Part shown: positions 1 to 47,737 of the stretch, in pieces | Layout: every line of letters starts with the position of its first letter | Numbering within the stretch: position 1 is the stretch's first letter | NCBI GenBank assembly: GCA_035258265.1 | Contig: DATEVZ010000312.1 | Span: 1-47,737 of the forward strand | Length of the DNA: 47,737 nucleotides | Reading direction: 5' to 3' | From: Candidatus Acidiferrales bacterium | GTDB lineage: Bacteria > Acidobacteriota > Terriglobia > Acidiferrales > UBA7541 | The notes under the pieces: generated by a model | Database searches by the model: none | The model's input: the letters and a program-made list of their open reading frames with translations, nothing else | What the model was told of the DNA's origin: nothing | Made by a program: the position numbers and the translations under genes

Positions 1-1050
1 TCGCTTGAGCTACAGCTGGGTAAAGAAGGCTCTGCAAGGAGCGGGCCTGGTGAGCCGGGAGCGCAAGCGCGGGGTGCATCGACGCAAGCGGGAGCGCCGC
101 CCCCTACCGGGGATGCTGCTGCACATCGATGGGAGCCGGCATCACTGGTTTCAAGATGATCGCTGGTATGACCTGTTGGTGATACTGGACGATGCCACGA
201 GCCGGATCTATTACGCACAGTTGGTGGAAGAGGAATCGACGATGACGGTGTTGGGGGCTTTGCGCAAGGTGGTGGAACAGGAAGGAATTTTCTGCGCCCT
301 GTACAGCGACCGCGCCAGTCACTTCTTTTGGACCCCTCGCGCGGGAGGGATGGTCGATCCGGAACGGCTGACGCAAGTGGGACGAGCTTTGAAGGAGCTG
401 GGGATTCGGATGATCCCGGCCTACTCCCCGCAAGCGCGCGGGCGTTCGGAGCGGGGCTTCGGGACTTGGCAGGGACGCTTGCCTCAGGAATTGCGCTTGC
501 GCGGGATGAGCACGCTGGAGCAAGCCAATGCTTTTCTGGAGCAGGAGTACACGGCCGAGTTCAATCAACGTTTCCAGGTGCCGGCCTTGCAGGCGGGTAG
601 CGCGTTTCTAGCGTGCCCCAGGAAGGATCTGGATGTGCTGTTTTCGGTGCAGCAGGTGCGGGTGGTGAGTCGGGATAACACGGTGGTGGTGGGTGGGAAA
701 ACGCTGCAGATCGAAGCGACGCGCTGGAGAGGAACACTCGCTGGATGTTCGGTCACCGTCTGCGAACATCTCGATCAAAGCTGGAGCATTCGCTATGGGC
801 CTCACACGGTGGGTCGCTACAACGCGCAGGGATGGCCCTGCCTGCCAGAGACGAAGCGAACCGAGCGGGGGAAGACTGTGGAAAAGACGCTCCGTGGAAA
901 AGTCCTTCGGACTTTCCCACCGCGCTTGGGAATCCCGCCCAAACCGCGGGATTCCCACTTTCCCACAGTCACGGCGGCGGTGCTCTCTCAACCTCAAACC
1001 GGACATATCGTGTGCTCTAAAAAGCGGACATTTTAACTTGCTAACGACAG
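1..1050 (+). mobile_element. Partial insertion sequence with its left part cut by the window edge. The right end is only estimated.
   Basis: The transposase ORF is open to the window edge. Around and after its stop are two CGGACAT sub-repeats (ACCGGACATATCG ... GCGGACATTTTAAC), which look like an IS terminus. The element ends within about 27 nt of the miaA stop. The left end and any target-site duplication are not visible. Confidence 0.55.
5..1036 (+). CDS. DDE (rve/integrase-core) transposase, ISNCY/IS481-like, N-terminally truncated by the window
   Basis: A DDE triad is recognisable: D in LLHIDGS, D in LYSDRAS and E in ARGRSERGFGTWQ. The frame stays open upstream to position 2, so the HTH N-terminus is missing. 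The family assignment is from memory of similar transposases, not from a search. Confidence 0.85.
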   Translation: MSYSWVKKALQGAGLVSRERKRGVHRRKRERRPLPGMLLHIDGSRHHWFQDDRWYDLLVILDDATSRIYYAQLVEEESTMTVLGALRKVVEQEGIFCALYSDRASHFFWTPRAGGMVDPERLTQVGRALKELGIRMIPAYSPQARGRSERGFGTWQGRLPQELRLRGMSTLEQANAFLEQEYTAEFNQRFQVPALQAGSAFLACPRKDLDVLFSVQQVRVVSRDNTVVVGGKTLQIEATRWRGTLAGCSVTVCEHLDQSWSIRYGPHTVGRYNAQGWPCLPETKRTERGKTVEKTLRGKVLRTFPPRLGIPPKPRDSHFPTVTAAVLSQPQTGHIVCSKKRTF

Positions 1051-1062
1051 TTTCGAACATAA

Positions 1063-1989
1063 TTATGACGAAATTTTCATAAGAGCTGCAGCAAAAATCT
1101 CGGGATCATCGCCGAAGCCCTCGAGCCAATGAACCGCACCCTCTTTGCGGAACCAGGTGATTTGGCGCTTTGCAAAATTGCGCGTGGCTTGCTGGATGCG
1201 CCCTACGGCTTCCTCTTTGCCAAGTCGTCCCGCGAGTTGCTCACGCCATTCAGCGTAACCGATGAAGTGAAAAGGTTTCGCGTCCGCGGAAACGCCATCT
1301 GCCACCAGTTGCCGCACTTCCTCAATCCATCCATCGCGAATCATGGCCTCAACACGCGCGTGAATTCGCTCGTACAACGCCGCGCGCGGCGGCAGCAATC
1401 CAATCTTGATCACTTCGTATCCGGCGAGCGGGTCGCGACCGCTGCGATGAATTTCGCCCACAGTCTTGCCGGTCACCAGCCGCATTTCGATTGCGCGAAT
1501 TATCTTTTGCGTGTCGCGTGCGGCGATTCGCGCCGCTGATTCGGCATCAACGCGCGCCAGCACACGATGAAGATGCTCGGGCCCATGCACTTCAGCCTTC
1601 GCGCGCAGTCGTTCGCGCAATTCCTCCGAGCGCAGCGGCGCTTCGGCTAGCCCTTCGAGCAGCGCGCGCAGATAAAGCCCGGTGCCCGCGGTTAGAATCG
1701 GCAATTTCTCGCGGCGGCGCATATCGTCCAGAATTTTCAGCGCGCGGCGCCGATATTCTCCCGCCGTGAAAACCTGATCCGGCTCGACAAGATCAACCAG
1801 CTGATGCGCGATGCCTTGCTGTTCTGCAGCCGGAACTTTGGCCGTGCCAATATTGAACCGGCGATACACCTGCGTGGAATCACAGACCAGAATTTCGCCG
1901 CCGAGCCGCTTCGCCAGCGAAATCCCCAACGCTGATTTGCCGGAAGCAGTAGGCCCGAGAATCACAACGAGCCGCGGCAGCGCCCTCAT
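1063..1989 (-). CDS. miaA: tRNA dimethylallyltransferase (tRNA i6A37 synthase)
   Basis: N-terminal P-loop ILGPTASGKS, the DSTQVYR motif, and a typical length of 308 aa. Confidence 0.95.
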   Translation of the reverse strand: MRALPRLVVILGPTASGKSALGISLAKRLGGEILVCDSTQVYRRFNIGTAKVPAAEQQGIAHQLVDLVEPDQVFTAGEYRRRALKILDDMRRREKLPILTAGTGLYLRALLEGLAEAPLRSEELRERLRAKAEVHGPEHLHRVLARVDAESAARIAARDTQKIIRAIEMRLVTGKTVGEIHRSGRDPLAGYEVIKIGLLPPRAALYERIHARVEAMIRDGWIEEVRQLVADGVSADAKPFHFIGYAEWREQLAGRLGKEEAVGRIQQATRNFAKRQITWFRKEGAVHWLEGFGDDPEIFAAALMKISS

Positions 1990-2081
1990 CCCGAAAATTT
2001 CCAGTAGCGAAGCAATAGGGCGAGCAAAACCAGAGCAGCCAGCAGAAGAGCGCCCACGATCTGTACGCGGCTGAGTTTCAT
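1986..2081 (-). CDS. Possible 31-aa single-pass membrane peptide (MKLSRVQIVGALLLAALVLLALLLRYWKFSG)
   Basis: The ATG is at 2081-2079. The TGA stop overlaps the miaA ATG (ATGA at 1989-1986). The ORF starts 8 nt after the TonB-like gene stop and has a strongly hydrophobic core. It is absent from the ORF track, being shorter than any ORF listed there. Confidence 0.3.
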   Translation of the reverse strand: MKLSRVQIVGALLLAALVLLALLLRYWKFSG

Positions 2082-2088
2082 GGCGAAG

Positions 2089-3498
2089 TTACTGCGCGTT
2101 ATTGATGGGAATATTATAGAAGAAGATGAATCGAAGTTCGATGTAAGGCCCCTTGAACTGCGGAGGCAGCGGATCGAAAGGGTTCGTCGTGCGAATTGCA
2201 GACATCGCCGCCGTATCGAGAGGATCCTTGCCGGAGGTTCTCTCGAGATTGAAATTCTCGCCCGGGAAGCTGCCGTCGCGATTGATGCGAAACGTGACGG
2301 CCACGATTCCCTTGTCGCCCATGTAAGCGGATTCGGGCATCACGGCATACCAATTCTGCTTCACTCTCGCCACAAGCCGCGTGATGTAGCTATTGAAATC
2401 AACGCCTTCCGTCGGCGTTAGAATCGTGACGGCGTTGCCAACCTGCCCTCCGCCTCCTCCGCTGCCGCGCCCGCGACCATCGCCTCCTCCAGTGCCTCGC
2501 GGAATGCCGCTACTCGAGCTATACGTTCCGCCGCTGGCGTGCTTGACCGCATCCTGCAATTCATCATTCATCGACTTATTTGGTGACGAATTCGATAGCC
2601 CGAGATTCAAGTGGCCGGGCACGGGTTGTGGTGCAGCAGGTAATAGGCGCGATGGCGACGGCGCTGCGTCCACAGGCGGGGTAGCAGCCGTAGGTGCAGG
2701 CGGCGTCCGATTCGGTTGCGGTGTAGGTGCAGCGGGCAAATCCGAAGGCGGTCGCTCCGGATTCGCTTTCGGCGATGGAGGCGCTTCGATGCGATGTTCT
2801 TCCGGCCGCGGAGGCGCCACTTTATTCAAGACTTTTGGACTGATCTTCACTGCGGGGCCCGGCGGGGGCGACGGGCGTCGCGAGAGTTCCCCCACATCCG
2901 GCGGCAAATAAACCACGCCCAATTCCTTGCTGGCCAGTTCGATTTCATCGCGCGTGGGAACGTGCGGTGGGAAAATTTTCGGCAGAAATACGAGAAAGAC
3001 GATGAAAGCGATGTGCGCCGCCACCGAAGCTGCGCGCGTGATGGCGTCCTCTTTGGCATCGCGCTTATCTTCCGACTCGACGAGAAGATTGGCCTCACCG
3101 GTCATGAAGATATCCGGCTCCACCACTTCGCGAAGCTGCGCGGTCATCTCCGGCGGCTGGTCGAATTTGTCAATTTCCTGCTGCTCGGGTTTTTCGACGA
3201 ACGCCGGCACGACCACGCGCGAATCCAGGATGGCGATCGGAACATGCTCGCCCCACGGCTCAATATTTTCGAAGGGCTTGGCCGCCATGCCGCGCGGCAC
3301 CAGCGTGCGATCCACCAGAACGCCAAGCGGCAGATGCTCGGGGATGTTCGTCTTGCCCGTAAGCGGCGGAGCATCGGACAAATCCGAAGGCACGACGGTG
3401 CGATCGTCCATGTACGTCGTCAGCCGGCGTGGCGGTCTCTTGGCTTCGCCGTTCTCGAGCGGGCGCACGTCGGTCGGAACAAGTGTCCGGGGAATCAT
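2089..3498 (-). CDS. TonB-family energy-transducer-like protein with a long N-terminal extension
   Basis: One TM segment (AASVAAHIAFIVFLVFLPKIF), a Pro-rich linker (PPSPKANPERPPSDLPAAPTPQPNRTPPAPTAATPP), and a C-terminal TonB_C-like domain (VDFNSYITRLVARVKQNWY...VAVTFRINRDG...). Confidence 0.8.
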   Translation of the reverse strand: MIPRTLVPTDVRPLENGEAKRPPRRLTTYMDDRTVVPSDLSDAPPLTGKTNIPEHLPLGVLVDRTLVPRGMAAKPFENIEPWGEHVPIAILDSRVVVPAFVEKPEQQEIDKFDQPPEMTAQLREVVEPDIFMTGEANLLVESEDKRDAKEDAITRAASVAAHIAFIVFLVFLPKIFPPHVPTRDEIELASKELGVVYLPPDVGELSRRPSPPPGPAVKISPKVLNKVAPPRPEEHRIEAPPSPKANPERPPSDLPAAPTPQPNRTPPAPTAATPPVDAAPSPSRLLPAAPQPVPGHLNLGLSNSSPNKSMNDELQDAVKHASGGTYSSSSGIPRGTGGGDGRGRGSGGGGGQVGNAVTILTPTEGVDFNSYITRLVARVKQNWYAVMPESAYMGDKGIVAVTFRINRDGSFPGENFNLERTSGKDPLDTAAMSAIRTTNPFDPLPPQFKGPYIELRFIFFYNIPINNAQ

Positions 3499-4502
3499 CG
3501 AGTTTCCTGGGGACTGAGAGCTTCCAGTTTGACGCGGCGGGCATGTTCCTGGATGCCTGCCATCACACGGTCCGCCAATTCCAGCGCACGGCGACCGGCG
3601 GCACCATCCACGCGCGGCGGACGGCGCGTGCGCACCGCGTGCACAAACGCGCGCAACTCGCCGCGCAGCGGCTCTTCCGGAACCGTGGGCACCTTTTCAA
3701 AATTGATCTTGGGAAGATTCTCGGGCTGGCTTTCCCGCTGCCCTGCGCCCTGATCCACGCGAACGCGCAGCAAATCCTGCCGCGTGAAATCAATCGAGAC
3801 ATATTCGTGTGCCTGAAAGAAACGCATCTTGCGCACTCGCTCTGTGGAAACTCGGCTCGCCGTGAGGTTCGCAACTGCGCCGGTCGCGAATTCCAGTCGG
3901 GCGTGGGCGATGTCCACCTTGTCGGAAATCACCGGGATACCCACGGCTTTCAGGTCCGTTACAGGCGAATCCACCAGCGATAGCAAAATATCCAGGTCGT
4001 GAATCATGATGTCGTACACCACGTCAATATCCAGGCTGCGCGGCGTGAAAACCCCGAGGCGGTGCACCTCAAAAAACATGGGGTTTGAAACAATCTTCTT
4101 AACCGCCGTAACGGCGGGGTTGAATCGCTCAAGATGTCCCACCTGCAGGATGCGATTCGCGCGTTGCGCGGAAGCAATCAAGCCGTCCGCTTCGCCGACC
4201 GAAGAAGCCATCGGTTTTTCGACCAATACGTCCATTCCCCAGTCCAGCAGGCGGCAACCAAGGGAACCATGTTCCCTGGTCGGTACTGCAACACTCACAG
4301 CATCTATCTTTTCCACTTTGAGCGCGTCGATGTCGCGGATCACGCGCGTAGTGAATTCCGCCGCGACCTGTGCCGCGCGCGCGGCGTTCGTATCGACCAC
4401 GCCGACCAGTTCCACGCCCTCCATTTCGGCCCACACCCGCACGTGATTGCGCCCAAATTCGCCGACGCCGACCACCGCAACGCGTATTGGCTTCTCGTTC
4501 AC
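3495..4502 (-). CDS. Gfo/Idh/MocA-family NAD(P)-dependent oxidoreductase; possible UDP-GlcNAc 3-dehydrogenase (GnnA-like)
   Basis: N-terminal Rossmann motif IRVAVVGVGEFGRNH. The gene has 4-nt overlaps with lpxI upstream and the TonB-like gene downstream. The GnnA idea rests only on operon context. Confidence 0.85.
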   Translation of the reverse strand: MNEKPIRVAVVGVGEFGRNHVRVWAEMEGVELVGVVDTNAARAAQVAAEFTTRVIRDIDALKVEKIDAVSVAVPTREHGSLGCRLLDWGMDVLVEKPMASSVGEADGLIASAQRANRILQVGHLERFNPAVTAVKKIVSNPMFFEVHRLGVFTPRSLDIDVVYDIMIHDLDILLSLVDSPVTDLKAVGIPVISDKVDIAHARLEFATGAVANLTASRVSTERVRKMRFFQAHEYVSIDFTRQDLLRVRVDQGAGQRESQPENLPKINFEKVPTVPEEPLRGELRAFVHAVRTRRPPRVDGAAGRRALELADRVMAGIQEHARRVKLEALSPQETR

Positions 4503-5407
4503 GATTTCCTTTTAGACCTAGCGTCTCGCGTCTCGCCGCCGGTGCTGACGCCAATTTCCGGCGCGAACGCCTCGATCGCAATTCCTGCATCGTCCGCCGC
4601 GCGAATCAATTCGTCACGATCGAAAAGCAACGTGCGCCCCGCGTCAATCGCCAAAGCAGTGGCGTTCGACCTTTTCATTACTTGGATGGTAGCCAAGCCG
4701 ATCACCGGCACATCAAAACGCATATCCTGCTGCGGTTTGCTGACTTTCACTACCACTAGGCGCTGTCCACCCGTGATGCGCGCGGCGCGCTCGATGGTTT
4801 CATCCGTGCCCTCCATGGCTTCGATCGCCACGCAGGCGCGATCGCGCACTACTACCATCTGTCCCAGGTCTAGCCCCGCGATCTGCCTCGCCACCTTCCT
4901 CCCGTACTCAATATCCTGGGCTTCCGCCACATCCGGCGCGCGATGAGTCAGAATGCCCGCCTCAGGTAGCAGCGCTCCCAGAAATTTCGTCGAGTCCACC
5001 AGTTCGATGCCTTCGTCTCCCAACACGCGCGCAACTGCGCCAATCAGCGAGTCAGTGTTTTTGGCCGGCAGCGAAAGCAGCAGCTTCGCCAAACGCCAAT
5101 CCGGGCGTATCGCGCTGAAAATTTTATTGTGCTTCACCTGCCCGGCCATCACCGCGTGCTTGACGCCTTCCTGATGCAGCAACTCAATTGTCCGGCTAAG
5201 CTCCCCGAGGCTCACCCAGTGCAAACGTTTCGCGACGCGCTCAAGCCCCTGCGAAGCCTCTTCGCGAATCGCAATCACCGCCATTTCGATCCCGCGGCTG
5301 CGCGCCCCTTCCAACACCAAAAATGGGAAATCGCCATTTCCCGCGATCAAACCCCAGCCCGAAGGGACCTGATTTTCTGTGTGTTTGGATAAGGCTGACA
5401 CCATCAC
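4499..5407 (-). CDS. lpxI: UDP-2,3-diacylglucosamine diphosphatase LpxI (DUF1009 family)
   Basis: GLIAGNGDFPFLV near the N-terminus and DLGQMVVV...AIEAMEGTDETIERA in the C-terminal domain. It sits immediately downstream of lpxA, as in other LpxI-type organisms. Confidence 0.85.
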   Translation of the reverse strand: MMVSALSKHTENQVPSGWGLIAGNGDFPFLVLEGARSRGIEMAVIAIREEASQGLERVAKRLHWVSLGELSRTIELLHQEGVKHAVMAGQVKHNKIFSAIRPDWRLAKLLLSLPAKNTDSLIGAVARVLGDEGIELVDSTKFLGALLPEAGILTHRAPDVAEAQDIEYGRKVARQIAGLDLGQMVVVRDRACVAIEAMEGTDETIERAARITGGQRLVVVKVSKPQQDMRFDVPVIGLATIQVMKRSNATALAIDAGRTLLFDRDELIRAADDAGIAIEAFAPEIGVSTGGETRDARSKRKS

Positions 5408-5408
5408 C

Positions 5409-6203
5409 CTATTTTGTCAGACCGCGGTCGGACGAGGCCGACTCGATGAACTGGACTAATGTTATGACGTCCGGTGAGTCCGCGAGGGTTCCACGCATTT
5501 TTTCCACGGCCTGCGAAGTGTTCATTTTTGAACGTAGCAGCAACCGGAAGGCCTTTTCGATGGACTGGATTCGCTCCGAGGAAAAACCCTGGCGCTCCAG
5601 ACCGACACGGTTCACTCCCAGGCATCGCGTTCCTCGTGGTGCCACGATTTTGGAAAACGGCGGCACGTCCTGCGTGATCACCGTGTGCGCCGCGATATAA
5701 GAATATTTGCCGATGCGGCAGAATTGATGCACCGGACAAAACGCGCCGATTTGTGCGTTGTCCTCCACCGTCACGTGGCCAGCCAGCGTTGCGCCATTCA
5801 CAAAAATCGTGGAGTCTCCAATTTGGCAATCGTGTCCGATGTGCGCATAAGACATGATCAGGTTATTGCTGCCCATCCGGGTTATGCTCCCGCCCTTCAC
5901 CGTTCCGCGATTCACCGTCGAGAATTCGTGGAATTCGTTCTTATCGCCCACTTCCAAGGACACCCGCTCTCCCTTATACGTCAGATCCTGCGGGTCGCCG
6001 CCCACCACGGCGAATGGGTAAAGGTGGTTTTCGCGCCCCATCCGCGTTGGCCCCTGTACCACGGCATGATGCTCCAGCACAGAAGCGTCGCCCAATTCCA
6101 CTTCATCGCCCACCACGGCAAAGGCGCCGACTTTTACGTTTTTCCCAAGCTTCGCGGTGGAAGAAACGATCGCCCGCGGATCGATTTCACTCATCGGGCT
6201 CAC
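5409..6203 (-). CDS. lpxA: Acyl-ACP--UDP-N-acetylglucosamine O-acyltransferase
   Basis: Left-handed beta-helix hexapeptide repeats followed by a helical C-terminal domain, 264 aa, located directly after fabZ. Confidence 0.95.
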   Translation of the reverse strand: MSPMSEIDPRAIVSSTAKLGKNVKVGAFAVVGDEVELGDASVLEHHAVVQGPTRMGRENHLYPFAVVGGDPQDLTYKGERVSLEVGDKNEFHEFSTVNRGTVKGGSITRMGSNNLIMSYAHIGHDCQIGDSTIFVNGATLAGHVTVEDNAQIGAFCPVHQFCRIGKYSYIAAHTVITQDVPPFSKIVAPRGTRCLGVNRVGLERQGFSSERIQSIEKAFRLLLRSKMNTSQAVEKMRGTLADSPDVITLVQFIESASSDRGLTK

Positions 6204-6703
6204 TCATCGAGCTTCTTCACCGGAACTCGCGCGGCGGAACTCGTTGACACGGCAGGCGTGCCGTCTGGCCCGACGTCCACCATCGCGCACATCAGCGTGG
6301 CCTCGGCGGCCAGCTCCCCATTCACGCGCGCGTGGCCCTGGACCTTGCAAAACGGCCCGCGAAACGTGATTACGTTCACTTCTACTCGCAATTGATCGCC
6401 CGGCACCACCGGTCGGCGGAAACGCGCGTTATCAATCGCCGCCATGTACATAACCTTGCGGTCGCGATCTTCCACATCCTGCAGCAGCAGAAGCCCTCCA
6501 ATTTGTGCCATGGATTCGACGATCAGGACTCCGGGCATGACCGGCTTGCCTGGAAAATGTCCTTGGAAGAAATACTCGTTGATGGTGACGTTCTTGATTC
6601 CCACAATGCGCTTCTTTGGTTCCATTTCTTCAATGGCGTCCACCAAAAGGAAAGGGTAGCGATGTGGCAGGATCTTCTGGATCCCTATACTGTCGAGGAT
6701 CAT
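6200..6703 (-). CDS. fabZ: 3-hydroxyacyl-ACP dehydratase
   Basis: ILPHRYPFLLVD and FFQGHFPGKPVMPGVL hot-dog motifs. Confidence 0.95.
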   Translation of the reverse strand: MILDSIGIQKILPHRYPFLLVDAIEEMEPKKRIVGIKNVTINEYFFQGHFPGKPVMPGVLIVESMAQIGGLLLLQDVEDRDRKVMYMAAIDNARFRRPVVPGDQLRVEVNVITFRGPFCKVQGHARVNGELAAEATLMCAMVDVGPDGTPAVSTSSAARVPVKKLDE

Positions 6704-7047
6704 CGTCTATGGGCCTCTGCTTGCTATGGATTGCGTGTTGCGCGCCTGGTCCGCTGTATCGCGCGCGCATTGTCAGCGCATTGCGTTGGGAATTTGAGTC
6801 GCGCCGCGCGTTTGCAATTTCTTCGCGCTCTGCGCGGATGACAGCACCCCACCCCACCCAATGGTAGTCGCCACCGACGAAAATTTCCATCGGCGCACAA
6901 TCAAACAATTCTATACGAAACCCGAGCAGGTGGGAATCGCAGTGGCAAGCAGTAGCCGACCGTAGCCGGATGAACGAAACGGCACATGCGACCAAGCGCG
7001 AGCTTCTGCTAGGATGGCCGCGGGTTAGAAGCGGACGGATTAAGGAA

Positions 7048-8211
7048 ATGACTTTGAGAAATGTGAGCATGAAACGAATCCTGAGCCAGTTGCGTGGGCG
7101 ACAACGCGAGATGGTGAAGTTGCTGGGTGAGTTTGTGCGCTGCGAATCGCCCAGCCACGATAAGTCGGCCGTGGACCGTTTCGGCCAGATCGTGGCGCGC
7201 GAATGGAAACGGCGCGGGGCGAGCGTGCGGATTCTCCGGCAGGACGAACGCGGAAATCACGTGCGCGCGGAAATCTGGTTGGGCAAAGGGAAACCTGTGG
7301 GACAGGTCGTGGTCCTCGGCCACCTCGACACCGTGTATCCACTCGGCACGCTCGCAAAAATGCCATTTCGCATTTCCGGCGGGCGCGCTTGGGGGCCGGG
7401 AACATTTGACATGAAGGGCGGCCTGATTTTGGCGCTGTTTGCAGTGGAGGCTTTGCGCGCGGCCGCCATCGAGCCATCCAAGCGGTTCGTCCTTCTCTGG
7501 ACCTCCGACGAAGAAATCGGCAGCGAAAGTTCCCGTCGCGCGATCGAGCAGGAAGCGTGCAAGAGCGACGCCGTTCTCGTCCTCGAACCGTCGTTCGGGA
7601 CCGATGGCCGGCTAAAGACAGAACGAAAAGGCGTCGGAGGCGCAGAGATTATCGTCACAGGACGCTCCGCCCACGCCGGGATTGATCCCGAAAAGGGCGT
7701 CAACGCCGTCCATGAGCTTGCGCTGCAAATCGGGCGCCTGATGAAGATGAACGACCCGCGGCGCGGCATCACGGCGCAGACCACGGTAGTAAGCGGCGGC
7801 ACGCTTACGAACGTGGTGCCCGAGCACGCGCATGCGTCAGTGGATATTCGCTATTCACGCCAGGCAGATGCAGCGCAGCTCAATAGGAAGCTGCATGCAG
7901 TGCGGCCGATTTTAAAAGGCGCACGCATCGAAGTGCGACCCACAGGCGACCGTCCGCCGCTCGAACGCACCCTTGCCGTGCGGAAGTTATTCAGCCACGC
8001 ACAATCATTGATGCGCGAAATGGGATTGCCGCTTGGCGAAGCATCGACAGGAGGGGGCTCGGACGGCAGCTTCACCGCGGCACTGGGCGTGCCGACGCTC
8101 GATGGGTTAGGCGCGGTAGGCGATGGCGCACACAGCCCGCGCGAGCACGTGCTGATTCGCGCGCTGCCCGAACGCGCCGCGCTACTCGCGGGGTTGCTGG
8201 CAACATTGTGA
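7048..8211 (+). CDS. M20-family metallopeptidase (carboxypeptidase G2 / glutamate carboxypeptidase-like)
   Basis: GHLDTV, the GPGTFDMKGG dimerisation/catalytic region, TSDEEIGS, and SAHAG. The start is uncertain: the ORF opens at 6970 and ATG candidates lie at 7048 and 7069. Confidence 0.85.
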   Translation: MTLRNVSMKRILSQLRGRQREMVKLLGEFVRCESPSHDKSAVDRFGQIVAREWKRRGASVRILRQDERGNHVRAEIWLGKGKPVGQVVVLGHLDTVYPLGTLAKMPFRISGGRAWGPGTFDMKGGLILALFAVEALRAAAIEPSKRFVLLWTSDEEIGSESSRRAIEQEACKSDAVLVLEPSFGTDGRLKTERKGVGGAEIIVTGRSAHAGIDPEKGVNAVHELALQIGRLMKMNDPRRGITAQTTVVSGGTLTNVVPEHAHASVDIRYSRQADAAQLNRKLHAVRPILKGARIEVRPTGDRPPLERTLAVRKLFSHAQSLMREMGLPLGEASTGGGSDGSFTAALGVPTLDGLGAVGDGAHSPREHVLIRALPERAALLAGLLATL

Positions 8212-8220
8212 CGAAATTTC

Positions 8221-8291
8221 GTAGCGGCACACTTCGGTGCGCCGTCGCTGTTGCCGCGACAATCGATGGCGGTCTGAAAGACCACCGCTAC
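8221..8291 (+). repeat. Copy A of a ~70-nt structured intergenic repeat (three copies in the window)
   Basis: Outer stem GTAGC/GCTAC. Hairpin 1 is GGCACAC-TTCG-GTGCGCC and hairpin 3 is GGCGGTC-TGAAA-GACCACC. It aligns base for base with 36270-36339 and 42220-42289. It lies 10 nt after the M20 stop, in a convergent gap. Confidence 0.8.
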
Positions 8292-8315
8292 GAAACCTTC
8301 GGTGTTTCGGCGAAC

Positions 8316-9749
8316 CTAGCGCACATCTTCGTGCTGCAAAAACACGATCGTCTGCTGCTGCAAATCCGAATAATCATCGTGGAAGGTATCGCGTAAGGCT
8401 TGCTCAGTGTCAGGAGACGCTGCAATCGCGTTCAGCAAGCGGCTGATGTCGACAATGCTCCCGGTCTGAATGATGGATTCCACAGCAGCAAGCGACCAAG
8501 CATAAGCAACGGACGCCGACCCGCCGGAAAGCCCCATCCACGATCCTTCCAAACTAGCTAACGCAGGAAGCCCACCCTGGCTCCCAACATTCAATAGAGA
8601 TCCCGCGGAACCCGTCGTGCGACGGCCTTCCATGTACTGCGCCACCCCTTCCTGCAGCCAAGTGGGCGCGCGATTGTGCGTCTTCTGACCGATGAAGCTG
8701 TGGGTCAATTCGTGCTTCAAAACGCGCGCAAGCTCCGGCGTCACGCTGGTAAGCCCTTGGACGGGAATCCGCATGCGCCCATCGTTCAAAGCGCCGACCC
8801 AACTCGGCGCCCGCGTGATGTCCGCGAATCCTTGCTCTGTGTACAGAATCACGCCGACAGGCTCGGGCGGGGTGAAATCCAGCTGCGATTCCAGATCGCG
8901 GAAATCATCTTCAAGCACGTGCAGGATCCCGCGAGCCAGGTCCGGCGTCGCGCTGCCGTTGTACTTCAAAACAAAGTGCGCCGTTTCGCCTTCGCGGTAG
9001 CTCTCTTCCTCGGCCTTATCGCGCTCCGCTTTTTCGAGCGCACGCTCGACTTCCGCATCGGGTCGCAGTTTCTCCGCGCGCCGCCACTCTGCGACAGCCT
9101 GATCCATTTTGTTTGCCCCGTAGTAAGCCCAGCCCATCAGCTTTGCCACGTCGGCGGAATCGGGAGAAACGCGCCGCGCATGTTCCAGCGGGTCCATTGC
9201 CGTGGTGAACTGGCTCTGCCGCAAGTAAAGAACCGCGAGATTCAGCAACAATCCCAAATTGTCCGGCGCAAAACTGAGCGCTTCGCGGTAATGATCAATC
9301 GCCGAATTGTTGTCGCCCTTGCTGACCAGGAATTGTGCCGCGGCATAGTGTCCCGCCGCCACTTTATCAATGGCGGCCGCACCGCCAGACCGCGCGTTCA
9401 CTTCCAATTGTGCCAGGTACGTAAAATCAATCGCGTTGTCGTGAACCGCGAGGTGCGCCACATCGTCGTAGCCACGCACGGGATCCACCTGCGGTGCGGA
9501 AACAGGCGGCGCGGACGACGCGCTGGCCGCGGAAGAATATCCAAACCCGTCGCGGTCAATCCGCGCCACGATGGATTTAGGAATGGACATCTGCCCGGCA
9601 GGGGTGTCGTAGCTAACGTGGTCGCTATCTTCCGTAACGTTCGAGGCTGCGATCCGGCGGCCATTCTTCAGCACAATCGTATCTGCCGCCGCGGAAGACA
9701 CGACCAGCAGCCCAAGCAACGCCATGGACGCTGCGGAACGCATACCCAT
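8316..9749 (-). CDS. Secreted TPR-repeat protein with a C-terminal MA-clan (HExxH) metallopeptidase-like domain
   Basis: Signal peptide MGMRSAASMALLGLLVVSSAAA, so the probable start is 9749 or 9743 rather than the ORF start at 9911. TPR-like repeats occupy the middle, and there is a HELTH zinc motif (VLKHELTHSFIG). Confidence 0.8.
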   Translation of the reverse strand: MGMRSAASMALLGLLVVSSAAADTIVLKNGRRIAASNVTEDSDHVSYDTPAGQMSIPKSIVARIDRDGFGYSSAASASSAPPVSAPQVDPVRGYDDVAHLAVHDNAIDFTYLAQLEVNARSGGAAAIDKVAAGHYAAAQFLVSKGDNNSAIDHYREALSFAPDNLGLLLNLAVLYLRQSQFTTAMDPLEHARRVSPDSADVAKLMGWAYYGANKMDQAVAEWRRAEKLRPDAEVERALEKAERDKAEEESYREGETAHFVLKYNGSATPDLARGILHVLEDDFRDLESQLDFTPPEPVGVILYTEQGFADITRAPSWVGALNDGRMRIPVQGLTSVTPELARVLKHELTHSFIGQKTHNRAPTWLQEGVAQYMEGRRTTGSAGSLLNVGSQGGLPALASLEGSWMGLSGGSASVAYAWSLAAVESIIQTGSIVDISRLLNAIAASPDTEQALRDTFHDDYSDLQQQTIVFLQHEDVR

Positions 9750-9822
9750 GATTTTACCAAGCGGCCTCACGGCGACGGGCCGCTCCTTGCTGAGCGATGC
9801 CCTAAGCGGTACAGTCGGGGCC

Positions 9823-12366
9823 ATGCTGAGATTTTGGCGACTTTCGCCCGCCCTTCTCCTAATCCTCGCCTGCGCAAAGACGCTCAGTCTTCCCACGGCT
9901 ACAAGAGCCATGCAGTCGCCACAGAACTCAGCGGGCGCTCCGGTGCTCGGGCCTCAAGCCGCGACACAAATTCCGCCAGCTCCCGCGGCGTCACCAATCC
10001 CGACGGACCCGCGCTTGTTGTATGAAACGCTTAGCGGACTTCGGCCGGATGCCACGCACGTTTACACCGTGCATGATCTGCGATTGCGCCGCGACGTGAT
10101 CAATTTTGTGTTCACCGAAGGGAAGCTCGCATTTTTCGAGCCGCTGGGCGGGCGCGTAACCGGCATTGTGTTCTCGGGCCGCGGCCACGTGATCGCCACT
10201 CCCCACGATCGCGGCGAACGGCGCTCGCTCGCGCAGTTTCTGGGCGTGCCCATCCTCGACCAGAGCTTCTTCAACGCATATATTCGCTTCACCGACGACA
10301 CTGCTGCTGAAGTCGAACGGCAATTGCAGGATGCGAGCGCTGAATCCACCAACGATCCAGCGTTCGCGGAGCGTTGGAAGCCCGAAGCGTCGGCGCTGGG
10401 TCCGTCGCAGTCGCTGCGCATCATGACCGATTACCTTTCCAGTGATCCGTTGCCATATTTCTACACGCTAGTGGAAGGCGATTCCGTCGGCCCCTTCGAG
10501 GTTTCCGTAGACCAGCGGCGTAACGAGCAGGTCCTCATCGGGCAAGCGCGCATGAACAACGGCATCGCGTCTTTCGATGTGTGGGCTAGTTTTCGCACCG
10601 AGGATTCTCGCAGCGCTCCGCCCGATGCGTTTGTGCCTCTGGATTACCAAGTGGATTCCACGATCGGCGACGATCTCTCACTGACTGGCAGGACCACGGT
10701 GCATCTGAAGGCACTGCGAGCCGGCGAGCGCGTCGTTCCGCTGGAGCTTTCTCGGTATCTCACCTTAACCGAAATACTCTCAGACGATGGCCGGCCACTG
10801 CCTCACTTTCCAAACGAGGAAGAGGCCGAGCGAAATATTGCGCGCCGCGGCAACGATTTCATCATGGTTGTCCTGCCGACGCCGCCGCTTGCCGGACAAG
10901 ATTTTCACTTCCAGGTCGCCTATCGTGGCAACGTAATTGCGGATGCCGGCAATGGAGTTGAATTCGTCGGCGAACGCGGCACCTGGTACGTACACATTGA
11001 GGGCGCGCATTTTGCGCGGTTCGATCTGTCGTTCCACTGGCCCCGGCGTCTCACTCTGGTTGCCACCGGCACGGAAAGCGATGCGCGCCAGGACGGCGAC
11101 GTGAAATCCGGCCGCTGGCGCTCGGACGTTCCTTTTGCTACAGCAGGTTTCAATCTGAGCGACTACAAAACCGAGGCCGCCACGGGCCAGCCTAAGGTTC
11201 AAGTCTTTGCCAACCAGCAATTGGAAGAAGCCATTCTCCAGCGTCTCCGTATCAACACTGCCAACCAACTGCCCAGCACCATTTTCGACCCATCACGGCC
11301 GGGCGACGTGGTGCCGGCGATTCCTCCTCCGCCGCCTCAACCCAATCCTTCGGCGGCGTTGAAGCAAGTAGGCGCGGAGATCGCAGACTCCATTCACTTT
11401 CTGGAAAAGCTGAACGGTGACTTCCCTTTCAATCATCTGGACGTGACGCAAATTCCCGGCTCGTTCGGGCAAGGCTGGCCGGAGCTTGTGTACCTTTCCA
11501 CGCTTGCGTTTCTGCCTCCTGAAACTGCCGAGAACGCGGGCTTGAACGCGTGGGCGCAGGGCGCAGCACGCGACTTGATGCCCTGCCATGAAGTCGCGCA
11601 TCAGTGGTGGGGCAACGTGGCCGGCGCCGCCAGTTATCGCGACATGTGGATTCAGGAGGGCATGGCAAATTATTTGGCGCTGCTTTACGCCGATAGCAAA
11701 AAGCCGGGCGAGCATCGCCTGACGAAATGGCTCGATCATTATCGCCTGGAGCTCACCGCCAAGACTCCTGGGTCGGACCATGCCATCGAAGATGTTGGTC
11801 CGCCGGTTTTGGGCCCTCGGCTCAACTCGTCGAAGATACCGGAAGCTTATGAGATGGTGATCTATGGCAAAGGCGCTTGGGTAATGCACATGTTGCACGA
11901 AATGCTGCGAGATCCAGCTAGCAAAGATCCGGACGCAAAATTCCGCGAGTTCTTGCGGGCGGTACTCAGTGAGTACCGGTTCAAGACGCTCTCGACGGAA
12001 GATTTTCAGCGCGCGGTCGAACAGCACATGACGCCCGCGATGGATCTCGAGGGCAACCACAAGATGGATTGGTTCTTCGAACAATGGGTGCGCGGCACGG
12101 CCATGCCGCATTACACGGTGAAATTTGAATCCAAAGCACACGGCCAGGAATACATCGTTTCTGGCCAACTCGAACAGTCGGGCGTGGAAGACGTGTTCAC
12201 CGCCCCGGTCCCGCTCTACGCCACGCCGCCTGGAGGTGGCAAGCCTCAGCGTCTGGGTGTAGTAGTCACCAACGGGCCCGAAACGCATTTTCGCTTCACA
12301 TCGCGATTCCGTCCTGCGCGCATCGTGATCGATCCCAATATGACGCTGCTCTACCGCAAGGACTAG
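9823..12366 (+). CDS. M1-family (aminopeptidase N-like) zinc metallopeptidase, secreted
   Basis: Gluzincin signature HEVAHQWWGN followed by WIQEGMANY. The signal peptide MLRFWRLSPALLLILACA starts at the internal ATG 9823, whereas the ORF opens at 9724. Confidence 0.85.
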   Translation: MLRFWRLSPALLLILACAKTLSLPTATRAMQSPQNSAGAPVLGPQAATQIPPAPAASPIPTDPRLLYETLSGLRPDATHVYTVHDLRLRRDVINFVFTEGKLAFFEPLGGRVTGIVFSGRGHVIATPHDRGERRSLAQFLGVPILDQSFFNAYIRFTDDTAAEVERQLQDASAESTNDPAFAERWKPEASALGPSQSLRIMTDYLSSDPLPYFYTLVEGDSVGPFEVSVDQRRNEQVLIGQARMNNGIASFDVWASFRTEDSRSAPPDAFVPLDYQVDSTIGDDLSLTGRTTVHLKALRAGERVVPLELSRYLTLTEILSDDGRPLPHFPNEEEAERNIARRGNDFIMVVLPTPPLAGQDFHFQVAYRGNVIADAGNGVEFVGERGTWYVHIEGAHFARFDLSFHWPRRLTLVATGTESDARQDGDVKSGRWRSDVPFATAGFNLSDYKTEAATGQPKVQVFANQQLEEAILQRLRINTANQLPSTIFDPSRPGDVVPAIPPPPPQPNPSAALKQVGAEIADSIHFLEKLNGDFPFNHLDVTQIPGSFGQGWPELVYLSTLAFLPPETAENAGLNAWAQGAARDLMPCHEVAHQWWGNVAGAASYRDMWIQEGMANYLALLYADSKKPGEHRLTKWLDHYRLELTAKTPGSDHAIEDVGPPVLGPRLNSSKIPEAYEMVIYGKGAWVMHMLHEMLRDPASKDPDAKFREFLRAVLSEYRFKTLSTEDFQRAVEQHMTPAMDLEGNHKMDWFFEQWVRGTAMPHYTVKFESKAHGQEYIVSGQLEQSGVEDVFTAPVPLYATPPGGGKPQRLGVVVTNGPETHFRFTSRFRPARIVIDPNMTLLYRKD

Positions 12367-12411
12367 AAGCCTCCGGGCGCCGGGTTTTCACCCATATTCT
12401 CTGCAACCACT

Positions 12412-12431
12412 ATAGATGTATATGCATCTAT
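12412..12431. promoter_or_regulatory. Candidate MarR operator: 7-6-7 inverted repeat ATAGATG-TATATG-CATCTAT
   Basis: Perfect 7-bp arms read directly from the sequence. The site lies immediately upstream of, and overlaps, the first ATGs of the MarR ORF. Confidence 0.5.
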
Positions 12432-12436
12432 TCTGG

Positions 12437-12886
12437 ATGAGCGAACCATTCTTGCCACCTTTGCCATGCATGTGCGCCAGCTTCCGGCGGTCTTCGCGAG
12501 CGCTGACCCAATTCTATGAGAAGGAAATTCGACCGCTGGGCCTGCGGGCGACGCAACTCACAATTCTGCAAGTGCTGTCGCGCGCCGGAGAAATACCGCA
12601 GGGCAAACTCGGCGAAATTCTGGCGATGGACAGCACCAGCCTCACGCGAACTCTGGCAATCATGATCCGGAGGGGCTGGATCACAGAACGCCGTGGCGAA
12701 GACAGGCGAGAACGTTGGCTACACCTGAACCGCGCCGGAGAATCACAACTGAAACGTGTCGAGCCGGTGTGGGAGAAAGTTCAATCACGTCTTCGGCACC
12801 AATTGGGAACGCACAACTGGAATAGCTTTCTAGAACTTACGCAGCAACTTACAAGCATCGCTACGATGCAAGGAGGCTCGTTATGA
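12437..12886 (+). CDS. MarR-family transcriptional regulator
   Basis: Winged-helix region LRATQLTILQVLSRAGEIPQGKLGEILAMDSTSLTRTL...ERRGEDRRERWLHL. The ORF opens at 12416, but the ATGs at 12416 and 12422 sit inside the palindrome, so 12437 is preferred. Confidence 0.85.
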   Translation: MSEPFLPPLPCMCASFRRSSRALTQFYEKEIRPLGLRATQLTILQVLSRAGEIPQGKLGEILAMDSTSLTRTLAIMIRRGWITERRGEDRRERWLHLNRAGESQLKRVEPVWEKVQSRLRHQLGTHNWNSFLELTQQLTSIATMQGGSL

Positions 12887-13521
12887 AAAATTATGGGAAG
12901 TTTACCATTGCGCTTATCGTCGTTTGGTTCCTGTTTGCACTGTCCGCTTCGGCGGCAGGTCTCTTCACAAATAATTCAAACCGCATCGGATTGGCGGTTG
13001 CGATCGCTGCGGTGGCGCCGTTTGTTGTGTTTGCCCTTGGGTTCGCATCGTCGGAAGGATTTCGAAAGTTCGTGCTGTCTTTGAACCCGAGAATATTGAC
13101 CTCGGCGCAGGTCTGGAGAATTATCGGGTTTACGTTCCTACTGTTGGAAGCCCGCGGCGTGCTGCCGGCAATTTTTGCGCTCCCCGCTGGGTACGGCGAC
13201 ATGTTCATAGGGGTGACGGCCTTTTTCGCTGCGTGGCAACTTGCCAATCCCGATCGCCGCAATGCTTTCATCGGCTGGCAACTGCTAGGAATCGCCGACC
13301 TGGTCGTGGCAGTGGGCACGGGCACCACCGCGCCCTTGCTGGACCCACCTGCCGTCTCGATGGCGGCCATGACGGTTCTGCCGCTGAGCTTGATCCCGAC
13401 GTTTCTCGTGCCGCTATTCCTGATCTTCCATGTGATTTGCATCGCGCAAGCCAGGACATGGAAACCGAGTTCGGAACGCTCGCGTCAAATCGCGAGTCCA
13501 CTGCAGCATCGCGCGACGTAA
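12883..13521 (+). CDS. Integral membrane protein of unknown function (about 6 TM), translationally coupled to MarR
   Basis: ATGA overlap with the MarR stop (12883-12886). Hydrophobic helices run throughout, and I recognised no family motif. Confidence 0.7.
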   Translation: MKNYGKFTIALIVVWFLFALSASAAGLFTNNSNRIGLAVAIAAVAPFVVFALGFASSEGFRKFVLSLNPRILTSAQVWRIIGFTFLLLEARGVLPAIFALPAGYGDMFIGVTAFFAAWQLANPDRRNAFIGWQLLGIADLVVAVGTGTTAPLLDPPAVSMAAMTVLPLSLIPTFLVPLFLIFHVICIAQARTWKPSSERSRQIASPLQHRAT

Positions 13522-13553
13522 AGAGTCTGTGTGAGAACAGTGTGTTCATCAGA

Positions 13554-13569
13554 GCACGGCTAGCCGTGC
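13554..13569. terminator. Perfect 16-nt palindrome GCACGGCTAGCCGTGC in a convergent gap; possible bidirectional terminator or REP-like hairpin
   Basis: Seen directly in the sequence. It lies between the ends of 12883-13521 (+) and 13631-14491 (-). No U-tract is present on either side. Confidence 0.35.
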
Positions 13570-13630
13570 CCTAACCTTAAGCCACTGAGGGTTCAAGCGT
13601 TCACGAAGCATCTGGTCATACAACGCGTCC

Positions 13631-14491
13631 TCAGCGGGTAGTGATCGGAGTGACCTGCAACAAAGAAATGGTCCATCCTTCGCTTTCCGGCGCAAGGACG
13701 AGCGTCATACGGTGCATCGCTTGGGGCAATTGGCCCGGCACGGTCACGTTCTCCCACACGATGCTGGCCAAAACAGTTCCGGACGGTCCCCGATAAAAGC
13801 CGTCTTCGCGCCAGCTAGCATTTCTCTTCGCGTAAGGAGCCAAAAGCATTTCAAGTTGTTTTTCGATCTCTGCGCGCCCGGTCCAGAGCTTTCCTGCGTA
13901 ATCAACGAATTGGGAATGCGGCACGAAGAAAAAAGCCAACTGTTTGGAATTATTTGACTTGAGCGCCGACAGAAAATTCTCCAACGCGGCAGCCGCCTCT
14001 TCGAGCCGCCGCGCAACTTCTACTTCTCGGCGCGGCGGTACCATCTCTGTTTCTTCCAGCGGGCCTGGTGTCTTAGCTAACTGCTCTGGGACCGCTTCCA
14101 CCTCGGCGCCTCTTTCGCGCAAGAGTCGTGCCGCATGCGAAGTCTCCGCACCCAGCAGCCCAAGCAGAAGGTGCTCTGCCCCAATGCGCCGGTGGCCGAG
14201 GCGATCGGCTTCGTCCTTAGCGCGCATGAGGACTTTCTTGCACTCTTCCGTTAGCGGCACTTCCTGCGAAGCCGGGATCCGCTGTCGCAAAGGTATCTGT
14301 TTGTCGATTTCACTCCTAAGGTCGGCCGCCGTACAATTAGGTCGCAGAGATCGCAAGATAATCGCGCCGTTCTCTCGCATGAGTCCAAGCAGCAAATGCT
14401 CGGTTTCGATGAAAGAACTTCCGTATTGGCTCGCCTCATAGCGCGCGAAAAAGATCACTCTACGAGCTTTTTCTGTGAAGCGTTCAAACAT
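13631..14491 (-). CDS. Clp_N (ClpA/B/C N-terminal repeat) domain protein fused to an NTF2/SnoaL-like C-terminal domain, with no AAA+ module
   Basis: N-terminus MFERFTEKARRVIFFARYEASQYGSSFIETEHLLLGLM, plus a second repeat at IGAEHLLLGLL. The C-terminal ~120 aa resembles DUF4440/SnoaL; that fold call is from pattern memory. Confidence 0.8.
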   Translation of the reverse strand: MFERFTEKARRVIFFARYEASQYGSSFIETEHLLLGLMRENGAIILRSLRPNCTAADLRSEIDKQIPLRQRIPASQEVPLTEECKKVLMRAKDEADRLGHRRIGAEHLLLGLLGAETSHAARLLRERGAEVEAVPEQLAKTPGPLEETEMVPPRREVEVARRLEEAAAALENFLSALKSNNSKQLAFFFVPHSQFVDYAGKLWTGRAEIEKQLEMLLAPYAKRNASWREDGFYRGPSGTVLASIVWENVTVPGQLPQAMHRMTLVLAPESEGWTISLLQVTPITTR

Positions 14492-14948
14492 CGAATTTAC
14501 CTGCCTCGTTCTGCGCCGAAATGCTCTGACCCACTGGCAGAAGGAAAAAAAACGAGTATATGGTTGAAGTAGGCAGGGTGCAATTGCACTGACGCTGCGT
14601 TACCGCCGAGCTCGCGTGGATTCTTCTCATTACGAATTTCTAATGATTCGGCCGCAAATTTTTCTCATTCTCACCTCGGCGCGTCGCTCCAAAATTTCTT
14701 CGCTTTGAACTTGCGTCCAAACGTTGCAGGTTTTATTCTTAGCGGTCGTAAGTTCGCGGGCCAATTAAGCGGAACGTGTCCCGTTTCTGACGCACGCTAA
14801 ATCGTATGCGTTAATAGAAGTTTGCAACTCATAACAACGCTTCACCGTAACTCGCCGTGGTCGTGGGGTCGGAGCACCGGCGGTTTCGCGTTTTTTTATG
14901 CCCCTTCTCTAAGCTCGCAAGCATCTATCTCATTTCTGGGGTTGCTGC
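14492..14948. promoter_or_regulatory. Long (457-nt), visibly AT-richer divergent control region between the Clp_N gene and actC
   Basis: No credible ORF. It contains the perfect 12-nt palindrome GTGCAATTGCAC (14578-14589), an A8 run (14545-14552), a duplicated TTCTCATT word, and a GC-rich imperfect hairpin (14853-14885) followed by a T7 run (14891-14897) about 50 nt before the actC GTG. Confidence 0.5.
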
Positions 14949-16337
14949 GTGGATCCTGAGGGCGCTCAAAGTCCAATCGAATCAACCTCGGCTCACCCGA
15001 TCATCGAGCCGGGACATACGCTTGGCACGGTAACCGACAAGATCAGCTCGATTGTGCTCGGACGCGGCACGTCGAAGGGCTGGCTTTTCGGCTTCGCGAT
15101 CGCCTTTTCCCTCCTGATGCTTCTGAACTTCACGATTGGTTATTTGCTGATCAAGGGTGTGGGCATCTGGGGCATCAATATTCCCGTCGGCTGGGGCTTC
15201 GCGATTGTCAATTTCGTCTGGTGGATCGGAATTGGCCACGCCGGCACGCTCATCTCCGCCATCTTGTTGTTGTTACGGCAGCAGTGGCGCACCTCTATCA
15301 ACCGTTTTGCGGAAGCCATGACGCTCTTCGCGGTCGCCTGCGCGGGAATGTTTCCTCTTCTGCACATGGGCCGTCCATGGCTCTTCTACTGGCTGATGCC
15401 GCTGCCGAATCCGATGTGGCTCTGGCCGCAATTTCGCAGCCCCCTGGTGTGGGACGTTTTCGCGGTATCCACCTACGCCACCGTGTCGCTGCTGTTCTGG
15501 TTTGTAGGATTGGTTCCAGACCTCGCGACTCTGCGTGATCGGGCCAAGCACCGCCCGGCGCAAATCATCTACGGGATGCTCGCGATGGGTTGGCGCGGCT
15601 CGGCGGTGCACTGGTCGCGCTACGAGACCGCTTCCATTTTGCTGGCGGGCTTGGCCACGCCGCTGGTCGTCTCGGTGCACACCGTGGTGAGTTTCGACTT
15701 CTCTGTCGCGCAACTGGCCGGCTGGCACACCACGATTTTTCCGCCCTATTTCGTGGCCGGTGCCATCTATTCAGGTTTTGCCATGGTGATGACCCTCGCG
15801 ATTCCGATTCGCAAGTTTTATAACCTGGAAGATTTCATCACCATGCGACACCTGGGCAATATGGCCAAGGTCATGCTCGCCACCGGCCTGATCGTCGCCT
15901 ACGGGTACATGATGGAAACTTTCATGGCCTTTTATAGCGGCAATCAGTTCGACCGCTTCGCCATCATCAACCGCATGACGGGGCCTTACGCCTTCTTTTA
16001 CTGGATGCTGATTGCCTGCAACATCGTGATCCCGCAGGCCATGTGGTCGCGCAAGGTTCGCAATAACGTGGCGATCCTGTTCGTCATCTCGTTAATCGTG
16101 AACGTGGGCATGTGGCTCGAGCGCTTTGTGATCGTGGTGATCAGCCTGCATCGCGACTTTTTGCCTTCTTCCTGGGGCATGTACTACCCGACGCGTTGGG
16201 ATTGGGCCACGTATGTAGGCACGATTGGACTGTTTTTGACGTTGCTGTTCCTCTTCATCCGCTTCCTCCCGGTGATTTCGATTTACGAAATGAGATCGCT
16301 GGTCGAGGAAACGAGCGAAGAGAAACCCAAGAAATAG
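14949..16337 (+). CDS. actC: Alternative complex III subunit ActC (NrfD/PsrC-type quinol-interacting membrane subunit)
   Basis: A 462-aa polytopic NrfD-like protein with GTG start. The N-terminal region [16 protein letters not shown] is typical of ActC. It is adjacent to actA and actB. Confidence 0.88.
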
Positions 16338-16355
16338 GAGCGAGCGCACAGTTCG

Positions 16356-17006
16356 ATGCCGCAAATTTTTCATCACAGCACGAACACGGTTTCGCGCCTG
16401 AGCATCTATGGCGCCGTGTTTATCGTGGCGATCCTGGGCGCCGTGCTGTACCGGATCGAATTGTCGCCGATCTATACGCGCGTCAACGAAGCTCGTGAGC
16501 AACCCGTGCCGTTCAGCCACAAGCACCATGCCGGTGAATTGGGCATTGATTGCCGCTACTGCCACACGACTGTTGAGAAATCATCATTCGCGGGCGTTCC
16601 GCCAACCCAGACTTGCATGACCTGCCATTCGCAAATCTGGACCAACGCTCCGATGCTCGAGCCCGTGCGCGCCAGCTACCGCGACGACAAGTCCATCGCC
16701 TGGACGCGCGTGAATCAGCTGCCCGACTTCGTGTATTTCGATCACAGCATTCACGTCAGCAAAGGAGTCGGCTGTACCACTTGCCACGGACAAGTCGCCG
16801 AAATGCCTCTGATGTGGAAGGCGAACACGCTGTACATGGAATGGTGCCTCGACTGCCATCGCCAGCCCGAAAAATACGTTCGTCCGAAGTCCGAAGCATT
16901 CGATCCCGGCTATGTGACGCCGTCAAATCAACTCGAGCTCGGCCGGCGGCTGGTGAAGGAATACAAAATTCAAAGCCTGACAAACTGTTGGACCTGTCAC
17001 CGATGA
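16356..17006 (+). CDS. actA: Alternative complex III pentahaem cytochrome c subunit ActA
   Basis: N-terminal TM anchor plus five CxxCH motifs (CRYCH, CMTCH, CTTCH, CLDCH, CWTCH). Confidence 0.9.
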   Translation: MPQIFHHSTNTVSRLSIYGAVFIVAILGAVLYRIELSPIYTRVNEAREQPVPFSHKHHAGELGIDCRYCHTTVEKSSFAGVPPTQTCMTCHSQIWTNAPMLEPVRASYRDDKSIAWTRVNQLPDFVYFDHSIHVSKGVGCTTCHGQVAEMPLMWKANTLYMEWCLDCHRQPEKYVRPKSEAFDPGYVTPSNQLELGRRLVKEYKIQSLTNCWTCHR

Positions 17007-17025
17007 AAGCGAACTCACGAAAATA

Positions 17026-20000
17026 ATGAGCCCTGATCTCAATCCGAAACTTCCGAATTTACCCGCTGTGGCGGGTTCGCCCGCGGCACCGGGTTTGCCA
17101 AGTTCGATCGACCTCGCAGCCGTGCGCGCGAAGCTCGCGCAGGAAAATGGCAAGCGCTTCTGGCAGAGCCTCGAGGAATTATCTGAAACGAAAGAATATC
17201 GCGAGTTCCTCGAAAACGAATTCCCGCACGATCCGGCCAAAGATCCGCAAGGCATCAATCGCCGCGACGTCCTAAAACTCGCGGCCGCTTCAGCCGCGCT
17301 CGCCGGCCTCAGTGCTTGCACCAAGCTTCCCACCCAGAAAATCGTGCCGTATGTGAAAGCACCGGAAGAAATCGTCGCAGGCAAGCCGCTCTTCTACGCC
17401 ACTTCCATGCCGCTCGCGGGAGTCGCCGCCGGCCTTTTGGTGGAAAGCCACATGGGCCGCCCCACGAAAATCGAAGGCAATCCCGAGCATCCTGGCAGCC
17501 TCGGCGGCACGGACGTCTTCGCGCAGGCTGCAACTCTCGGACTGTACGACCCGGACCGTTCGCAAACAGTGGTGCAGGAAGGACGCATCAGCGATTGGGG
17601 CGCTTTCCTCACGGCCATGGGAAATGCCAAATCACAACTCGCCGAAGGCGGCGCAGGGCTGCGCATTCTCACCGATACCATCACGTCGCCAAGCCTCGCC
17701 ACGCAAATTCGTGCTGTGCTGGCGAAATTTCCCCAGGCGAAATGGCATCAGTACGAACAGTGCGGCCGCGACAACGTGCGCGAGGGCACGCGCCTGGCCT
17801 TGGGCAAACCCATGAATCCCTTGTATCGCTTCGATCAAGCGGACGTGATCGTCTCCCTCGATGCCGATTTCATTTCGTCCGGCCCGGGACATGTGCGTTA
17901 TGCGCGCGATTTCGCTTCGCGCCGTGCGATCGAAGGTCCTTCTTCGACCCTGAACCGCCTCTATGTGGTCGAGAGCATGCCGACCAGCACTGGCGCTGTA
18001 GCCGACCATCGCAAGGCCATGCGTGCGTCCGACGTGGAAGCATTTGCGCGTGAGCTTGCGGCGCAGGTAGGCGTCGCAGGGGCGAGCGGCGGTGCGAATA
18101 GCAAGATCCCCGCGGACTGGAAAGCCGCAGTAGCTAAAGATTTGACGGCGCACCGCGGCACGTCGCTCGTGATGGCCGGAGGAGAACAACCGCCCGCCGT
18201 CCATGCCCTGGCCTGCGCGATGAATGCCGGGCTGGGCAACATTGGCAAAACCGTTTACTACACTGACCCGCTCGAAGCGAATCCGATCAACGAAATCGAA
18301 TCGCTGCGCGATTTGATGAACGACATCAACGCCGGCAAAGTGGAATTGCTATTCATGCTTGGCGGCAACAATCCCGTGTACGACGCCCCTGCCGATTTCG
18401 ACTTCGGCCCCGCGTTGCTAAAAGTGAAAATGCGCGTTCACTCGGGCCTCTACTACGATGAAACGGCGGAGCTCTGCCACTGGCACGTGCCCGCCGCGCA
18501 TTTCCTCGAAATGTGGGGAGACGCGCGCGCCTACGACGGCACCATCGGCGTGATTCAACCGCTGATCCAGCCGCTTTACGATGGCCATTCACCCTATGAA
18601 ATCCTCTCCGTTCTCACAGGTGACGCTGGCAAGTCCGGGCACGACATTGTCCGCGACTATTGGAAGTCGCAGCGCCCGGAGAAAGACAAAGCGTTCGACG
18701 CGTTCTGGGAGCGCTCGCTGCACGACGGCCTGATGGCAGGCACGGCTCTGCCCGCTACATCTGTTGCAGTACAACCGAATTTCTCGAAGGAAACTCAGCG
18801 ACAACAGGCAGCTGAAGGACTCGAAATTTCGTTCAAGCCCGATCCATCAATCTTCGATGGCCGTTTCGCTAATAACGGCTGGCTGCAGGAATTGCCCAAG
18901 CCCAACACACGTCTAACCTGGGACAATGCCGCGATGATCAGCCCCGCCACCGCGCAGCGCATGGGCCTCGAAGCCGGCGATTACGTGAAATTGCAACTCG
19001 TGACGCGCGAAACCAAAGCCGGCATCGTGATCGTTCCCGGCCACGCGGAAGATTCCATCACGCTGCACCTCGGCTACGGTCGCCGCCGCGCCGGCAACGT
19101 TGGCACCGGCCCGGGCTTCAACGCCAATTTCATCCGCACATCCGCGACGCCCTGCATTGCCACCGGGCTGAAAGTGGAAAGAACCGGCGACAAGTATTAT
19201 TTCGCGGTCACCCAACACCAATACATCATCGACCAGGAAGGCCATCCGGTCGAAAAAGAAAGCGTCGAAGAAGCGCGCCGCGATTTGGTGCGCATCGCCA
19301 CGCTCGATGAATTCCGCAAGAACCCGGACTTCGCACAGGACCCGCGCGAAGAAGCCACCAAGAGCCTCACCCTGTATCCCGGCTACAAATACGAGGGCTA
19401 CGCGTGGGGCATGGCCGTGGACCTCAACAAATGCGTCGGCTGCAATGCCTGCGTCATCGCCTGCCAGGCGGAAAACAATATTCCGGTGGTCGGCAAGGAA
19501 CAGGTGATGAAGGGCCGCGCGATGCACTGGATTCGCGTGGACACTTATTTTCGCGGCGACATTGACGCTCCCGAAACTTATTACGAGCCGGTGCTGTGCA
19601 TGCACTGCGAGAATGCGCCTTGCGAGGTTGTCTGCCCCGTCGGCGCCACGGTGCACAGCCCCGAAGGCCTGAATGAAATGGTGTACAACCGCTGCGTCGG
19701 CACGCGCTACTGCTCGAACAATTGCCCTTACAAAGTCCGGCGCTTCAATTTCCTGCTGTTCTCCGATTACACCACGCCCAGCCTTTTCGGCATGCGCAAT
19801 CCCAACGTCACCGTGCGCAGCCGCGGCGTGATGGAAAAATGTACCTACTGCGTGCAGCGCATCAACGCCGCGAAGATCACTTCCGAAGAAGAAAATCGCA
19901 GCGTGCGCGACGGCGAAATCGTCACGGCATGCCAGGGTGCTTGCCCGGCAAACGCGCTGGAGTTCGGTAATATCAACGACCCGCATAGCCGCGTGGCAAA

Positions 20001-20109
20001 ATTAAAAGCCCAATCGCGGAATTACAGTTTGCTGGACGATTTGAATACGCGCCCGCGCACTACGTATCTCGCGCGTGTGCGCAATCCGAATCCGGAGATT
20101 CACGAGTAG
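17026..20109 (+). CDS. actB: Alternative complex III subunit ActB (molybdopterin-oxidoreductase-like domain fused to a 4Fe-4S ferredoxin domain)
   Basis: Tat signal [22 protein letters not shown], length 1027 aa, and C-terminal Cys clusters [37 protein letters not shown] and CTYCVQRI...CQGACP. Confidence 0.95.
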
Positions 20110-20113
20110 ATTC

Positions 20114-20650
20114 ATGAAGCGCAAACCAATTTACGGATTGCTGGCCGAGTTCGAGACGCCCGAAGAATTGCTCGTAGCGGCGCGTCGCACTCACGACGCA
20201 GGCTACCAGAGCATCGACGCGTTTTCGCCGCTGCCCATCGAAGGACTGGCCGAAGCTGTCGGCTTCCACGGCACGATTCTTCCCGCCGTGGTCTTCACCG
20301 GTGGATTGCTCGGTGGCCTCACCGGATTTTTCATGCAGTACTACGCGAACGTGATCAGCTACCCGCTCAACATTGGCGGTAAGCCGCACAATAGCTGGCC
20401 GGCCTTCATTCCAATCACCTTTGAGCTAACGGTACTCGGCGCGGCACTCTGCGCCGTCTTCGGCATGCTCGCGATGAACGGCCTGCCCACGCCGTATCAC
20501 CCGGTGTTCAATGTCGCGCGATTCGCGCTCGCGTCGAAAGATCGGTTTTTCCTGGTGGTGAAGAAGCGCGACAAGAAATTCGATTTGGCGGGAACCAAGG
20601 CATTCCTGGAAAGCCTGAAGCCACACGGAGTCTTCGAGATTGAGGTCTAA
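20114..20650 (+). CDS. actD: Alternative complex III subunit ActD (DUF3341-type membrane subunit)
   Basis: [31 protein letters not shown] followed by two TM helices. The ATG lies 4 nt after the actB stop, whereas the ORF track start at 20075 overlaps actB. Confidence 0.85.
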
Positions 20651-21278
20651 TCCACAACTCGCAATCGCCCGAGCCCGGCTCGCGCGCTGCTCTGGCATCG
20701 TCTATCTCGCCGCGGCAGCGATGCTGCTTTGCGGCTGCCGGCTGGATATGCATGTACAGCCTAAATATTTGCCCTACGAGCCGACCACCTTCTTTGACGA
20801 CGGTCGCTCCGAACGGCCGCCAGTTCCCGGCACCGTGGCGCGCGGCCACTTGCACCTGGATGAATTGCTCTATACCGGCAAGGAGAATGGCGTTGAGTCC
20901 AATCGCTTCCCCTTCCCCATGACGCACGAAGATCTCGAGCGCGGCCGCCAGCGCTACAACATTTACTGCACGCCGTGTCACGATTACACCGGCAGCGGTC
21001 ACGGAATCATCGTGCAAAGAGGGTTTCCGCCGCCGCCGTCATACCACATTGACCGGATCCGGCAGGCTCCGGTAGGACATTATTTTGATGTGATCACGAA
21101 TGGCGACGGTTCGATGTACAGCTACGCCTCCCGCATCGAGCCCGAAGACCGCTGGCGCATCGCGGCCTATATTCGCGTGCTGCAATTGAGCCAGCACGCC
21201 TCGCTGCAGGACGTGCCGGAAGCCGAGCGTCAGAAATTGACGCAGCAGCAGACTCAAACCCCAGGACAACCGCAATGA
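20640..21278 (+). CDS. actE: Alternative complex III monohaem cytochrome c subunit ActE (lipoprotein-like signal)
   Basis: A single CTPCH haem motif and a signal peptide ending LLCGC. The putative TTG start overlaps actD by 11 nt, and the start is uncertain. Confidence 0.85.
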
Positions 21279-22357
21279 GCGCGCTAGTTCACGCATATCT
21301 GGTTGCCTATATCTATTGGCTGATGATTCCGCTCGGATGCACCGCAATTTTGATGATGCATCACCTCACCGGTGGATGGTGGGGCTATCCCATCCGGCGG
21401 CTGCTCGAAGCGGGTTCGCGCACCTTTGGGTTGATGGCCATCCTCTTCGTCCCCATCCTGCTGGGCATGAAGCAGCTGTACCCGTGGGTGACGGGCCCCG
21501 GAGATATGGCCGACGATCCCAATTACCGCTTCAAGCTGTCCTATCTGAACCCGCAATTCTTCATCGGGCGTGTGGTAATTTACTTCGCCATCCTGCTGAT
21601 GCTTTCCTACTTCCTTAACAAGTGGTCGCGCGAGCAGGACCGCACCGGCGACCCATCGCTCGCCAAAAAGCTGGAAGGAATCAGCGGACCCGGCCTCATT
21701 CTCTGGGGCATCGTTGTCACCTACGCGATGATTGATTGGGTCATGTCGCTCGAACCCAAATGGTTCTCCACCATCTACGGAATGATCTTCATGATCGTCG
21801 GCGCACTCACCGCTATGTCCTTCATCGTTTTGATTCTGCGCCGGCTCTCCGACGAAGCTCCTTTCAAGGGCGCGGTCACTCCCGGACAGTACAACGACCT
21901 CGGCAATCTGATGCTCGCGTTCACGATGTTGTGGGCCTACCTGTCGTTTTCCCAGTTCCTGATCATCTGGTCCGGCAACATCAAAGACGAAATTCCCTGG
22001 TATATGACGCGCGCCTTCGGTGATTGGGCCATCGTTGCGGTAATTCTGATCGTCCTACATTTCGCGCTCCCGTTTTTGCTGCTCTTGCAACGTAACGTCA
22101 AGCGCCGCGTCGAGCGCCTCTATCTCGTCGCAGCCATGATGCTGATTCTCAGCATGGTGGACGTCTACTGGCTCATCGTTCCGGCTTACGAACAGGACAA
22201 GCCGCATTTCGGCTCGTTGCTGCTGGATATTTTGTTCCTGGCCATTATTGGCGCAATCTGGATCGGCCTGTATTTCCGCGAATTGAAGAAAATGCCGATG
22301 CTGCCGCTGCACGACCCGCGCTTTGAAGGAGAGCTCCAGCATGAGCATGGAGACTAA
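21275..22357 (+). CDS. actF: Alternative complex III subunit ActF (second NrfD-like membrane subunit)
   Basis: A 360-aa polytopic membrane protein with an ATGA overlap with actE. Its position and size fit ActF. Confidence 0.85.
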   Translation: MSALVHAYLVAYIYWLMIPLGCTAILMMHHLTGGWWGYPIRRLLEAGSRTFGLMAILFVPILLGMKQLYPWVTGPGDMADDPNYRFKLSYLNPQFFIGRVVIYFAILLMLSYFLNKWSREQDRTGDPSLAKKLEGISGPGLILWGIVVTYAMIDWVMSLEPKWFSTIYGMIFMIVGALTAMSFIVLILRRLSDEAPFKGAVTPGQYNDLGNLMLAFTMLWAYLSFSQFLIIWSGNIKDEIPWYMTRAFGDWAIVAVILIVLHFALPFLLLLQRNVKRRVERLYLVAAMMLILSMVDVYWLIVPAYEQDKPHFGSLLLDILFLAIIGAIWIGLYFRELKKMPMLPLHDPRFEGELQHEHGD

Positions 22358-22871
22358 ACACGGGCCCGGGCGCGACCCGCACGGCGCGCCGCACGAAGGC
22401 TACGAACACAGCGACGCCAATCCGCGCAGCTTGTCAAAATGGGCGGTAGCGCTGGCGATCGTGATGGTCATCGTCTTTGTCGCCATGAGGTGGCTGTTCT
22501 TTTTCTATGGAAAAGTCCAGAGCCTGGGCCGGCCTGCTTCACCGTTCGAAAACGCGCGCGTGTTGCCGCCGCATCCGAGATTGCAAACCGATCCTCGCGC
22601 GGACCTTCACGCGTACTGCGCTCAGCAGCTCGCGACGTTGAATAGTTACGGATGGGCGGACCAGCACAATGGAGTGGTGCACATCCCAGTTGACCGCGCC
22701 ATGGAGCTGACGCTGCAGCAAGGTTTGCCGGCGCGCGCTGCGGGAGAAGTTCCGCCCGGCATCAGCAATCCGGCGCCCTTCGTGCCCAATGTCACAGACG
22801 CGCAAGGCCCCTGCGGCTTCGTCACCGAGCGTGATGCGGACCACGAAATGAGCGAGGAAGCGAAGCACTAG
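22341..22871 (+). CDS. Single-TM membrane protein coupled to actF (candidate accessory subunit of the ACIII/oxidase cluster)
   Basis: ATG 22341 is preceded by GAAGGAG at 22325-22331 and overlaps the actF end by 17 nt. It has a His-rich N-terminus, one TM (WAVALAIVMVIVFVAMRWLFFFY), and a periplasmic part containing LNSYGWADQHNGVVHIPVDRAM. Confidence 0.65.
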   Translation: MSMETKHGPGRDPHGAPHEGYEHSDANPRSLSKWAVALAIVMVIVFVAMRWLFFFYGKVQSLGRPASPFENARVLPPHPRLQTDPRADLHAYCAQQLATLNSYGWADQHNGVVHIPVDRAMELTLQQGLPARAAGEVPPGISNPAPFVPNVTDAQGPCGFVTERDADHEMSEEAKH

Positions 22872-23000
22872 CCGCAGCCCGTTGCTGGGGTTTTCAGGAG
22901 GTCGGAGCTTTAGCTCCGCCAATAAACGTGACTCTGTTGCAGGGGCTTTCGTCTCTGCGGGCGAGTTCGGATCTTTTAACGCGGTAGAGGAAAATCTTAG

Positions 23001-23870
23001 TTGCGTGGATCTGCCAATTTCGACTTGAAACAAAAATGTCTCGCGGCGCTCGCGACAAGCGTCGCCGCCCTGGCGCTCGCGTCCAGCGCCAGAGCCCAAC
23101 TAACATCGGACCCCCTGCAAAGCGTGGGCGTGCGCCCGGAGCTCCTGAAACAGGTGGGAATCGACCAGAAACTGAACCAGCCCATCCCCCTAAATCTCGC
23201 GTTCCACGATGAAAACGGCAAGACCGTGCAACTCAACGAATACTTCGGCCAGAAGCCGGTTATCCTCACACTGGTGTATTACAACTGCCCGATGCTCTGC
23301 ACGCAAATCCTGAACGGCGTCGAATCGGGACTAAAAGAACTGCCGATGGATATCGGCAAACAGTTCAACGTGGTCACCGTCAGCATCGACCCAACCGACA
23401 CACATGTGCTGGCCTCGGTGAAACAGGAGATGTACACCGGAATGTACGGCCGCACCGGTGCCGCTCAAGGATGGCATTTCCTTACTGGCGATGAACCGCA
23501 AATCAAACAACTCGCCGCCGCCGCCGGCTTCCGCTACGCTTACGATCCCGATACCAAGCAGTTCGCGCACGCCAGCGCCATCATGATCTTGACACCCGAA
23601 GGAAAAATTTCGCGCTATCTCTACGGCATTCAGTTCCCTTCGCGCGACCTGCGTCTGGGCCTGGTGGAAGCGTCGGAAGGAAAAATCGGCTCGCCCGTGG
23701 ATCAGGTTTTGCTCTTTTGCTACCACTACGATCCACACACCGGAAAATATGGCTTACTGATTTCGCACATCATCCAGGCCGGTGGAGCGCTTACCGTGTT
23801 GATCATTGGAGTGGTTGTGCTGATTTTGTTTCGCGGCGAGCATTACGCGCTGCCGCAAAGAAAGGCATGA
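23001..23870 (+). CDS. SCO1/SenC-family copper chaperone (CuA assembly)
   Basis: Thioredoxin-like CxxxC motif YYNCPMLCTQ, a downstream His (FAHASAIMIL), a signal peptide, and a C-terminal TM. The start is TTG at 23001 or 23022. Confidence 0.85.
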   Translation: MRGSANFDLKQKCLAALATSVAALALASSARAQLTSDPLQSVGVRPELLKQVGIDQKLNQPIPLNLAFHDENGKTVQLNEYFGQKPVILTLVYYNCPMLCTQILNGVESGLKELPMDIGKQFNVVTVSIDPTDTHVLASVKQEMYTGMYGRTGAAQGWHFLTGDEPQIKQLAAAAGFRYAYDPDTKQFAHASAIMILTPEGKISRYLYGIQFPSRDLRLGLVEASEGKIGSPVDQVLLFCYHYDPHTGKYGLLISHIIQAGGALTVLIIGVVVLILFRGEHYALPQRKA

Positions 23871-23929
23871 ACGCGGACGCTGCGCGAAAGCCCGCTCCTC
23901 CGCGAAAGGCTTACTCAGAGAGATTATGA
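23867..23929 (+). CDS. 20-codon bridging mini-ORF ([20 protein letters not shown]) between the SCO gene and ctaC
   Basis: Its ATG overlaps the SCO stop (ATGA, 23867-23870). Its TGA overlaps the ctaC ATG (ATGA, 23926-23929). Read directly from the sequence, with no homology evidence. Confidence 0.2.
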   Translation: MNADAARKPAPPRKAYSERL

Positions 23930-24921
23930 CTGGTCTGATTCAATCGAGCTTGCACCCCCTAGCCGCGGCGGCCATGCTGATCCCGCTCAAGCCGAGGGCC
24001 GCTTCCTCCATCGCCCAAGGTGTGGATAACCTATATTTCGCACTGACGGTGATCACGCTCTTTTTCACCATCCTGATTTTCTCCACCATTTTCTTTTTCA
24101 TGATCAAGTACCGCCGCCGCTCTCCGGACGAAATCCCTGCGGACACCGGCGAGCACCTGGGCCTGGAACTGACCTGGACGATCGTCCCCACCCTGATCAC
24201 TGTGTTCATTTTTATCTGGGGTTCCAGTTTGTACTTTGAAAATTCCAGACCACCGGAAGCTGCCACCGAAATTTTTGTCGTCGGCAAGCAATGGATGTGG
24301 CATATCCAGCATCCCGAAGGTGTGCGCGAAATCAATGAGCTGCACGTCCCGGTGAATACGCCGATCAGCATCACCATGACCTCAGACGACGTCATCCACG
24401 ATTTCTACATCCCCGCATTCCGCGTGAAGAAAGACGCCGTTCCCGGCCGCTACACTTCACTCTGGTTCCAAGCCACCAAGATTGGCACCTATCACATTTT
24501 TTGCGGCCAATACTGCGGCGCGGACCATGCCGAAATGATCGGCTGGGTCTACGTAATGTCGGGCACCGATTACGCTGCGTGGCTCTCCGGCGGCGCAAGG
24601 AACGAATCAATGGCGCAAACCGGCGAGCGGCTCTTCAACCAGCTCGGCTGCGTCACCTGCCACGTTACGGACGGCACCGGCCGGGGGCCCTCCCTGGTCG
24701 GCCTCTACGGCAAACCGGAAAAATTGCGCGACGGCAGCACAAGGGTCGTGGATGAGACCCTCATCCGCCAGGCCATCGTCAATTCCAATTCCATCCCGTT
24801 ACCTAATTATCCGCCGATCATGCCCTCCTTCCAGGGCCAGGTTAACGAGGAGCAGGTGCTGCAGCTGATCGCCTACGTGAAATCGCTCGGCGCGGAAGAA
24901 AGGAAGACCAACGGCAAATGA
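23926..24921 (+). CDS. ctaC: Cytochrome c oxidase subunit II with a fused C-terminal cytochrome c domain (caa3-type)
   Basis: Two N-terminal TM helices, CuA motif [15 protein letters not shown], and C-terminal haem c motif CVTCH. Confidence 0.95.
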
Positions 24922-26567
24922 GCACCACGGTCATTGCGGAACCGCCCGGCCATGAAGTTCCGGCTGGATCGCGCGTCAACTATCTGAACGCGAACTACGG
25001 CGTGAAGTCCTGGCTCTTTACCACGGACCACAAGCGCATCGCGCTGCTGTATCTCGGCTCGATCACTCTGATGTTTTTTGTTGGCGGCTTTTTCGCAGTG
25101 ATGATGCGCCTGCACCTCATCGAGCCCCAGGGCGCCTTGGTCGCTCCCGAAACCTACAACAAGCTGTTCACCATGCACGGAGTCATCATGGTGTTTTTCT
25201 TCCTGGTGCCTTCGATTCCCGCCACCTTGGGCAATTTCCTCGTGCCCATGATGATCGGCGCGCGCGACCTGGCTTTCCCGCGGCTCAACCTTCTCAGCTG
25301 GTACATCTACATCATCGGTGCGGCGTTCACGCTTTACGCCGTCATTTCCGGCGGCGTGGACACCGGATGGACGTTCTACACGCCCTATAGCAGCACGTTT
25401 TCGCACACCAGCGTGATCCCTACGGCTCTCGGCGTGTTCATCACCGGATTCTCCTCGATTCTCACGGGATTGAATTTCGTCGTCACCATTCACAAAATGC
25501 GTGCTCCCGGGCTAACCTGGTTCCGGCTCCCGCTTTTCATCTGGGCCATGTACGCCACCAGCATCATTTTCATTCTGGGCACGCCGGTGATCGCGATCAC
25601 GCTGTTCCTCTTGTTCCTCGAACGCGTCATGCACATCGGCATCTTTGACCCCGCCATTGGCGGCGACCCGATTCTGTTCCAGCATCTTTTCTGGTTCTAT
25701 TCCCACCCCGCCGTGTACATCATGATTCTGCCCGGCATGGGTGTGATGAGCGAACTGATTACCTGCTTCTCCCGCAAGCGGATTTTCGGCTACAGCTTCG
25801 TGGCTTTCTCCAGCTTGGCGATCGCGATCATCAGTTTTTTGGTCTGGGGACATCACATGTTCGTCACCGGCCAATCCATCTACGCGGGGCTGATTTTCTC
25901 GGTGCTGAGTTTCCTGGTGGCGATCCCCTCCGCAGTAAAAGTTTTCAATTGGACGGCCACGCTCTATAAAGGCTCGATTTCCTACGACGCCCCGATGCTC
26001 TACGCGCTCGGCTTCATCGGCCTGTTCACCATGGGCGGCCTCACGGGACTGTTCCTGGCGTCGCTCGCCACCGACGTCCATCTCAACGGCACCTATTTCA
26101 TCGTCGCCCATTTCCACTACATCATGGTCGGCGGCGCGGTGATGGCGTACCTCGGCGGCATTCATTTCTGGTGGCCGAAAATTACCGGGCGCTTGTACCC
26201 GGACGGTTGGGCTCGATTTGCCGCGCTGGTAATCTTCGTCGGATTCAATCTCACTTTCTTTCCGCAATTTATGCTGGGATACCTGGGCATGCCGCGCCGC
26301 TATGCCGTTTATCCCAGCGAATTCCAGGTCTTGAACGTGATGTCGTCCGCCGGCGCTTCCATTCTCGGCATCGGCTATTTGATCCCGCTGATCTATTTGC
26401 TCTGGTCCATTCGTTATGGGCCGGTCGCTGGACCGAATCCCTGGCGCGCCAAGGGCCTTGAATGGCAAACGCCTTCGCCGCCGCCCACTGAAAATTTTGA
26501 GGAGATTCCTATCGTTACCGAAGACGCCTACGATTACGCGGGTGTCACAGGAGCAGGCCGTGGCTGA
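24918..26567 (+). CDS. ctaD: Cytochrome c oxidase subunit I
   Basis: A 12-TM haem-copper oxidase with WGHHMF and HFHYIM motifs. It has an ATGA overlap with ctaC. Confidence 0.97.
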
Positions 26568-26568
26568 G

Positions 26569-27255
26569 ATGGCCGCACATGGCGCGCATCCCGAGGGATT
26601 CGCACATCAATTCGAAGATATGGAGCAGCAGCGCGAGGCCGGTAGCCTGGGGATGTGGGTGTTTCTGGTCACCGAAATCATGTTCTTCGGCGGCCTGTTC
26701 GCCACCTACATCATTTACCGCTCGCTGTACTTGCCTTCCTTTGAAATCGGCAGCCGCTTGCTCAATGTGAAGTTTGGTGCGGCCAACACGGCCGTACTGA
26801 TCGGCAGCAGCCTGACCATGGCTCTTGCGATCCACGCCGCGCAGGCCGGCAAGAAAAAATCCGAGCAGGTGATGTATCTGGTCCTCACCATGATTCTGGG
26901 CGCCGCTTTCCTGTTCTTGAAATTCAATTTCGAGTGGCGCGCCGATTATGCCGAACACCTGATCCCCGGATTTGGCTTCATCATTCGCCCCGAGTGGGGC
27001 GGCGCCGGCTCGCATGTCCCCATGTTTTTCTGCTTTTACTTCTTCATGACCGGCTTGCACGCGCTGCACATGATTATCGGGTTCGGCATCCTCAGCGTCC
27101 TGACGGTCATGGCCTCGCGCGGCCGCTTTAATTCAGAATACTACGCGCCTCTTGAAGTTAGTGGCCTCTACTGGCACTTCGTGGACATCGTGTGGATTTT
27201 CCTGTTTCCGCTGCTCTACTTGATCGGCGGGCGATACGTCATGGGAGGCCACTAG
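26569..27255 (+). CDS. ctaE: Cytochrome c oxidase subunit III
   Basis: The ATG is 1 nt after the ctaD stop. The sequence MWVFLVTEIMFFGGLF...WHFVDIVWIFLFPLLY is typical of subunit III. The ORF-track start at 26416 is an upstream extension inside ctaD. Confidence 0.9.
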   Translation: MAAHGAHPEGFAHQFEDMEQQREAGSLGMWVFLVTEIMFFGGLFATYIIYRSLYLPSFEIGSRLLNVKFGAANTAVLIGSSLTMALAIHAAQAGKKKSEQVMYLVLTMILGAAFLFLKFNFEWRADYAEHLIPGFGFIIRPEWGGAGSHVPMFFCFYFFMTGLHALHMIIGFGILSVLTVMASRGRFNSEYYAPLEVSGLYWHFVDIVWIFLFPLLYLIGGRYVMGGH

Positions 27256-27590
27256 TGTCCGCGCACATCGTGCCGGTGAAAACCTACGCCGCAATATTCA
27301 TCGCGCTACTGGTCCTTACCGCCCTCACCACCGCCGTGGCTTTCGTGGACCTCGGCCCGTTGAATACGGTCGCCGCGCTGACGATTGCGGTGATCAAGAT
27401 GCTCCTGGTTATCCTGTTTTTCATGCACGTGAAATACAGCAGCGGCCTAACCAGAATCGTCATCATCGCCGGCTTTTTCTTCCTGGCGATCCTCGTGTCC
27501 CTTACGCTGGCTGACGAATTCACCCGCGGCTGGACTCCCAACCCCGGCGCCTGGAGCATGATAGCCCCATTCCTCCGCGACCTCTTCTAA
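27255..27590 (+). CDS. ctaF: Cytochrome c oxidase subunit IV (caa3 CtaF-type small subunit)
   Basis: The GTG start overlaps the ctaE TAG by 1 nt. It has three TM helices and the IKMLLVILFFMHVKYSS motif. Confidence 0.8.
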   Translation: MSAHIVPVKTYAAIFIALLVLTALTTAVAFVDLGPLNTVAALTIAVIKMLLVILFFMHVKYSSGLTRIVIIAGFFFLAILVSLTLADEFTRGWTPNPGAWSMIAPFLRDLF

Positions 27591-27671
27591 CGCCGCTCCT
27601 TCTCGCTGGTTGAAGTCCGTGAAAAACCTTCATCCGCTGAGGCCGCGAGTTTAAGGTTCCCTACACATTCA

Positions 27672-28004
27672 CTAACCCGCCAAAGTAAACGTCACGAATA
27701 GCGCTACCGCTCCAACGCATCCCAGCGCGCCGAGAAACAAGAGGTCCGCGGCCCGCGCGAGCCTGATTCTTCGCGGGCGGCTCTCCGACCGCAGCGCCAC
27801 ATACGACAGGATCGTCGCAATCAGAAAACCGAGCGAAACGAACGAAAGAAAATTGTCAGCCAGCGTCGTGATCTTTTCGAAGCGCGTGTAGATTTTGATC
27901 AGTCCGATGGCAGTCAGGCACAACATCAGCATGTTCGGCGCGTTCGCAAATATCTTTTCAGAAATATCAACCTCGTGTTGCTGTTCCACCCTGGCATTGG
28001 ACAT
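27672..28004 (-). CDS. Small (110-aa) three-TM membrane protein of unknown function
   Basis: The internal ATG at 28004 is preceded by AGGGGGA, and the rest is hydrophobic helices. No family was recognised. Confidence 0.5.
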   Translation of the reverse strand: MSNARVEQQHEVDISEKIFANAPNMLMLCLTAIGLIKIYTRFEKITTLADNFLSFVSLGFLIATILSYVALRSESRPRRIRLARAADLLFLGALGCVGAVALFVTFTLAG

Positions 28005-28091
28005 GGGTCCCCCTTGATTTTTGCAATCGTCTCGCGCGTGAGTGTAACTCAGCCGGCTCGCCCTCCGCACCTGCGAGAACTATTTGCGAGT

Positions 28092-28115
28092 GCGGGAGCT
28101 TCTCCCGCCTTTTCT
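28092..28115. terminator. Perfect 7-bp GC hairpin GCGGGAG-CTT-CTCCCGC followed by CTTTTCT on the + strand
   Basis: Seen directly in the sequence. It lies between the KAS gene end (28198) and the small membrane gene start (28004). The orientation that carries the T-tract has no obvious upstream + strand gene. Confidence 0.3.
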
Positions 28116-28197
28116 GAGGCGAGGCTTGCCCGCTGCCTTTCGTCAACACCGACGGAATTGGCACAAAAGCGAGAGCTGAATTCAGGCGAAGCGGAAA

Positions 28198-29418
28198 CTA
28201 ACGCGGAACAGCGCGGAAAGCGATCACAGCGTTCAAGCCACCGAACGCAAAGGAATTCGAAAGCGCGGCTTCCACCTGCAAAGCGCGCGGTTGATTGGGA
28301 ATGTAATCCAGGTCGCACTCGGGATCGCGCTCGTTGTAGTTCGCAGTAGGCGGCAATATGCCGTGATACAGCGCAAGCAATGTAGCCACAGCTTCCAGCG
28401 CCCCAGCCGCGCCCAGCACGTGCCCATGCATCGATTTAGTGGAACTCACGCCGATCTTGTCCGCATGCGCCCCAAACACCTCGCGGATCGCGCTGCTTTC
28501 CACCGGGTCGTTCCCGGGCGTCCCCGTTCCGTGCGCATTAATATAGCCCACCGACTCCGGGGCAAGCCCCGCTTCGCGCAAAGCCCCGCGCATCGCGCGC
28601 GCCGGTCCCTGCACGGTAGGCTGCGTCAAGTGGTGCGCGTCGGCCGTCATCCCGAATCCGCAGATTTCGCCGTAGATTTTCGCCCCGCGCGCCTTTGCTG
28701 CTTCCATCGGCTCCAGCACCATCATTGCGCCGCCTTCGCCCAAAATCAGCCCGCGGCGATCCTTGCTGAAAGGACGGCACGTATCCGGTGCAACCACCCG
28801 CATCGCTTCCCACGCCTTCAACATTCCGATCGTGAACATTGCCTCGCTGCCGCCGGTCATCGCGAGTTCGGCCTCGCCGTCGCGCACCAATCGAAACGCC
28901 TGGCCGATAGCATGATTCGCCGACGAACACGCCGTCGAAACCGTGTAAGTCGGTCCACTCAGACCCATGTCCATCGCGATGTGGCTAGCCCCGGCGTTGG
29001 CCATCGTCTTAGGAATCGTCAACGGATGCACGCGCCCGCGCCCTTGAACCCACAGATCCTCGAAACCCGATTCAATCGCGGCCTGGCCGCCTACGGCCGA
29101 ACCGCACACGATGGCGGAGTTCTCGCGCAGCTCCGGAGTCAGTTGGACGCCGGAATTGCGCAACGCCTCGCGCGCTGCCACTACTGAAAATTGCGCGAAG
29201 CGGTCAATGTAAGCGTCCTTCCCACCTTCGAAATGTTTCAGCGGTTCGTAGTCGCGCACCTCGGCGCCATTCTGAAAACGCAATGCGGAACAATCCACAC
29301 TCTTGATGGGGCCAATCCCGGAAAGGCCGAGCTTGAGGGACTTCCAGGAATCCTCGAGGTTCAAGCCCAGCGGAGAAATAATTCCTAGACCGGTGACGGC
29401 GACTCGGCGCGGCGCCAT
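28198..29418 (-). CDS. Beta-ketoacyl-ACP synthase (KAS I/II, FabF/NodE-like)
   Basis: Catalytic Cys in VSTACSS, and the two His residues in ADAHHLTQP and INAHGTGT. Length 406 aa. It starts 3 nt after the ACP gene. Confidence 0.9.
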   Translation of the reverse strand: MAPRRVAVTGLGIISPLGLNLEDSWKSLKLGLSGIGPIKSVDCSALRFQNGAEVRDYEPLKHFEGGKDAYIDRFAQFSVVAAREALRNSGVQLTPELRENSAIVCGSAVGGQAAIESGFEDLWVQGRGRVHPLTIPKTMANAGASHIAMDMGLSGPTYTVSTACSSANHAIGQAFRLVRDGEAELAMTGGSEAMFTIGMLKAWEAMRVVAPDTCRPFSKDRRGLILGEGGAMMVLEPMEAAKARGAKIYGEICGFGMTADAHHLTQPTVQGPARAMRGALREAGLAPESVGYINAHGTGTPGNDPVESSAIREVFGAHADKIGVSSTKSMHGHVLGAAGALEAVATLLALYHGILPPTANYNERDPECDLDYIPNQPRALQVEAALSNSFAFGGLNAVIAFRAVPR

Positions 29419-29421
29419 TCG

Positions 29422-29703
29422 TCAATCCGCCGGTGTGGCCGAACCCAGCGAAGAATCGGGCGGTGCGGCGGCGAGCAATTTCTTGATCCCGTCCACCACA
29501 TCATTGACGGTGCGCAGGGAGCGCACGTCATCGTCCGGTATCGAAATCTTGAATGCGTTTTCGAGCTCGAACAGCAGCGTGAATACGTCCAGCGAGTCGA
29601 TGCCCAGGTCCTGCAGATTCGTTTCCAGGGTGATCTTGTCGGCCGGAATTCGCTTCACCGACGCCAGCGTGCTGATCACCTTCTCCGCAACTGCATCAGA
29701 CAT
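29422..29703 (-). CDS. Acyl carrier protein (stand-alone, NodF/AcpXL-like context)
   Basis: Phosphopantetheine attachment motif LGIDSLDVFTLLFELE. At 93 aa it carries a C-terminal tail beyond a typical AcpP. Confidence 0.85.
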   Translation of the reverse strand: MSDAVAEKVISTLASVKRIPADKITLETNLQDLGIDSLDVFTLLFELENAFKISIPDDDVRSLRTVNDVVDGIKKLLAAAPPDSSLGSATPAD

Positions 29704-29892
29704 CGAACATACCCTCCGTTGGTTAAAAGCCCGCCGAACCCCTCAGCGAACGCGCTCTCGCCCGCCACAGCGTCCGGAATCCCGCTGTGCACAAACTTAA
29801 ACCGTAGCCGAACTTTCGCCGATAATCAAATTCTAGCAGGACTGCGCGCCTCCCGGCTCCATGTTTTTCCGCCCTGAAATTCCCAGTTCCCG

Positions 29893-30432
29893 CTAGCGCT
29901 TTGTCGCCGCAGGCGGAGCCGTCGCGCTCACCGGTGGCTCGAATTCCATCAGGGCCGGCGGCGGAAGTTTTTGAATGTTGCTCAAGAAAGTGACGAGCTG
30001 CCAGGTTTGCGTCTCGTTGAGCGTCTTGTTCCAGTAAGGCATCCCAGTCCAGCGAATGCCATGCTGGATGATGTAAAAATTCTGGTTTTCCGGCATGTCC
30101 GGCGCGTCCTTGAAAAATGCCGGCACCGGCGGATTGAATGACTTCCCAAGCTGGCTTTCCGGATTCGAAGGCACTCCGTGACAGCCTGCGCAGTGGTCCA
30201 CATACAGCTTCGCGCCGGCGACCAGATTTTCCTCGCTCGCGGGAATAGGATTCTTCGAATCGGGAGCGTTGCGTTCGGTCGCCGCATCCACGGCGGACAT
30301 CGCCATGTGACGCTCGACCCGGGACGGCGGCTGGTCGGCACTGAAGTTCACGTAACCCTCATGCAGCAAGAAATATCCACCGACGAAGATGACGATAAGA
30401 GTGAATAAAATTCCGAAAAGAAAGGCTCTCAT
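29893..30432 (-). CDS. Membrane-anchored monohaem c-type cytochrome
   Basis: N-terminal TM (FLFGILFTLIVIFVGGYFLL) and a single CAGCH motif, with a distal Met candidate in the WTGMPYW region. Confidence 0.8.
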   Translation of the reverse strand: MRAFLFGILFTLIVIFVGGYFLLHEGYVNFSADQPPSRVERHMAMSAVDAATERNAPDSKNPIPASEENLVAGAKLYVDHCAGCHGVPSNPESQLGKSFNPPVPAFFKDAPDMPENQNFYIIQHGIRWTGMPYWNKTLNETQTWQLVTFLSNIQKLPPPALMEFEPPVSATAPPAATKR

Positions 30433-30478
30433 ATGAGAATCGCCTCCTCCTGTTTAGATGTGCCGTATCCCTACCCAG

Positions 30479-31645
30479 CTATTTTGTGTCAGCCAGCCGG
30501 TTATATTTCTTCAGCACTTCGCGCAACCGGTCATGCGGCAGCGCTTCCACGGTATGTCTGTCCGCTCCGGTCATCGTCTTGGACGCCACCAATGCGTTCA
30601 CCACCGCTTCTTCCGCCGCTTGCACGGTGGCTTCGAAGAGCGCATCCAGGCGGTCGTTGGGCAGCATCTGCAACGTCACAACTTTCTTCTGCTCCAGGCC
30701 TGCTCCGACATTCGCAGTGGAAAAAGCGATGAAGATATCGCCTGAACTGTCGCCCGAAATGCTGCCCAGGCGTCCGAGTCCCAGCGTCACGCGCTTCGCG
30801 ATTCGCTTCATCTGGCTCGGCAGTAAAGGCGCGTCCGTCGCCACCACCACGATAATCGAGCCGGTATCGTCGCCCCAAACCGGCTTTCCGGTGATTTCGT
30901 ACCCCACCGGAGTTCCGGCGATGCGCAAGAGATGCCGCACCCCGAAATTGCATTGCACCAACACGCCAACGGTATAGCCTCCGAGCTTCTCCGACAATTT
31001 GCGCGACGCTGTCCCCGTCCCGCCCTTGAACTCGAAACAAATCATTCCTGTCCCGCCGCCGACATTGCCCTCCGCGATTGCTCCGCCATGCGCATCCTGC
31101 ATCGCCGCGTCGGCGTCTGCCGCCGTCACATGAAACCCGTTGATGTCGTTCAAATATCCGTCCCAAGTCTCGGCGACAACCGGCAGTGACCACCAGTCCT
31201 CCAGCGGAAGCATCGGCCCATGCTTCAACTGCCGCGCAATAACGGCGTCGCGCACCACTCCCACGCTGTGGGTGTTGGTGATCATCACCGGGCCATAAAG
31301 AAAGCCCGATTCCTCAACCCAAGTTGTGCCGGTCATTTCTCCGTTGCCGTTTTCCGTGAACCATCCAGCAAACACAGGATCGACGCTGCTGTTACCACGC
31401 GGGAAGACGGCAGTGACGCCCGTCCGCACCGGCCCCTTCCCAACTTCCAATTTCCCTTCGCCGGATATCAACGTGCGATAACCAACCTCGACGCCTTTCA
31501 CGTCGGTGATCGCATTCAACGGTCCGGGTGTCCCTTCGAAGGGCACACCCAATTCCCTCGCTCGCGGTTCCGCCTGCGCGCGCACAATCGAACAAGACGC
31601 CAAAGCAATAACCGCAGCAAGAAATATCACAATAAAACGTCTCAT
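30479..31645 (-). CDS. P1-family (S58, DmpA/BapA-like) aminopeptidase, secreted
   Basis: Signal peptide MRRFIVIFLAAVIALASCSIVRA, then GPLNAITDVKGVEVG, GNGEMTGT and GGGTGMICFEFKGGTGTAS. The ATG at 31645 overlaps the upstream stop (ATGA), whereas the ORF track start at 31846 is an extension. Confidence 0.85.
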   Translation of the reverse strand: MRRFIVIFLAAVIALASCSIVRAQAEPRARELGVPFEGTPGPLNAITDVKGVEVGYRTLISGEGKLEVGKGPVRTGVTAVFPRGNSSVDPVFAGWFTENGNGEMTGTTWVEESGFLYGPVMITNTHSVGVVRDAVIARQLKHGPMLPLEDWWSLPVVAETWDGYLNDINGFHVTAADADAAMQDAHGGAIAEGNVGGGTGMICFEFKGGTGTASRKLSEKLGGYTVGVLVQCNFGVRHLLRIAGTPVGYEITGKPVWGDDTGSIIVVVATDAPLLPSQMKRIAKRVTLGLGRLGSISGDSSGDIFIAFSTANVGAGLEQKKVVTLQMLPNDRLDALFEATVQAAEEAVVNALVASKTMTGADRHTVEALPHDRLREVLKKYNRLADTK

Positions 31646-33873
31646 TGTTTCCCGGCCTCTGAAATGGAATCCAACTGTTTCCTGATCTGCTGCAATAGCG
31701 CCGTATTTTTCTCGAGTTCGCCTTCCAGAATTTTTGCCTGCTGCGACGCCACAGGCCAATTCCCGGCTTCGACCGCTTCGGTCAATCCCGGCAGTTCCAG
31801 GTGCGCGTACGTGTAACGCGTGGCATAAATCGAATGTTTGAACCACGGTCGCCCTGGTATTCCCTCCTGATTACACCAGTTTCGCTCGACCTGCATCATT
31901 TCCTGATTCACGCGCCCTGTGGAACCCGCGTCCCACCGCCCGCTCGCAACCGCCTGTGTCAACGCGATGTTCAGATCGCGCCCCGCCGCTTCGAAATCGG
32001 CAACGTGCCGCTGCAAGGAAGCGAGATCAATGTGCCCATTCACTTGGTTCGCCAAATTCAAATCCACCACGAACTGCCGGATGTTTTCTCCATAGCTCTG
32101 AAAATCAAACGGCAAAATTTCGGCATTGGCCAAGCGCAGCGCCAGCACGCCCCACAGTTGTGACATCAGCCGGTGATAGCGGTACTCCGGATCACCGAAG
32201 TGATTCATCCAGAAAAAATCGTCGTACATCGAATGGTAGACGCCGTAGGGGCCGACGAACGTCAAGCCCATTACGGGAATGCCTAGATAATTCAGGAAAA
32301 CTGTATGGTCGGAACCGCTGCCAATCCGCGTGTTCGGCAGATCGAAATCCGGCACTGGCTGTTTCACACCGAGCTGCGCCTGGCGCGAAACTTTCCACTC
32401 GTCATAAAGAGTGCCTCCCGAAGGAGCAGGCAACGTGTGGCTCACATCCACCAGCAACGGCGCGAGCGAACCCACCGCATCACCCTGAAAATTCCTGCCG
32501 GACGTCGCCTCATCCACATTCAGATAGGCCACGGCCTTCTGCTTCAATTCATCCGCGTACTGCTCGCCCCATTCCGTCGAACCCGTCAGCGCGTATTCCT
32601 CGCCATCCCAACTGCAAAAAACCAGGGTGCGCTTCGGACGAACTCCCTTTTGCAGCAACTTGCCCAGGCCGCGAGTCGTCTCCAGCAGCGCCGCCGTGCC
32701 ACTCGAAGGGTCCACCGCGCCGTAGACCCAGGCATCGCGATGATTGCCCAGGATCACCCACTCGTCGGGCGATTCGCTCCCTCGGATTCGCGCCTCCGTC
32801 ACGTAATACGGCTGAACGCGCGTATCCATATCAACTTTCAAATGCGCCACCACACGCTCACCACCGATACGGTACTTGATGGGCAATCCGCCCTGCCACG
32901 CATCCGGCGCGACGGGACCATCCATTTTTTCCAGTAGCGGCTTCGCATCGTGCCACGATAGTGGAACGCCCAGGATCTTTGGCAGCGTTTTCGCTTGCTC
33001 TACGGGAATTCGCGGCGCTCCAGGGACCGACCCGTAACCCGGCGTCTGGGGATCGCCCGGCTCTAGAAAATCGTAAGTGATTGCGCCGCGCTGAATGTGG
33101 CTTTCCGGCCCCCACGGTCCATCCGGATACACCGCGCCCTTCGTATAACCATCCTCAGCAGGATCGGAATAAATCAAAATCGCCGCCGCGCCCAGCCGCT
33201 CCGCGGTCAGCGCCTTGAATCCGCGATAGCTGTACGGCAGCGAATAGCGCACCAGCACGATTTTCCCGCGGACGTCAATTCCGTGCTGGCGCAAATAATC
33301 GTAGTCCTCGGGATTGCCGCTATGCGCGTACACCACCGGCGCGGTGATTTCTCCCGAAGCGGAATATCCCAGGTAAGCGCCATCCATTTTGGGATTGCTC
33401 GTGTCCGGATCAACGTTGTAAGCCTCTTCGTGTAACCCAGCACGATAGTATTTGGGTTTGGCCATCTCCAGCGAGATTTCGCGCGGCGAGGAATTCAGCA
33501 CGTCGTATTCGTGGATGGTCACATCCTCCAGCCCCTGCTCGCGCCATTGGTCCGCCACCCAGTTCGCCAGATCGTTGTTGCGCGGCGAGCCGGCCGGATG
33601 CGGCTCCGCCGTCAGGTAACGATGAAATTTCATGATTTCGCTGGAGGAAATCGAATCGCGAAACGCAAGCTCCGTGGCATTTTCTGCCACAGCCGCCCGC
33701 GGTGAGAATCCCGACATTCTCGGGACGTCGGAAGAAGCTGCCGCCAGCGCCACGCTGAAAAGCACGATTACCGCCGCTAGAGAAAACACGCGTCGCCGAT
33801 CGCCACGCCCATGCTCACAGCGCTCAGGCCGGCGCAGATGTGCCTCCCGCCCCAGCCGTGTGAGTTCTCTCAA
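31642..33873 (-). CDS. M28-family peptidase of the PSMA/glutamate carboxypeptidase II type (PA domain plus transferrin-receptor-like dimerisation domain)
   Basis: PA-domain block GKIVLVRYS...AAAILIYSDP, M28 core with GNHRDAW and CSWDGEEYALTGSTEW, and a helical dimerisation tail. The start is uncertain: the ORF start overlaps the aminotransferase gene by 50 nt, and the signal-like VFSLAAVIVLFSVALAAA follows. Confidence 0.85.
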   Translation of the reverse strand: MRELTRLGREAHLRRPERCEHGRGDRRRVFSLAAVIVLFSVALAAASSDVPRMSGFSPRAAVAENATELAFRDSISSSEIMKFHRYLTAEPHPAGSPRNNDLANWVADQWREQGLEDVTIHEYDVLNSSPREISLEMAKPKYYRAGLHEEAYNVDPDTSNPKMDGAYLGYSASGEITAPVVYAHSGNPEDYDYLRQHGIDVRGKIVLVRYSLPYSYRGFKALTAERLGAAAILIYSDPAEDGYTKGAVYPDGPWGPESHIQRGAITYDFLEPGDPQTPGYGSVPGAPRIPVEQAKTLPKILGVPLSWHDAKPLLEKMDGPVAPDAWQGGLPIKYRIGGERVVAHLKVDMDTRVQPYYVTEARIRGSESPDEWVILGNHRDAWVYGAVDPSSGTAALLETTRGLGKLLQKGVRPKRTLVFCSWDGEEYALTGSTEWGEQYADELKQKAVAYLNVDEATSGRNFQGDAVGSLAPLLVDVSHTLPAPSGGTLYDEWKVSRQAQLGVKQPVPDFDLPNTRIGSGSDHTVFLNYLGIPVMGLTFVGPYGVYHSMYDDFFWMNHFGDPEYRYHRLMSQLWGVLALRLANAEILPFDFQSYGENIRQFVVDLNLANQVNGHIDLASLQRHVADFEAAGRDLNIALTQAVASGRWDAGSTGRVNQEMMQVERNWCNQEGIPGRPWFKHSIYATRYTYAHLELPGLTEAVEAGNWPVASQQAKILEGELEKNTALLQQIRKQLDSISEAGKQ

Positions 33874-35194
33874 GCTCCCCGATCGCGCGTTCCAACCCGC
33901 TGACCAGCATGTGAATCATCCCCGTCGTAATCGTGAAAGGCGGAGCGATCAAAATGTGATCCCCGCGCACGCCATCCACGCAGCCTTGAATCGGATATGT
34001 CATCACGCCGGCCTCGAACGCGTCCTCTTGAATCCGCACGGCCACGCGCGCATCCGCCGGAAATGGTGCTCGAGTCTTCGTGTCACTCACGAATTCAATG
34101 CCAAGCAGCAAGCCCACGCCTCGAATATCGCCAATCACCGAAAATCTCTTCAGCGGGTCCAGCGCCTCGCGCAACTCGTTGCCCACCACCTGCACGCGCT
34201 CGAAGAGTTGTTCGCCCTCGATATAATCGAGCACAGCATTCCCCGCTGCCACCGCTACTGGATGCGCGTTGTACGTAAAGCCGTGCAGAAACGTGCCGGA
34301 GCCGCGCGAAATCGCATCCACCACGTGTCCCGCCGCGATCACCGCGCCCAACGGGGCATACCCGCTCGCGATTCCCTTGCCGACCAAAACCATGTCCGGC
34401 GTCACGCCCCAATGTTCGATCGCGAAAGTTTTGCCGGTACGTCCCATCCCGCTCATCACTTCGTCCGCGATCAGCAGAATTCCGTGTCGGCGGCAAATCT
34501 CGGCCAACCGCTGCACGTAACCTTCAGGCGGAGCCACCGCACCCAAGGTCGCGCCAGATACCGGCTCGAATATGAAAGCCGCGACGTCCTTCGATCCGTC
34601 GCGCTCCAGCACGCGATCGAGTTCGTCGGCGCAATCCACATTGCATTCCGGATAACGCAAGCCAAATGGACACCGGTAGCAATAGCACGGCGGAATGTGC
34701 CCCCATTCCTTAAGCATCGGCGCGAACGGCTCGCGACGCCGCACATTGCCCGAAACAGAAAGCGCTCCCAGCGTGCTGCCGTGATAACTCTGCTGCCGCG
34801 AAAGCACGCGGTGACGTTTCTTCTCGCCCCGTTCGATCCAATATTGGCGCGCGAGTTTCAGCGCGGTCTCGGTGGCTTCGGAACCGCCGGAAGTGAAATA
34901 GACGCGCCCATCCTTCCGCATTCCACGTGGGGCAAGCGCCAGAATCCGCGTAGCGAACTTCTCGGCAATGGCAGTTTGAAATTGCGAGGAATGAACGTAG
35001 GCCAGCCGCGCGCCTTGCTCCGCCATCGCGCGCGAAATTTCTTGCACGCCGTGCCCGATGGTGACGACCGCCGCCCCGCCCGACGCGTCCAGATAACGGC
35101 GCCCCTCCGCCGTATAAATGAAGCATCCCTCCGCCCGCACCGCCTGCGGATAAGCCTTCAAGAAACTTCGCGGGAATACAGCCTTGTCCGTCAT
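33824..35194 (-). CDS. Class-III (omega-type) PLP-dependent aminotransferase
   Basis: FTSGGSEATETALKLAR, ADEVMSGMGRTG and the PLP-lysine region VLVGKGIASGY. Length 456 aa. Confidence 0.9.
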   Translation of the reverse strand: MTDKAVFPRSFLKAYPQAVRAEGCFIYTAEGRRYLDASGGAAVVTIGHGVQEISRAMAEQGARLAYVHSSQFQTAIAEKFATRILALAPRGMRKDGRVYFTSGGSEATETALKLARQYWIERGEKKRHRVLSRQQSYHGSTLGALSVSGNVRRREPFAPMLKEWGHIPPCYCYRCPFGLRYPECNVDCADELDRVLERDGSKDVAAFIFEPVSGATLGAVAPPEGYVQRLAEICRRHGILLIADEVMSGMGRTGKTFAIEHWGVTPDMVLVGKGIASGYAPLGAVIAAGHVVDAISRGSGTFLHGFTYNAHPVAVAAGNAVLDYIEGEQLFERVQVVGNELREALDPLKRFSVIGDIRGVGLLLGIEFVSDTKTRAPFPADARVAVRIQEDAFEAGVMTYPIQGCVDGVRGDHILIAPPFTITTGMIHMLVSGLERAIGELERTHTAGAGGTSAPA

Positions 35195-35285
35195 TGGCCG
35201 CCGGGTGACCGCCGACTCTGCGAGCGCTCAGCTCCAAGATTCGCGCGCGCTCTTACGTAACTATGATGATTTTCGTCAGGGCACG

Positions 35286-35338
35286 GCCTCAGCAGTGCGG
35301 CAACTGCCGCGATGTCGTCCGCGGCTTTCACCGCTGAG
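35286..35338. repeat. Nested-hairpin element in the ppk2/aminotransferase gap
   Basis: Outer 11-bp stem CCTCAGCAGTG/CACCGCTGAGG (10 of 11 paired). Inside, GCCGC(G) can pair either with the upstream GCGGC (35296-35300) or with the downstream CGCGGC (35319-35324). It shares a GCGGCAAC...CGATG core with the 70-nt repeat family. Confidence 0.45.
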
Positions 35339-35415
35339 GGCTGAATCTCAACTTCAAGCACACACCTAAAAGACGAGCGATTCTAGCAGAAATCCTGCTT
35401 CCAACAATCGCACGC

Positions 35416-36267
35416 TTACCTCTGTTTCAATTTCTTCACGTCCATCGTCGGTGCCGGAAACTTCAGTTTCATTCCCTCCAGCGTCTCGGAGATGATGTGC
35501 GAAACCGCGAGATTGCGGAACCATTTCTTGTTCGCGGGAATAATGAACCACGGCGCTGCTTTCGTATTGCAACGTGTGAGCGCGTCCTGGTACGCCTCGG
35601 TGTAATCGTCCCAGAATTTCCGCTCGTTGAAATCCGCTTCCGAAACCTTCCAGCGCTTCTCCGGGTCGTCCACGCGCTTGATCAGGCGTTTCTTCTGTTC
35701 GTCCTTGTTGATGTGCAGAAAGAATTTCAAAATCTTGACGTTATTTGCGTCCAGATACTCCTCGAACTGATTGATTTGATCGTAGCGCTGCGACCACATC
35801 GCCTTCGGCACCAGATTGTGCACTCGAACGATCAGCACATCCTCGTAATGCGAGCGGTTGAAGATTCCGATATCGCCATATCCCGGCACCGCGTGGTGCA
35901 CGCGCCACAAGTAATCGTGCGCAGCCTCTTGCGGCGACGGCGCCTTAAAAGCCGTAACGCTGCAACCCTGTGGATTCACCCCGGACATTACGTGCCGGAT
36001 GGTGCCGTCCTTCCCCGCCGCGTCGCGCCCCTGAAAAACGACCAGCAATGCGTGCTTACGATTGGCGTAAAGAAGGTACTGCAGGTGATCCCGTTTCTTG
36101 ATGGCCTTATCTAGGCTAGCTTTCATTGTGTGATTCTTGCCCCAGCCTAGTGTCTCGTTAGGATCGAACTTCTCCAATTTCACTTTCTTTCCCGGCTTTA
36201 CCATCAGTTCCTTCGTGCAGTTCGTAGCCACGGGTCCGCGCGCCTTCCTGTTTTTTGCCTGTTGCAT
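35416..36267 (-). CDS. ppk2: Polyphosphate kinase 2 family protein (single-domain PPK2)
   Basis: Walker A FQGRDAAGKDGT, then HDYLWRVH and IFNRSHYEDVL motifs. An alternative, better-supported start is the ATG at 36204, preceded by GAAGGA at 36214-36209. Confidence 0.9.
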   Translation of the reverse strand: MQQAKNRKARGPVATNCTKELMVKPGKKVKLEKFDPNETLGWGKNHTMKASLDKAIKKRDHLQYLLYANRKHALLVVFQGRDAAGKDGTIRHVMSGVNPQGCSVTAFKAPSPQEAAHDYLWRVHHAVPGYGDIGIFNRSHYEDVLIVRVHNLVPKAMWSQRYDQINQFEEYLDANNVKILKFFLHINKDEQKKRLIKRVDDPEKRWKVSEADFNERKFWDDYTEAYQDALTRCNTKAAPWFIIPANKKWFRNLAVSHIISETLEGMKLKFPAPTMDVKKLKQR

Positions 36268-36269
36268 TC

Positions 36270-36339
36270 CTAGCGACGCACTTTAGTGCGCCAGCGGTGT
36301 CGCGGCAACCATCGATGGCGGTCTGAAGACCGCCGCTAC
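36270..36339 (+). repeat. Copy B of the ~70-nt structured repeat
   Basis: Sequence CTAGCGACGCACTTTAGTGCGCCAGCGGTGTCGCGGCAACCATCGATGGCGGTCTGAAGACCGCCGCTAC. Hairpin 3 is a perfect 7-bp stem (GGCGGTC-TGAA-GACCGCC). It starts 3 nt beyond the first ATG of the ppk2 ORF. Confidence 0.8.
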
Positions 36340-36370
36340 AAAGGCTGGTGCCGTTTCCGCGCACGCTTCA

Positions 36371-36380
36371 ATCACGTGAT
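36371..36380. promoter_or_regulatory. Perfect 10-nt palindrome ATCACGTGAT in the ppk2/tmk-like divergent region
   Basis: Seen directly in the sequence. The binding factor is unknown. Confidence 0.3.
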
Positions 36381-36472
36381 GAGCGACCACACTCCAACAA
36401 ATTCCAACACCCTCAATCTTTGGTTGTAACACTTTTTTCACGTTTGGGCTTATAGTTCCGCGATATCATAGA

Positions 36473-37240
36473 ATGTTGTCGTCAGGTTCCACACGAATGG
36501 GGATACTTACGTCAGAAGTTCCTACCGCCATCGAGCCGCTCCCAATCAAAGAGCCGGCGCCCAAGCGCCAATATCCCGGCGCCCTGGTTGTAGTCGAAGG
36601 AATTGACGGCTCCGGCAAAAGCACGCAGCTCTATCTCCTGAAACGCTGGCTAGAAATCGGCGGTTACCGCATCCACTTCACGGAGTGGAACTCCTCACCG
36701 CTAGTCAAGTCCGCCACCCGCCGCGGCAAACAGCGGCGACTGCTCACGCCGACCACATTTTCACTGCTTCACGCCGCCGATTTCGCGGACCGCTGCGAAC
36801 GCCAAATCATGCCGCTGCTCCACGGTGGCTATCTGGTCCTCGCCGACCGCTACATCTACACTGCTTTCGCGCGCGATAGCGCCCGGGGCTGCTCCCCACA
36901 CTGGCTGCGCAATCTTTACAGCTTCGCGCCTACTCCGGACATCACCTTTTATTTTCGGGCCCCGCTCGACGTGGCCGTTAACCGCATCGTCGCTGGCCGA
37001 CCCAAGCTGAAATATTACGAAGCCGGCATGGACCTGGGTATTTCGCTGGACCGCGCCGAAAGTTTCCGTATCTTCCAGGAACGCATCCTCAACAACTACG
37101 ACCAGATGATCGATAGCGATCATTTCGTCTTGATGGATGGCACCGTGCGCGTAAACAAGCTCCAAAAACTCATGCGCCAGATTGTCGGCGAACGGATTTC
37201 GCTGCAACAATTTGCGCCCAAAAACTCGAAGAACAAATGA
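36473..37240 (+). CDS. Thymidylate-kinase-like P-loop kinase, paralogue 1 (divergent, extended)
   Basis: Walker A VVEGIDGSGKST and a DRY-type motif LADRYIYT. At 255 aa it is longer than a canonical Tmk (roughly 210 aa, recalled rather than looked up). Confidence 0.8.
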   Translation: MLSSGSTRMGILTSEVPTAIEPLPIKEPAPKRQYPGALVVVEGIDGSGKSTQLYLLKRWLEIGGYRIHFTEWNSSPLVKSATRRGKQRRLLTPTTFSLLHAADFADRCERQIMPLLHGGYLVLADRYIYTAFARDSARGCSPHWLRNLYSFAPTPDITFYFRAPLDVAVNRIVAGRPKLKYYEAGMDLGISLDRAESFRIFQERILNNYDQMIDSDHFVLMDGTVRVNKLQKLMRQIVGERISLQQFAPKNSKNK

Positions 37241-38055
37241 CGCGCTCCGGAAAAACTTCGCTGAAAACCAATGGCTCAAACGGCCGCCCTCACAAGAAAC
37301 AGAAGGCCGCCGCGGTGGAAGCGCCTTCGCGCTTTTACGGCGCTCCTCTGCCCGGAGTGAAACCCGAAGAACTCAGCGGCACACTCATCGTGATTGAAGG
37401 CACTGATGGTTCGGGCCGTTCCACGCAAATCTCGCTCCTGACCGAGTGGCTCGAATCCGAAGGCTTCGCGGTACAAACCATGGGCCTGCGCCGCTCCTAT
37501 CTCGTCGGCGAAGACATTGACGGCTTGCTGGCCGAGAATGCCGTCACGCGCATGACCCTCTCGCTGATGTACAGCACCGATTTCTTCGATCAGCTCGAAC
37601 GCCGCATTCTCCCCGCGCTTCGTTCCGGTCTGATCGTTCTCGCCGATCGGTACATTTTCACCTTGATCGCGCGCTCCGCCGTCCGCGGTATTGGCCGCGA
37701 CTACTTGCATGGAATTTACGAAACTGCTTTGTGCCCGGACCTCACCTTTTGGCTCAACGTGCGTCCCGAAGTCGCTTTCGATCGCGAGTTCAAAAAGTCG
37801 CAGACCATCAGCTACTGGGAATCCGGCCGCGACATGTCGCTTTCGAATGATCTGTTCCAGTCCTTTATTCGTTATCAATCCATGATCAAGCGCGAATTCG
37901 AGTATCTTTCCAGGCGGCACGGCTTCATCGAAACGGACGGCGAAAGCAGCGTCTCCGAGGTGAACAGGGTGTTGCGGAAGCGCATCGCCTTGCATCTTGG
38001 CATCCGGAGCACGCACTACAAGCCTTCGCACGCCTTGTCGCATCTCTGGCGATAG
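37237..38055 (+). CDS. Thymidylate-kinase-like protein, paralogue 2, with a Lys-to-Arg Walker A
   Basis: VIEGTDGSGRST, with the Arg codon CGT at 37417-37419 where the P-loop Lys is expected. It also has LADRYIFT and a basic ~45-aa N-terminal tail. It overlaps paralogue 1 by ATGA. Confidence 0.8.
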   Translation: MTRSGKTSLKTNGSNGRPHKKQKAAAVEAPSRFYGAPLPGVKPEELSGTLIVIEGTDGSGRSTQISLLTEWLESEGFAVQTMGLRRSYLVGEDIDGLLAENAVTRMTLSLMYSTDFFDQLERRILPALRSGLIVLADRYIFTLIARSAVRGIGRDYLHGIYETALCPDLTFWLNVRPEVAFDREFKKSQTISYWESGRDMSLSNDLFQSFIRYQSMIKREFEYLSRRHGFIETDGESSVSEVNRVLRKRIALHLGIRSTHYKPSHALSHLWR

Positions 38056-38059
38056 ACGA

Positions 38060-39619
38060 GTGGCCGCGCCCGTTCAATTGGCAGCCATTGACGCTGGCTC
38101 CAACGCCATCCGTCTCGTCATAGCCCGCGCCACTTCCCCTAAAGACATTGAAATCCTCGATAACGAACGCGCATCAGTGCGCTTGGGGCACAACGCGTTC
38201 ACCCGCCGTGTCATTAGCGGTGCCACGATTTCTCGCGCCGCGCGTGCGTTTCGCCAGTTCCGCGATCGCATGGATCAGTACAATGTTGGCGCATACCGCG
38301 CTGTTGCCACTGCCGCCGCGCGCGAGGCCCGCAATTATCGCCGTCTGATGGACCGCATCCGCAGAAAAGCGGGCATCGAGCTGGAAGTAATCGGCGCGGA
38401 GGAAGAGGCACGCCTGGTTTGCTCCGCGGTCGAGTGGGCTGTAGGCGATCGGGTGCAGCCGCGGCTGATTTTCGATCTCGGCGGCGGGAGCCTCGAACTA
38501 AACTTCTACCAACGCGGCGTTCTGGAACATCGCATCGGCCTGCCGCTCGGCACCATCCGCCTGATGGAAACCTATTCGATCGAAGGCGCGATCGACGAGG
38601 ACGACGCCAACCGTCTCCGCCATCACATCCTCTCGTTGCTGCGCAGTGCGATGCCTTCTCCTCCCCGGCTGAGCCGCTCGCTTGCAGTCGCCTGCGGTGG
38701 AAACGCCGAAGCTCTTGTACGCATCGCTCAAGGCCCGCCGATCGAACGCATTCCCACCATCAACACCCGGCTCCTTCGCGATCAAACCTGGCGAATGTTG
38801 AGCCTCGATATTCCCGGCCGCATGCGCGTCTTCCGCCTGCGCAAAGACCGCGCCGAGGTCATCGGCATAGCCGCGATTATTTTCAACACGCTTGCCAAAT
38901 GGCTCGACCTGCGCACCATGCTCGTTCCCGGCGTCGGCGTGCGCGAAGGCATCCTGCTCGACCTCGTTGCCGAACAATATTCCGTCCGCATCACTTCCGA
39001 AGAGGAAAAGGGCCGCGCCTCCGAACTGCTAGCCAGCGCCCGTTGGTTCGCGCGTCGCCTGGATTACAATCCGCAGCACGCCGAACAGGTCGCGCGCCTC
39101 GCGCTCTCTCTTTTCGATCAGTTGCGGCCTATCCATGAAATGGGCGCAGACCTCCGGTTAGTTCTCGAAATGGCCGCGTTGCTGCATGACGTCGGCCATT
39201 TCATCTCGCGCAAGTCGCATCACCGCCACGGCGAATACCTCATCCGCAACGGCGAAATCCCCGGCCTCCGTGGCTGGCGCCGCGACATGGTCGCTGCCAT
39301 CGTCCGTTACCACAATTCCAAATCTGAGCCGGAACTGGAGCACGCCTCGTACGCGGCCCTCGATAGCGAGCGCCGCCGCCACGCCCGCCTGCTCACCAGC
39401 CTGCTCCGTATCGCCGAGAAACTCGAGTCCGAGCACGCCCAGCACATTACCGGTGTGGACGTCCAGATTTCCGGCCACAAAGCCATTTTCGTGATCCGCG
39501 CTTCGGAGGGCACGCGCCTCGACCTCATGGGCCTCGAACGCAAATCCACGCTCTTCGAACGCGAATTTCACCTCAAACCAGAATTCAGGCGCGCTCAGGG
39601 CAAAGAAAAGGTAGCCTAG
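38060..39619 (+). CDS. ppx: Exopolyphosphatase / guanosine pentaphosphate phosphohydrolase (Ppx/GppA) with a C-terminal HD-like domain
   Basis: ASKHA-fold start AAIDAGSNAIRLVIA, then DLGGGSLEL, and C-terminal LLHDVGHFISRKSHHRHGEYLI. The GTG start at 38060 lies 4 nt after the preceding stop. Confidence 0.9.
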   Translation: MAAPVQLAAIDAGSNAIRLVIARATSPKDIEILDNERASVRLGHNAFTRRVISGATISRAARAFRQFRDRMDQYNVGAYRAVATAAAREARNYRRLMDRIRRKAGIELEVIGAEEEARLVCSAVEWAVGDRVQPRLIFDLGGGSLELNFYQRGVLEHRIGLPLGTIRLMETYSIEGAIDEDDANRLRHHILSLLRSAMPSPPRLSRSLAVACGGNAEALVRIAQGPPIERIPTINTRLLRDQTWRMLSLDIPGRMRVFRLRKDRAEVIGIAAIIFNTLAKWLDLRTMLVPGVGVREGILLDLVAEQYSVRITSEEEKGRASELLASARWFARRLDYNPQHAEQVARLALSLFDQLRPIHEMGADLRLVLEMAALLHDVGHFISRKSHHRHGEYLIRNGEIPGLRGWRRDMVAAIVRYHNSKSEPELEHASYAALDSERRRHARLLTSLLRIAEKLESEHAQHITGVDVQISGHKAIFVIRASEGTRLDLMGLERKSTLFEREFHLKPEFRRAQGKEKVA

Positions 39620-39623
39620 AGGT

Positions 39624-40118
39624 ATGATTCTTTATCTAGTACGCCACGGGATCGCCGTTGATCGAGAGGATCCCCAAGCTCCCTCGGAGGCGGAGCGTCC
39701 TCTGACCGCCAAGGGAGTCCAAAAAACGCGCGCCGCAGCGCTCGGCCTGCAGTCCCTGCACGTAAAGCCGGATGTGCTCATCACTAGCCCCTACGTCCGC
39801 GCTGCGCAAACCGCGGAAATCTTCGCCGAAACCTTGGGCTTTTCGCTGCAAAAAATCCGCACACATGACGCATTGAAACCGGCCGCTAATCCTGCTGACA
39901 TCGTCAGGGAAGTGATTCGCGTGCGCACCAAGGAAGTAATGTGCTTCGGCCATGCGCCGCATCTTGATCTGACGATCGCGCACATCGCCGGCGCTCGCGC
40001 TGTCTTCACCACGCTGAAAAAAGCTGGCGTTGCCTGCCTGGAATACACAGCTTCACATGGAAAGTGGGAATTGCGGTGGATTTTGACGCCGCGGATGCTG
40101 CGTCAGCTAGCGGATTGA
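39624..40118 (+). CDS. sixA: Phosphohistidine phosphatase SixA (histidine phosphatase superfamily)
   Basis: N-terminal LYLVRHG catalytic motif and a later GHAPH. Length 164 aa. Confidence 0.85.
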   Translation: MILYLVRHGIAVDREDPQAPSEAERPLTAKGVQKTRAAALGLQSLHVKPDVLITSPYVRAAQTAEIFAETLGFSLQKIRTHDALKPAANPADIVREVIRVRTKEVMCFGHAPHLDLTIAHIAGARAVFTTLKKAGVACLEYTASHGKWELRWILTPRMLRQLAD

Positions 40119-41062
40119 AGGCGCGGTGCCTCGGTGCTCTCGGAAGTTTGCATGATGTGAATGTTTTGGAATCCGGCGCGCCATACCTGCCACAGCGATT
40201 CCTTCGCCCGGCCGTGATTCTCCGAAGCGCCGCCCGCATTGGCTGAACTGGCTCCATTGCCGCCTATCAGTGATCGGAACTCGTCCAGTCGCGTCTTTCG
40301 CGCCTCTTCAATTTTCTGATACCAGTGCAGCACGTCCGCCCGCTGCAATTTGGCGCGCTGCCGCCGGATTTCGCTGCGCAGTACGTCCATATCGTGCACT
40401 TCGCCCAGCAAATCCTGGATACGCTTCAAATTCTTGCTCCACGGCTCATAGCGCTGCGGCACGAAATTTTCCAGGGTGTAGCGGAACCCTTTCAACCCGA
40501 TCCGCAGCCGGTGCCACGCAACGCGGCTGCGCCCCTTGCGCGCGCGTTGGTAAAGTTCGGCGGCCTCATTGAGCCGCGTCAACGCCAGCCGCTGAAACAC
40601 CACGCTCTCCAGCGGAAAGAACTGTGCCTTGCCCCCCAGCTTCTGCGCCCACTTCCGCCAGCTCTTGCGGTCGAAGTCGTCCAGCGCTTTCTCCGCCTCT
40701 TTTTGCTGCTTGCTTTCGGCCTGCGCCAGAATCTTCAGCACATGCTTCCGGACCGGATTGTCCGCGACCGAAAGCTCTTTCAGCCATTCCTGCTCTACCT
40801 GAGTATCCCGCAACTCCCCCAGCGCGTGAAATAATTCGCGGCTGTCTTTCTTCAGCTTTCGCCACCCGCGGTCCGAATTCACTTCGCTCAGCGCCTCCGC
40901 CATTGTCCGGCAGCGCCGCAGCGCCACGCGCAGGTCATGTACATCCTTGGATTTCCAACCCTCTTGGACGGCATTCGCCAGTTCCAGGACGCGGTTCATC
41001 CAGTTCTCCAATCCAATACGTTTCGTTGAACCACCCGCGGGCAAGGAGATCGTTTGTGCCAT
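40103..41062 (-). CDS. CHAD-domain protein (polyphosphate-granule-associated family)
   Basis: Repeated conserved-His helical blocks: VHDLRVALRRCR, WHRLRIGLKGFRY and LGEVHDMDVL. It converges on sixA and overlaps it by 16 nt. Confidence 0.85.
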   Translation of the reverse strand: MAQTISLPAGGSTKRIGLENWMNRVLELANAVQEGWKSKDVHDLRVALRRCRTMAEALSEVNSDRGWRKLKKDSRELFHALGELRDTQVEQEWLKELSVADNPVRKHVLKILAQAESKQQKEAEKALDDFDRKSWRKWAQKLGGKAQFFPLESVVFQRLALTRLNEAAELYQRARKGRSRVAWHRLRIGLKGFRYTLENFVPQRYEPWSKNLKRIQDLLGEVHDMDVLRSEIRRQRAKLQRADVLHWYQKIEEARKTRLDEFRSLIGGNGASSANAGGASENHGRAKESLWQVWRAGFQNIHIMQTSESTEAPRLQSAS

Positions 41063-41328
41063 GGTCAGTACTGGCTTGCAGGAAAGCCAAGCAGAATTGC
41101 CTATCCTACACCCGCAAATCCCTTTTTTTCAATGCGCGGCACTTTCTGGGCGATAGTCGGCTCAGCCCGGCCTGGAGGACCGACACTTCAGACTGTAAAC
41201 AAATATTCGCAGAAAATTCACACAGCCTCTGTTGGCCCGCGCCTGCGCACCGGCCAAACCCGGTCGATCCAGCATCCATTTCCGAATTTCCCCGGCTCGC
41301 GCATAATGGACGCTTCGGAGGCTCCGCC

Positions 41329-42180
41329 ATGGCGCGCAAACCCCGTAGCGTGGGTCTAACCCAGGTGTCTGAATGGAACGACGGCGTACTTCGCCGCAAA
41401 GACGACTATCTCGCTGCCGAGGAGCCGCTCGAAATCCGCCTAGGTGATGAACCCATGAGCGTCACCATGCGCACGCCCGGGCACGACCTGGAACTCGCCG
41501 CCGGTTTCCTGTTCACCGAAGGTCTAGTGCAGCAGCGCAGCCAGCTCACGGCCCTCGAAATCCCCGCGCAGGAAAACGGCTCCCAGAACGGTTCAAGAAC
41601 CGGCAACGTGGTCCAGGCCCGGATCTCCCCCGATGCCGCGCCCGACATGGAGAAAATCCGCCGGAATTTTTTCGCCGCGTCCAGTTGCGGCATCTGCGGA
41701 AAAGCTTCGATTGAAGCCATCCGCGCGCGCAATCTCACCACGCCCAATCCAGACTTTCGCCTCGACGCCGAAGTCCTGTTGCGCCTACCGGAGAAGCTGC
41801 GCTCCGCGCAAGACGTGTTCGAACGCACCGGCGGGCTCCACGCCGCAGCCTTGTTCGATCCACGCGGCGAATTGCTCGTACTGCGGGAGGATATCGGCCG
41901 CCACAATGCCGTGGACAAAGTGATTGGCTGGGCGCTGCTGGAAAACCGCGTGCCCATCACGGATTCCGTCCTGCTGGTCAGCGGGCGCGGCGGCTTCGAA
42001 ATCATCCAGAAAGCGATTGTCGCGGGCCTGCCGCTGGTCGCGTCCGTTTCCGCGCCGTCCAGCCTCGCGGTTCAACTCGCGCGCGAACTGCGCCTCACGC
42101 TGATCGGATTCCTGCGTGGCACAAGATTTGTGATCTATTCCGGTGAAGAACGAATCGCGCGTTCCAAGCGGGATGCTTAA
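41329..42180 (+). CDS. fdhD: Formate dehydrogenase accessory sulfurtransferase FdhD
   Basis: SSCGICGK catalytic loop, GGLHAAALF and EDIGRHNAVDKVIG. The ATG at 41329 is preceded by GGAGG. The 518-aa ORF in the track is an upstream extension antisense to the CHAD gene. Confidence 0.9.
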   Translation: MARKPRSVGLTQVSEWNDGVLRRKDDYLAAEEPLEIRLGDEPMSVTMRTPGHDLELAAGFLFTEGLVQQRSQLTALEIPAQENGSQNGSRTGNVVQARISPDAAPDMEKIRRNFFAASSCGICGKASIEAIRARNLTTPNPDFRLDAEVLLRLPEKLRSAQDVFERTGGLHAAALFDPRGELLVLREDIGRHNAVDKVIGWALLENRVPITDSVLLVSGRGGFEIIQKAIVAGLPLVASVSAPSSLAVQLARELRLTLIGFLRGTRFVIYSGEERIARSKRDA

Positions 42181-42219
42181 CGGGCTTTTGTCCTGCGGCG
42201 CAAGATCGGTTTTGCATTT

Positions 42220-42289
42220 GTAGCGGTGCACTTCAGTGCGCCATCCGCGCCACGGCAACAAACGATGCCGGTCCAAAGAACCCGGCTAC
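42220..42289 (+). repeat. Copy C of the ~70-nt structured repeat (most diverged)
   Basis: Sequence GTAGCGGTGCACTTCAGTGCGCCATCCGCGCCACGGCAACAAACGATGCCGGTCCAAAGAACCCGGCTAC. Hairpin 1 is GGTGCAC-TTCA-GTGCGCC. It lies 40 nt after the fdhD stop, in a convergent gap. Confidence 0.75.
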
Positions 42290-42344
42290 GAAATTCTCAA
42301 ATCTGGCGGTTGTGAACAGACCAACAGATGCAGAGGTGCCATGC

Positions 42345-43334
42345 TCAATTTACAGTCTTGCCAAAATTCTCCGGAGCCAGTTCGTTCTGGTGCTGCCGCA
42401 TCATCTCGCGAAACGCCTCGAAGAGCTCCGGGTCCCACCAGCCGCGCCCTGCCTCTTCCTCCATTAAATCCAGCGCAACTTCAGGAGTGAAGGCCACCTT
42501 ATATGGCCGGTCCGTCGTCAGCGCGTCATACACATCCGAAATCTGCAAGATTCGCGCAGTCAGCGGAATCTGGTCGCCGTGCAAGCCATCGGGATAGCCC
42601 GTACCATCATGCTTCTCGTGGTGGTGGCGAATAATCGGCAACACCAAGCGAAATGTTTTCAAGGGTGCGCAAATGCGCTCGCCCACCACGGGATGTTTCT
42701 TCATCACCACGATTTCTTCCGACGTTAGCGGCCCCGGTTTCAGCAAAATCGAATCCGGCACTACGACCTTGCCGATGTCGTGCACGATACCCGCACGCCG
42801 CAATGCCTTGATGTGCTCCTCTGGCACGCCCAAAATTTCTCCCATGCGCGTGGACATCTCCGCCAGACGCTCGCAGTGCCCGTGTGTATACGGATCGCGC
42901 GCTTCGATGCTATATGCCAGGCTCAATAGCACCGCCTCCGCGTTTTCCAACTCGTCCGTGTATTGCTTCAACCGCAACAACGAGCGCGTGCGCGCCAGCA
43001 GTTCGTTCAAGTCAATGGGCTTGCTCAGAAAATCGTCCGCGCCGGCGTTGATGCCCATGATACGGTCTTCGGTCGCGGTAAGCCCGGTGATCAGCACCAC
43101 CGGAGTAAGTCGCGTTTCCGGCGTGGCTTTGATGTGCCGGCACACCTCGAATCCATCCATCCCCGGCATCACGATATCGAGCAAAATCAGATCGGGCCGA
43201 AATGAGGCGCATTCCGCAATCGCAGTGGGGCCGTCGCTGGCGTCGCGCACTTCGAATCCCTCGCGCCGCAATAGCAGCTTCAGCGCGGTGCGCGCGGCGG
43301 CTTCGTCATCGACGATCAAAATCTTGTCATGCAT
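42345..43334 (-). CDS. Response regulator with HD-GYP (cyclic-di-GMP phosphodiesterase-type) output domain
   Basis: REC domain (ILIVDDE..., DLILLDIVMPGMDG) followed by HD-GYP motifs HGHCERLA, HDIGK and HHEKHDGTGYPDGL. Confidence 0.9.
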   Translation of the reverse strand: MHDKILIVDDEAAARTALKLLLRREGFEVRDASDGPTAIAECASFRPDLILLDIVMPGMDGFEVCRHIKATPETRLTPVVLITGLTATEDRIMGINAGADDFLSKPIDLNELLARTRSLLRLKQYTDELENAEAVLLSLAYSIEARDPYTHGHCERLAEMSTRMGEILGVPEEHIKALRRAGIVHDIGKVVVPDSILLKPGPLTSEEIVVMKKHPVVGERICAPLKTFRLVLPIIRHHHEKHDGTGYPDGLHGDQIPLTARILQISDVYDALTTDRPYKVAFTPEVALDLMEEEAGRGWWDPELFEAFREMMRQHQNELAPENFGKTVN

Positions 43335-43529
43335 AAACGCGCGTTCAGGCTCCCAGCCGGCTAAGGGAATTCAAATTAGCGAGCTTTTTTGACGCGGACC
43401 GCAGACGTCGGGTTGCCAGCGGGCAATCGGACTCGTGGGTGGGCTTCGCTCCGCAATTAAATCAATGTATCGCGTCCGCGAACTTCGAACAACCCTCGAA
43501 TTGCATCGCGATGCGAAACCTGAAACGAT

Positions 43530-43558
43530 CCGAAAACGAAATGCGGAGCCGTTTTCGG
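43530..43558 (-). terminator. Candidate terminator hairpin downstream of the uricase gene
   Basis: A 9-bp stem CCGAAAACG/CGTTTTCGG with an 11-nt loop, 44 nt past the uricase stop. On the minus strand it is followed by ATCGTTTCAGGTTT, which is only a moderate U-tract. Confidence 0.4.
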
Positions 43559-43601
43559 AATTTGCTGCAGGTGTTCAACAAGCTTTAGCCCGAGATAGGC
43601 G

Positions 43602-44447
43602 CTATTCCTTGCGAACCGTCGCTTCAATCAGCCCGTGCGGCTCGTCGGTAGGTAAAAATACTTGAGCGGGGTTGTCCATGCCGAAGGACGAAAGGTCCAC
43701 CAGGTTGAAATGCTTATTCGGCAGTGAGAGGCGAATTTCGCGGAGGCGCTCGAAGTTCCTCAGTACCGCCTCCCCCATCGCATATAAAGTGTGCTGTAGC
43801 GACTCGCTGTCGTGCTCCGCAAACGTCTCCAGCATCGTTTGGCGTATGCCGTGCCAGTGTTGGCTGTATTCGATCTCGCCGCTTTCATATAGCCAGTCCG
43901 CGTGGATGGAGGTCGAGAGGATCCTGTTGCGGTCTTCCCTGAGCGTGGTGTACGGATCTCGCAAGAATCCTTCAAACGCTGACTTCGTGGTTTTCAGCAC
44001 AATCAAATCCACAATCCCCGATCGAATCAAGGTTCCTTCGCGCGTTCCGCTCAGCGTCGCAGTACGTTTCTCTTCGCCTCCACGCACAAATGCCGACGCA
44101 TGCGGTTTGCCGCCGATCACGATCCGGTTCCACAGATTTTCCGCGGCCTCAATGCCGACCCGCGCGACCTGCGGGTTGTACGTCAGGAAATGCTCGATCA
44201 GGTGCTGACAAAAATCTTCCACCGCTTCCACGGGATATTGCCGCGCCAGGGCGTACACTGTGTTTTTCATCGTGTCGGTTGGCAGGATCTTCGTGTTGTC
44301 GCCTTTGGTGTGTGCGGTTTCGAAATCGCCCTCGAATGAAATTCCCAGCGTCAACTCGCGAATATCGTGGCGTCCCTCTTGCCGAAGCACTCGCAGCAAA
44401 CGAATCCGCGATTTACCGTAATTGTTTTCCGCGAGCTTGATCGTCAT
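43602..44447 (-). CDS. Factor-independent urate oxidase (uricase)
   Basis: NNYGKSRIRLLRV at the N-terminus, then TDTMKNTVYALA. The 281-aa, two-T-fold-domain length fits uricase. Confidence 0.9.
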   Translation of the reverse strand: MTIKLAENNYGKSRIRLLRVLRQEGRHDIRELTLGISFEGDFETAHTKGDNTKILPTDTMKNTVYALARQYPVEAVEDFCQHLIEHFLTYNPQVARVGIEAAENLWNRIVIGGKPHASAFVRGGEEKRTATLSGTREGTLIRSGIVDLIVLKTTKSAFEGFLRDPYTTLREDRNRILSTSIHADWLYESGEIEYSQHWHGIRQTMLETFAEHDSESLQHTLYAMGEAVLRNFERLREIRLSLPNKHFNLVDLSSFGMDNPAQVFLPTDEPHGLIEATVRKE

Positions 44448-44450
44448 CCA

Positions 44451-44789
44451 TCAGCTCCCACGATATGTGGAATACCCGTAAGGGCTCAGAAGCAGCGGAA
44501 TATGGTAGTGCTCTGTTGTGTCCTGAACCTCGAACGCGATCGTAATTTGCGGATAGAGCGCGCGAATCTTGCGCGCCTGAAAATAGGCGTGCGTTTCAAA
44601 CGTGAGCCTGTACGTCCCCTCCGCCAGCGTTCCCGGCTCCAGAAGATGCCGCAGCCGCCCGTCCGCGTCCGTCGCACCGCGGCTGATTTCCTTCCAGCCG
44701 CCGGCCTTCTGAATTTCCAGTGTGACCTGCACGCCCGCAGCGGGCCGTCCCACAGAAGTATCAAGCACGTGCGTGGTAATCTGGCTCAT
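44451..44789 (-). CDS. uraH: 5-hydroxyisourate hydrolase (transthyretin-like)
   Basis: MSQITTHVLDTSVGRPAAGV at the N-terminus and the C-terminal YSTYRGS signature. The 112-aa version starts at 44789 (ATGA overlap with the upstream stop), whereas the ORF-track start at 45041 is an extension. Confidence 0.9.
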   Translation of the reverse strand: MSQITTHVLDTSVGRPAAGVQVTLEIQKAGGWKEISRGATDADGRLRHLLEPGTLAEGTYRLTFETHAYFQARKIRALYPQITIAFEVQDTTEHYHIPLLLSPYGYSTYRGS

Positions 44790-46324
44790 ACTGCTAAAAG
44801 TTTCTCCAAGCGCAGCCGCGTAATTTTCTTCTGCTCGTCCGCGGCCATTCGCAATTCCACTTCCAGGTCGTTCGCCAGGCGCTCTTGAATCGCTTTCAGA
44901 ATTTCCTCGCTGGTTTTCCCCGTGGCGCAAATCAGAAACACGTGCCCGAAGGTTGTCTGGTACGCTTCGTTCGCGGCCGCTAGCACAGCGAGCGTTTCCG
45001 CGGATGCCTTCTGCGCCACGGATTGCTCGCCAGCGGACCAACGCTGCGCCGTTGCCGTTTGTTTCGCAGCCGCCTTCTTTCCGCCGATCGCGGGATGGGC
45101 GTGAAATGCCGCAAGCCAGTCTCGGCGACTAAGCGTCGCCCAAGCATCATCCGCCGCATCGTAAAGGCCCGCCGCATCGCTGAAGGGCCGACGCGCCAAC
45201 ACCTGCTCGACCCATTTTTTCGAAACGCAGCAATCCAGGAGCGCCTTAGCCGCCTGGGCTTGTGCCATCTGGTTCAATCGTTCAATCCCGGTAAGCCTGT
45301 CCGCCGCCTGCGACGCCCGCCCGAAAGCACGGAAACGGCTGACTCCACCGTCCGGAAAAATATTCAGCCGCACATGAGTGGCCGGACCTGCGTCGTGTAG
45401 CTGGTTGCGAAAAATATGAAGACGGTTCGCCTTCAGCGGAATCTGCGGTAGCAGTTGCTGCCAGTCCACGGCCGAGGAGTCAGACGTCAAGCGGGAGATC
45501 TCCGCTTTGCCACCTTCCGCGTAGCAAACCTCTACCGAACAGCTGTCGGGAAAATTTCCTTTGAAATGTGTGGTGTCAATTTCAATCCGATCGATCGAGC
45601 CTGCCATCCCCAATTTAACGATTGCCCAATCGTGGCCCGGTCCCCGACGGCGACGCGTTTCCCAACCGTCACTCATCTGTTTTGCGCGCCCCGGCATCAG
45701 CAAGTTCAACGGCGCGCTATAGAATTGATCGCTGGACGCAACGGCGCGCCCGCCATTTTCGACCGCCGCCAGGTCGAATTCTCCTTTGCTCATTCGCGCC
45801 GCGTCGGGGATCACTTCCCCATATAGTCGCAGCCGCGCCACGCCGCCGTCGGGATATATTTTGAAGCGCACGTGCGTGAAGCGTCCGGCGTGTTCGATGG
45901 CGACATGATTTTGCGAATCGCCTTTCAGTGCGGTTTCCGGTAACAATTCCGTCCACTTTGCCGTCGAGGCGAGGAGTTGTTTTTTTTCGTCCTTGTAGGG
46001 TACTGCGCCGCCGATTTTGCAACCCTCGAGCGAAAATCGCCCGGGATAGTTTCCCGTGAAGAAGCTGGTATCCACTACCACGCCGCGGAGAATTCCCGGC
46101 AAACCCAACCGGATAATGCACCAATCGCATCCCGGCGTGCGCCGCCGGCGCGTCTCCCAGCCATCCATCCAATGTCCGCGCGACGTGAATCTTCCTTCGA
46201 CAAAAATCGGCTTCGCCTGCTTCAACAGATTTTCTTTGGGAGCGAAAAATTCGTCGTTGGCCGCAATCACGCGCCCGCCCAGCCGCTCGGCTGCCAGATC
46301 AACAAGTTGAGTGAAATCGTTCAT
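44786..46324 (-). CDS. Fusion protein: allantoicase (two repeats) plus a C-terminal OHCU decarboxylase (UraD) domain
   Basis: The N-terminal ~340 aa has duplicated allantoicase blocks (DGWETRRRR occurs twice, with FTGNYP and FKGNFP). The C-terminal ~165 aa has OHCU-decarboxylase features (AFHAHPAIGGKK, FLICATGKTSEEIL). Confidence 0.85.
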   Translation of the reverse strand: MNDFTQLVDLAAERLGGRVIAANDEFFAPKENLLKQAKPIFVEGRFTSRGHWMDGWETRRRRTPGCDWCIIRLGLPGILRGVVVDTSFFTGNYPGRFSLEGCKIGGAVPYKDEKKQLLASTAKWTELLPETALKGDSQNHVAIEHAGRFTHVRFKIYPDGGVARLRLYGEVIPDAARMSKGEFDLAAVENGGRAVASSDQFYSAPLNLLMPGRAKQMSDGWETRRRRGPGHDWAIVKLGMAGSIDRIEIDTTHFKGNFPDSCSVEVCYAEGGKAEISRLTSDSSAVDWQQLLPQIPLKANRLHIFRNQLHDAGPATHVRLNIFPDGGVSRFRAFGRASQAADRLTGIERLNQMAQAQAAKALLDCCVSKKWVEQVLARRPFSDAAGLYDAADDAWATLSRRDWLAAFHAHPAIGGKKAAAKQTATAQRWSAGEQSVAQKASAETLAVLAAANEAYQTTFGHVFLICATGKTSEEILKAIQERLANDLEVELRMAADEQKKITRLRLEKLLAV

Positions 46325-47733
46325 ACCGAGCCTCGCAACAGAACATGGCCTATGGGGCTCGCGGAAAATTCTCCGCGCTCGAAAATCTTGCGGCCTCGCA
46401 AGAATGTCGTGGCAACCATTCCCTTAAGTTCGCGTCCGGCGTACGGCGTGATTTTGTGACGGTGATGTAGTTGGACCGGATCCACGCGAAACTTTTCGTC
46501 GGGATTCCAGATCGCAAAATCGGCGTCGCAACCCACCGCGATGGACCCCTTGCGTCGATCCAACCCCGCGAGCCGCGCCGGGCCCTCGCATAACCACTTC
46601 GCAACGTGCGTGACAGCATAGCCGCGCGCGCTTGCCTGCGTCCAGACGGCAGGCAAACTCAGTTGCAGGGACGCGATCCCGCCCCACGCGCGCAAGAAGT
46701 CGCCCTCCTCAGGCAGCTTCATGGCTGGAGGGCACGGCGAATGATCCGTCGCTATGAAATCAATCGTGCCGTTCGCGAGTCCTTCCCACAATTTCTCGCG
46801 ATTCTCCTGCTCGCGAATCGGCGGCGCGCATTTGAATTCCGTCGCGCCCTCTGGAACCTCCTCTGCGGTGAACGTCAAATAGTGCGGGCAGGTCTCGACG
46901 CTAACTTTGGCGCCGTCGTTTCGCGCGTGCTGCAGCACCGGAATCGCGTCGCACGACGATAAGTGCACGATATGAATCCGCGCGTTAAACTCGCGGCTCA
47001 AGCGCAGTAGCAGCGCGACCGCTTCGTTCTCCGCATCGCGCGGACGGGACGCGAGCCACCTGCTATAGCGCCGCGCGGACGCATTCTTGGGCAGGTTTGC
47101 AACGGCTTTCTCGATCGGCTCCGGCATCTCTGCGTGCCCCAACAGAGGCGCGCCCAGTGCGACAAGTTCCGGCAGGGCGCTGCGAAGATGTTCCTTTGTC
47201 ACGAATTCGAATTCCGGAACGCCGCTGGGCACCAGGAAACACTTGAAACCGAAAACGCCCGCTTCCCATAGCGGCCGTAGCTCGGCAATGTTTCCGGGAA
47301 CCAGGCCGCCCCAAAATCCCGCATCCACCCAAAGTTTGCCCGCCGCTGCGGCCAGCTTTTCGCGAAACGCTCCTGCCGATGTCGTTGAGGGGATGCTATT
47401 GAGCGGCATCTCAACCGAGGTCGTTACGCCGCCCGCAGCAGCCGCGCGTGTGGCGCTCGAAAATCCTTCCCACTCCGTGCGGCCAGGCTCATTGATATGA
47501 ACGTGCGTGTCCACAATCCCGGGCATCACCACCAAGTCGCCGGCCTCGTGGATGGCAACTCGGCTGGGAACTTCGTTGAACTCGGTCAGCGCCGTTACCA
47601 CGCCGCCACGAACGTGTATCGCCGCCGCTCGCTCACCATCGGGCGTGACAACACGCTTTCCGCGAACGATGAGATCATCTGTTGCGGTCGGCCCTGGCGA
47701 CGAATTCCCTGAGGGATCAGGAGGCTTATTCAT
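46321..47733 (-). CDS. allB: Allantoinase (cyclic amidohydrolase superfamily)
   Basis: Metal-binding motif GIVDTHVHINEPGRTEWEGF, 470 aa, and an ATGA overlap with the allantoicase fusion gene. The start codon is 4 nt from the window end. Confidence 0.9.
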   Translation of the reverse strand: MNKPPDPSGNSSPGPTATDDLIVRGKRVVTPDGERAAAIHVRGGVVTALTEFNEVPSRVAIHEAGDLVVMPGIVDTHVHINEPGRTEWEGFSSATRAAAAGGVTTSVEMPLNSIPSTTSAGAFREKLAAAAGKLWVDAGFWGGLVPGNIAELRPLWEAGVFGFKCFLVPSGVPEFEFVTKEHLRSALPELVALGAPLLGHAEMPEPIEKAVANLPKNASARRYSRWLASRPRDAENEAVALLLRLSREFNARIHIVHLSSCDAIPVLQHARNDGAKVSVETCPHYLTFTAEEVPEGATEFKCAPPIREQENREKLWEGLANGTIDFIATDHSPCPPAMKLPEEGDFLRAWGGIASLQLSLPAVWTQASARGYAVTHVAKWLCEGPARLAGLDRRKGSIAVGCDADFAIWNPDEKFRVDPVQLHHRHKITPYAGRELKGMVATTFLRGRKIFERGEFSASPIGHVLLRGSV

Positions 47734-47737
47734 GTGC

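Follow-up and report, generated by a model that had tools for sequence, protein, structure and literature searches.

Six adjacent genes in the window (the whole 47,737-nucleotide stretch analysed, from a Candidatus Acidiferrales bacterium) very probably form an Acidobacteriota (Acidoferrales-like) polyphosphate (polyP) cluster built around a two-subunit family-3 polyphosphate kinase (PPK3). This enzyme was described by Höfmann et al. (bioRxiv 2024, 10.1101/2024.08.28.610084; J Biol Chem 2026, PMC12995831). According to PMC12995831, the tandem dTMP-kinase paralogues Saci_2019 and Saci_2020 constitute a heteromeric polyphosphate kinase with the subunits cPPK3 and rPPK3. The enzyme (SaPPK3) uses ADP and ATP, and GDP weakly, and has a 50-fold preference for making ATP from ADP and polyP. 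The Sulfolobus operon that encodes it also carries ppx, sixA and CHAD genes and is the founding PPK3 example. The neighbourhood analysis in the same paper takes in bacterial operons, and Acidobacteriota appear in the preprint among the sources of bacterial homologues. The statement in the initial annotation that no such module had been described is thus outdated: the cluster is real and conserved and already explained by the published PPK3.

Gene content and organization

All six open reading frames, their families and their junctions were confirmed by reading the sequence and by Pfam and NCBIfam profiles (Table 1), in agreement with the initial annotation, which had described six genes of polyP metabolism or phosphoryl transfer.

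Table 1. Features of the polyphosphate cluster in window coordinates.
Feature	Coordinates	Strand	Evidence
ppk2, polyphosphate kinase 2	35416-36267	-	Pfam/NCBIfam: PPK2 PF03976 E 1.8e-72, TIGR03709 390 bits
Divergent intergenic region ppk2/cPPK3	36268-36472	.	Position between genes
Gene 1, predicted cPPK3	36473-37240	+	Pfam: Thymidylate_kin PF02223 E 2e-20
Gene 2, presumed rPPK3-position paralogue	37237-38055	+	Pfam: Thymidylate_kin PF02223 E 8e-20
ppx, Ppx/GppA family exopolyphosphatase with C-terminal domain III (HD-type)	38060-39619	+	PF02541 E 2.7e-36, PF21447 E 7.9e-26, PF01966
sixA-like histidine phosphatase	39624-40118	+	Pfam: His_Phos_1 PF00300 E 1.8e-12; TIGR00249
CHAD-domain gene	40103-41062	-	Pfam: PF05235 E 5.6e-29

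Genes 1 and 2 share an ATGA overlap (37237-37240). Judging by this geometry, the start of gene 2 is translationally coupled to cPPK3, and the overlap fits a 1:1 co-expression of the two subunits. Downstream, 4 nt separate the stop of gene 2 (38053-38055) from the GTG start of ppx at 38060, and another 4 nt lie between the ppx stop (39617-39619) and the sixA ATG at 39624. The sixA and CHAD genes are convergent and overlap by 16 nt (40103-40118). The ppx frame is listed from a TTG at 37997, and its true start is most likely the GTG, which gives 519 aa, the length of Ppx in a metagenome gene call. On metagenome contigs encoding an identical gene-1 protein, both gene 1 (247 aa) and PPK2 (271 aa) are called from later starts; from these calls, gene 1 probably begins at the ATG at 36497 and PPK2 near 36231.

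The ppx product scores 213 bits against TIGR03706, under the NCBIfam cutoff of 307. The sixA product passes the cutoff of the SixA model TIGR00249 (75.8 vs 74.5 bits), belongs to branch 1 and has its RHG motif within LVRHGIA. CHAD proteins are a polyP-granule-associated family. No PPK1 gene was found within the window, and among the families assigned in the cluster there is neither a histidine kinase nor an HPt or receiver protein.

Two thymidylate-kinase-like proteins as predicted PPK3 subunits

Gene 1 encodes a clear cPPK3 orthologue, the predicted catalytic subunit of PPK3. It matches S. tokodaii STK_15430 (PDB 2plr/5h70) with 206 bits (E 4e-60, 47% identity), about 150 bits above its match to canonical Tmk (~50 bits). 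The earlier suspicion that the Tmk-like pair is tied to polyP and is not a housekeeping Tmk was right. Gene 1 is 48% identical to Saci_2019, and a homologue from Nitrososphaera shares 60% identity with it. We built c- and r-HMMs exclusively from loci of other lineages; they assign Saci_2019 to the c type (271 vs 200) and Saci_2020 to the r type (137 vs 93), and gene 1 scores 366 bits with the c-HMM vs 211 bits with the r-HMM. In the alignment, gene 1 has an intact GIDGSGKS P-loop and DRY, together with the c-specific TEWNSS, K86, R107, R176 and K180.

Gene 2 presumably encodes the rPPK3-position paralogue, a second PPK3 subunit with a regulatory or scaffolding role. It scores 274 bits with the r-HMM vs 196 bits with the c-HMM. 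Its Walker A motif reads GTDGSGRS (Lys to Arg), DRY is kept, the c-type basic residues are missing, and several r-type residues are shared with Saci_2020 (G83, Y112, Q119, L143, F221, N243). The best solved-structure match by sequence is STK_15430 (135 bits). The AlphaFold2 model (pLDDT 85; residues 1-27 disordered) is closest to the ST1543 structures among PDB entries (TM 0.91-0.92), and its fold alignment with canonical Tmk gives 22-26% identity. Plain BLASTP places gene 2 nearer to Saci_2019 (35%, 130 bits), its match to Saci_2020 being weaker (29%, 90 bits). Neighbour-joining (NJ) replicates set PPK3 apart from canonical Tmk in 99 out of 100 cases and recovered the c clade in 96, but the r group was monophyletic in only 33. 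The orthology of gene 2 and Saci_2020 is therefore argued from gene order, from derived residues common to both and from profile scores.

Outside Sulfolobales, all 74 second subunits combine a Walker A arginine with a retained DRY arginine, and R146, R150 and R183 are also conserved among them; Saci_2020 alone has GK, DGY and W102. The available sections of PMC12995831 do not state this combination of DRY retention and Lys to Arg replacement. There, the DRY arginine is replaced in rPPK3s, and the replacement is used to explain their inactivity. Since gene 2 keeps this arginine and carries the Walker A substitution instead, inactivity of the window subunit can only be presumed.

PPK2 and the divergent intergenic region

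Judging by its sequence, the ppk2 product is a class III-type polyphosphate kinase 2 with a single domain. Among solved structures, it matches 5lc9/5ld1 and 5o6k best (293-296 bits), followed by 6an9/6au0 and 6aqe (244-250 bits), while 5ll0/5llb (~115 bits) and 3czq (95 bits) are weaker. We take 5lc9/5ld1, 6an9 and 6aqe to be class III PPK2s, and 5llb and 3czq to be class I. The observation that three Tmk-fold proteins lie side by side holds loosely, as PPK2 and the dTMPK superfamily have only a generic P-loop kinase core in common (PMC12995831). An adjoining class III-type PPK2 is a detail that the sections of that paper available to us do not state. In the majority of genomes with PPK3, neither PPK1 nor PPK2 is present (PMC12995831); with a PPK2 next to it, PPK3 may therefore work in a different physiological direction here.

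Across five related loci, the sole conserved stretch of the ppk2/cPPK3 intergenic region is a block at ~36422-36472 (window coordinates), GGTTGTAACACTTTTTTCAC ... GTTCCG ... TAT(C/G)ATA. A sigma-70 consensus scan of the region gave no site, so we only infer a promoter or operator role for this putative promoter-proximal element.

Conservation of the cluster

We surveyed the gene neighbourhoods of 80 species-level genomes. A K-type gene followed on the same strand by an R-type gene occurs in 75 of them, which bears out the expectation that the linkage is conserved and not unique to one genome. The ordered pair spans Acidobacteriota, Verrucomicrobiota, Chloroflexota, Nitrospirota and Nitrososphaerota, and at least 8 phyla overall. 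Of the 80 genomes, 59 have PPX near the pair, 37 have SixA and 35 have CHAD; 25 have all three and 63 have at least one of them. PPK2 lies at most 7 kb from the pair in 11 of 80. Relatives whose flanking regions are different have the identical arrangement of six genes, and the convergent CHAD gene is also found at other loci (L001-L003, L005, L006, L009, L010). The bacterial distribution of the PPK3 family goes far beyond "a few", which is not stated in the sections of PMC12995831 available to us. Some Pyrinomonadaceae loci hold PPK1 and PPK3 within one cluster, where they do not replace each other.

Alternative explanations

That unrelated phosphate genes came together by chance in a single genome, a reading favoured by prior expectation alone, is already refuted and retains practically no probability, given the recurrence of the same layout between different flanks and the survey counts for the ordered pair and its PPX, SixA or CHAD neighbours. 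The Tmk-like pair might instead be (d)NMP kinases that form, with PPK2, a polyP-driven line from (d)NMP through (d)NDP to (d)NTP. Both proteins match Pfam Thymidylate_kin, gene 1 lies just above the NCBIfam equivalog cutoff for dTMP kinase (83.6 vs 83.25 bits), homologues of the pair are named 'dTMP kinase' in databases, and the neighbouring PPK2 can make NDP/NTP from polyP. However, the TREPGG and F-x-A-D-R segments with which canonical Tmk contacts dTMP are not conserved: in place of the first, gene 1 has TEWNSS and gene 2 has TMGLRRS. The weak canonical Tmk match also argues against this reading, which is largely refuted by the absence of dTMPK activity in Saci_2019 and Saci_2020, only the separate Saci_0893 having it (PMC12995831); we consider it very improbable. 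The polyP-driven nucleotide phosphorylation suggested in the initial annotation was right in kind, but a unit regenerating (d)NDP/(d)NTP from (d)NMP is unsupported for the pair because its characterised orthologues lack dTMP kinase activity and act on ADP/ATP. Phosphorylation of AMP to ADP/ATP is more plausibly supplied by the adjoining class III-type PPK2.

We also give very little credence to a polyP-granule phosphorelay, raised earlier as well, in which SixA would dephosphorylate phosphohistidine on a kinase or on CHAD. The sixA gene does closely follow ppx and lies near the pair in 37 loci, and the family description notes abundant conserved histidines in CHAD. Nothing in the cluster supports a relay, however, as it holds none of the histidine kinase, HPt and receiver proteins, and SixA is missing from more than half of the 80 loci. 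To our knowledge, Tmk-fold P-loop kinases use no phosphohistidine intermediate, whereas PPK1 does. SixA is a generic PPK1/PPK3 operon neighbour whose role is unassigned (PMC12995831). A possible, though doubtful, variant is that the second subunit binds nucleotide or polyP or is weakly catalytic, with bacterial and Nitrososphaerota PPK3 working unlike the Sulfolobus paradigm. The arginines conserved outside Sulfolobales and the confinement of GK, DGY and W102 to Saci_2020 point this way, since strict conservation of the site suggests selection on ligand binding. On the other hand, a Walker A Lys to Arg change normally cripples phosphoryl transfer in P-loop kinases, the r group no longer has the c-type K86, R107, R176 and K180, and the r half of a fused Alicyclobacillaceae protein has a still more degenerate P-loop (GSDYSGHY).

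Proposed function of the cluster

In the PPK3 reading that we prefer, genes 1 and 2 would supply the c and r subunits of an alpha2-beta2 enzyme, by analogy with SaPPK3. This enzyme would reversibly move the gamma-phosphate of ATP onto polyP and back again, making polyP only at high ATP/ADP and ATP from ADP and polyP when the energy charge drops. The co-transcribed Ppx would trim polyP to Pi, the CHAD protein would bind polyP granules, and the SixA-like phosphatase may have an accessory role. We propose a division of labour in which the divergent class III-type PPK2 would phosphorylate AMP and ADP with polyP. The cluster as a whole could then serve as an adenylate and phosphate buffer.

Comparison with known systems

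The window pair shares with canonical Tmk (TIGR00041) the superfamily fold, the P-loop, the DRX motif and the lid, but its dTMP-site segments are replaced and it falls outside the canonical clade. Bacterial PPK1-PPX-type loci carry the same accessory ppx, sixA and CHAD genes as the window, which lacks their PPK1; the PPK3 neighbourhood is reported to resemble that of PPK1 (PMC12995831). The same paper draws an analogy between PPK3 and two-domain class II PPK2 (P. aeruginosa PA3455, PDB 3czp), which likewise joins an active P-loop module to an inactive paralogous oligomerisation module. Class II PPK2 differs in belonging to another family (PPK2, PF03976), in having both modules fused in a single chain and in phosphorylating AMP, not ADP.

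The structural representative of cPPK3 is STK_15430/ST1543 of Sulfurisphaera tokodaii (PDB 2plr, 4nzy, 4rzx, 5h70), the best solved-structure match by sequence of both window proteins. This archaeal, thermophilic protein was deposited as a thymidylate kinase and is not extended at its N-terminus, whereas both window proteins carry N-terminal extensions of ~35-47 residues relative to the SaPPK3 subunits. The S. acidocaldarius operon consists of saci_2017 (sixA), saci_2018 (ppx), saci_2019 (cPPK3), saci_2020 (rPPK3) and saci_2021 (CHAD). Its genes are all co-directional (sixA-ppx-c-r-CHAD), while the window has c-r-ppx-sixA with a convergent CHAD. The window comes from a mesophilic soil bacterium and has an adjoining class III-type PPK2, whereas Sulfolobus lacks PPK1 and PPK2. 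The second subunit has DRY and a Walker A Lys to Arg change in the window, but a retained lysine and DGY in Saci_2020. Both clusters nevertheless contain the same five families with tandem dTMPK paralogues, c then r, and as in SaPPK3, gene 1 has every catalytic motif and gene 2 carries the substitutions specific to r and has lost the basic residues of the c type.

Gene content of the cluster

The initial annotation described six adjacent genes as an island built around polyphosphate (polyP). Profile searches against Pfam and NCBIfam recovered all six open reading frames with the families it had named, and the assignments are firm (see table). The junctions it described can all be read in the sequence: an ATGA overlap between the two thymidylate kinase (Tmk)-like genes (gene 1 and gene 2), a GTG start 4 nt past the gene 2 stop codon, a 4-nt gap before sixA, and a 16-nt convergent overlap between sixA and the CHAD gene. 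Metagenome contigs that code for an identical gene 1 protein carry later start calls, which give products of 271 amino acids for PPK2 and 247 amino acids for gene 1. We place the corresponding starts near 36231 for PPK2 and at the ATG at 36497 for gene 1.

Genes of the polyphosphate cluster, with window coordinates and the profiles or motifs that identify them
Product	Coordinates	Strand	Profile or motif
PPK2	35416-36267	minus	PF03976, TIGR03709
Thymidylate_kin gene 1 (predicted cPPK3)	36473-37240	plus	PF02223
Thymidylate_kin gene 2 (rPPK3 position)	37237-38055	plus	PF02223
Ppx/GppA with domain III	38060-39619	plus	PF02541, PF21447
SixA-type histidine phosphatase	39624-40118	plus	TIGR00249, RHG motif
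CHAD protein	40103-41062	minus	PF05235

The PPK2 product is a single domain that scores 390 bits against its NCBIfam model. Its nearest solved relatives are 5lc9/5ld1 and 5o6k (293-296 bits), followed by 6an9/6au0 and 6aqe; we take these top matches to be class III enzymes from Meiothermus, Cytophaga and Deinococcus, and the weaker ones, 5ll0/5llb (~115 bits) and 3czq (95 bits), to be class I. By sequence, the PPK2 of the cluster resembles class III enzymes most closely; these use polyP to phosphorylate AMP to ADP and on to ATP. The Ppx/GppA product possesses both the N-terminal domains (E 2.7e-36) and domain III (E 7.9e-26), and none of the NCBIfam models reached its equivalog cutoff on this protein. 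The SixA product passes its model marginally (75.8 bits; cutoff, 74.5) and carries the catalytic RHG motif within LVRHGIA, and the CHAD product is above the Pfam threshold (102 bits against 25.6). By tblastn, the 47.7-kb window contains neither a PPK1 nor any Tmk-like gene besides the two of the pair.

Elsewhere the window carries unremarkable chromosomal genes, including miaA, lpxI/lpxA, ACP and KAS genes, and FdhD. The interval 14949-27590 holds an alternative complex III set (an NrfD-like protein, a multihaem cytochrome c, a 1027-aa Fe-S subunit, ActD and a cytochrome c), then SCO1 and cytochrome oxidase subunits II (fused to cytochrome c), I and IV. On the minus strand, 43602-47733 encodes purine degradation: a uricase, a 512-aa fusion of allantoicase repeats and OHCU decarboxylase, and an allantoinase-like amidohydrolase. 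Adjoining this block, 42345-43334 encodes a response regulator that has a domain of HD-GYP type.

Gene 1 encodes a predicted catalytic subunit of PPK3

PPK3, a polyP kinase with a catalytic (cPPK3) and a regulatory (rPPK3) subunit, was described in Sulfolobus acidocaldarius (SaPPK3; Saci_2019 and Saci_2020, respectively) by Höfmann et al. (J Biol Chem 2026, PMC12995831; preprint 10.1101/2024.08.28.610084). In that paper, Saci_2019 makes polyP from ATP, and Saci_2020, without activity of its own, forms an alpha2-beta2 complex with Saci_2019 and stimulates it. The reaction is reversible, and ATP formation from ADP and polyP is preferred 50-fold.

The gene 1 product belongs to the dTMPK superfamily, with its P-loop, DRX motif and lid (E 2e-20 for the Pfam domain). 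Against all PDB sequences its top match is the structural representative of cPPK3, STK_15430 (ST1543) of Sulfurisphaera tokodaii (2plr, 5h70; 206 bits, E 4e-60, 47% identity across 208 aligned residues), versus ~50 bits for the best canonical Tmk. Identity is 48% to Saci_2019 and 60% to a Nitrososphaera homolog. We also scored the proteins with HMMs of the two subunits (c and r) that were built from more distant lineages, split by Walker A residue, with close relatives of the window left out. Gene 1 reached 366 bits with the c-HMM versus 211 with the r-HMM, and Saci_2019 was likewise classed as c. Iterated phmmer/hmmsearch models of c and r were discarded, as on the open reading frames of the surveyed loci they converged on the same 165 proteins and left the subunits inseparable. 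A neighbor-joining tree (134 columns, a simple distance method, two partial canonical Tmk sequences as outgroup) separated PPK3 from canonical Tmk in 99/100 replicates and recovered the c clade in 96/100.

The residues agree with this grouping. The Walker A motif GIDGSGKS (K49) and the DRY motif (R126) are intact in gene 1, and both are invariant in 79/79 c-type sequences. The c-specific TEWNSS, K86, P93, H100, R107, R176 and K180, 97-100% conserved among these 79 sequences from 79 species-level genomes, are all present. In the alignment, the basic residues among them (K86, R107, R176 and K180), candidates for the positively charged polyP cleft, are lost in r.

The alternative that gene 1 is a canonical Tmk draws on its score with the canonical model TIGR00041, which is 83.6 bits against a cutoff of 83.25, passed by 0.35; gene 2 misses the same cutoff by 1.75 (81.5 bits). 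We rejected this identity because the segments of the dTMP site are replaced: TEWNSS stands where canonical enzymes have TREPGG, and LLHAADF aligns with the canonical LLFSADR. In canonical Tmks the TREPGG and F-x-A-D-R segments form the dTMP site, and neither is conserved in gene 1. According to the PPK3 paper, neither Saci_2019 nor Saci_2020 phosphorylates dTMP and the real Tmk of S. acidocaldarius is saci_0893 (PMC12995831), which, with the replaced segments, speaks against the (d)NMP specificity that the initial annotation had proposed. The borderline TIGR00041 scores explain why PPK3 subunits are systematically mis-annotated as 'dTMP kinase' in public databases. On the combined sequence evidence, we identify gene 1 as a cPPK3 ortholog.

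Gene 2 occupies the position of the regulatory subunit

Gene 2 encodes a dTMPK-fold paralog directly downstream of cPPK3. Its best PDB match is again ST1543 (135 bits, versus 53 bits for a canonical Tmk). An AlphaFold2 model (pLDDT 85, first 27 residues disordered) superposes best on the ST1543 structures, with TM scores of 0.91-0.92 versus 0.77-0.89 for canonical Tmks. The r-HMM scored gene 2 at 274 bits versus 196 with the c-HMM (137 versus 93 for Saci_2020). Gene 2 shares with Saci_2020 the r-specific residues G83, Y112, Q119, L143, F221 and N243, which in gene 1 numbering correspond to the replacements E71 to G, H100 to Y, R107 to Q, A131 to L, Y209 to F and Q231 to N. The c-type basic residues are missing in gene 2 (K86 to L98, R107 to Q119, R176 to S188 and K180 to S192) and are also lost in Saci_2020.

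Other comparisons are less clear-cut. In the neighbor-joining tree gene 2 clusters with Saci_2020, yet r is monophyletic in only 33/100 replicates. By BLASTP gene 2 matches Saci_2019 better (130 bits) than Saci_2020 (90 bits), which we put down to Saci_2020 having diverged strongly; its branch is the longest of the tree. The PPK3 paper explains the inactivity of rPPK3 by a replaced DRX arginine (PMC12995831), and this replacement is absent from gene 2, which reads ADRY (R138). The DRY arginine is kept in 74/74 sequences whose Walker A lysine is changed to arginine (R-type), and DGY occurs in Saci_2020 only. The change to arginine (R61 in gene 2; G.D..GR[ST]) is itself found in 74/74 second subunits outside Sulfolobales (loci L005-L084 of our survey), and Saci_2020 shows the reverse pattern, with Walker A GKT kept and DGY instead of DRY. 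Because the DRY arginine is kept outside Sulfolobales, the published cause of r inactivity cannot hold for most of the family. Given the absent DRX replacement and the pairwise BLAST result, we did not assign gene 2 as a plain member of rPPK3, and the case for membership is weaker for gene 2 than for gene 1.

The pair is widespread and usually ordered

In the protein database, >8000 sequence clusters match gene 1 (E <= 1e-10) and ~5300 match gene 2 (E <= 1e-5), and a library of representatives at 50% identity contains 358 clusters at E <= 1e-30. The top matches are soil-metagenome sequences (80-100% identical); the named ones are 'dTMP kinase' of Candidatus Acidiferrales or Acidoferrales. For gene neighborhoods we used one genome per GTDB species and verified as loci the best 80 of 447 tblastn-confirmed matches. 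The number 447 was rejected as a measure of family size, as canonical Tmks would also get through the patterns used for searching and the cutoff of E <= 1e-3.

The best 80 of 447 matches come from Acidobacteriota (Acidoferrales-like, Terriglobia and Pyrinomonadaceae), Verrucomicrobiota (about 20), Nitrososphaerota (11), Chloroflexota, Nitrospirota, Sumerlaeota, Goldiibacteriota, Armatimonadota, Thermodesulfobacteriota and Longimicrobiales. Across these 80 loci the linkage seen in the window recurs: a Lys-type gene is followed by an Arg-type gene on the same strand in 75, with PPX in 59, SixA in 37, CHAD in 35 and all three flanking genes in 25. The exact six-gene layout, with divergent PPK2 and convergent CHAD, is also found in seven loci (L001-L003, L005, L006, L009 and L010), and the upstream flanks of L001-L003 differ from those of the window. 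In 11 of these 80 loci a PPK2 gene is found no more than 7 kb away, and its placement takes at least four forms. By our rough estimate, chance would put a gene of one or two copies there in well below 1% of cases, so the observed frequency greatly exceeds expectation.

Some lineages depart from this layout. In Verrucomicrobiota (L022-L030, L033, L036, L041-L042, L048-L050, L057-L058, L071 and L073) a SixA or CHAD neighbor was usually undetected, PPX, where present, lies ~1 kb downstream past one intervening gene, and the c subunit reads CDRY instead of ADRY. In two Pyrinomonadaceae MAGs (L082:3598-13809 and L054:1-8700) a PPK1 with all four PP_kinase domains sits directly downstream of CHAD, and in L082 about 10 kb encode PPK2, SixA, cPPK3, rPPK3, PPX, CHAD and PPK1. 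The presence of three polyP kinase families in one locus argues against a simple replacement of PPK1 by PPK3.

PPK3-like domains in fusion proteins

A cPPK3-like domain (GLDGSGKS, T[RS]WN[ST]S, DRY and ARDSVRG) also occurs within large fusion proteins. Five library proteins of 770-1280 aa from bacteria or metagenomes (P0412, P0435, P0446, P0469 and P0478) combine an MFS transporter, a Tmk-like domain and a DUF2252/APH-like domain; P0469 is named as an Elusimicrobiota MFS transporter. P0464, a 794-aa protein from a transcript of the protist Ancoracysta twista (EukProt EP00164), has an N-terminal SPX domain followed by the Tmk-like and DUF2252/APH-like domains. SPX is a eukaryotic sensor of phosphate and inositol pyrophosphate that is found on the VTC polyP synthase. 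For this reason, P0464 could represent a eukaryotic polyP enzyme derived from PPK3, and the bacterial fusions could couple such an enzyme to a membrane transporter. Other natural fusions join two Tmk-like units. In the 460-aa P0361 (WP_258112839.1, Alicyclobacillaceae) the c and r halves form one chain with a degenerate r P-loop (GSDYSGHY), and in P0374 and P0384 (650-696 aa) two Tmk-like domains precede a Ppx-GppA domain III/HD module that lacks the N-terminal domains of Ppx.

A conserved element upstream of cPPK3

Among five related loci, the ppk2-cPPK3 intergenic region is unconserved except for a block at 36422-36472, 5' of cPPK3, which contains GGTTGTAACACTTTTTTCAC, then GTTCCG, then TAT(C/G)ATA. 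This block is probably the promoter or operator of the operon. Its overlap with the first in-frame ATG (36473) favors 36497 as the true start of gene 1. Within the cluster, scans for sigma-70 promoters and terminators did not exceed shuffle expectation, and they gave no site in the divergent intergenic region.

Possible function of the cluster

The cPPK3 ortholog is translationally coupled to the paralog in the r position, Ppx and SixA follow in the same direction, and this run is flanked by the convergent CHAD gene and the divergent class III-type PPK2. By analogy with SaPPK3, the c/r pair would assemble as a heteromer and bring ATP/ADP into equilibrium with polyP. From what is known of their families, Ppx would release Pi, the CHAD protein would decorate granules and PPK2 would rescue AMP and ADP. 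We propose that PPK3 would form polyP at high energy charge and that PPK2 would consume it. Of the original interpretation, the connection with polyP and nucleotide phosphorylation holds; its (d)NMP specificity, its phosphorelay and its view of the module as undescribed do not.

A more specific and rather doubtful reading, which we put forward tentatively, is that the second subunit binds a ligand, maybe with a sensing or weakly catalytic role, rather than being a dead scaffold, and that the Acidoferrales-type PPK3 and the class III PPK2 together make up an adenylate buffer. In such a buffer, PPK3 would store the gamma-phosphate of ATP as polyP when the energy charge is high and PPK2 would return AMP and ADP to ATP when it is low. 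If this is true, the Sulfolobus enzyme would be an atypical member of a family widespread in soil bacteria. The conserved lysine-to-arginine signature offers a direct mutational handle on the workings of the second subunit.

The assignment has consequences beyond this cluster. Thousands of database proteins labelled 'dTMP kinase' are PPK3 subunits. Acidobacteriota and Verrucomicrobiota are dominant soil phyla, and the presence in them of a third family of polyP kinases matters for modelling how microbes store phosphorus and buffer energy, as well as for surveys in which polyP potential is judged by ppk1 and ppk2 only. Mesophilic bacterial PPK3s could also serve as catalysts for ATP regeneration.

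Comparison with the published PPK3

The initial annotation regarded the module as undescribed, but the PPK3 operon family is already published, and the window cluster is thus not a new kind of system. The neighborhood analysis in the PPK3 paper recovers operons in bacteria that combine the c/r pair with PPX, SixA, CHAD, Pst and Nudix genes, and most PPK3 genomes are said there to be without PPK1 and PPK2 (PMC12995831). As presented there, polyP synthesis and polyP-dependent ADP phosphorylation without dTMPK activity are known for SaPPK3 only. The preprint names Acidobacteriota among the 'few' bacterial homologs (10.1101/2024.08.28.610084).

Our results extend this description in three respects that the available text of the paper does not state. 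Among uncultured soil bacteria the family is frequent, beyond 'a few'. PPK3 co-occurs with PPK2, and in Pyrinomonadaceae PPK1 is present in the same cluster as well. Finally, the second subunits outside Sulfolobales have an invariant lysine-to-arginine change in Walker A with DRY intact: Saci_2020 combines a Walker A lysine with DGY, whereas gene 2 combines a Walker A arginine with DRY.

Follow-up and report, generated by a model that had tools for sequence, protein, structure and literature searches.

The locus raises the question of what two neighboring genes do when both encode proteins of the thymidylate kinase (dTMPK) fold, one with an intact Walker A motif and the other with an arginine at the position of the Walker lysine. 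An earlier note had described them as ATGA-coupled tandem Tmk-like paralogs of 255 and 272 aa, with GSGKS in the first and GSGRS in the second; the coordinates, the overlap and the codons are confirmed by our analysis. As a headline label, however, 'Tmk-like paralogs' has to be given up: the family to which we assign both genes is that of the family-3 polyphosphate kinases (PPK3), whose Sulfolobus members lack dTMP kinase activity. With a probability of roughly 85%, and on the grounds of sequence comparison, we read ORF1 and ORF2 as the catalytic and the regulatory subunit of such an enzyme (cPPK3 and rPPK3). The locus is a further bacterial example of the already known PPK3 system, not a new system. 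In the window, i.e. the whole 47.7-kb stretch of DNA that was analyzed, a class-III-like PPK2 gene, the cPPK3-rPPK3-PPX-SixA operon and a CHAD gene follow one another and form a polyphosphate island:

35416..36267, minus strand: PPK2, single-domain, class-III-like polyphosphate:AMP/ADP phosphotransferase, divergent from the PPK3 operon
36268..36472, no strand: divergent intergenic region between PPK2 and cPPK3, a 205-bp gap between the start codons, presumed promoter region for both
36473..37240, plus strand: ORF1, 255 aa, putative cPPK3, catalytic subunit of a family-3 polyphosphate kinase
36596-36625, in ORF1: Walker A EGIDGSGKST, with Lys49 (AAA) at 36617-36619; further motifs are TEWNSS and DRY (36845-36853)
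37237..37240, plus strand: ATGA stop/start overlap of cPPK3 and rPPK3, read directly in the sequence
37237..38055, plus strand: ORF2, 272 aa, putative rPPK3, regulatory and probably non-catalytic
37396-37425, in ORF2: Walker A EGTDGSGRST, with Arg61 (CGT) at 37417-37419; further DRY (37645-37653) and the N-terminal tail (residues 1-30, 37237-37326)
38060..39619, plus strand: exopolyphosphatase PPX, Ppx/GppA with C-terminal HD domain III (Pfam, TIGR03706)
39624..40118, plus strand: SixA-type phosphohistidine phosphatase, final gene of the operon, beginning 4 bases after the PPX stop
40103..41062, minus strand: CHAD-domain protein (polyphosphate-granule-associated domain; Pfam CHAD, E 6e-29), convergent with the operon

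The ATGA combines the start codon of ORF2 (ATG) with the stop codon of ORF1 (TGA). The start of ORF1 may lie at ATG 36497 (Met9) instead of 36473, because the first 8 residues are unmatched in several close orthologs. Aligned over 224 residues, the two proteins share 35% identity, and the E-value of 5e-44 rules out chance resemblance. Both match the Pfam model Thymidylate_kin (PF02223; ORF1 E 2e-20, ORF2 E 8e-20) and share the motif LADRYI, so that the Tmk scaffold reported earlier for both reading frames is indeed present.

These matches are the basis on which the pair could be taken for ordinary thymidylate kinases, i.e. a duplicated tmk pair that supplies dTDP, in line with the public databases, where NCBI and JGI label the relatives 'dTMP kinase'. 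ORF1 just reaches the cutoff of the dTMP-kinase model TIGR00041 (83.6 bits against 83.25), but ORF2 falls below it with 81.5 bits, and both thus stand at its edge. Moreover, both are far nearer to ST1543 and Saci_2019 than to any characterized Tmk. With Saci_2019, the cPPK3 of S. acidocaldarius, ORF1 shares 48% identity (E 2e-68), and it matches S. tokodaii ST1543 (PDB 2plr/5h70) with E 4e-60, compared with about 1e-12 for true Tmks. ORF2 matches ST1543 by sequence with E 3e-38, again far better than any true Tmk; it is 29% identical to Saci_2020 (E 2e-26), 48% to the rPPK3 of Nitrososphaera and 50-52% to those of Ferroacidibacillus and Akkermansia. The dTMP-binding EP motif (E40-P41 in E. coli) aligns to W72-N73 in ORF1 and to L84-R85 in ORF2; its lack of a counterpart in either protein counts against a dTMP kinase, and its replacement has also been reported across the PPK3 family (PMC12995831). 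The window contains neither a tmk nor a ppk1 gene, a statement that applies to these 47.7 kb and not to the whole genome; genomes with PPK3 tend to have a canonical tmk elsewhere (PMC12995831).

The first PPK3 to be described came from the archaeon Sulfolobus, in work that appeared between 2024 and 2026 (Hofmann et al., J Biol Chem 2026, PMC12995831; preprint 10.1101/2024.08.28.610084). There, Saci_2019 alone forms polyphosphate (polyP) from ATP, and Saci_2020 is inactive, yet activates Saci_2019 with a maximum at a 1:1 ratio; a trace of ADP was seen with Saci_2020 in the assay (PMC12995831). Neither protein has dTMP kinase activity, which is found in a third paralog, Saci_0893 (PMC12995831). 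Given these assays on the homologs, the missing EP motif and operon partners that all belong to polyP metabolism, we regard a pair of ordinary thymidylate kinases as very unlikely.

The alignment and phylogenetic placement against Tmk that the earlier note had proposed as a check put both proteins in the PPK3 clade, apart from canonical Tmk. Trees were computed by neighbor joining in numpy with Kimura distances and 200 bootstraps, a simple distance method whose support figures are rough. ORF1 clusters with Saci_2019 and ST1543 in 193/200 bootstraps. ORF2 and Saci_2020 form a group that excludes E. coli Tmk and the c-type proteins in 126/200 (63%), which lends moderate support to their probable orthology. 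When the tree is rooted on E. coli Tmk, both reading frames are placed among PPK3 sequences. None of the 200 neighbor-joining bootstraps placed separate duplications in the bacterial and the archaeal line. A recent local duplication as the origin of the pair was likewise rejected (0/200).

Residue conservation divides the two proteins in the same manner. W72, N73, S74, K86, P93, H100, R107, D135 and R176 are conserved in at least 85% of c-type sequences and not conserved in the r-type; ORF1 retains all of them and is intact at Walker A K49 and DRX R126. ORF2 shares with Saci_2020 the r-type signatures G(L/I)xxS for EWNSS, DQxE for DRxE and TL for TA, and it lacks the basic acceptor-site residues of the c-type. 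Its AF2 model has a pLDDT of 91.5 and a confident dTMPK fold, with ST1543 as the best fold match (TM 0.89-0.92); the fold alignments with solved Tmks reach only about 21-27% identity. Our searches of the PDB returned no structure of any r-subunit or of a c-r complex. The basic N-terminal tail of ORF2 noted earlier is real, with 7 Lys/Arg and one His within the first 28 residues; model confidence is low over residues 1-30 (block mean pLDDT 49-60), and this part is probably disordered.

The neighboring genes reveal the likely function of ORF1 and ORF2. The PPK2 gene matches Pfam PPK2 with E 2e-72 and TIGR03709 with 390 bits (cutoff 247). Its best solved relatives are 5lc9/5o6k ('polyphosphate:AMP phosphotransferase', E 3e-87), which we take to be the class III PPK2 of Meiothermus ruber, and 6au0, which carries 'PPK3 Class III' among the names of its molecule. 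The PPX protein is recognized by Ppx-GppA (E 3e-36), Ppx-GppA_III (E 8e-26), HD (E 7e-9) and TIGR03706 (213 bits); its start is likely GTG 38060, 4 bases past the rPPK3 stop, and not the TTG 37997 of the mechanical reading frame, because the conserved N-terminus AAIDAGSN follows the GTG. The next gene passes the sixA model TIGR00249 (75.8 bits, cutoff 74.5) and matches Pfam His_Phos_1. The earlier note had made no use of the PPK2, PPX, SixA and CHAD genes in its reading. A scan for sigma-70 promoters and intrinsic terminators over 35300-41200 gave counts not above the shuffled expectation and none in 36268-36472, the interval in which a promoter for PPK2 and cPPK3 is presumed. No match to the gene pair was found by blastn in a plasmid collection, and the genes of the window are chromosomal housekeeping genes (miaA, lpxA/lpxI, respiratory complexes, purine catabolism); neither the plasmid search nor this gene content shows any sign of a mobile element.

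Homology and gene context together imply polyP and ADP/ATP as substrates, in keeping with the earlier suggestion of a substrate other than dTMP. The same evidence, along with that against an ordinary tmk pair, makes it hardly credible that the genes encode a Tmk-like heterodimer in which a catalytic subunit is paired with a pseudo-kinase and whose substrate is dTMP or a different nucleoside monophosphate, although the unequal P-loops (canonical in one protein, degenerate in the other) and the translational coupling behind this proposal are both real. The published assembly is furthermore a heterotetramer built on an r-r dimer and not a Tmk-type dimer (PMC12995831). From the obligate heterodimer of a catalytic with a regulatory or pseudo-kinase subunit put forward earlier, the catalytic/regulatory heteromer would stand, by analogy with Saci_2019/Saci_2020; the simple heterodimer would not, as SaPPK3 is alpha2-beta2.

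According to the PPK3 model that we prefer, cPPK3 would bind ATP or ADP at its normal P-loop and either pass the terminal phosphate on to a polyP chain end or accept it from there; the chain would lie in a basic cleft, which would take the place of the dTMP pocket of true thymidylate kinases. The kinase-fold paralog rPPK3, with arginine for the Walker lysine and with the c-type acceptor-site residues lost, most likely performs no phosphotransfer by itself; it would assemble with cPPK3, possibly as alpha2-beta2 as in Sulfolobus, and raise its activity. What our comparison shows is homology, the orthology of ORF1, motif conservation, synteny and fold; the enzyme activity, the stoichiometry and the inactivity of ORF2 are those predicted by homology. 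The ATGA overlap would lead to coupled and roughly equimolar synthesis of both subunits. Together with PPX, SixA, the class-III-like PPK2 and the CHAD protein, PPK3 would control the exchange between polyP and ATP/ADP, and the net direction, judging from SaPPK3, may be mainly from polyP and ADP to ATP at low energy charge.

What is more difficult to interpret is the lesion of the r-subunit. The Walker arginine is a genuine and ancient change: it is found in 120/120 of the closest ORF2 homologs (81-93% identity) and in 78/79 species-representative genomes, and it is encoded by six kinds of codon (CGC 58, CGT 11, CGA 8, AGG 1, CGG 1, AGA 1). The variety of codons and its presence in 78 of the 79 genomes indicate that it is under purifying selection, and on the same figures Arg61 as a sequencing error or a strain polymorphism, the refutation that the earlier note had itself envisaged, is rejected. 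Arginine also occupies this position in the rPPK3 of Nitrososphaera and of several Sulfolobales, and cysteine does so in some r-type lineages. The published reason for the inactivity of rPPK3 is a replaced DRX arginine (PMC12995831), but in ORF2 this residue is not replaced (LADRYI). DRY is retained in 95% of the sampled r-type sequences and in Nitrososphaera, and is changed to DGY in 4/5 Sulfolobales r-subunits checked; for the fifth, from S. solfataricus, the motif search gave nothing. The recurrent lesion of the r-subunit is the Walker K-to-R change (cysteine in some lineages), not the loss of DRX. Since DRY, the P-loop glycines, R146, R150 and the lid residue R183 are all present in ORF2, its presumed inactivity would have to come from its altered acceptor site and the K-to-R change. 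In their main text, the JBC paper (PMC12995831) and the preprint mention neither the Walker-A change nor the Verrucomicrobia, and Acidobacteriota are mentioned once in the preprint (10.1101/2024.08.28.610084). The Walker-A K-to-R change as a family-wide mark of rPPK3 is a point absent from the published main text.

In P-loop enzymes, a K-to-R change usually leaves nucleotide binding intact and sometimes leaves residual activity. ORF2 could hence be pictured as a second active or ligand-sensing site instead of a dead subunit, either as an allosteric energy-charge sensor that binds ATP/ADP or a polyP end, or as a catalyst, e.g. of AMP to ADP. The P-loop glycines, R146, R150 and R183 are conserved in 86-100% of the r-type sequences and DRY in 95%; the Walker arginine is held by selection and is not drifting, even though some lineages have cysteine and fused r-domains have His, Val, Thr or Arg-rich loops; and the trace of ADP from Saci_2020 points the same way. 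On the other hand, the P-loops of fused and deep-branching r-domains are grossly degenerate (e.g. GAHHAGVTH, GRESSRREA), so the r role needs no working nucleotide site family-wide. Sulfolobales r-subunits lack the DRX arginine, Saci_2020 is inactive, and ORF2 is without the basic residues that the c-type has at its acceptor site. On balance, we consider an active or sensing ORF2 of this kind improbable.

Rather tentatively, the observations on rPPK3 can be joined into a picture in which a selected Walker K-to-R change in an otherwise intact site is the hallmark of the r-subunit, the DRX loss proposed from Sulfolobus being a local feature, and in which r is a ligand sensor without phosphotransfer. 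In bacteria and Nitrososphaera, rPPK3 would be occupied by ATP/ADP or by the end of a polyP chain and would adjust cPPK3 according to the energy charge, and the basic N-terminal tail would tether the complex to polyP. The class III PPK2 would cover AMP to ADP and PPK3 the interconversion of ADP and ATP, both driven by polyP, so that the two would form one adenylate-recharging module. We think it possible, but would not count on it.

The arrangement of the pair is conserved among its relatives. Across 80 related species genomes, a K-type gene lies directly upstream of the R-type gene wherever the contig extends far enough to show it; the c-then-r order is kept in all complete related loci, and 53 of about 76 loci have the 4-base ATGA overlap. 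Fusion proteins of the c-r and c-r-HD kind also occur naturally, with the same domain order as the gene pair. PPX is syntenic in all acidobacterial loci reaching that far, and the CHAD gene is kept at the same position in related acidobacterial loci; the set of PPX, SixA and CHAD is also present in S. acidocaldarius, M. sedula and Nitrososphaera. PPK2 lies upstream in 22/26 of the closest acidobacterial loci and in 0/54 more distant ones. Most PPK3 genomes are stated to be without PPK1 and PPK2 (PMC12995831), and the PPK2 gene adjoining ORF1 and ORF2 runs against this tendency; its retention beside PPK3 in this clade is again absent from the published main text.

Hundreds of genomes of soil and freshwater bacteria carry the PPK3 pair under the label 'dTMP kinase'; most belong to the Acidobacteriota and Verrucomicrobiota, and Ferroacidibacillus organovorans is a cultured example. 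Its recognition as PPK3 sets right how polyphosphate metabolism is annotated in phyla that are abundant and for the most part uncultured, and the occurrence of PPK3 in bacteria is wider than the 'a few' of the original description. The likely cause of r-subunit inactivity shifts from the DRX motif, lost only in the Sulfolobales sampled, to the Walker-A lysine. The tight linkage to class III PPK2 seen in one clade of acidobacteria offers a natural case in which to ask why two polyP:nucleotide phosphotransferases are retained side by side.

Among known systems, SaPPK3 is the characterized counterpart: by size-exclusion chromatography it is an alpha2-beta2 tetramer built on the rPPK3 dimer (PMC12995831). 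As in the present locus, adjacent overlapping paralogs of the dTMPK fold lie in the order c, then r, Walker A, DRY and EWNSS are intact in the c-subunit, the r-subunit is without the c-type acceptor-site residues, and ppx, sixA and a CHAD gene belong to the same locus. The gene order is different, c-r-ppx-sixA here and sixA-ppx-c-r-CHAD in Sulfolobus. Saci_2020 keeps the Walker lysine and has DGY for DRY, whereas ORF2 has the Walker arginine and keeps DRY; the basic, low-confidence N-terminal tail of ORF2, about 30 residues long, has no equivalent in Sulfolobales, and Sulfolobus is without the PPK2 gene that adjoins the pair here. The closest solved structure to both reading frames is ST1543 (STK_15430) of Sulfurisphaera tokodaii (PDB 2plr, 4nzy, 4rzx, 5h70), which was deposited under the name 'dTMP kinase' and is now considered a cPPK3. 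The protein is of the c-type, with GSGKSS, and ORF2 departs from it at the Walker lysine and the acceptor-site residues. The operon of Nitrososphaera (sixA-ppx-c-r-CHAD) is archaeal and in its order unlike the locus studied here, but its r-subunit (EGPDASGRST, LADRYI) has the lesion pattern of ORF2 and the same conserved RFYG...P segment before strand 1, with an N-terminal tail that is merely short. Canonical Tmk (TIGR00041, EC 2.7.4.9) shares the fold, the P-loop, the DRX motif and the lid, but ORF1 and ORF2 lie in a separate clade and have the EP motif replaced. Finally, the two-domain class II PPK2 (e.g. P. aeruginosa PA3455 / PPK2C) likewise pairs an inactive kinase-fold module with an active one for oligomerization and activation, a parallel already drawn by the PPK3 authors (PMC12995831); that enzyme, however, belongs to the PPK2 P-loop kinase family and not to the dTMPK superfamily, its modules are fused, and it acts on AMP/GMP, not on ADP.

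Two overlapping forward ORFs, which are 35% identical, had been described in an earlier note as translationally coupled Tmk-like paralogs, the second with a Lys-to-Arg change in its P-loop. The sequence bears this out: the ORF1 stop and the ORF2 start share ATGA, the P-loops read GSGKST in ORF1 and GSGRST in ORF2, and LADRYI is common to both. The pair is embedded in a compact polyphosphate (polyP) gene set, and neither tmk nor ppk1 was found within the 47.7-kb window.

Polyphosphate gene set around the ORF1-ORF2 pair
35416-36267, minus strand: single-domain, class-III-like PPK2, upstream of the pair and divergent from it
36473-37240, plus strand: ORF1, 255 aa, EGIDGSGKST, Lys49 encoded by AAA at 36617-36619
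37237-38055, plus strand: ORF2, 272 aa, EGTDGSGRST, Arg61 encoded by CGT at 37417-37419
38060-39619, plus strand: exopolyphosphatase (Ppx/GppA with C-terminal HD domain), likely GTG start at 38060, 4 bases past the ORF2 stop
39624-40118, plus strand: SixA-type phosphohistidine phosphatase, 4 bases past the exopolyphosphatase
40103-41062, minus strand: CHAD-domain protein, convergent with the operon

The nearest solved relatives of the PPK2 are chains 5lc9/5o6k (E 3e-87), named polyphosphate:AMP phosphotransferase, which we take to be the class III PPK2 enzyme of Meiothermus ruber. A mechanically called ORF at 40624-42180 (plus strand), with an FdhD/NarQ domain at residues 264-511, overlaps the opposite-strand CHAD gene by more than 400 bases; the true fdhD start probably lies much further downstream, near 41400. 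The remaining window has ordinary chromosomal content, such as miaA, lpxI/lpxA and cytochrome c oxidase. An alternative-complex-III-like cluster at 14949-27255 (plus strand) encodes a membrane subunit of the NrfD type, a multihaem cytochrome c and a 4Fe-4S protein of 1027 aa; after it come SCO1 and then subunits II, I and III of cytochrome c oxidase. Genes for purine catabolism cluster at 43602-47733 (minus strand) and comprise uricase, a 511-aa fusion of allantoicase with OHCU decarboxylase, and an amidohydrolase.

Both ORFs match the Pfam family Thymidylate_kin (E about 1e-20), and both score very near the cutoff of the TIGR00041 dTMP-kinase model (83.6 bits for ORF1 and 81.5 for ORF2; cutoff 83.25). 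By a wide margin, the best solved relative of both is ST1543 from Sulfurisphaera tokodaii (2plr/5h70), a 'probable thymidylate kinase' matched at E 4e-60 by ORF1 and 3e-38 by ORF2; for true Tmks, E is about 1e-12. ST1543 is the catalytic subunit (cPPK3) of the S. tokodaii family-3 polyphosphate kinase, PPK3 (PMC12995831). The 'thymidylate kinases' Saci_2019 and Saci_2020 of Sulfolobus acidocaldarius form a heteromeric enzyme of this family, SaPPK3 (Hofmann et al., bioRxiv 2024; J Biol Chem 2026, PMC12995831); their common operon also carries sixA, ppx and a gene with a CHAD domain. Saci_2019 is the catalytic subunit; Saci_2020 (rPPK3, regulatory) is inactive, yet boosts PPK3 activity with a maximum at a 1:1 ratio, and the complex behaves as alpha2-beta2. 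Neither phosphorylates dTMP, which is done by a third paralog, Saci_0893. The reaction is reversible, with polyP + ADP -> ATP as the favored direction (PMC12995831). An enzyme of the PPK2 type had previously been called 'PPK3' too (PMC4400040, PMC3163519; PDB 6au0 is labeled 'PPK3 Class III'), so that database text searches for this name mix two unrelated families.

Identity between ORF1 and Saci_2019 reaches 48% (E 2e-68). ORF2, at 29% identity to Saci_2020 (E 2e-26) and 35% to Saci_2019, shares with Saci_2020 the r-type (rPPK3-like) signatures G(L/I)xxS versus EWNSS in c-type (cPPK3-like) sequences, DQxE versus DRxE, and TL versus TA. The earlier note had called for alignment to Tmks and phylogenetic placement, and both put the pair on the PPK3 side. 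In a neighbor-joining tree of 82 sequences rooted to E. coli Tmk, ORF1, Saci_2019 and ST1543 cluster in 193 of 200 bootstraps, and in 126 ORF2 and Saci_2020 stand together, apart from Tmk and the c-type proteins. These groupings lend good support to ORF1 as a cPPK3 ortholog and moderate support to ORF2 as an rPPK3 ortholog. The topology expected from independent gene duplication in bacteria and archaea was recovered in 0/200 bootstraps. The AlphaFold2 model of ORF2 (mean pLDDT 91.5) has the dTMPK fold, with ST1543 as top structural match (TM 0.89-0.92). The locus is thus a bacterial PPK3 operon, of a family published in 2024-2026 with Acidobacteriota already mentioned: the preprint names this phylum, and the paper has 'a few bacteria' (PMC12995831). 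The proposed catalytic subunit with a pseudo-kinase partner holds as a structural idea, as in Saci_2019/Saci_2020, but the enzyme is PPK3 rather than Tmk; the suggested substrate other than dTMP is favored by homology to SaPPK3. Hence the annotation as a 'thymidylate kinase' pair is corrected to PPK3, with a refinement on the regulatory subunit.

This refinement concerns the P-loop. A scan of species-representative genomes matched at least 600 stretches, of which at least 574 were confirmed as ORF2 relatives, a wide bacterial spread that departs from the published picture; at 50% identity (E <= 1e-10) there are 1412 clusters, which include c-type and possibly other Tmk-like proteins. The best 80 of these at least 574 loci are labeled Acidobacteriota, Acidiferrales or Terriglobia (about 40), Verrucomicrobiota (about 35), Ferroacidibacillus organovorans, or MAGs of Anaerolineae, Dongiaceae, Geobacteraceae, Methylomirabilota, Dormiibacterota, Binatia, Eisenbacteria and Bifidobacteriaceae. 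Among them, SGRST is found in 78/79 r-genes and GKST in 77/77 upstream c-genes; furthermore, G-R-S-T is present in 120/120 closest ORF2 homologs (81-93% identity). A sequencing error or strain polymorphism, which the earlier note had considered, does not account for this distribution, and the change is evidently real and old. The best loci use six different Arg codons at this position, which indicates selection for arginine. Representatives at 35-50% identity also carry Arg, or Cys in some lineages. In archaea, the Nitrososphaera r-subunit (48% identity to ORF2) has GRST and keeps DRY, GSGRT occurs in those of Metallosphaera sedula, S. tokodaii and Acidianus manzaensis, and the Walker Lys in those of S. 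acidocaldarius and S. solfataricus. The inactivity of rPPK3 has been attributed to replacement of the DRX arginine (PMC12995831). This replacement (DGY) occurs in 4 of 5 Sulfolobales r-subunits checked, and a motif search of the fifth, S. solfataricus, gave no match; DRY is kept in 95% of the 44 r-type sequences overall. Because the Walker Arg recurs in bacteria and archaea while DRY is mostly kept, the recurrent lesion of the regulatory subunit family-wide is that of the Walker lysine, with Saci_2020 of the model enzyme atypical in this respect. The main texts of the preprint and the J Biol Chem version do not state this pattern.

A column-by-column comparison of 33 c-type with 44 r-type sequences yields residues conserved in at least 85% of the c-type and unconserved in the r-type: W72, N73, S74, K86, T92, P93, F96, S97, H100, R107, A131, D135 and R176 (ORF1 numbering). 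The corresponding ORF2 residues are L, R, R, L, T, R, L, S, Y, Q, L, S and S, respectively. Several are basic or occupy the dTMP-binding place of true Tmks; W72-N73 fall opposite the E. coli Tmk EP motif (E40-P41) in the alignment. The pattern fits the proposed basic polyP cleft, which would take the place of the dTMP pocket in cPPK3 and be missing from rPPK3 (PMC12995831). In the r-type, the glycines of the P-loop are kept, as are DRY, R146, R150 and R183 of the lid, and the bacterial r-subunit is therefore far less degraded than Saci_2020.

Physical interaction of the subunits is supported by three independent lines of genomic evidence. The order c then r is invariant, with the ATGA overlap in 53 of about 76 loci (among the best 80 of at least 574 relatives); natural c-r fusions exist, such as one from Alicyclobacillaceae (P0124, 460 aa); and c-r-HD triple fusions of 620-696 aa (P0143, P0154, P0172, P0268) keep the domain order, their HD domain resembling PPX domain III. 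The Walker Lys is wholly lost in fusion r-domains (GAHHAGVTH, GVPGSGTSL, GADKHATAR, GRESSRREA), and given such gross degeneration the r role does not generally require a functional nucleotide site. P0264 is a NUDIX-cPPK3 fusion, and P0212 and P0224 each contain a pair of Tmk-like domains, with the Walker Lys in neither.

The first 28 residues of the ORF2 tail (37237-37326) include 7 Lys/Arg and one His. Low pLDDT over residues 1-30 (block means 49-60) suggests disorder. Tails vary in sequence but are basic throughout the closest Acidobacteria and Verrucomicrobiota (8-11 Lys/Arg in 25-35 residues; loci L003-L034, L044-L081), with a recurrent IVVP..KPRR motif in Verrucomicrobiota; a middle acidobacterial clade (L035-L042) has acidic tails instead. 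The basic ORF2 tail may contact polyP.

Homology, ORF1 orthology, conserved motif states, operon structure and fold are established by the present analysis, whereas phosphotransfer, the role and assembly of ORF2, subunit matching and net direction are proposed by analogy with SaPPK3. ORF1 would move phosphate between ATP/ADP and the polyP chain end; non-catalytic ORF2 would join it, probably as alpha2-beta2, and activate it, stop-start coupling providing matched amounts. At low energy charge, the net physiological direction would be polyP + ADP -> ATP, and PPX, SixA, CHAD and the neighboring PPK2 would complete polyP turnover. Walker K-to-R variants usually keep phosphate or nucleotide binding without transfer, and the same may hold for Arg61 in the otherwise intact ORF2 site.

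Among the 26 closest acidobacterial loci (L003-L028), 22 have PPK2 divergently adjoining the PPK3 operon, as do 0/54 more distant loci, both sets being among the best 80 of at least 574 relatives; one acidobacterial clade thus keeps two different polyP:nucleotide phosphotransferases side by side. In more distant Acidobacteria (L023-L041), some 3-4 kb downstream from the r-gene, a minus-strand CHAD gene is directly followed by a segment like the PPX C-terminal HD part (28-37% identity), which points to CHAD fused with HD or to a small HD gene next to CHAD.

Compared with the published PPK3 picture, the locus itself differs in three respects. The gene order is c-r-ppx-sixA with a convergent CHAD gene, whereas archaeal loci read sixA-ppx-c-r-CHAD; PPK2 adjoins the operon, whereas most PPK3 genomes are without PPK1 and PPK2 (PMC12995831); and ORF2 combines a Walker Arg with an intact DRY, whereas Saci_2020 combines a Walker Lys with DGY.
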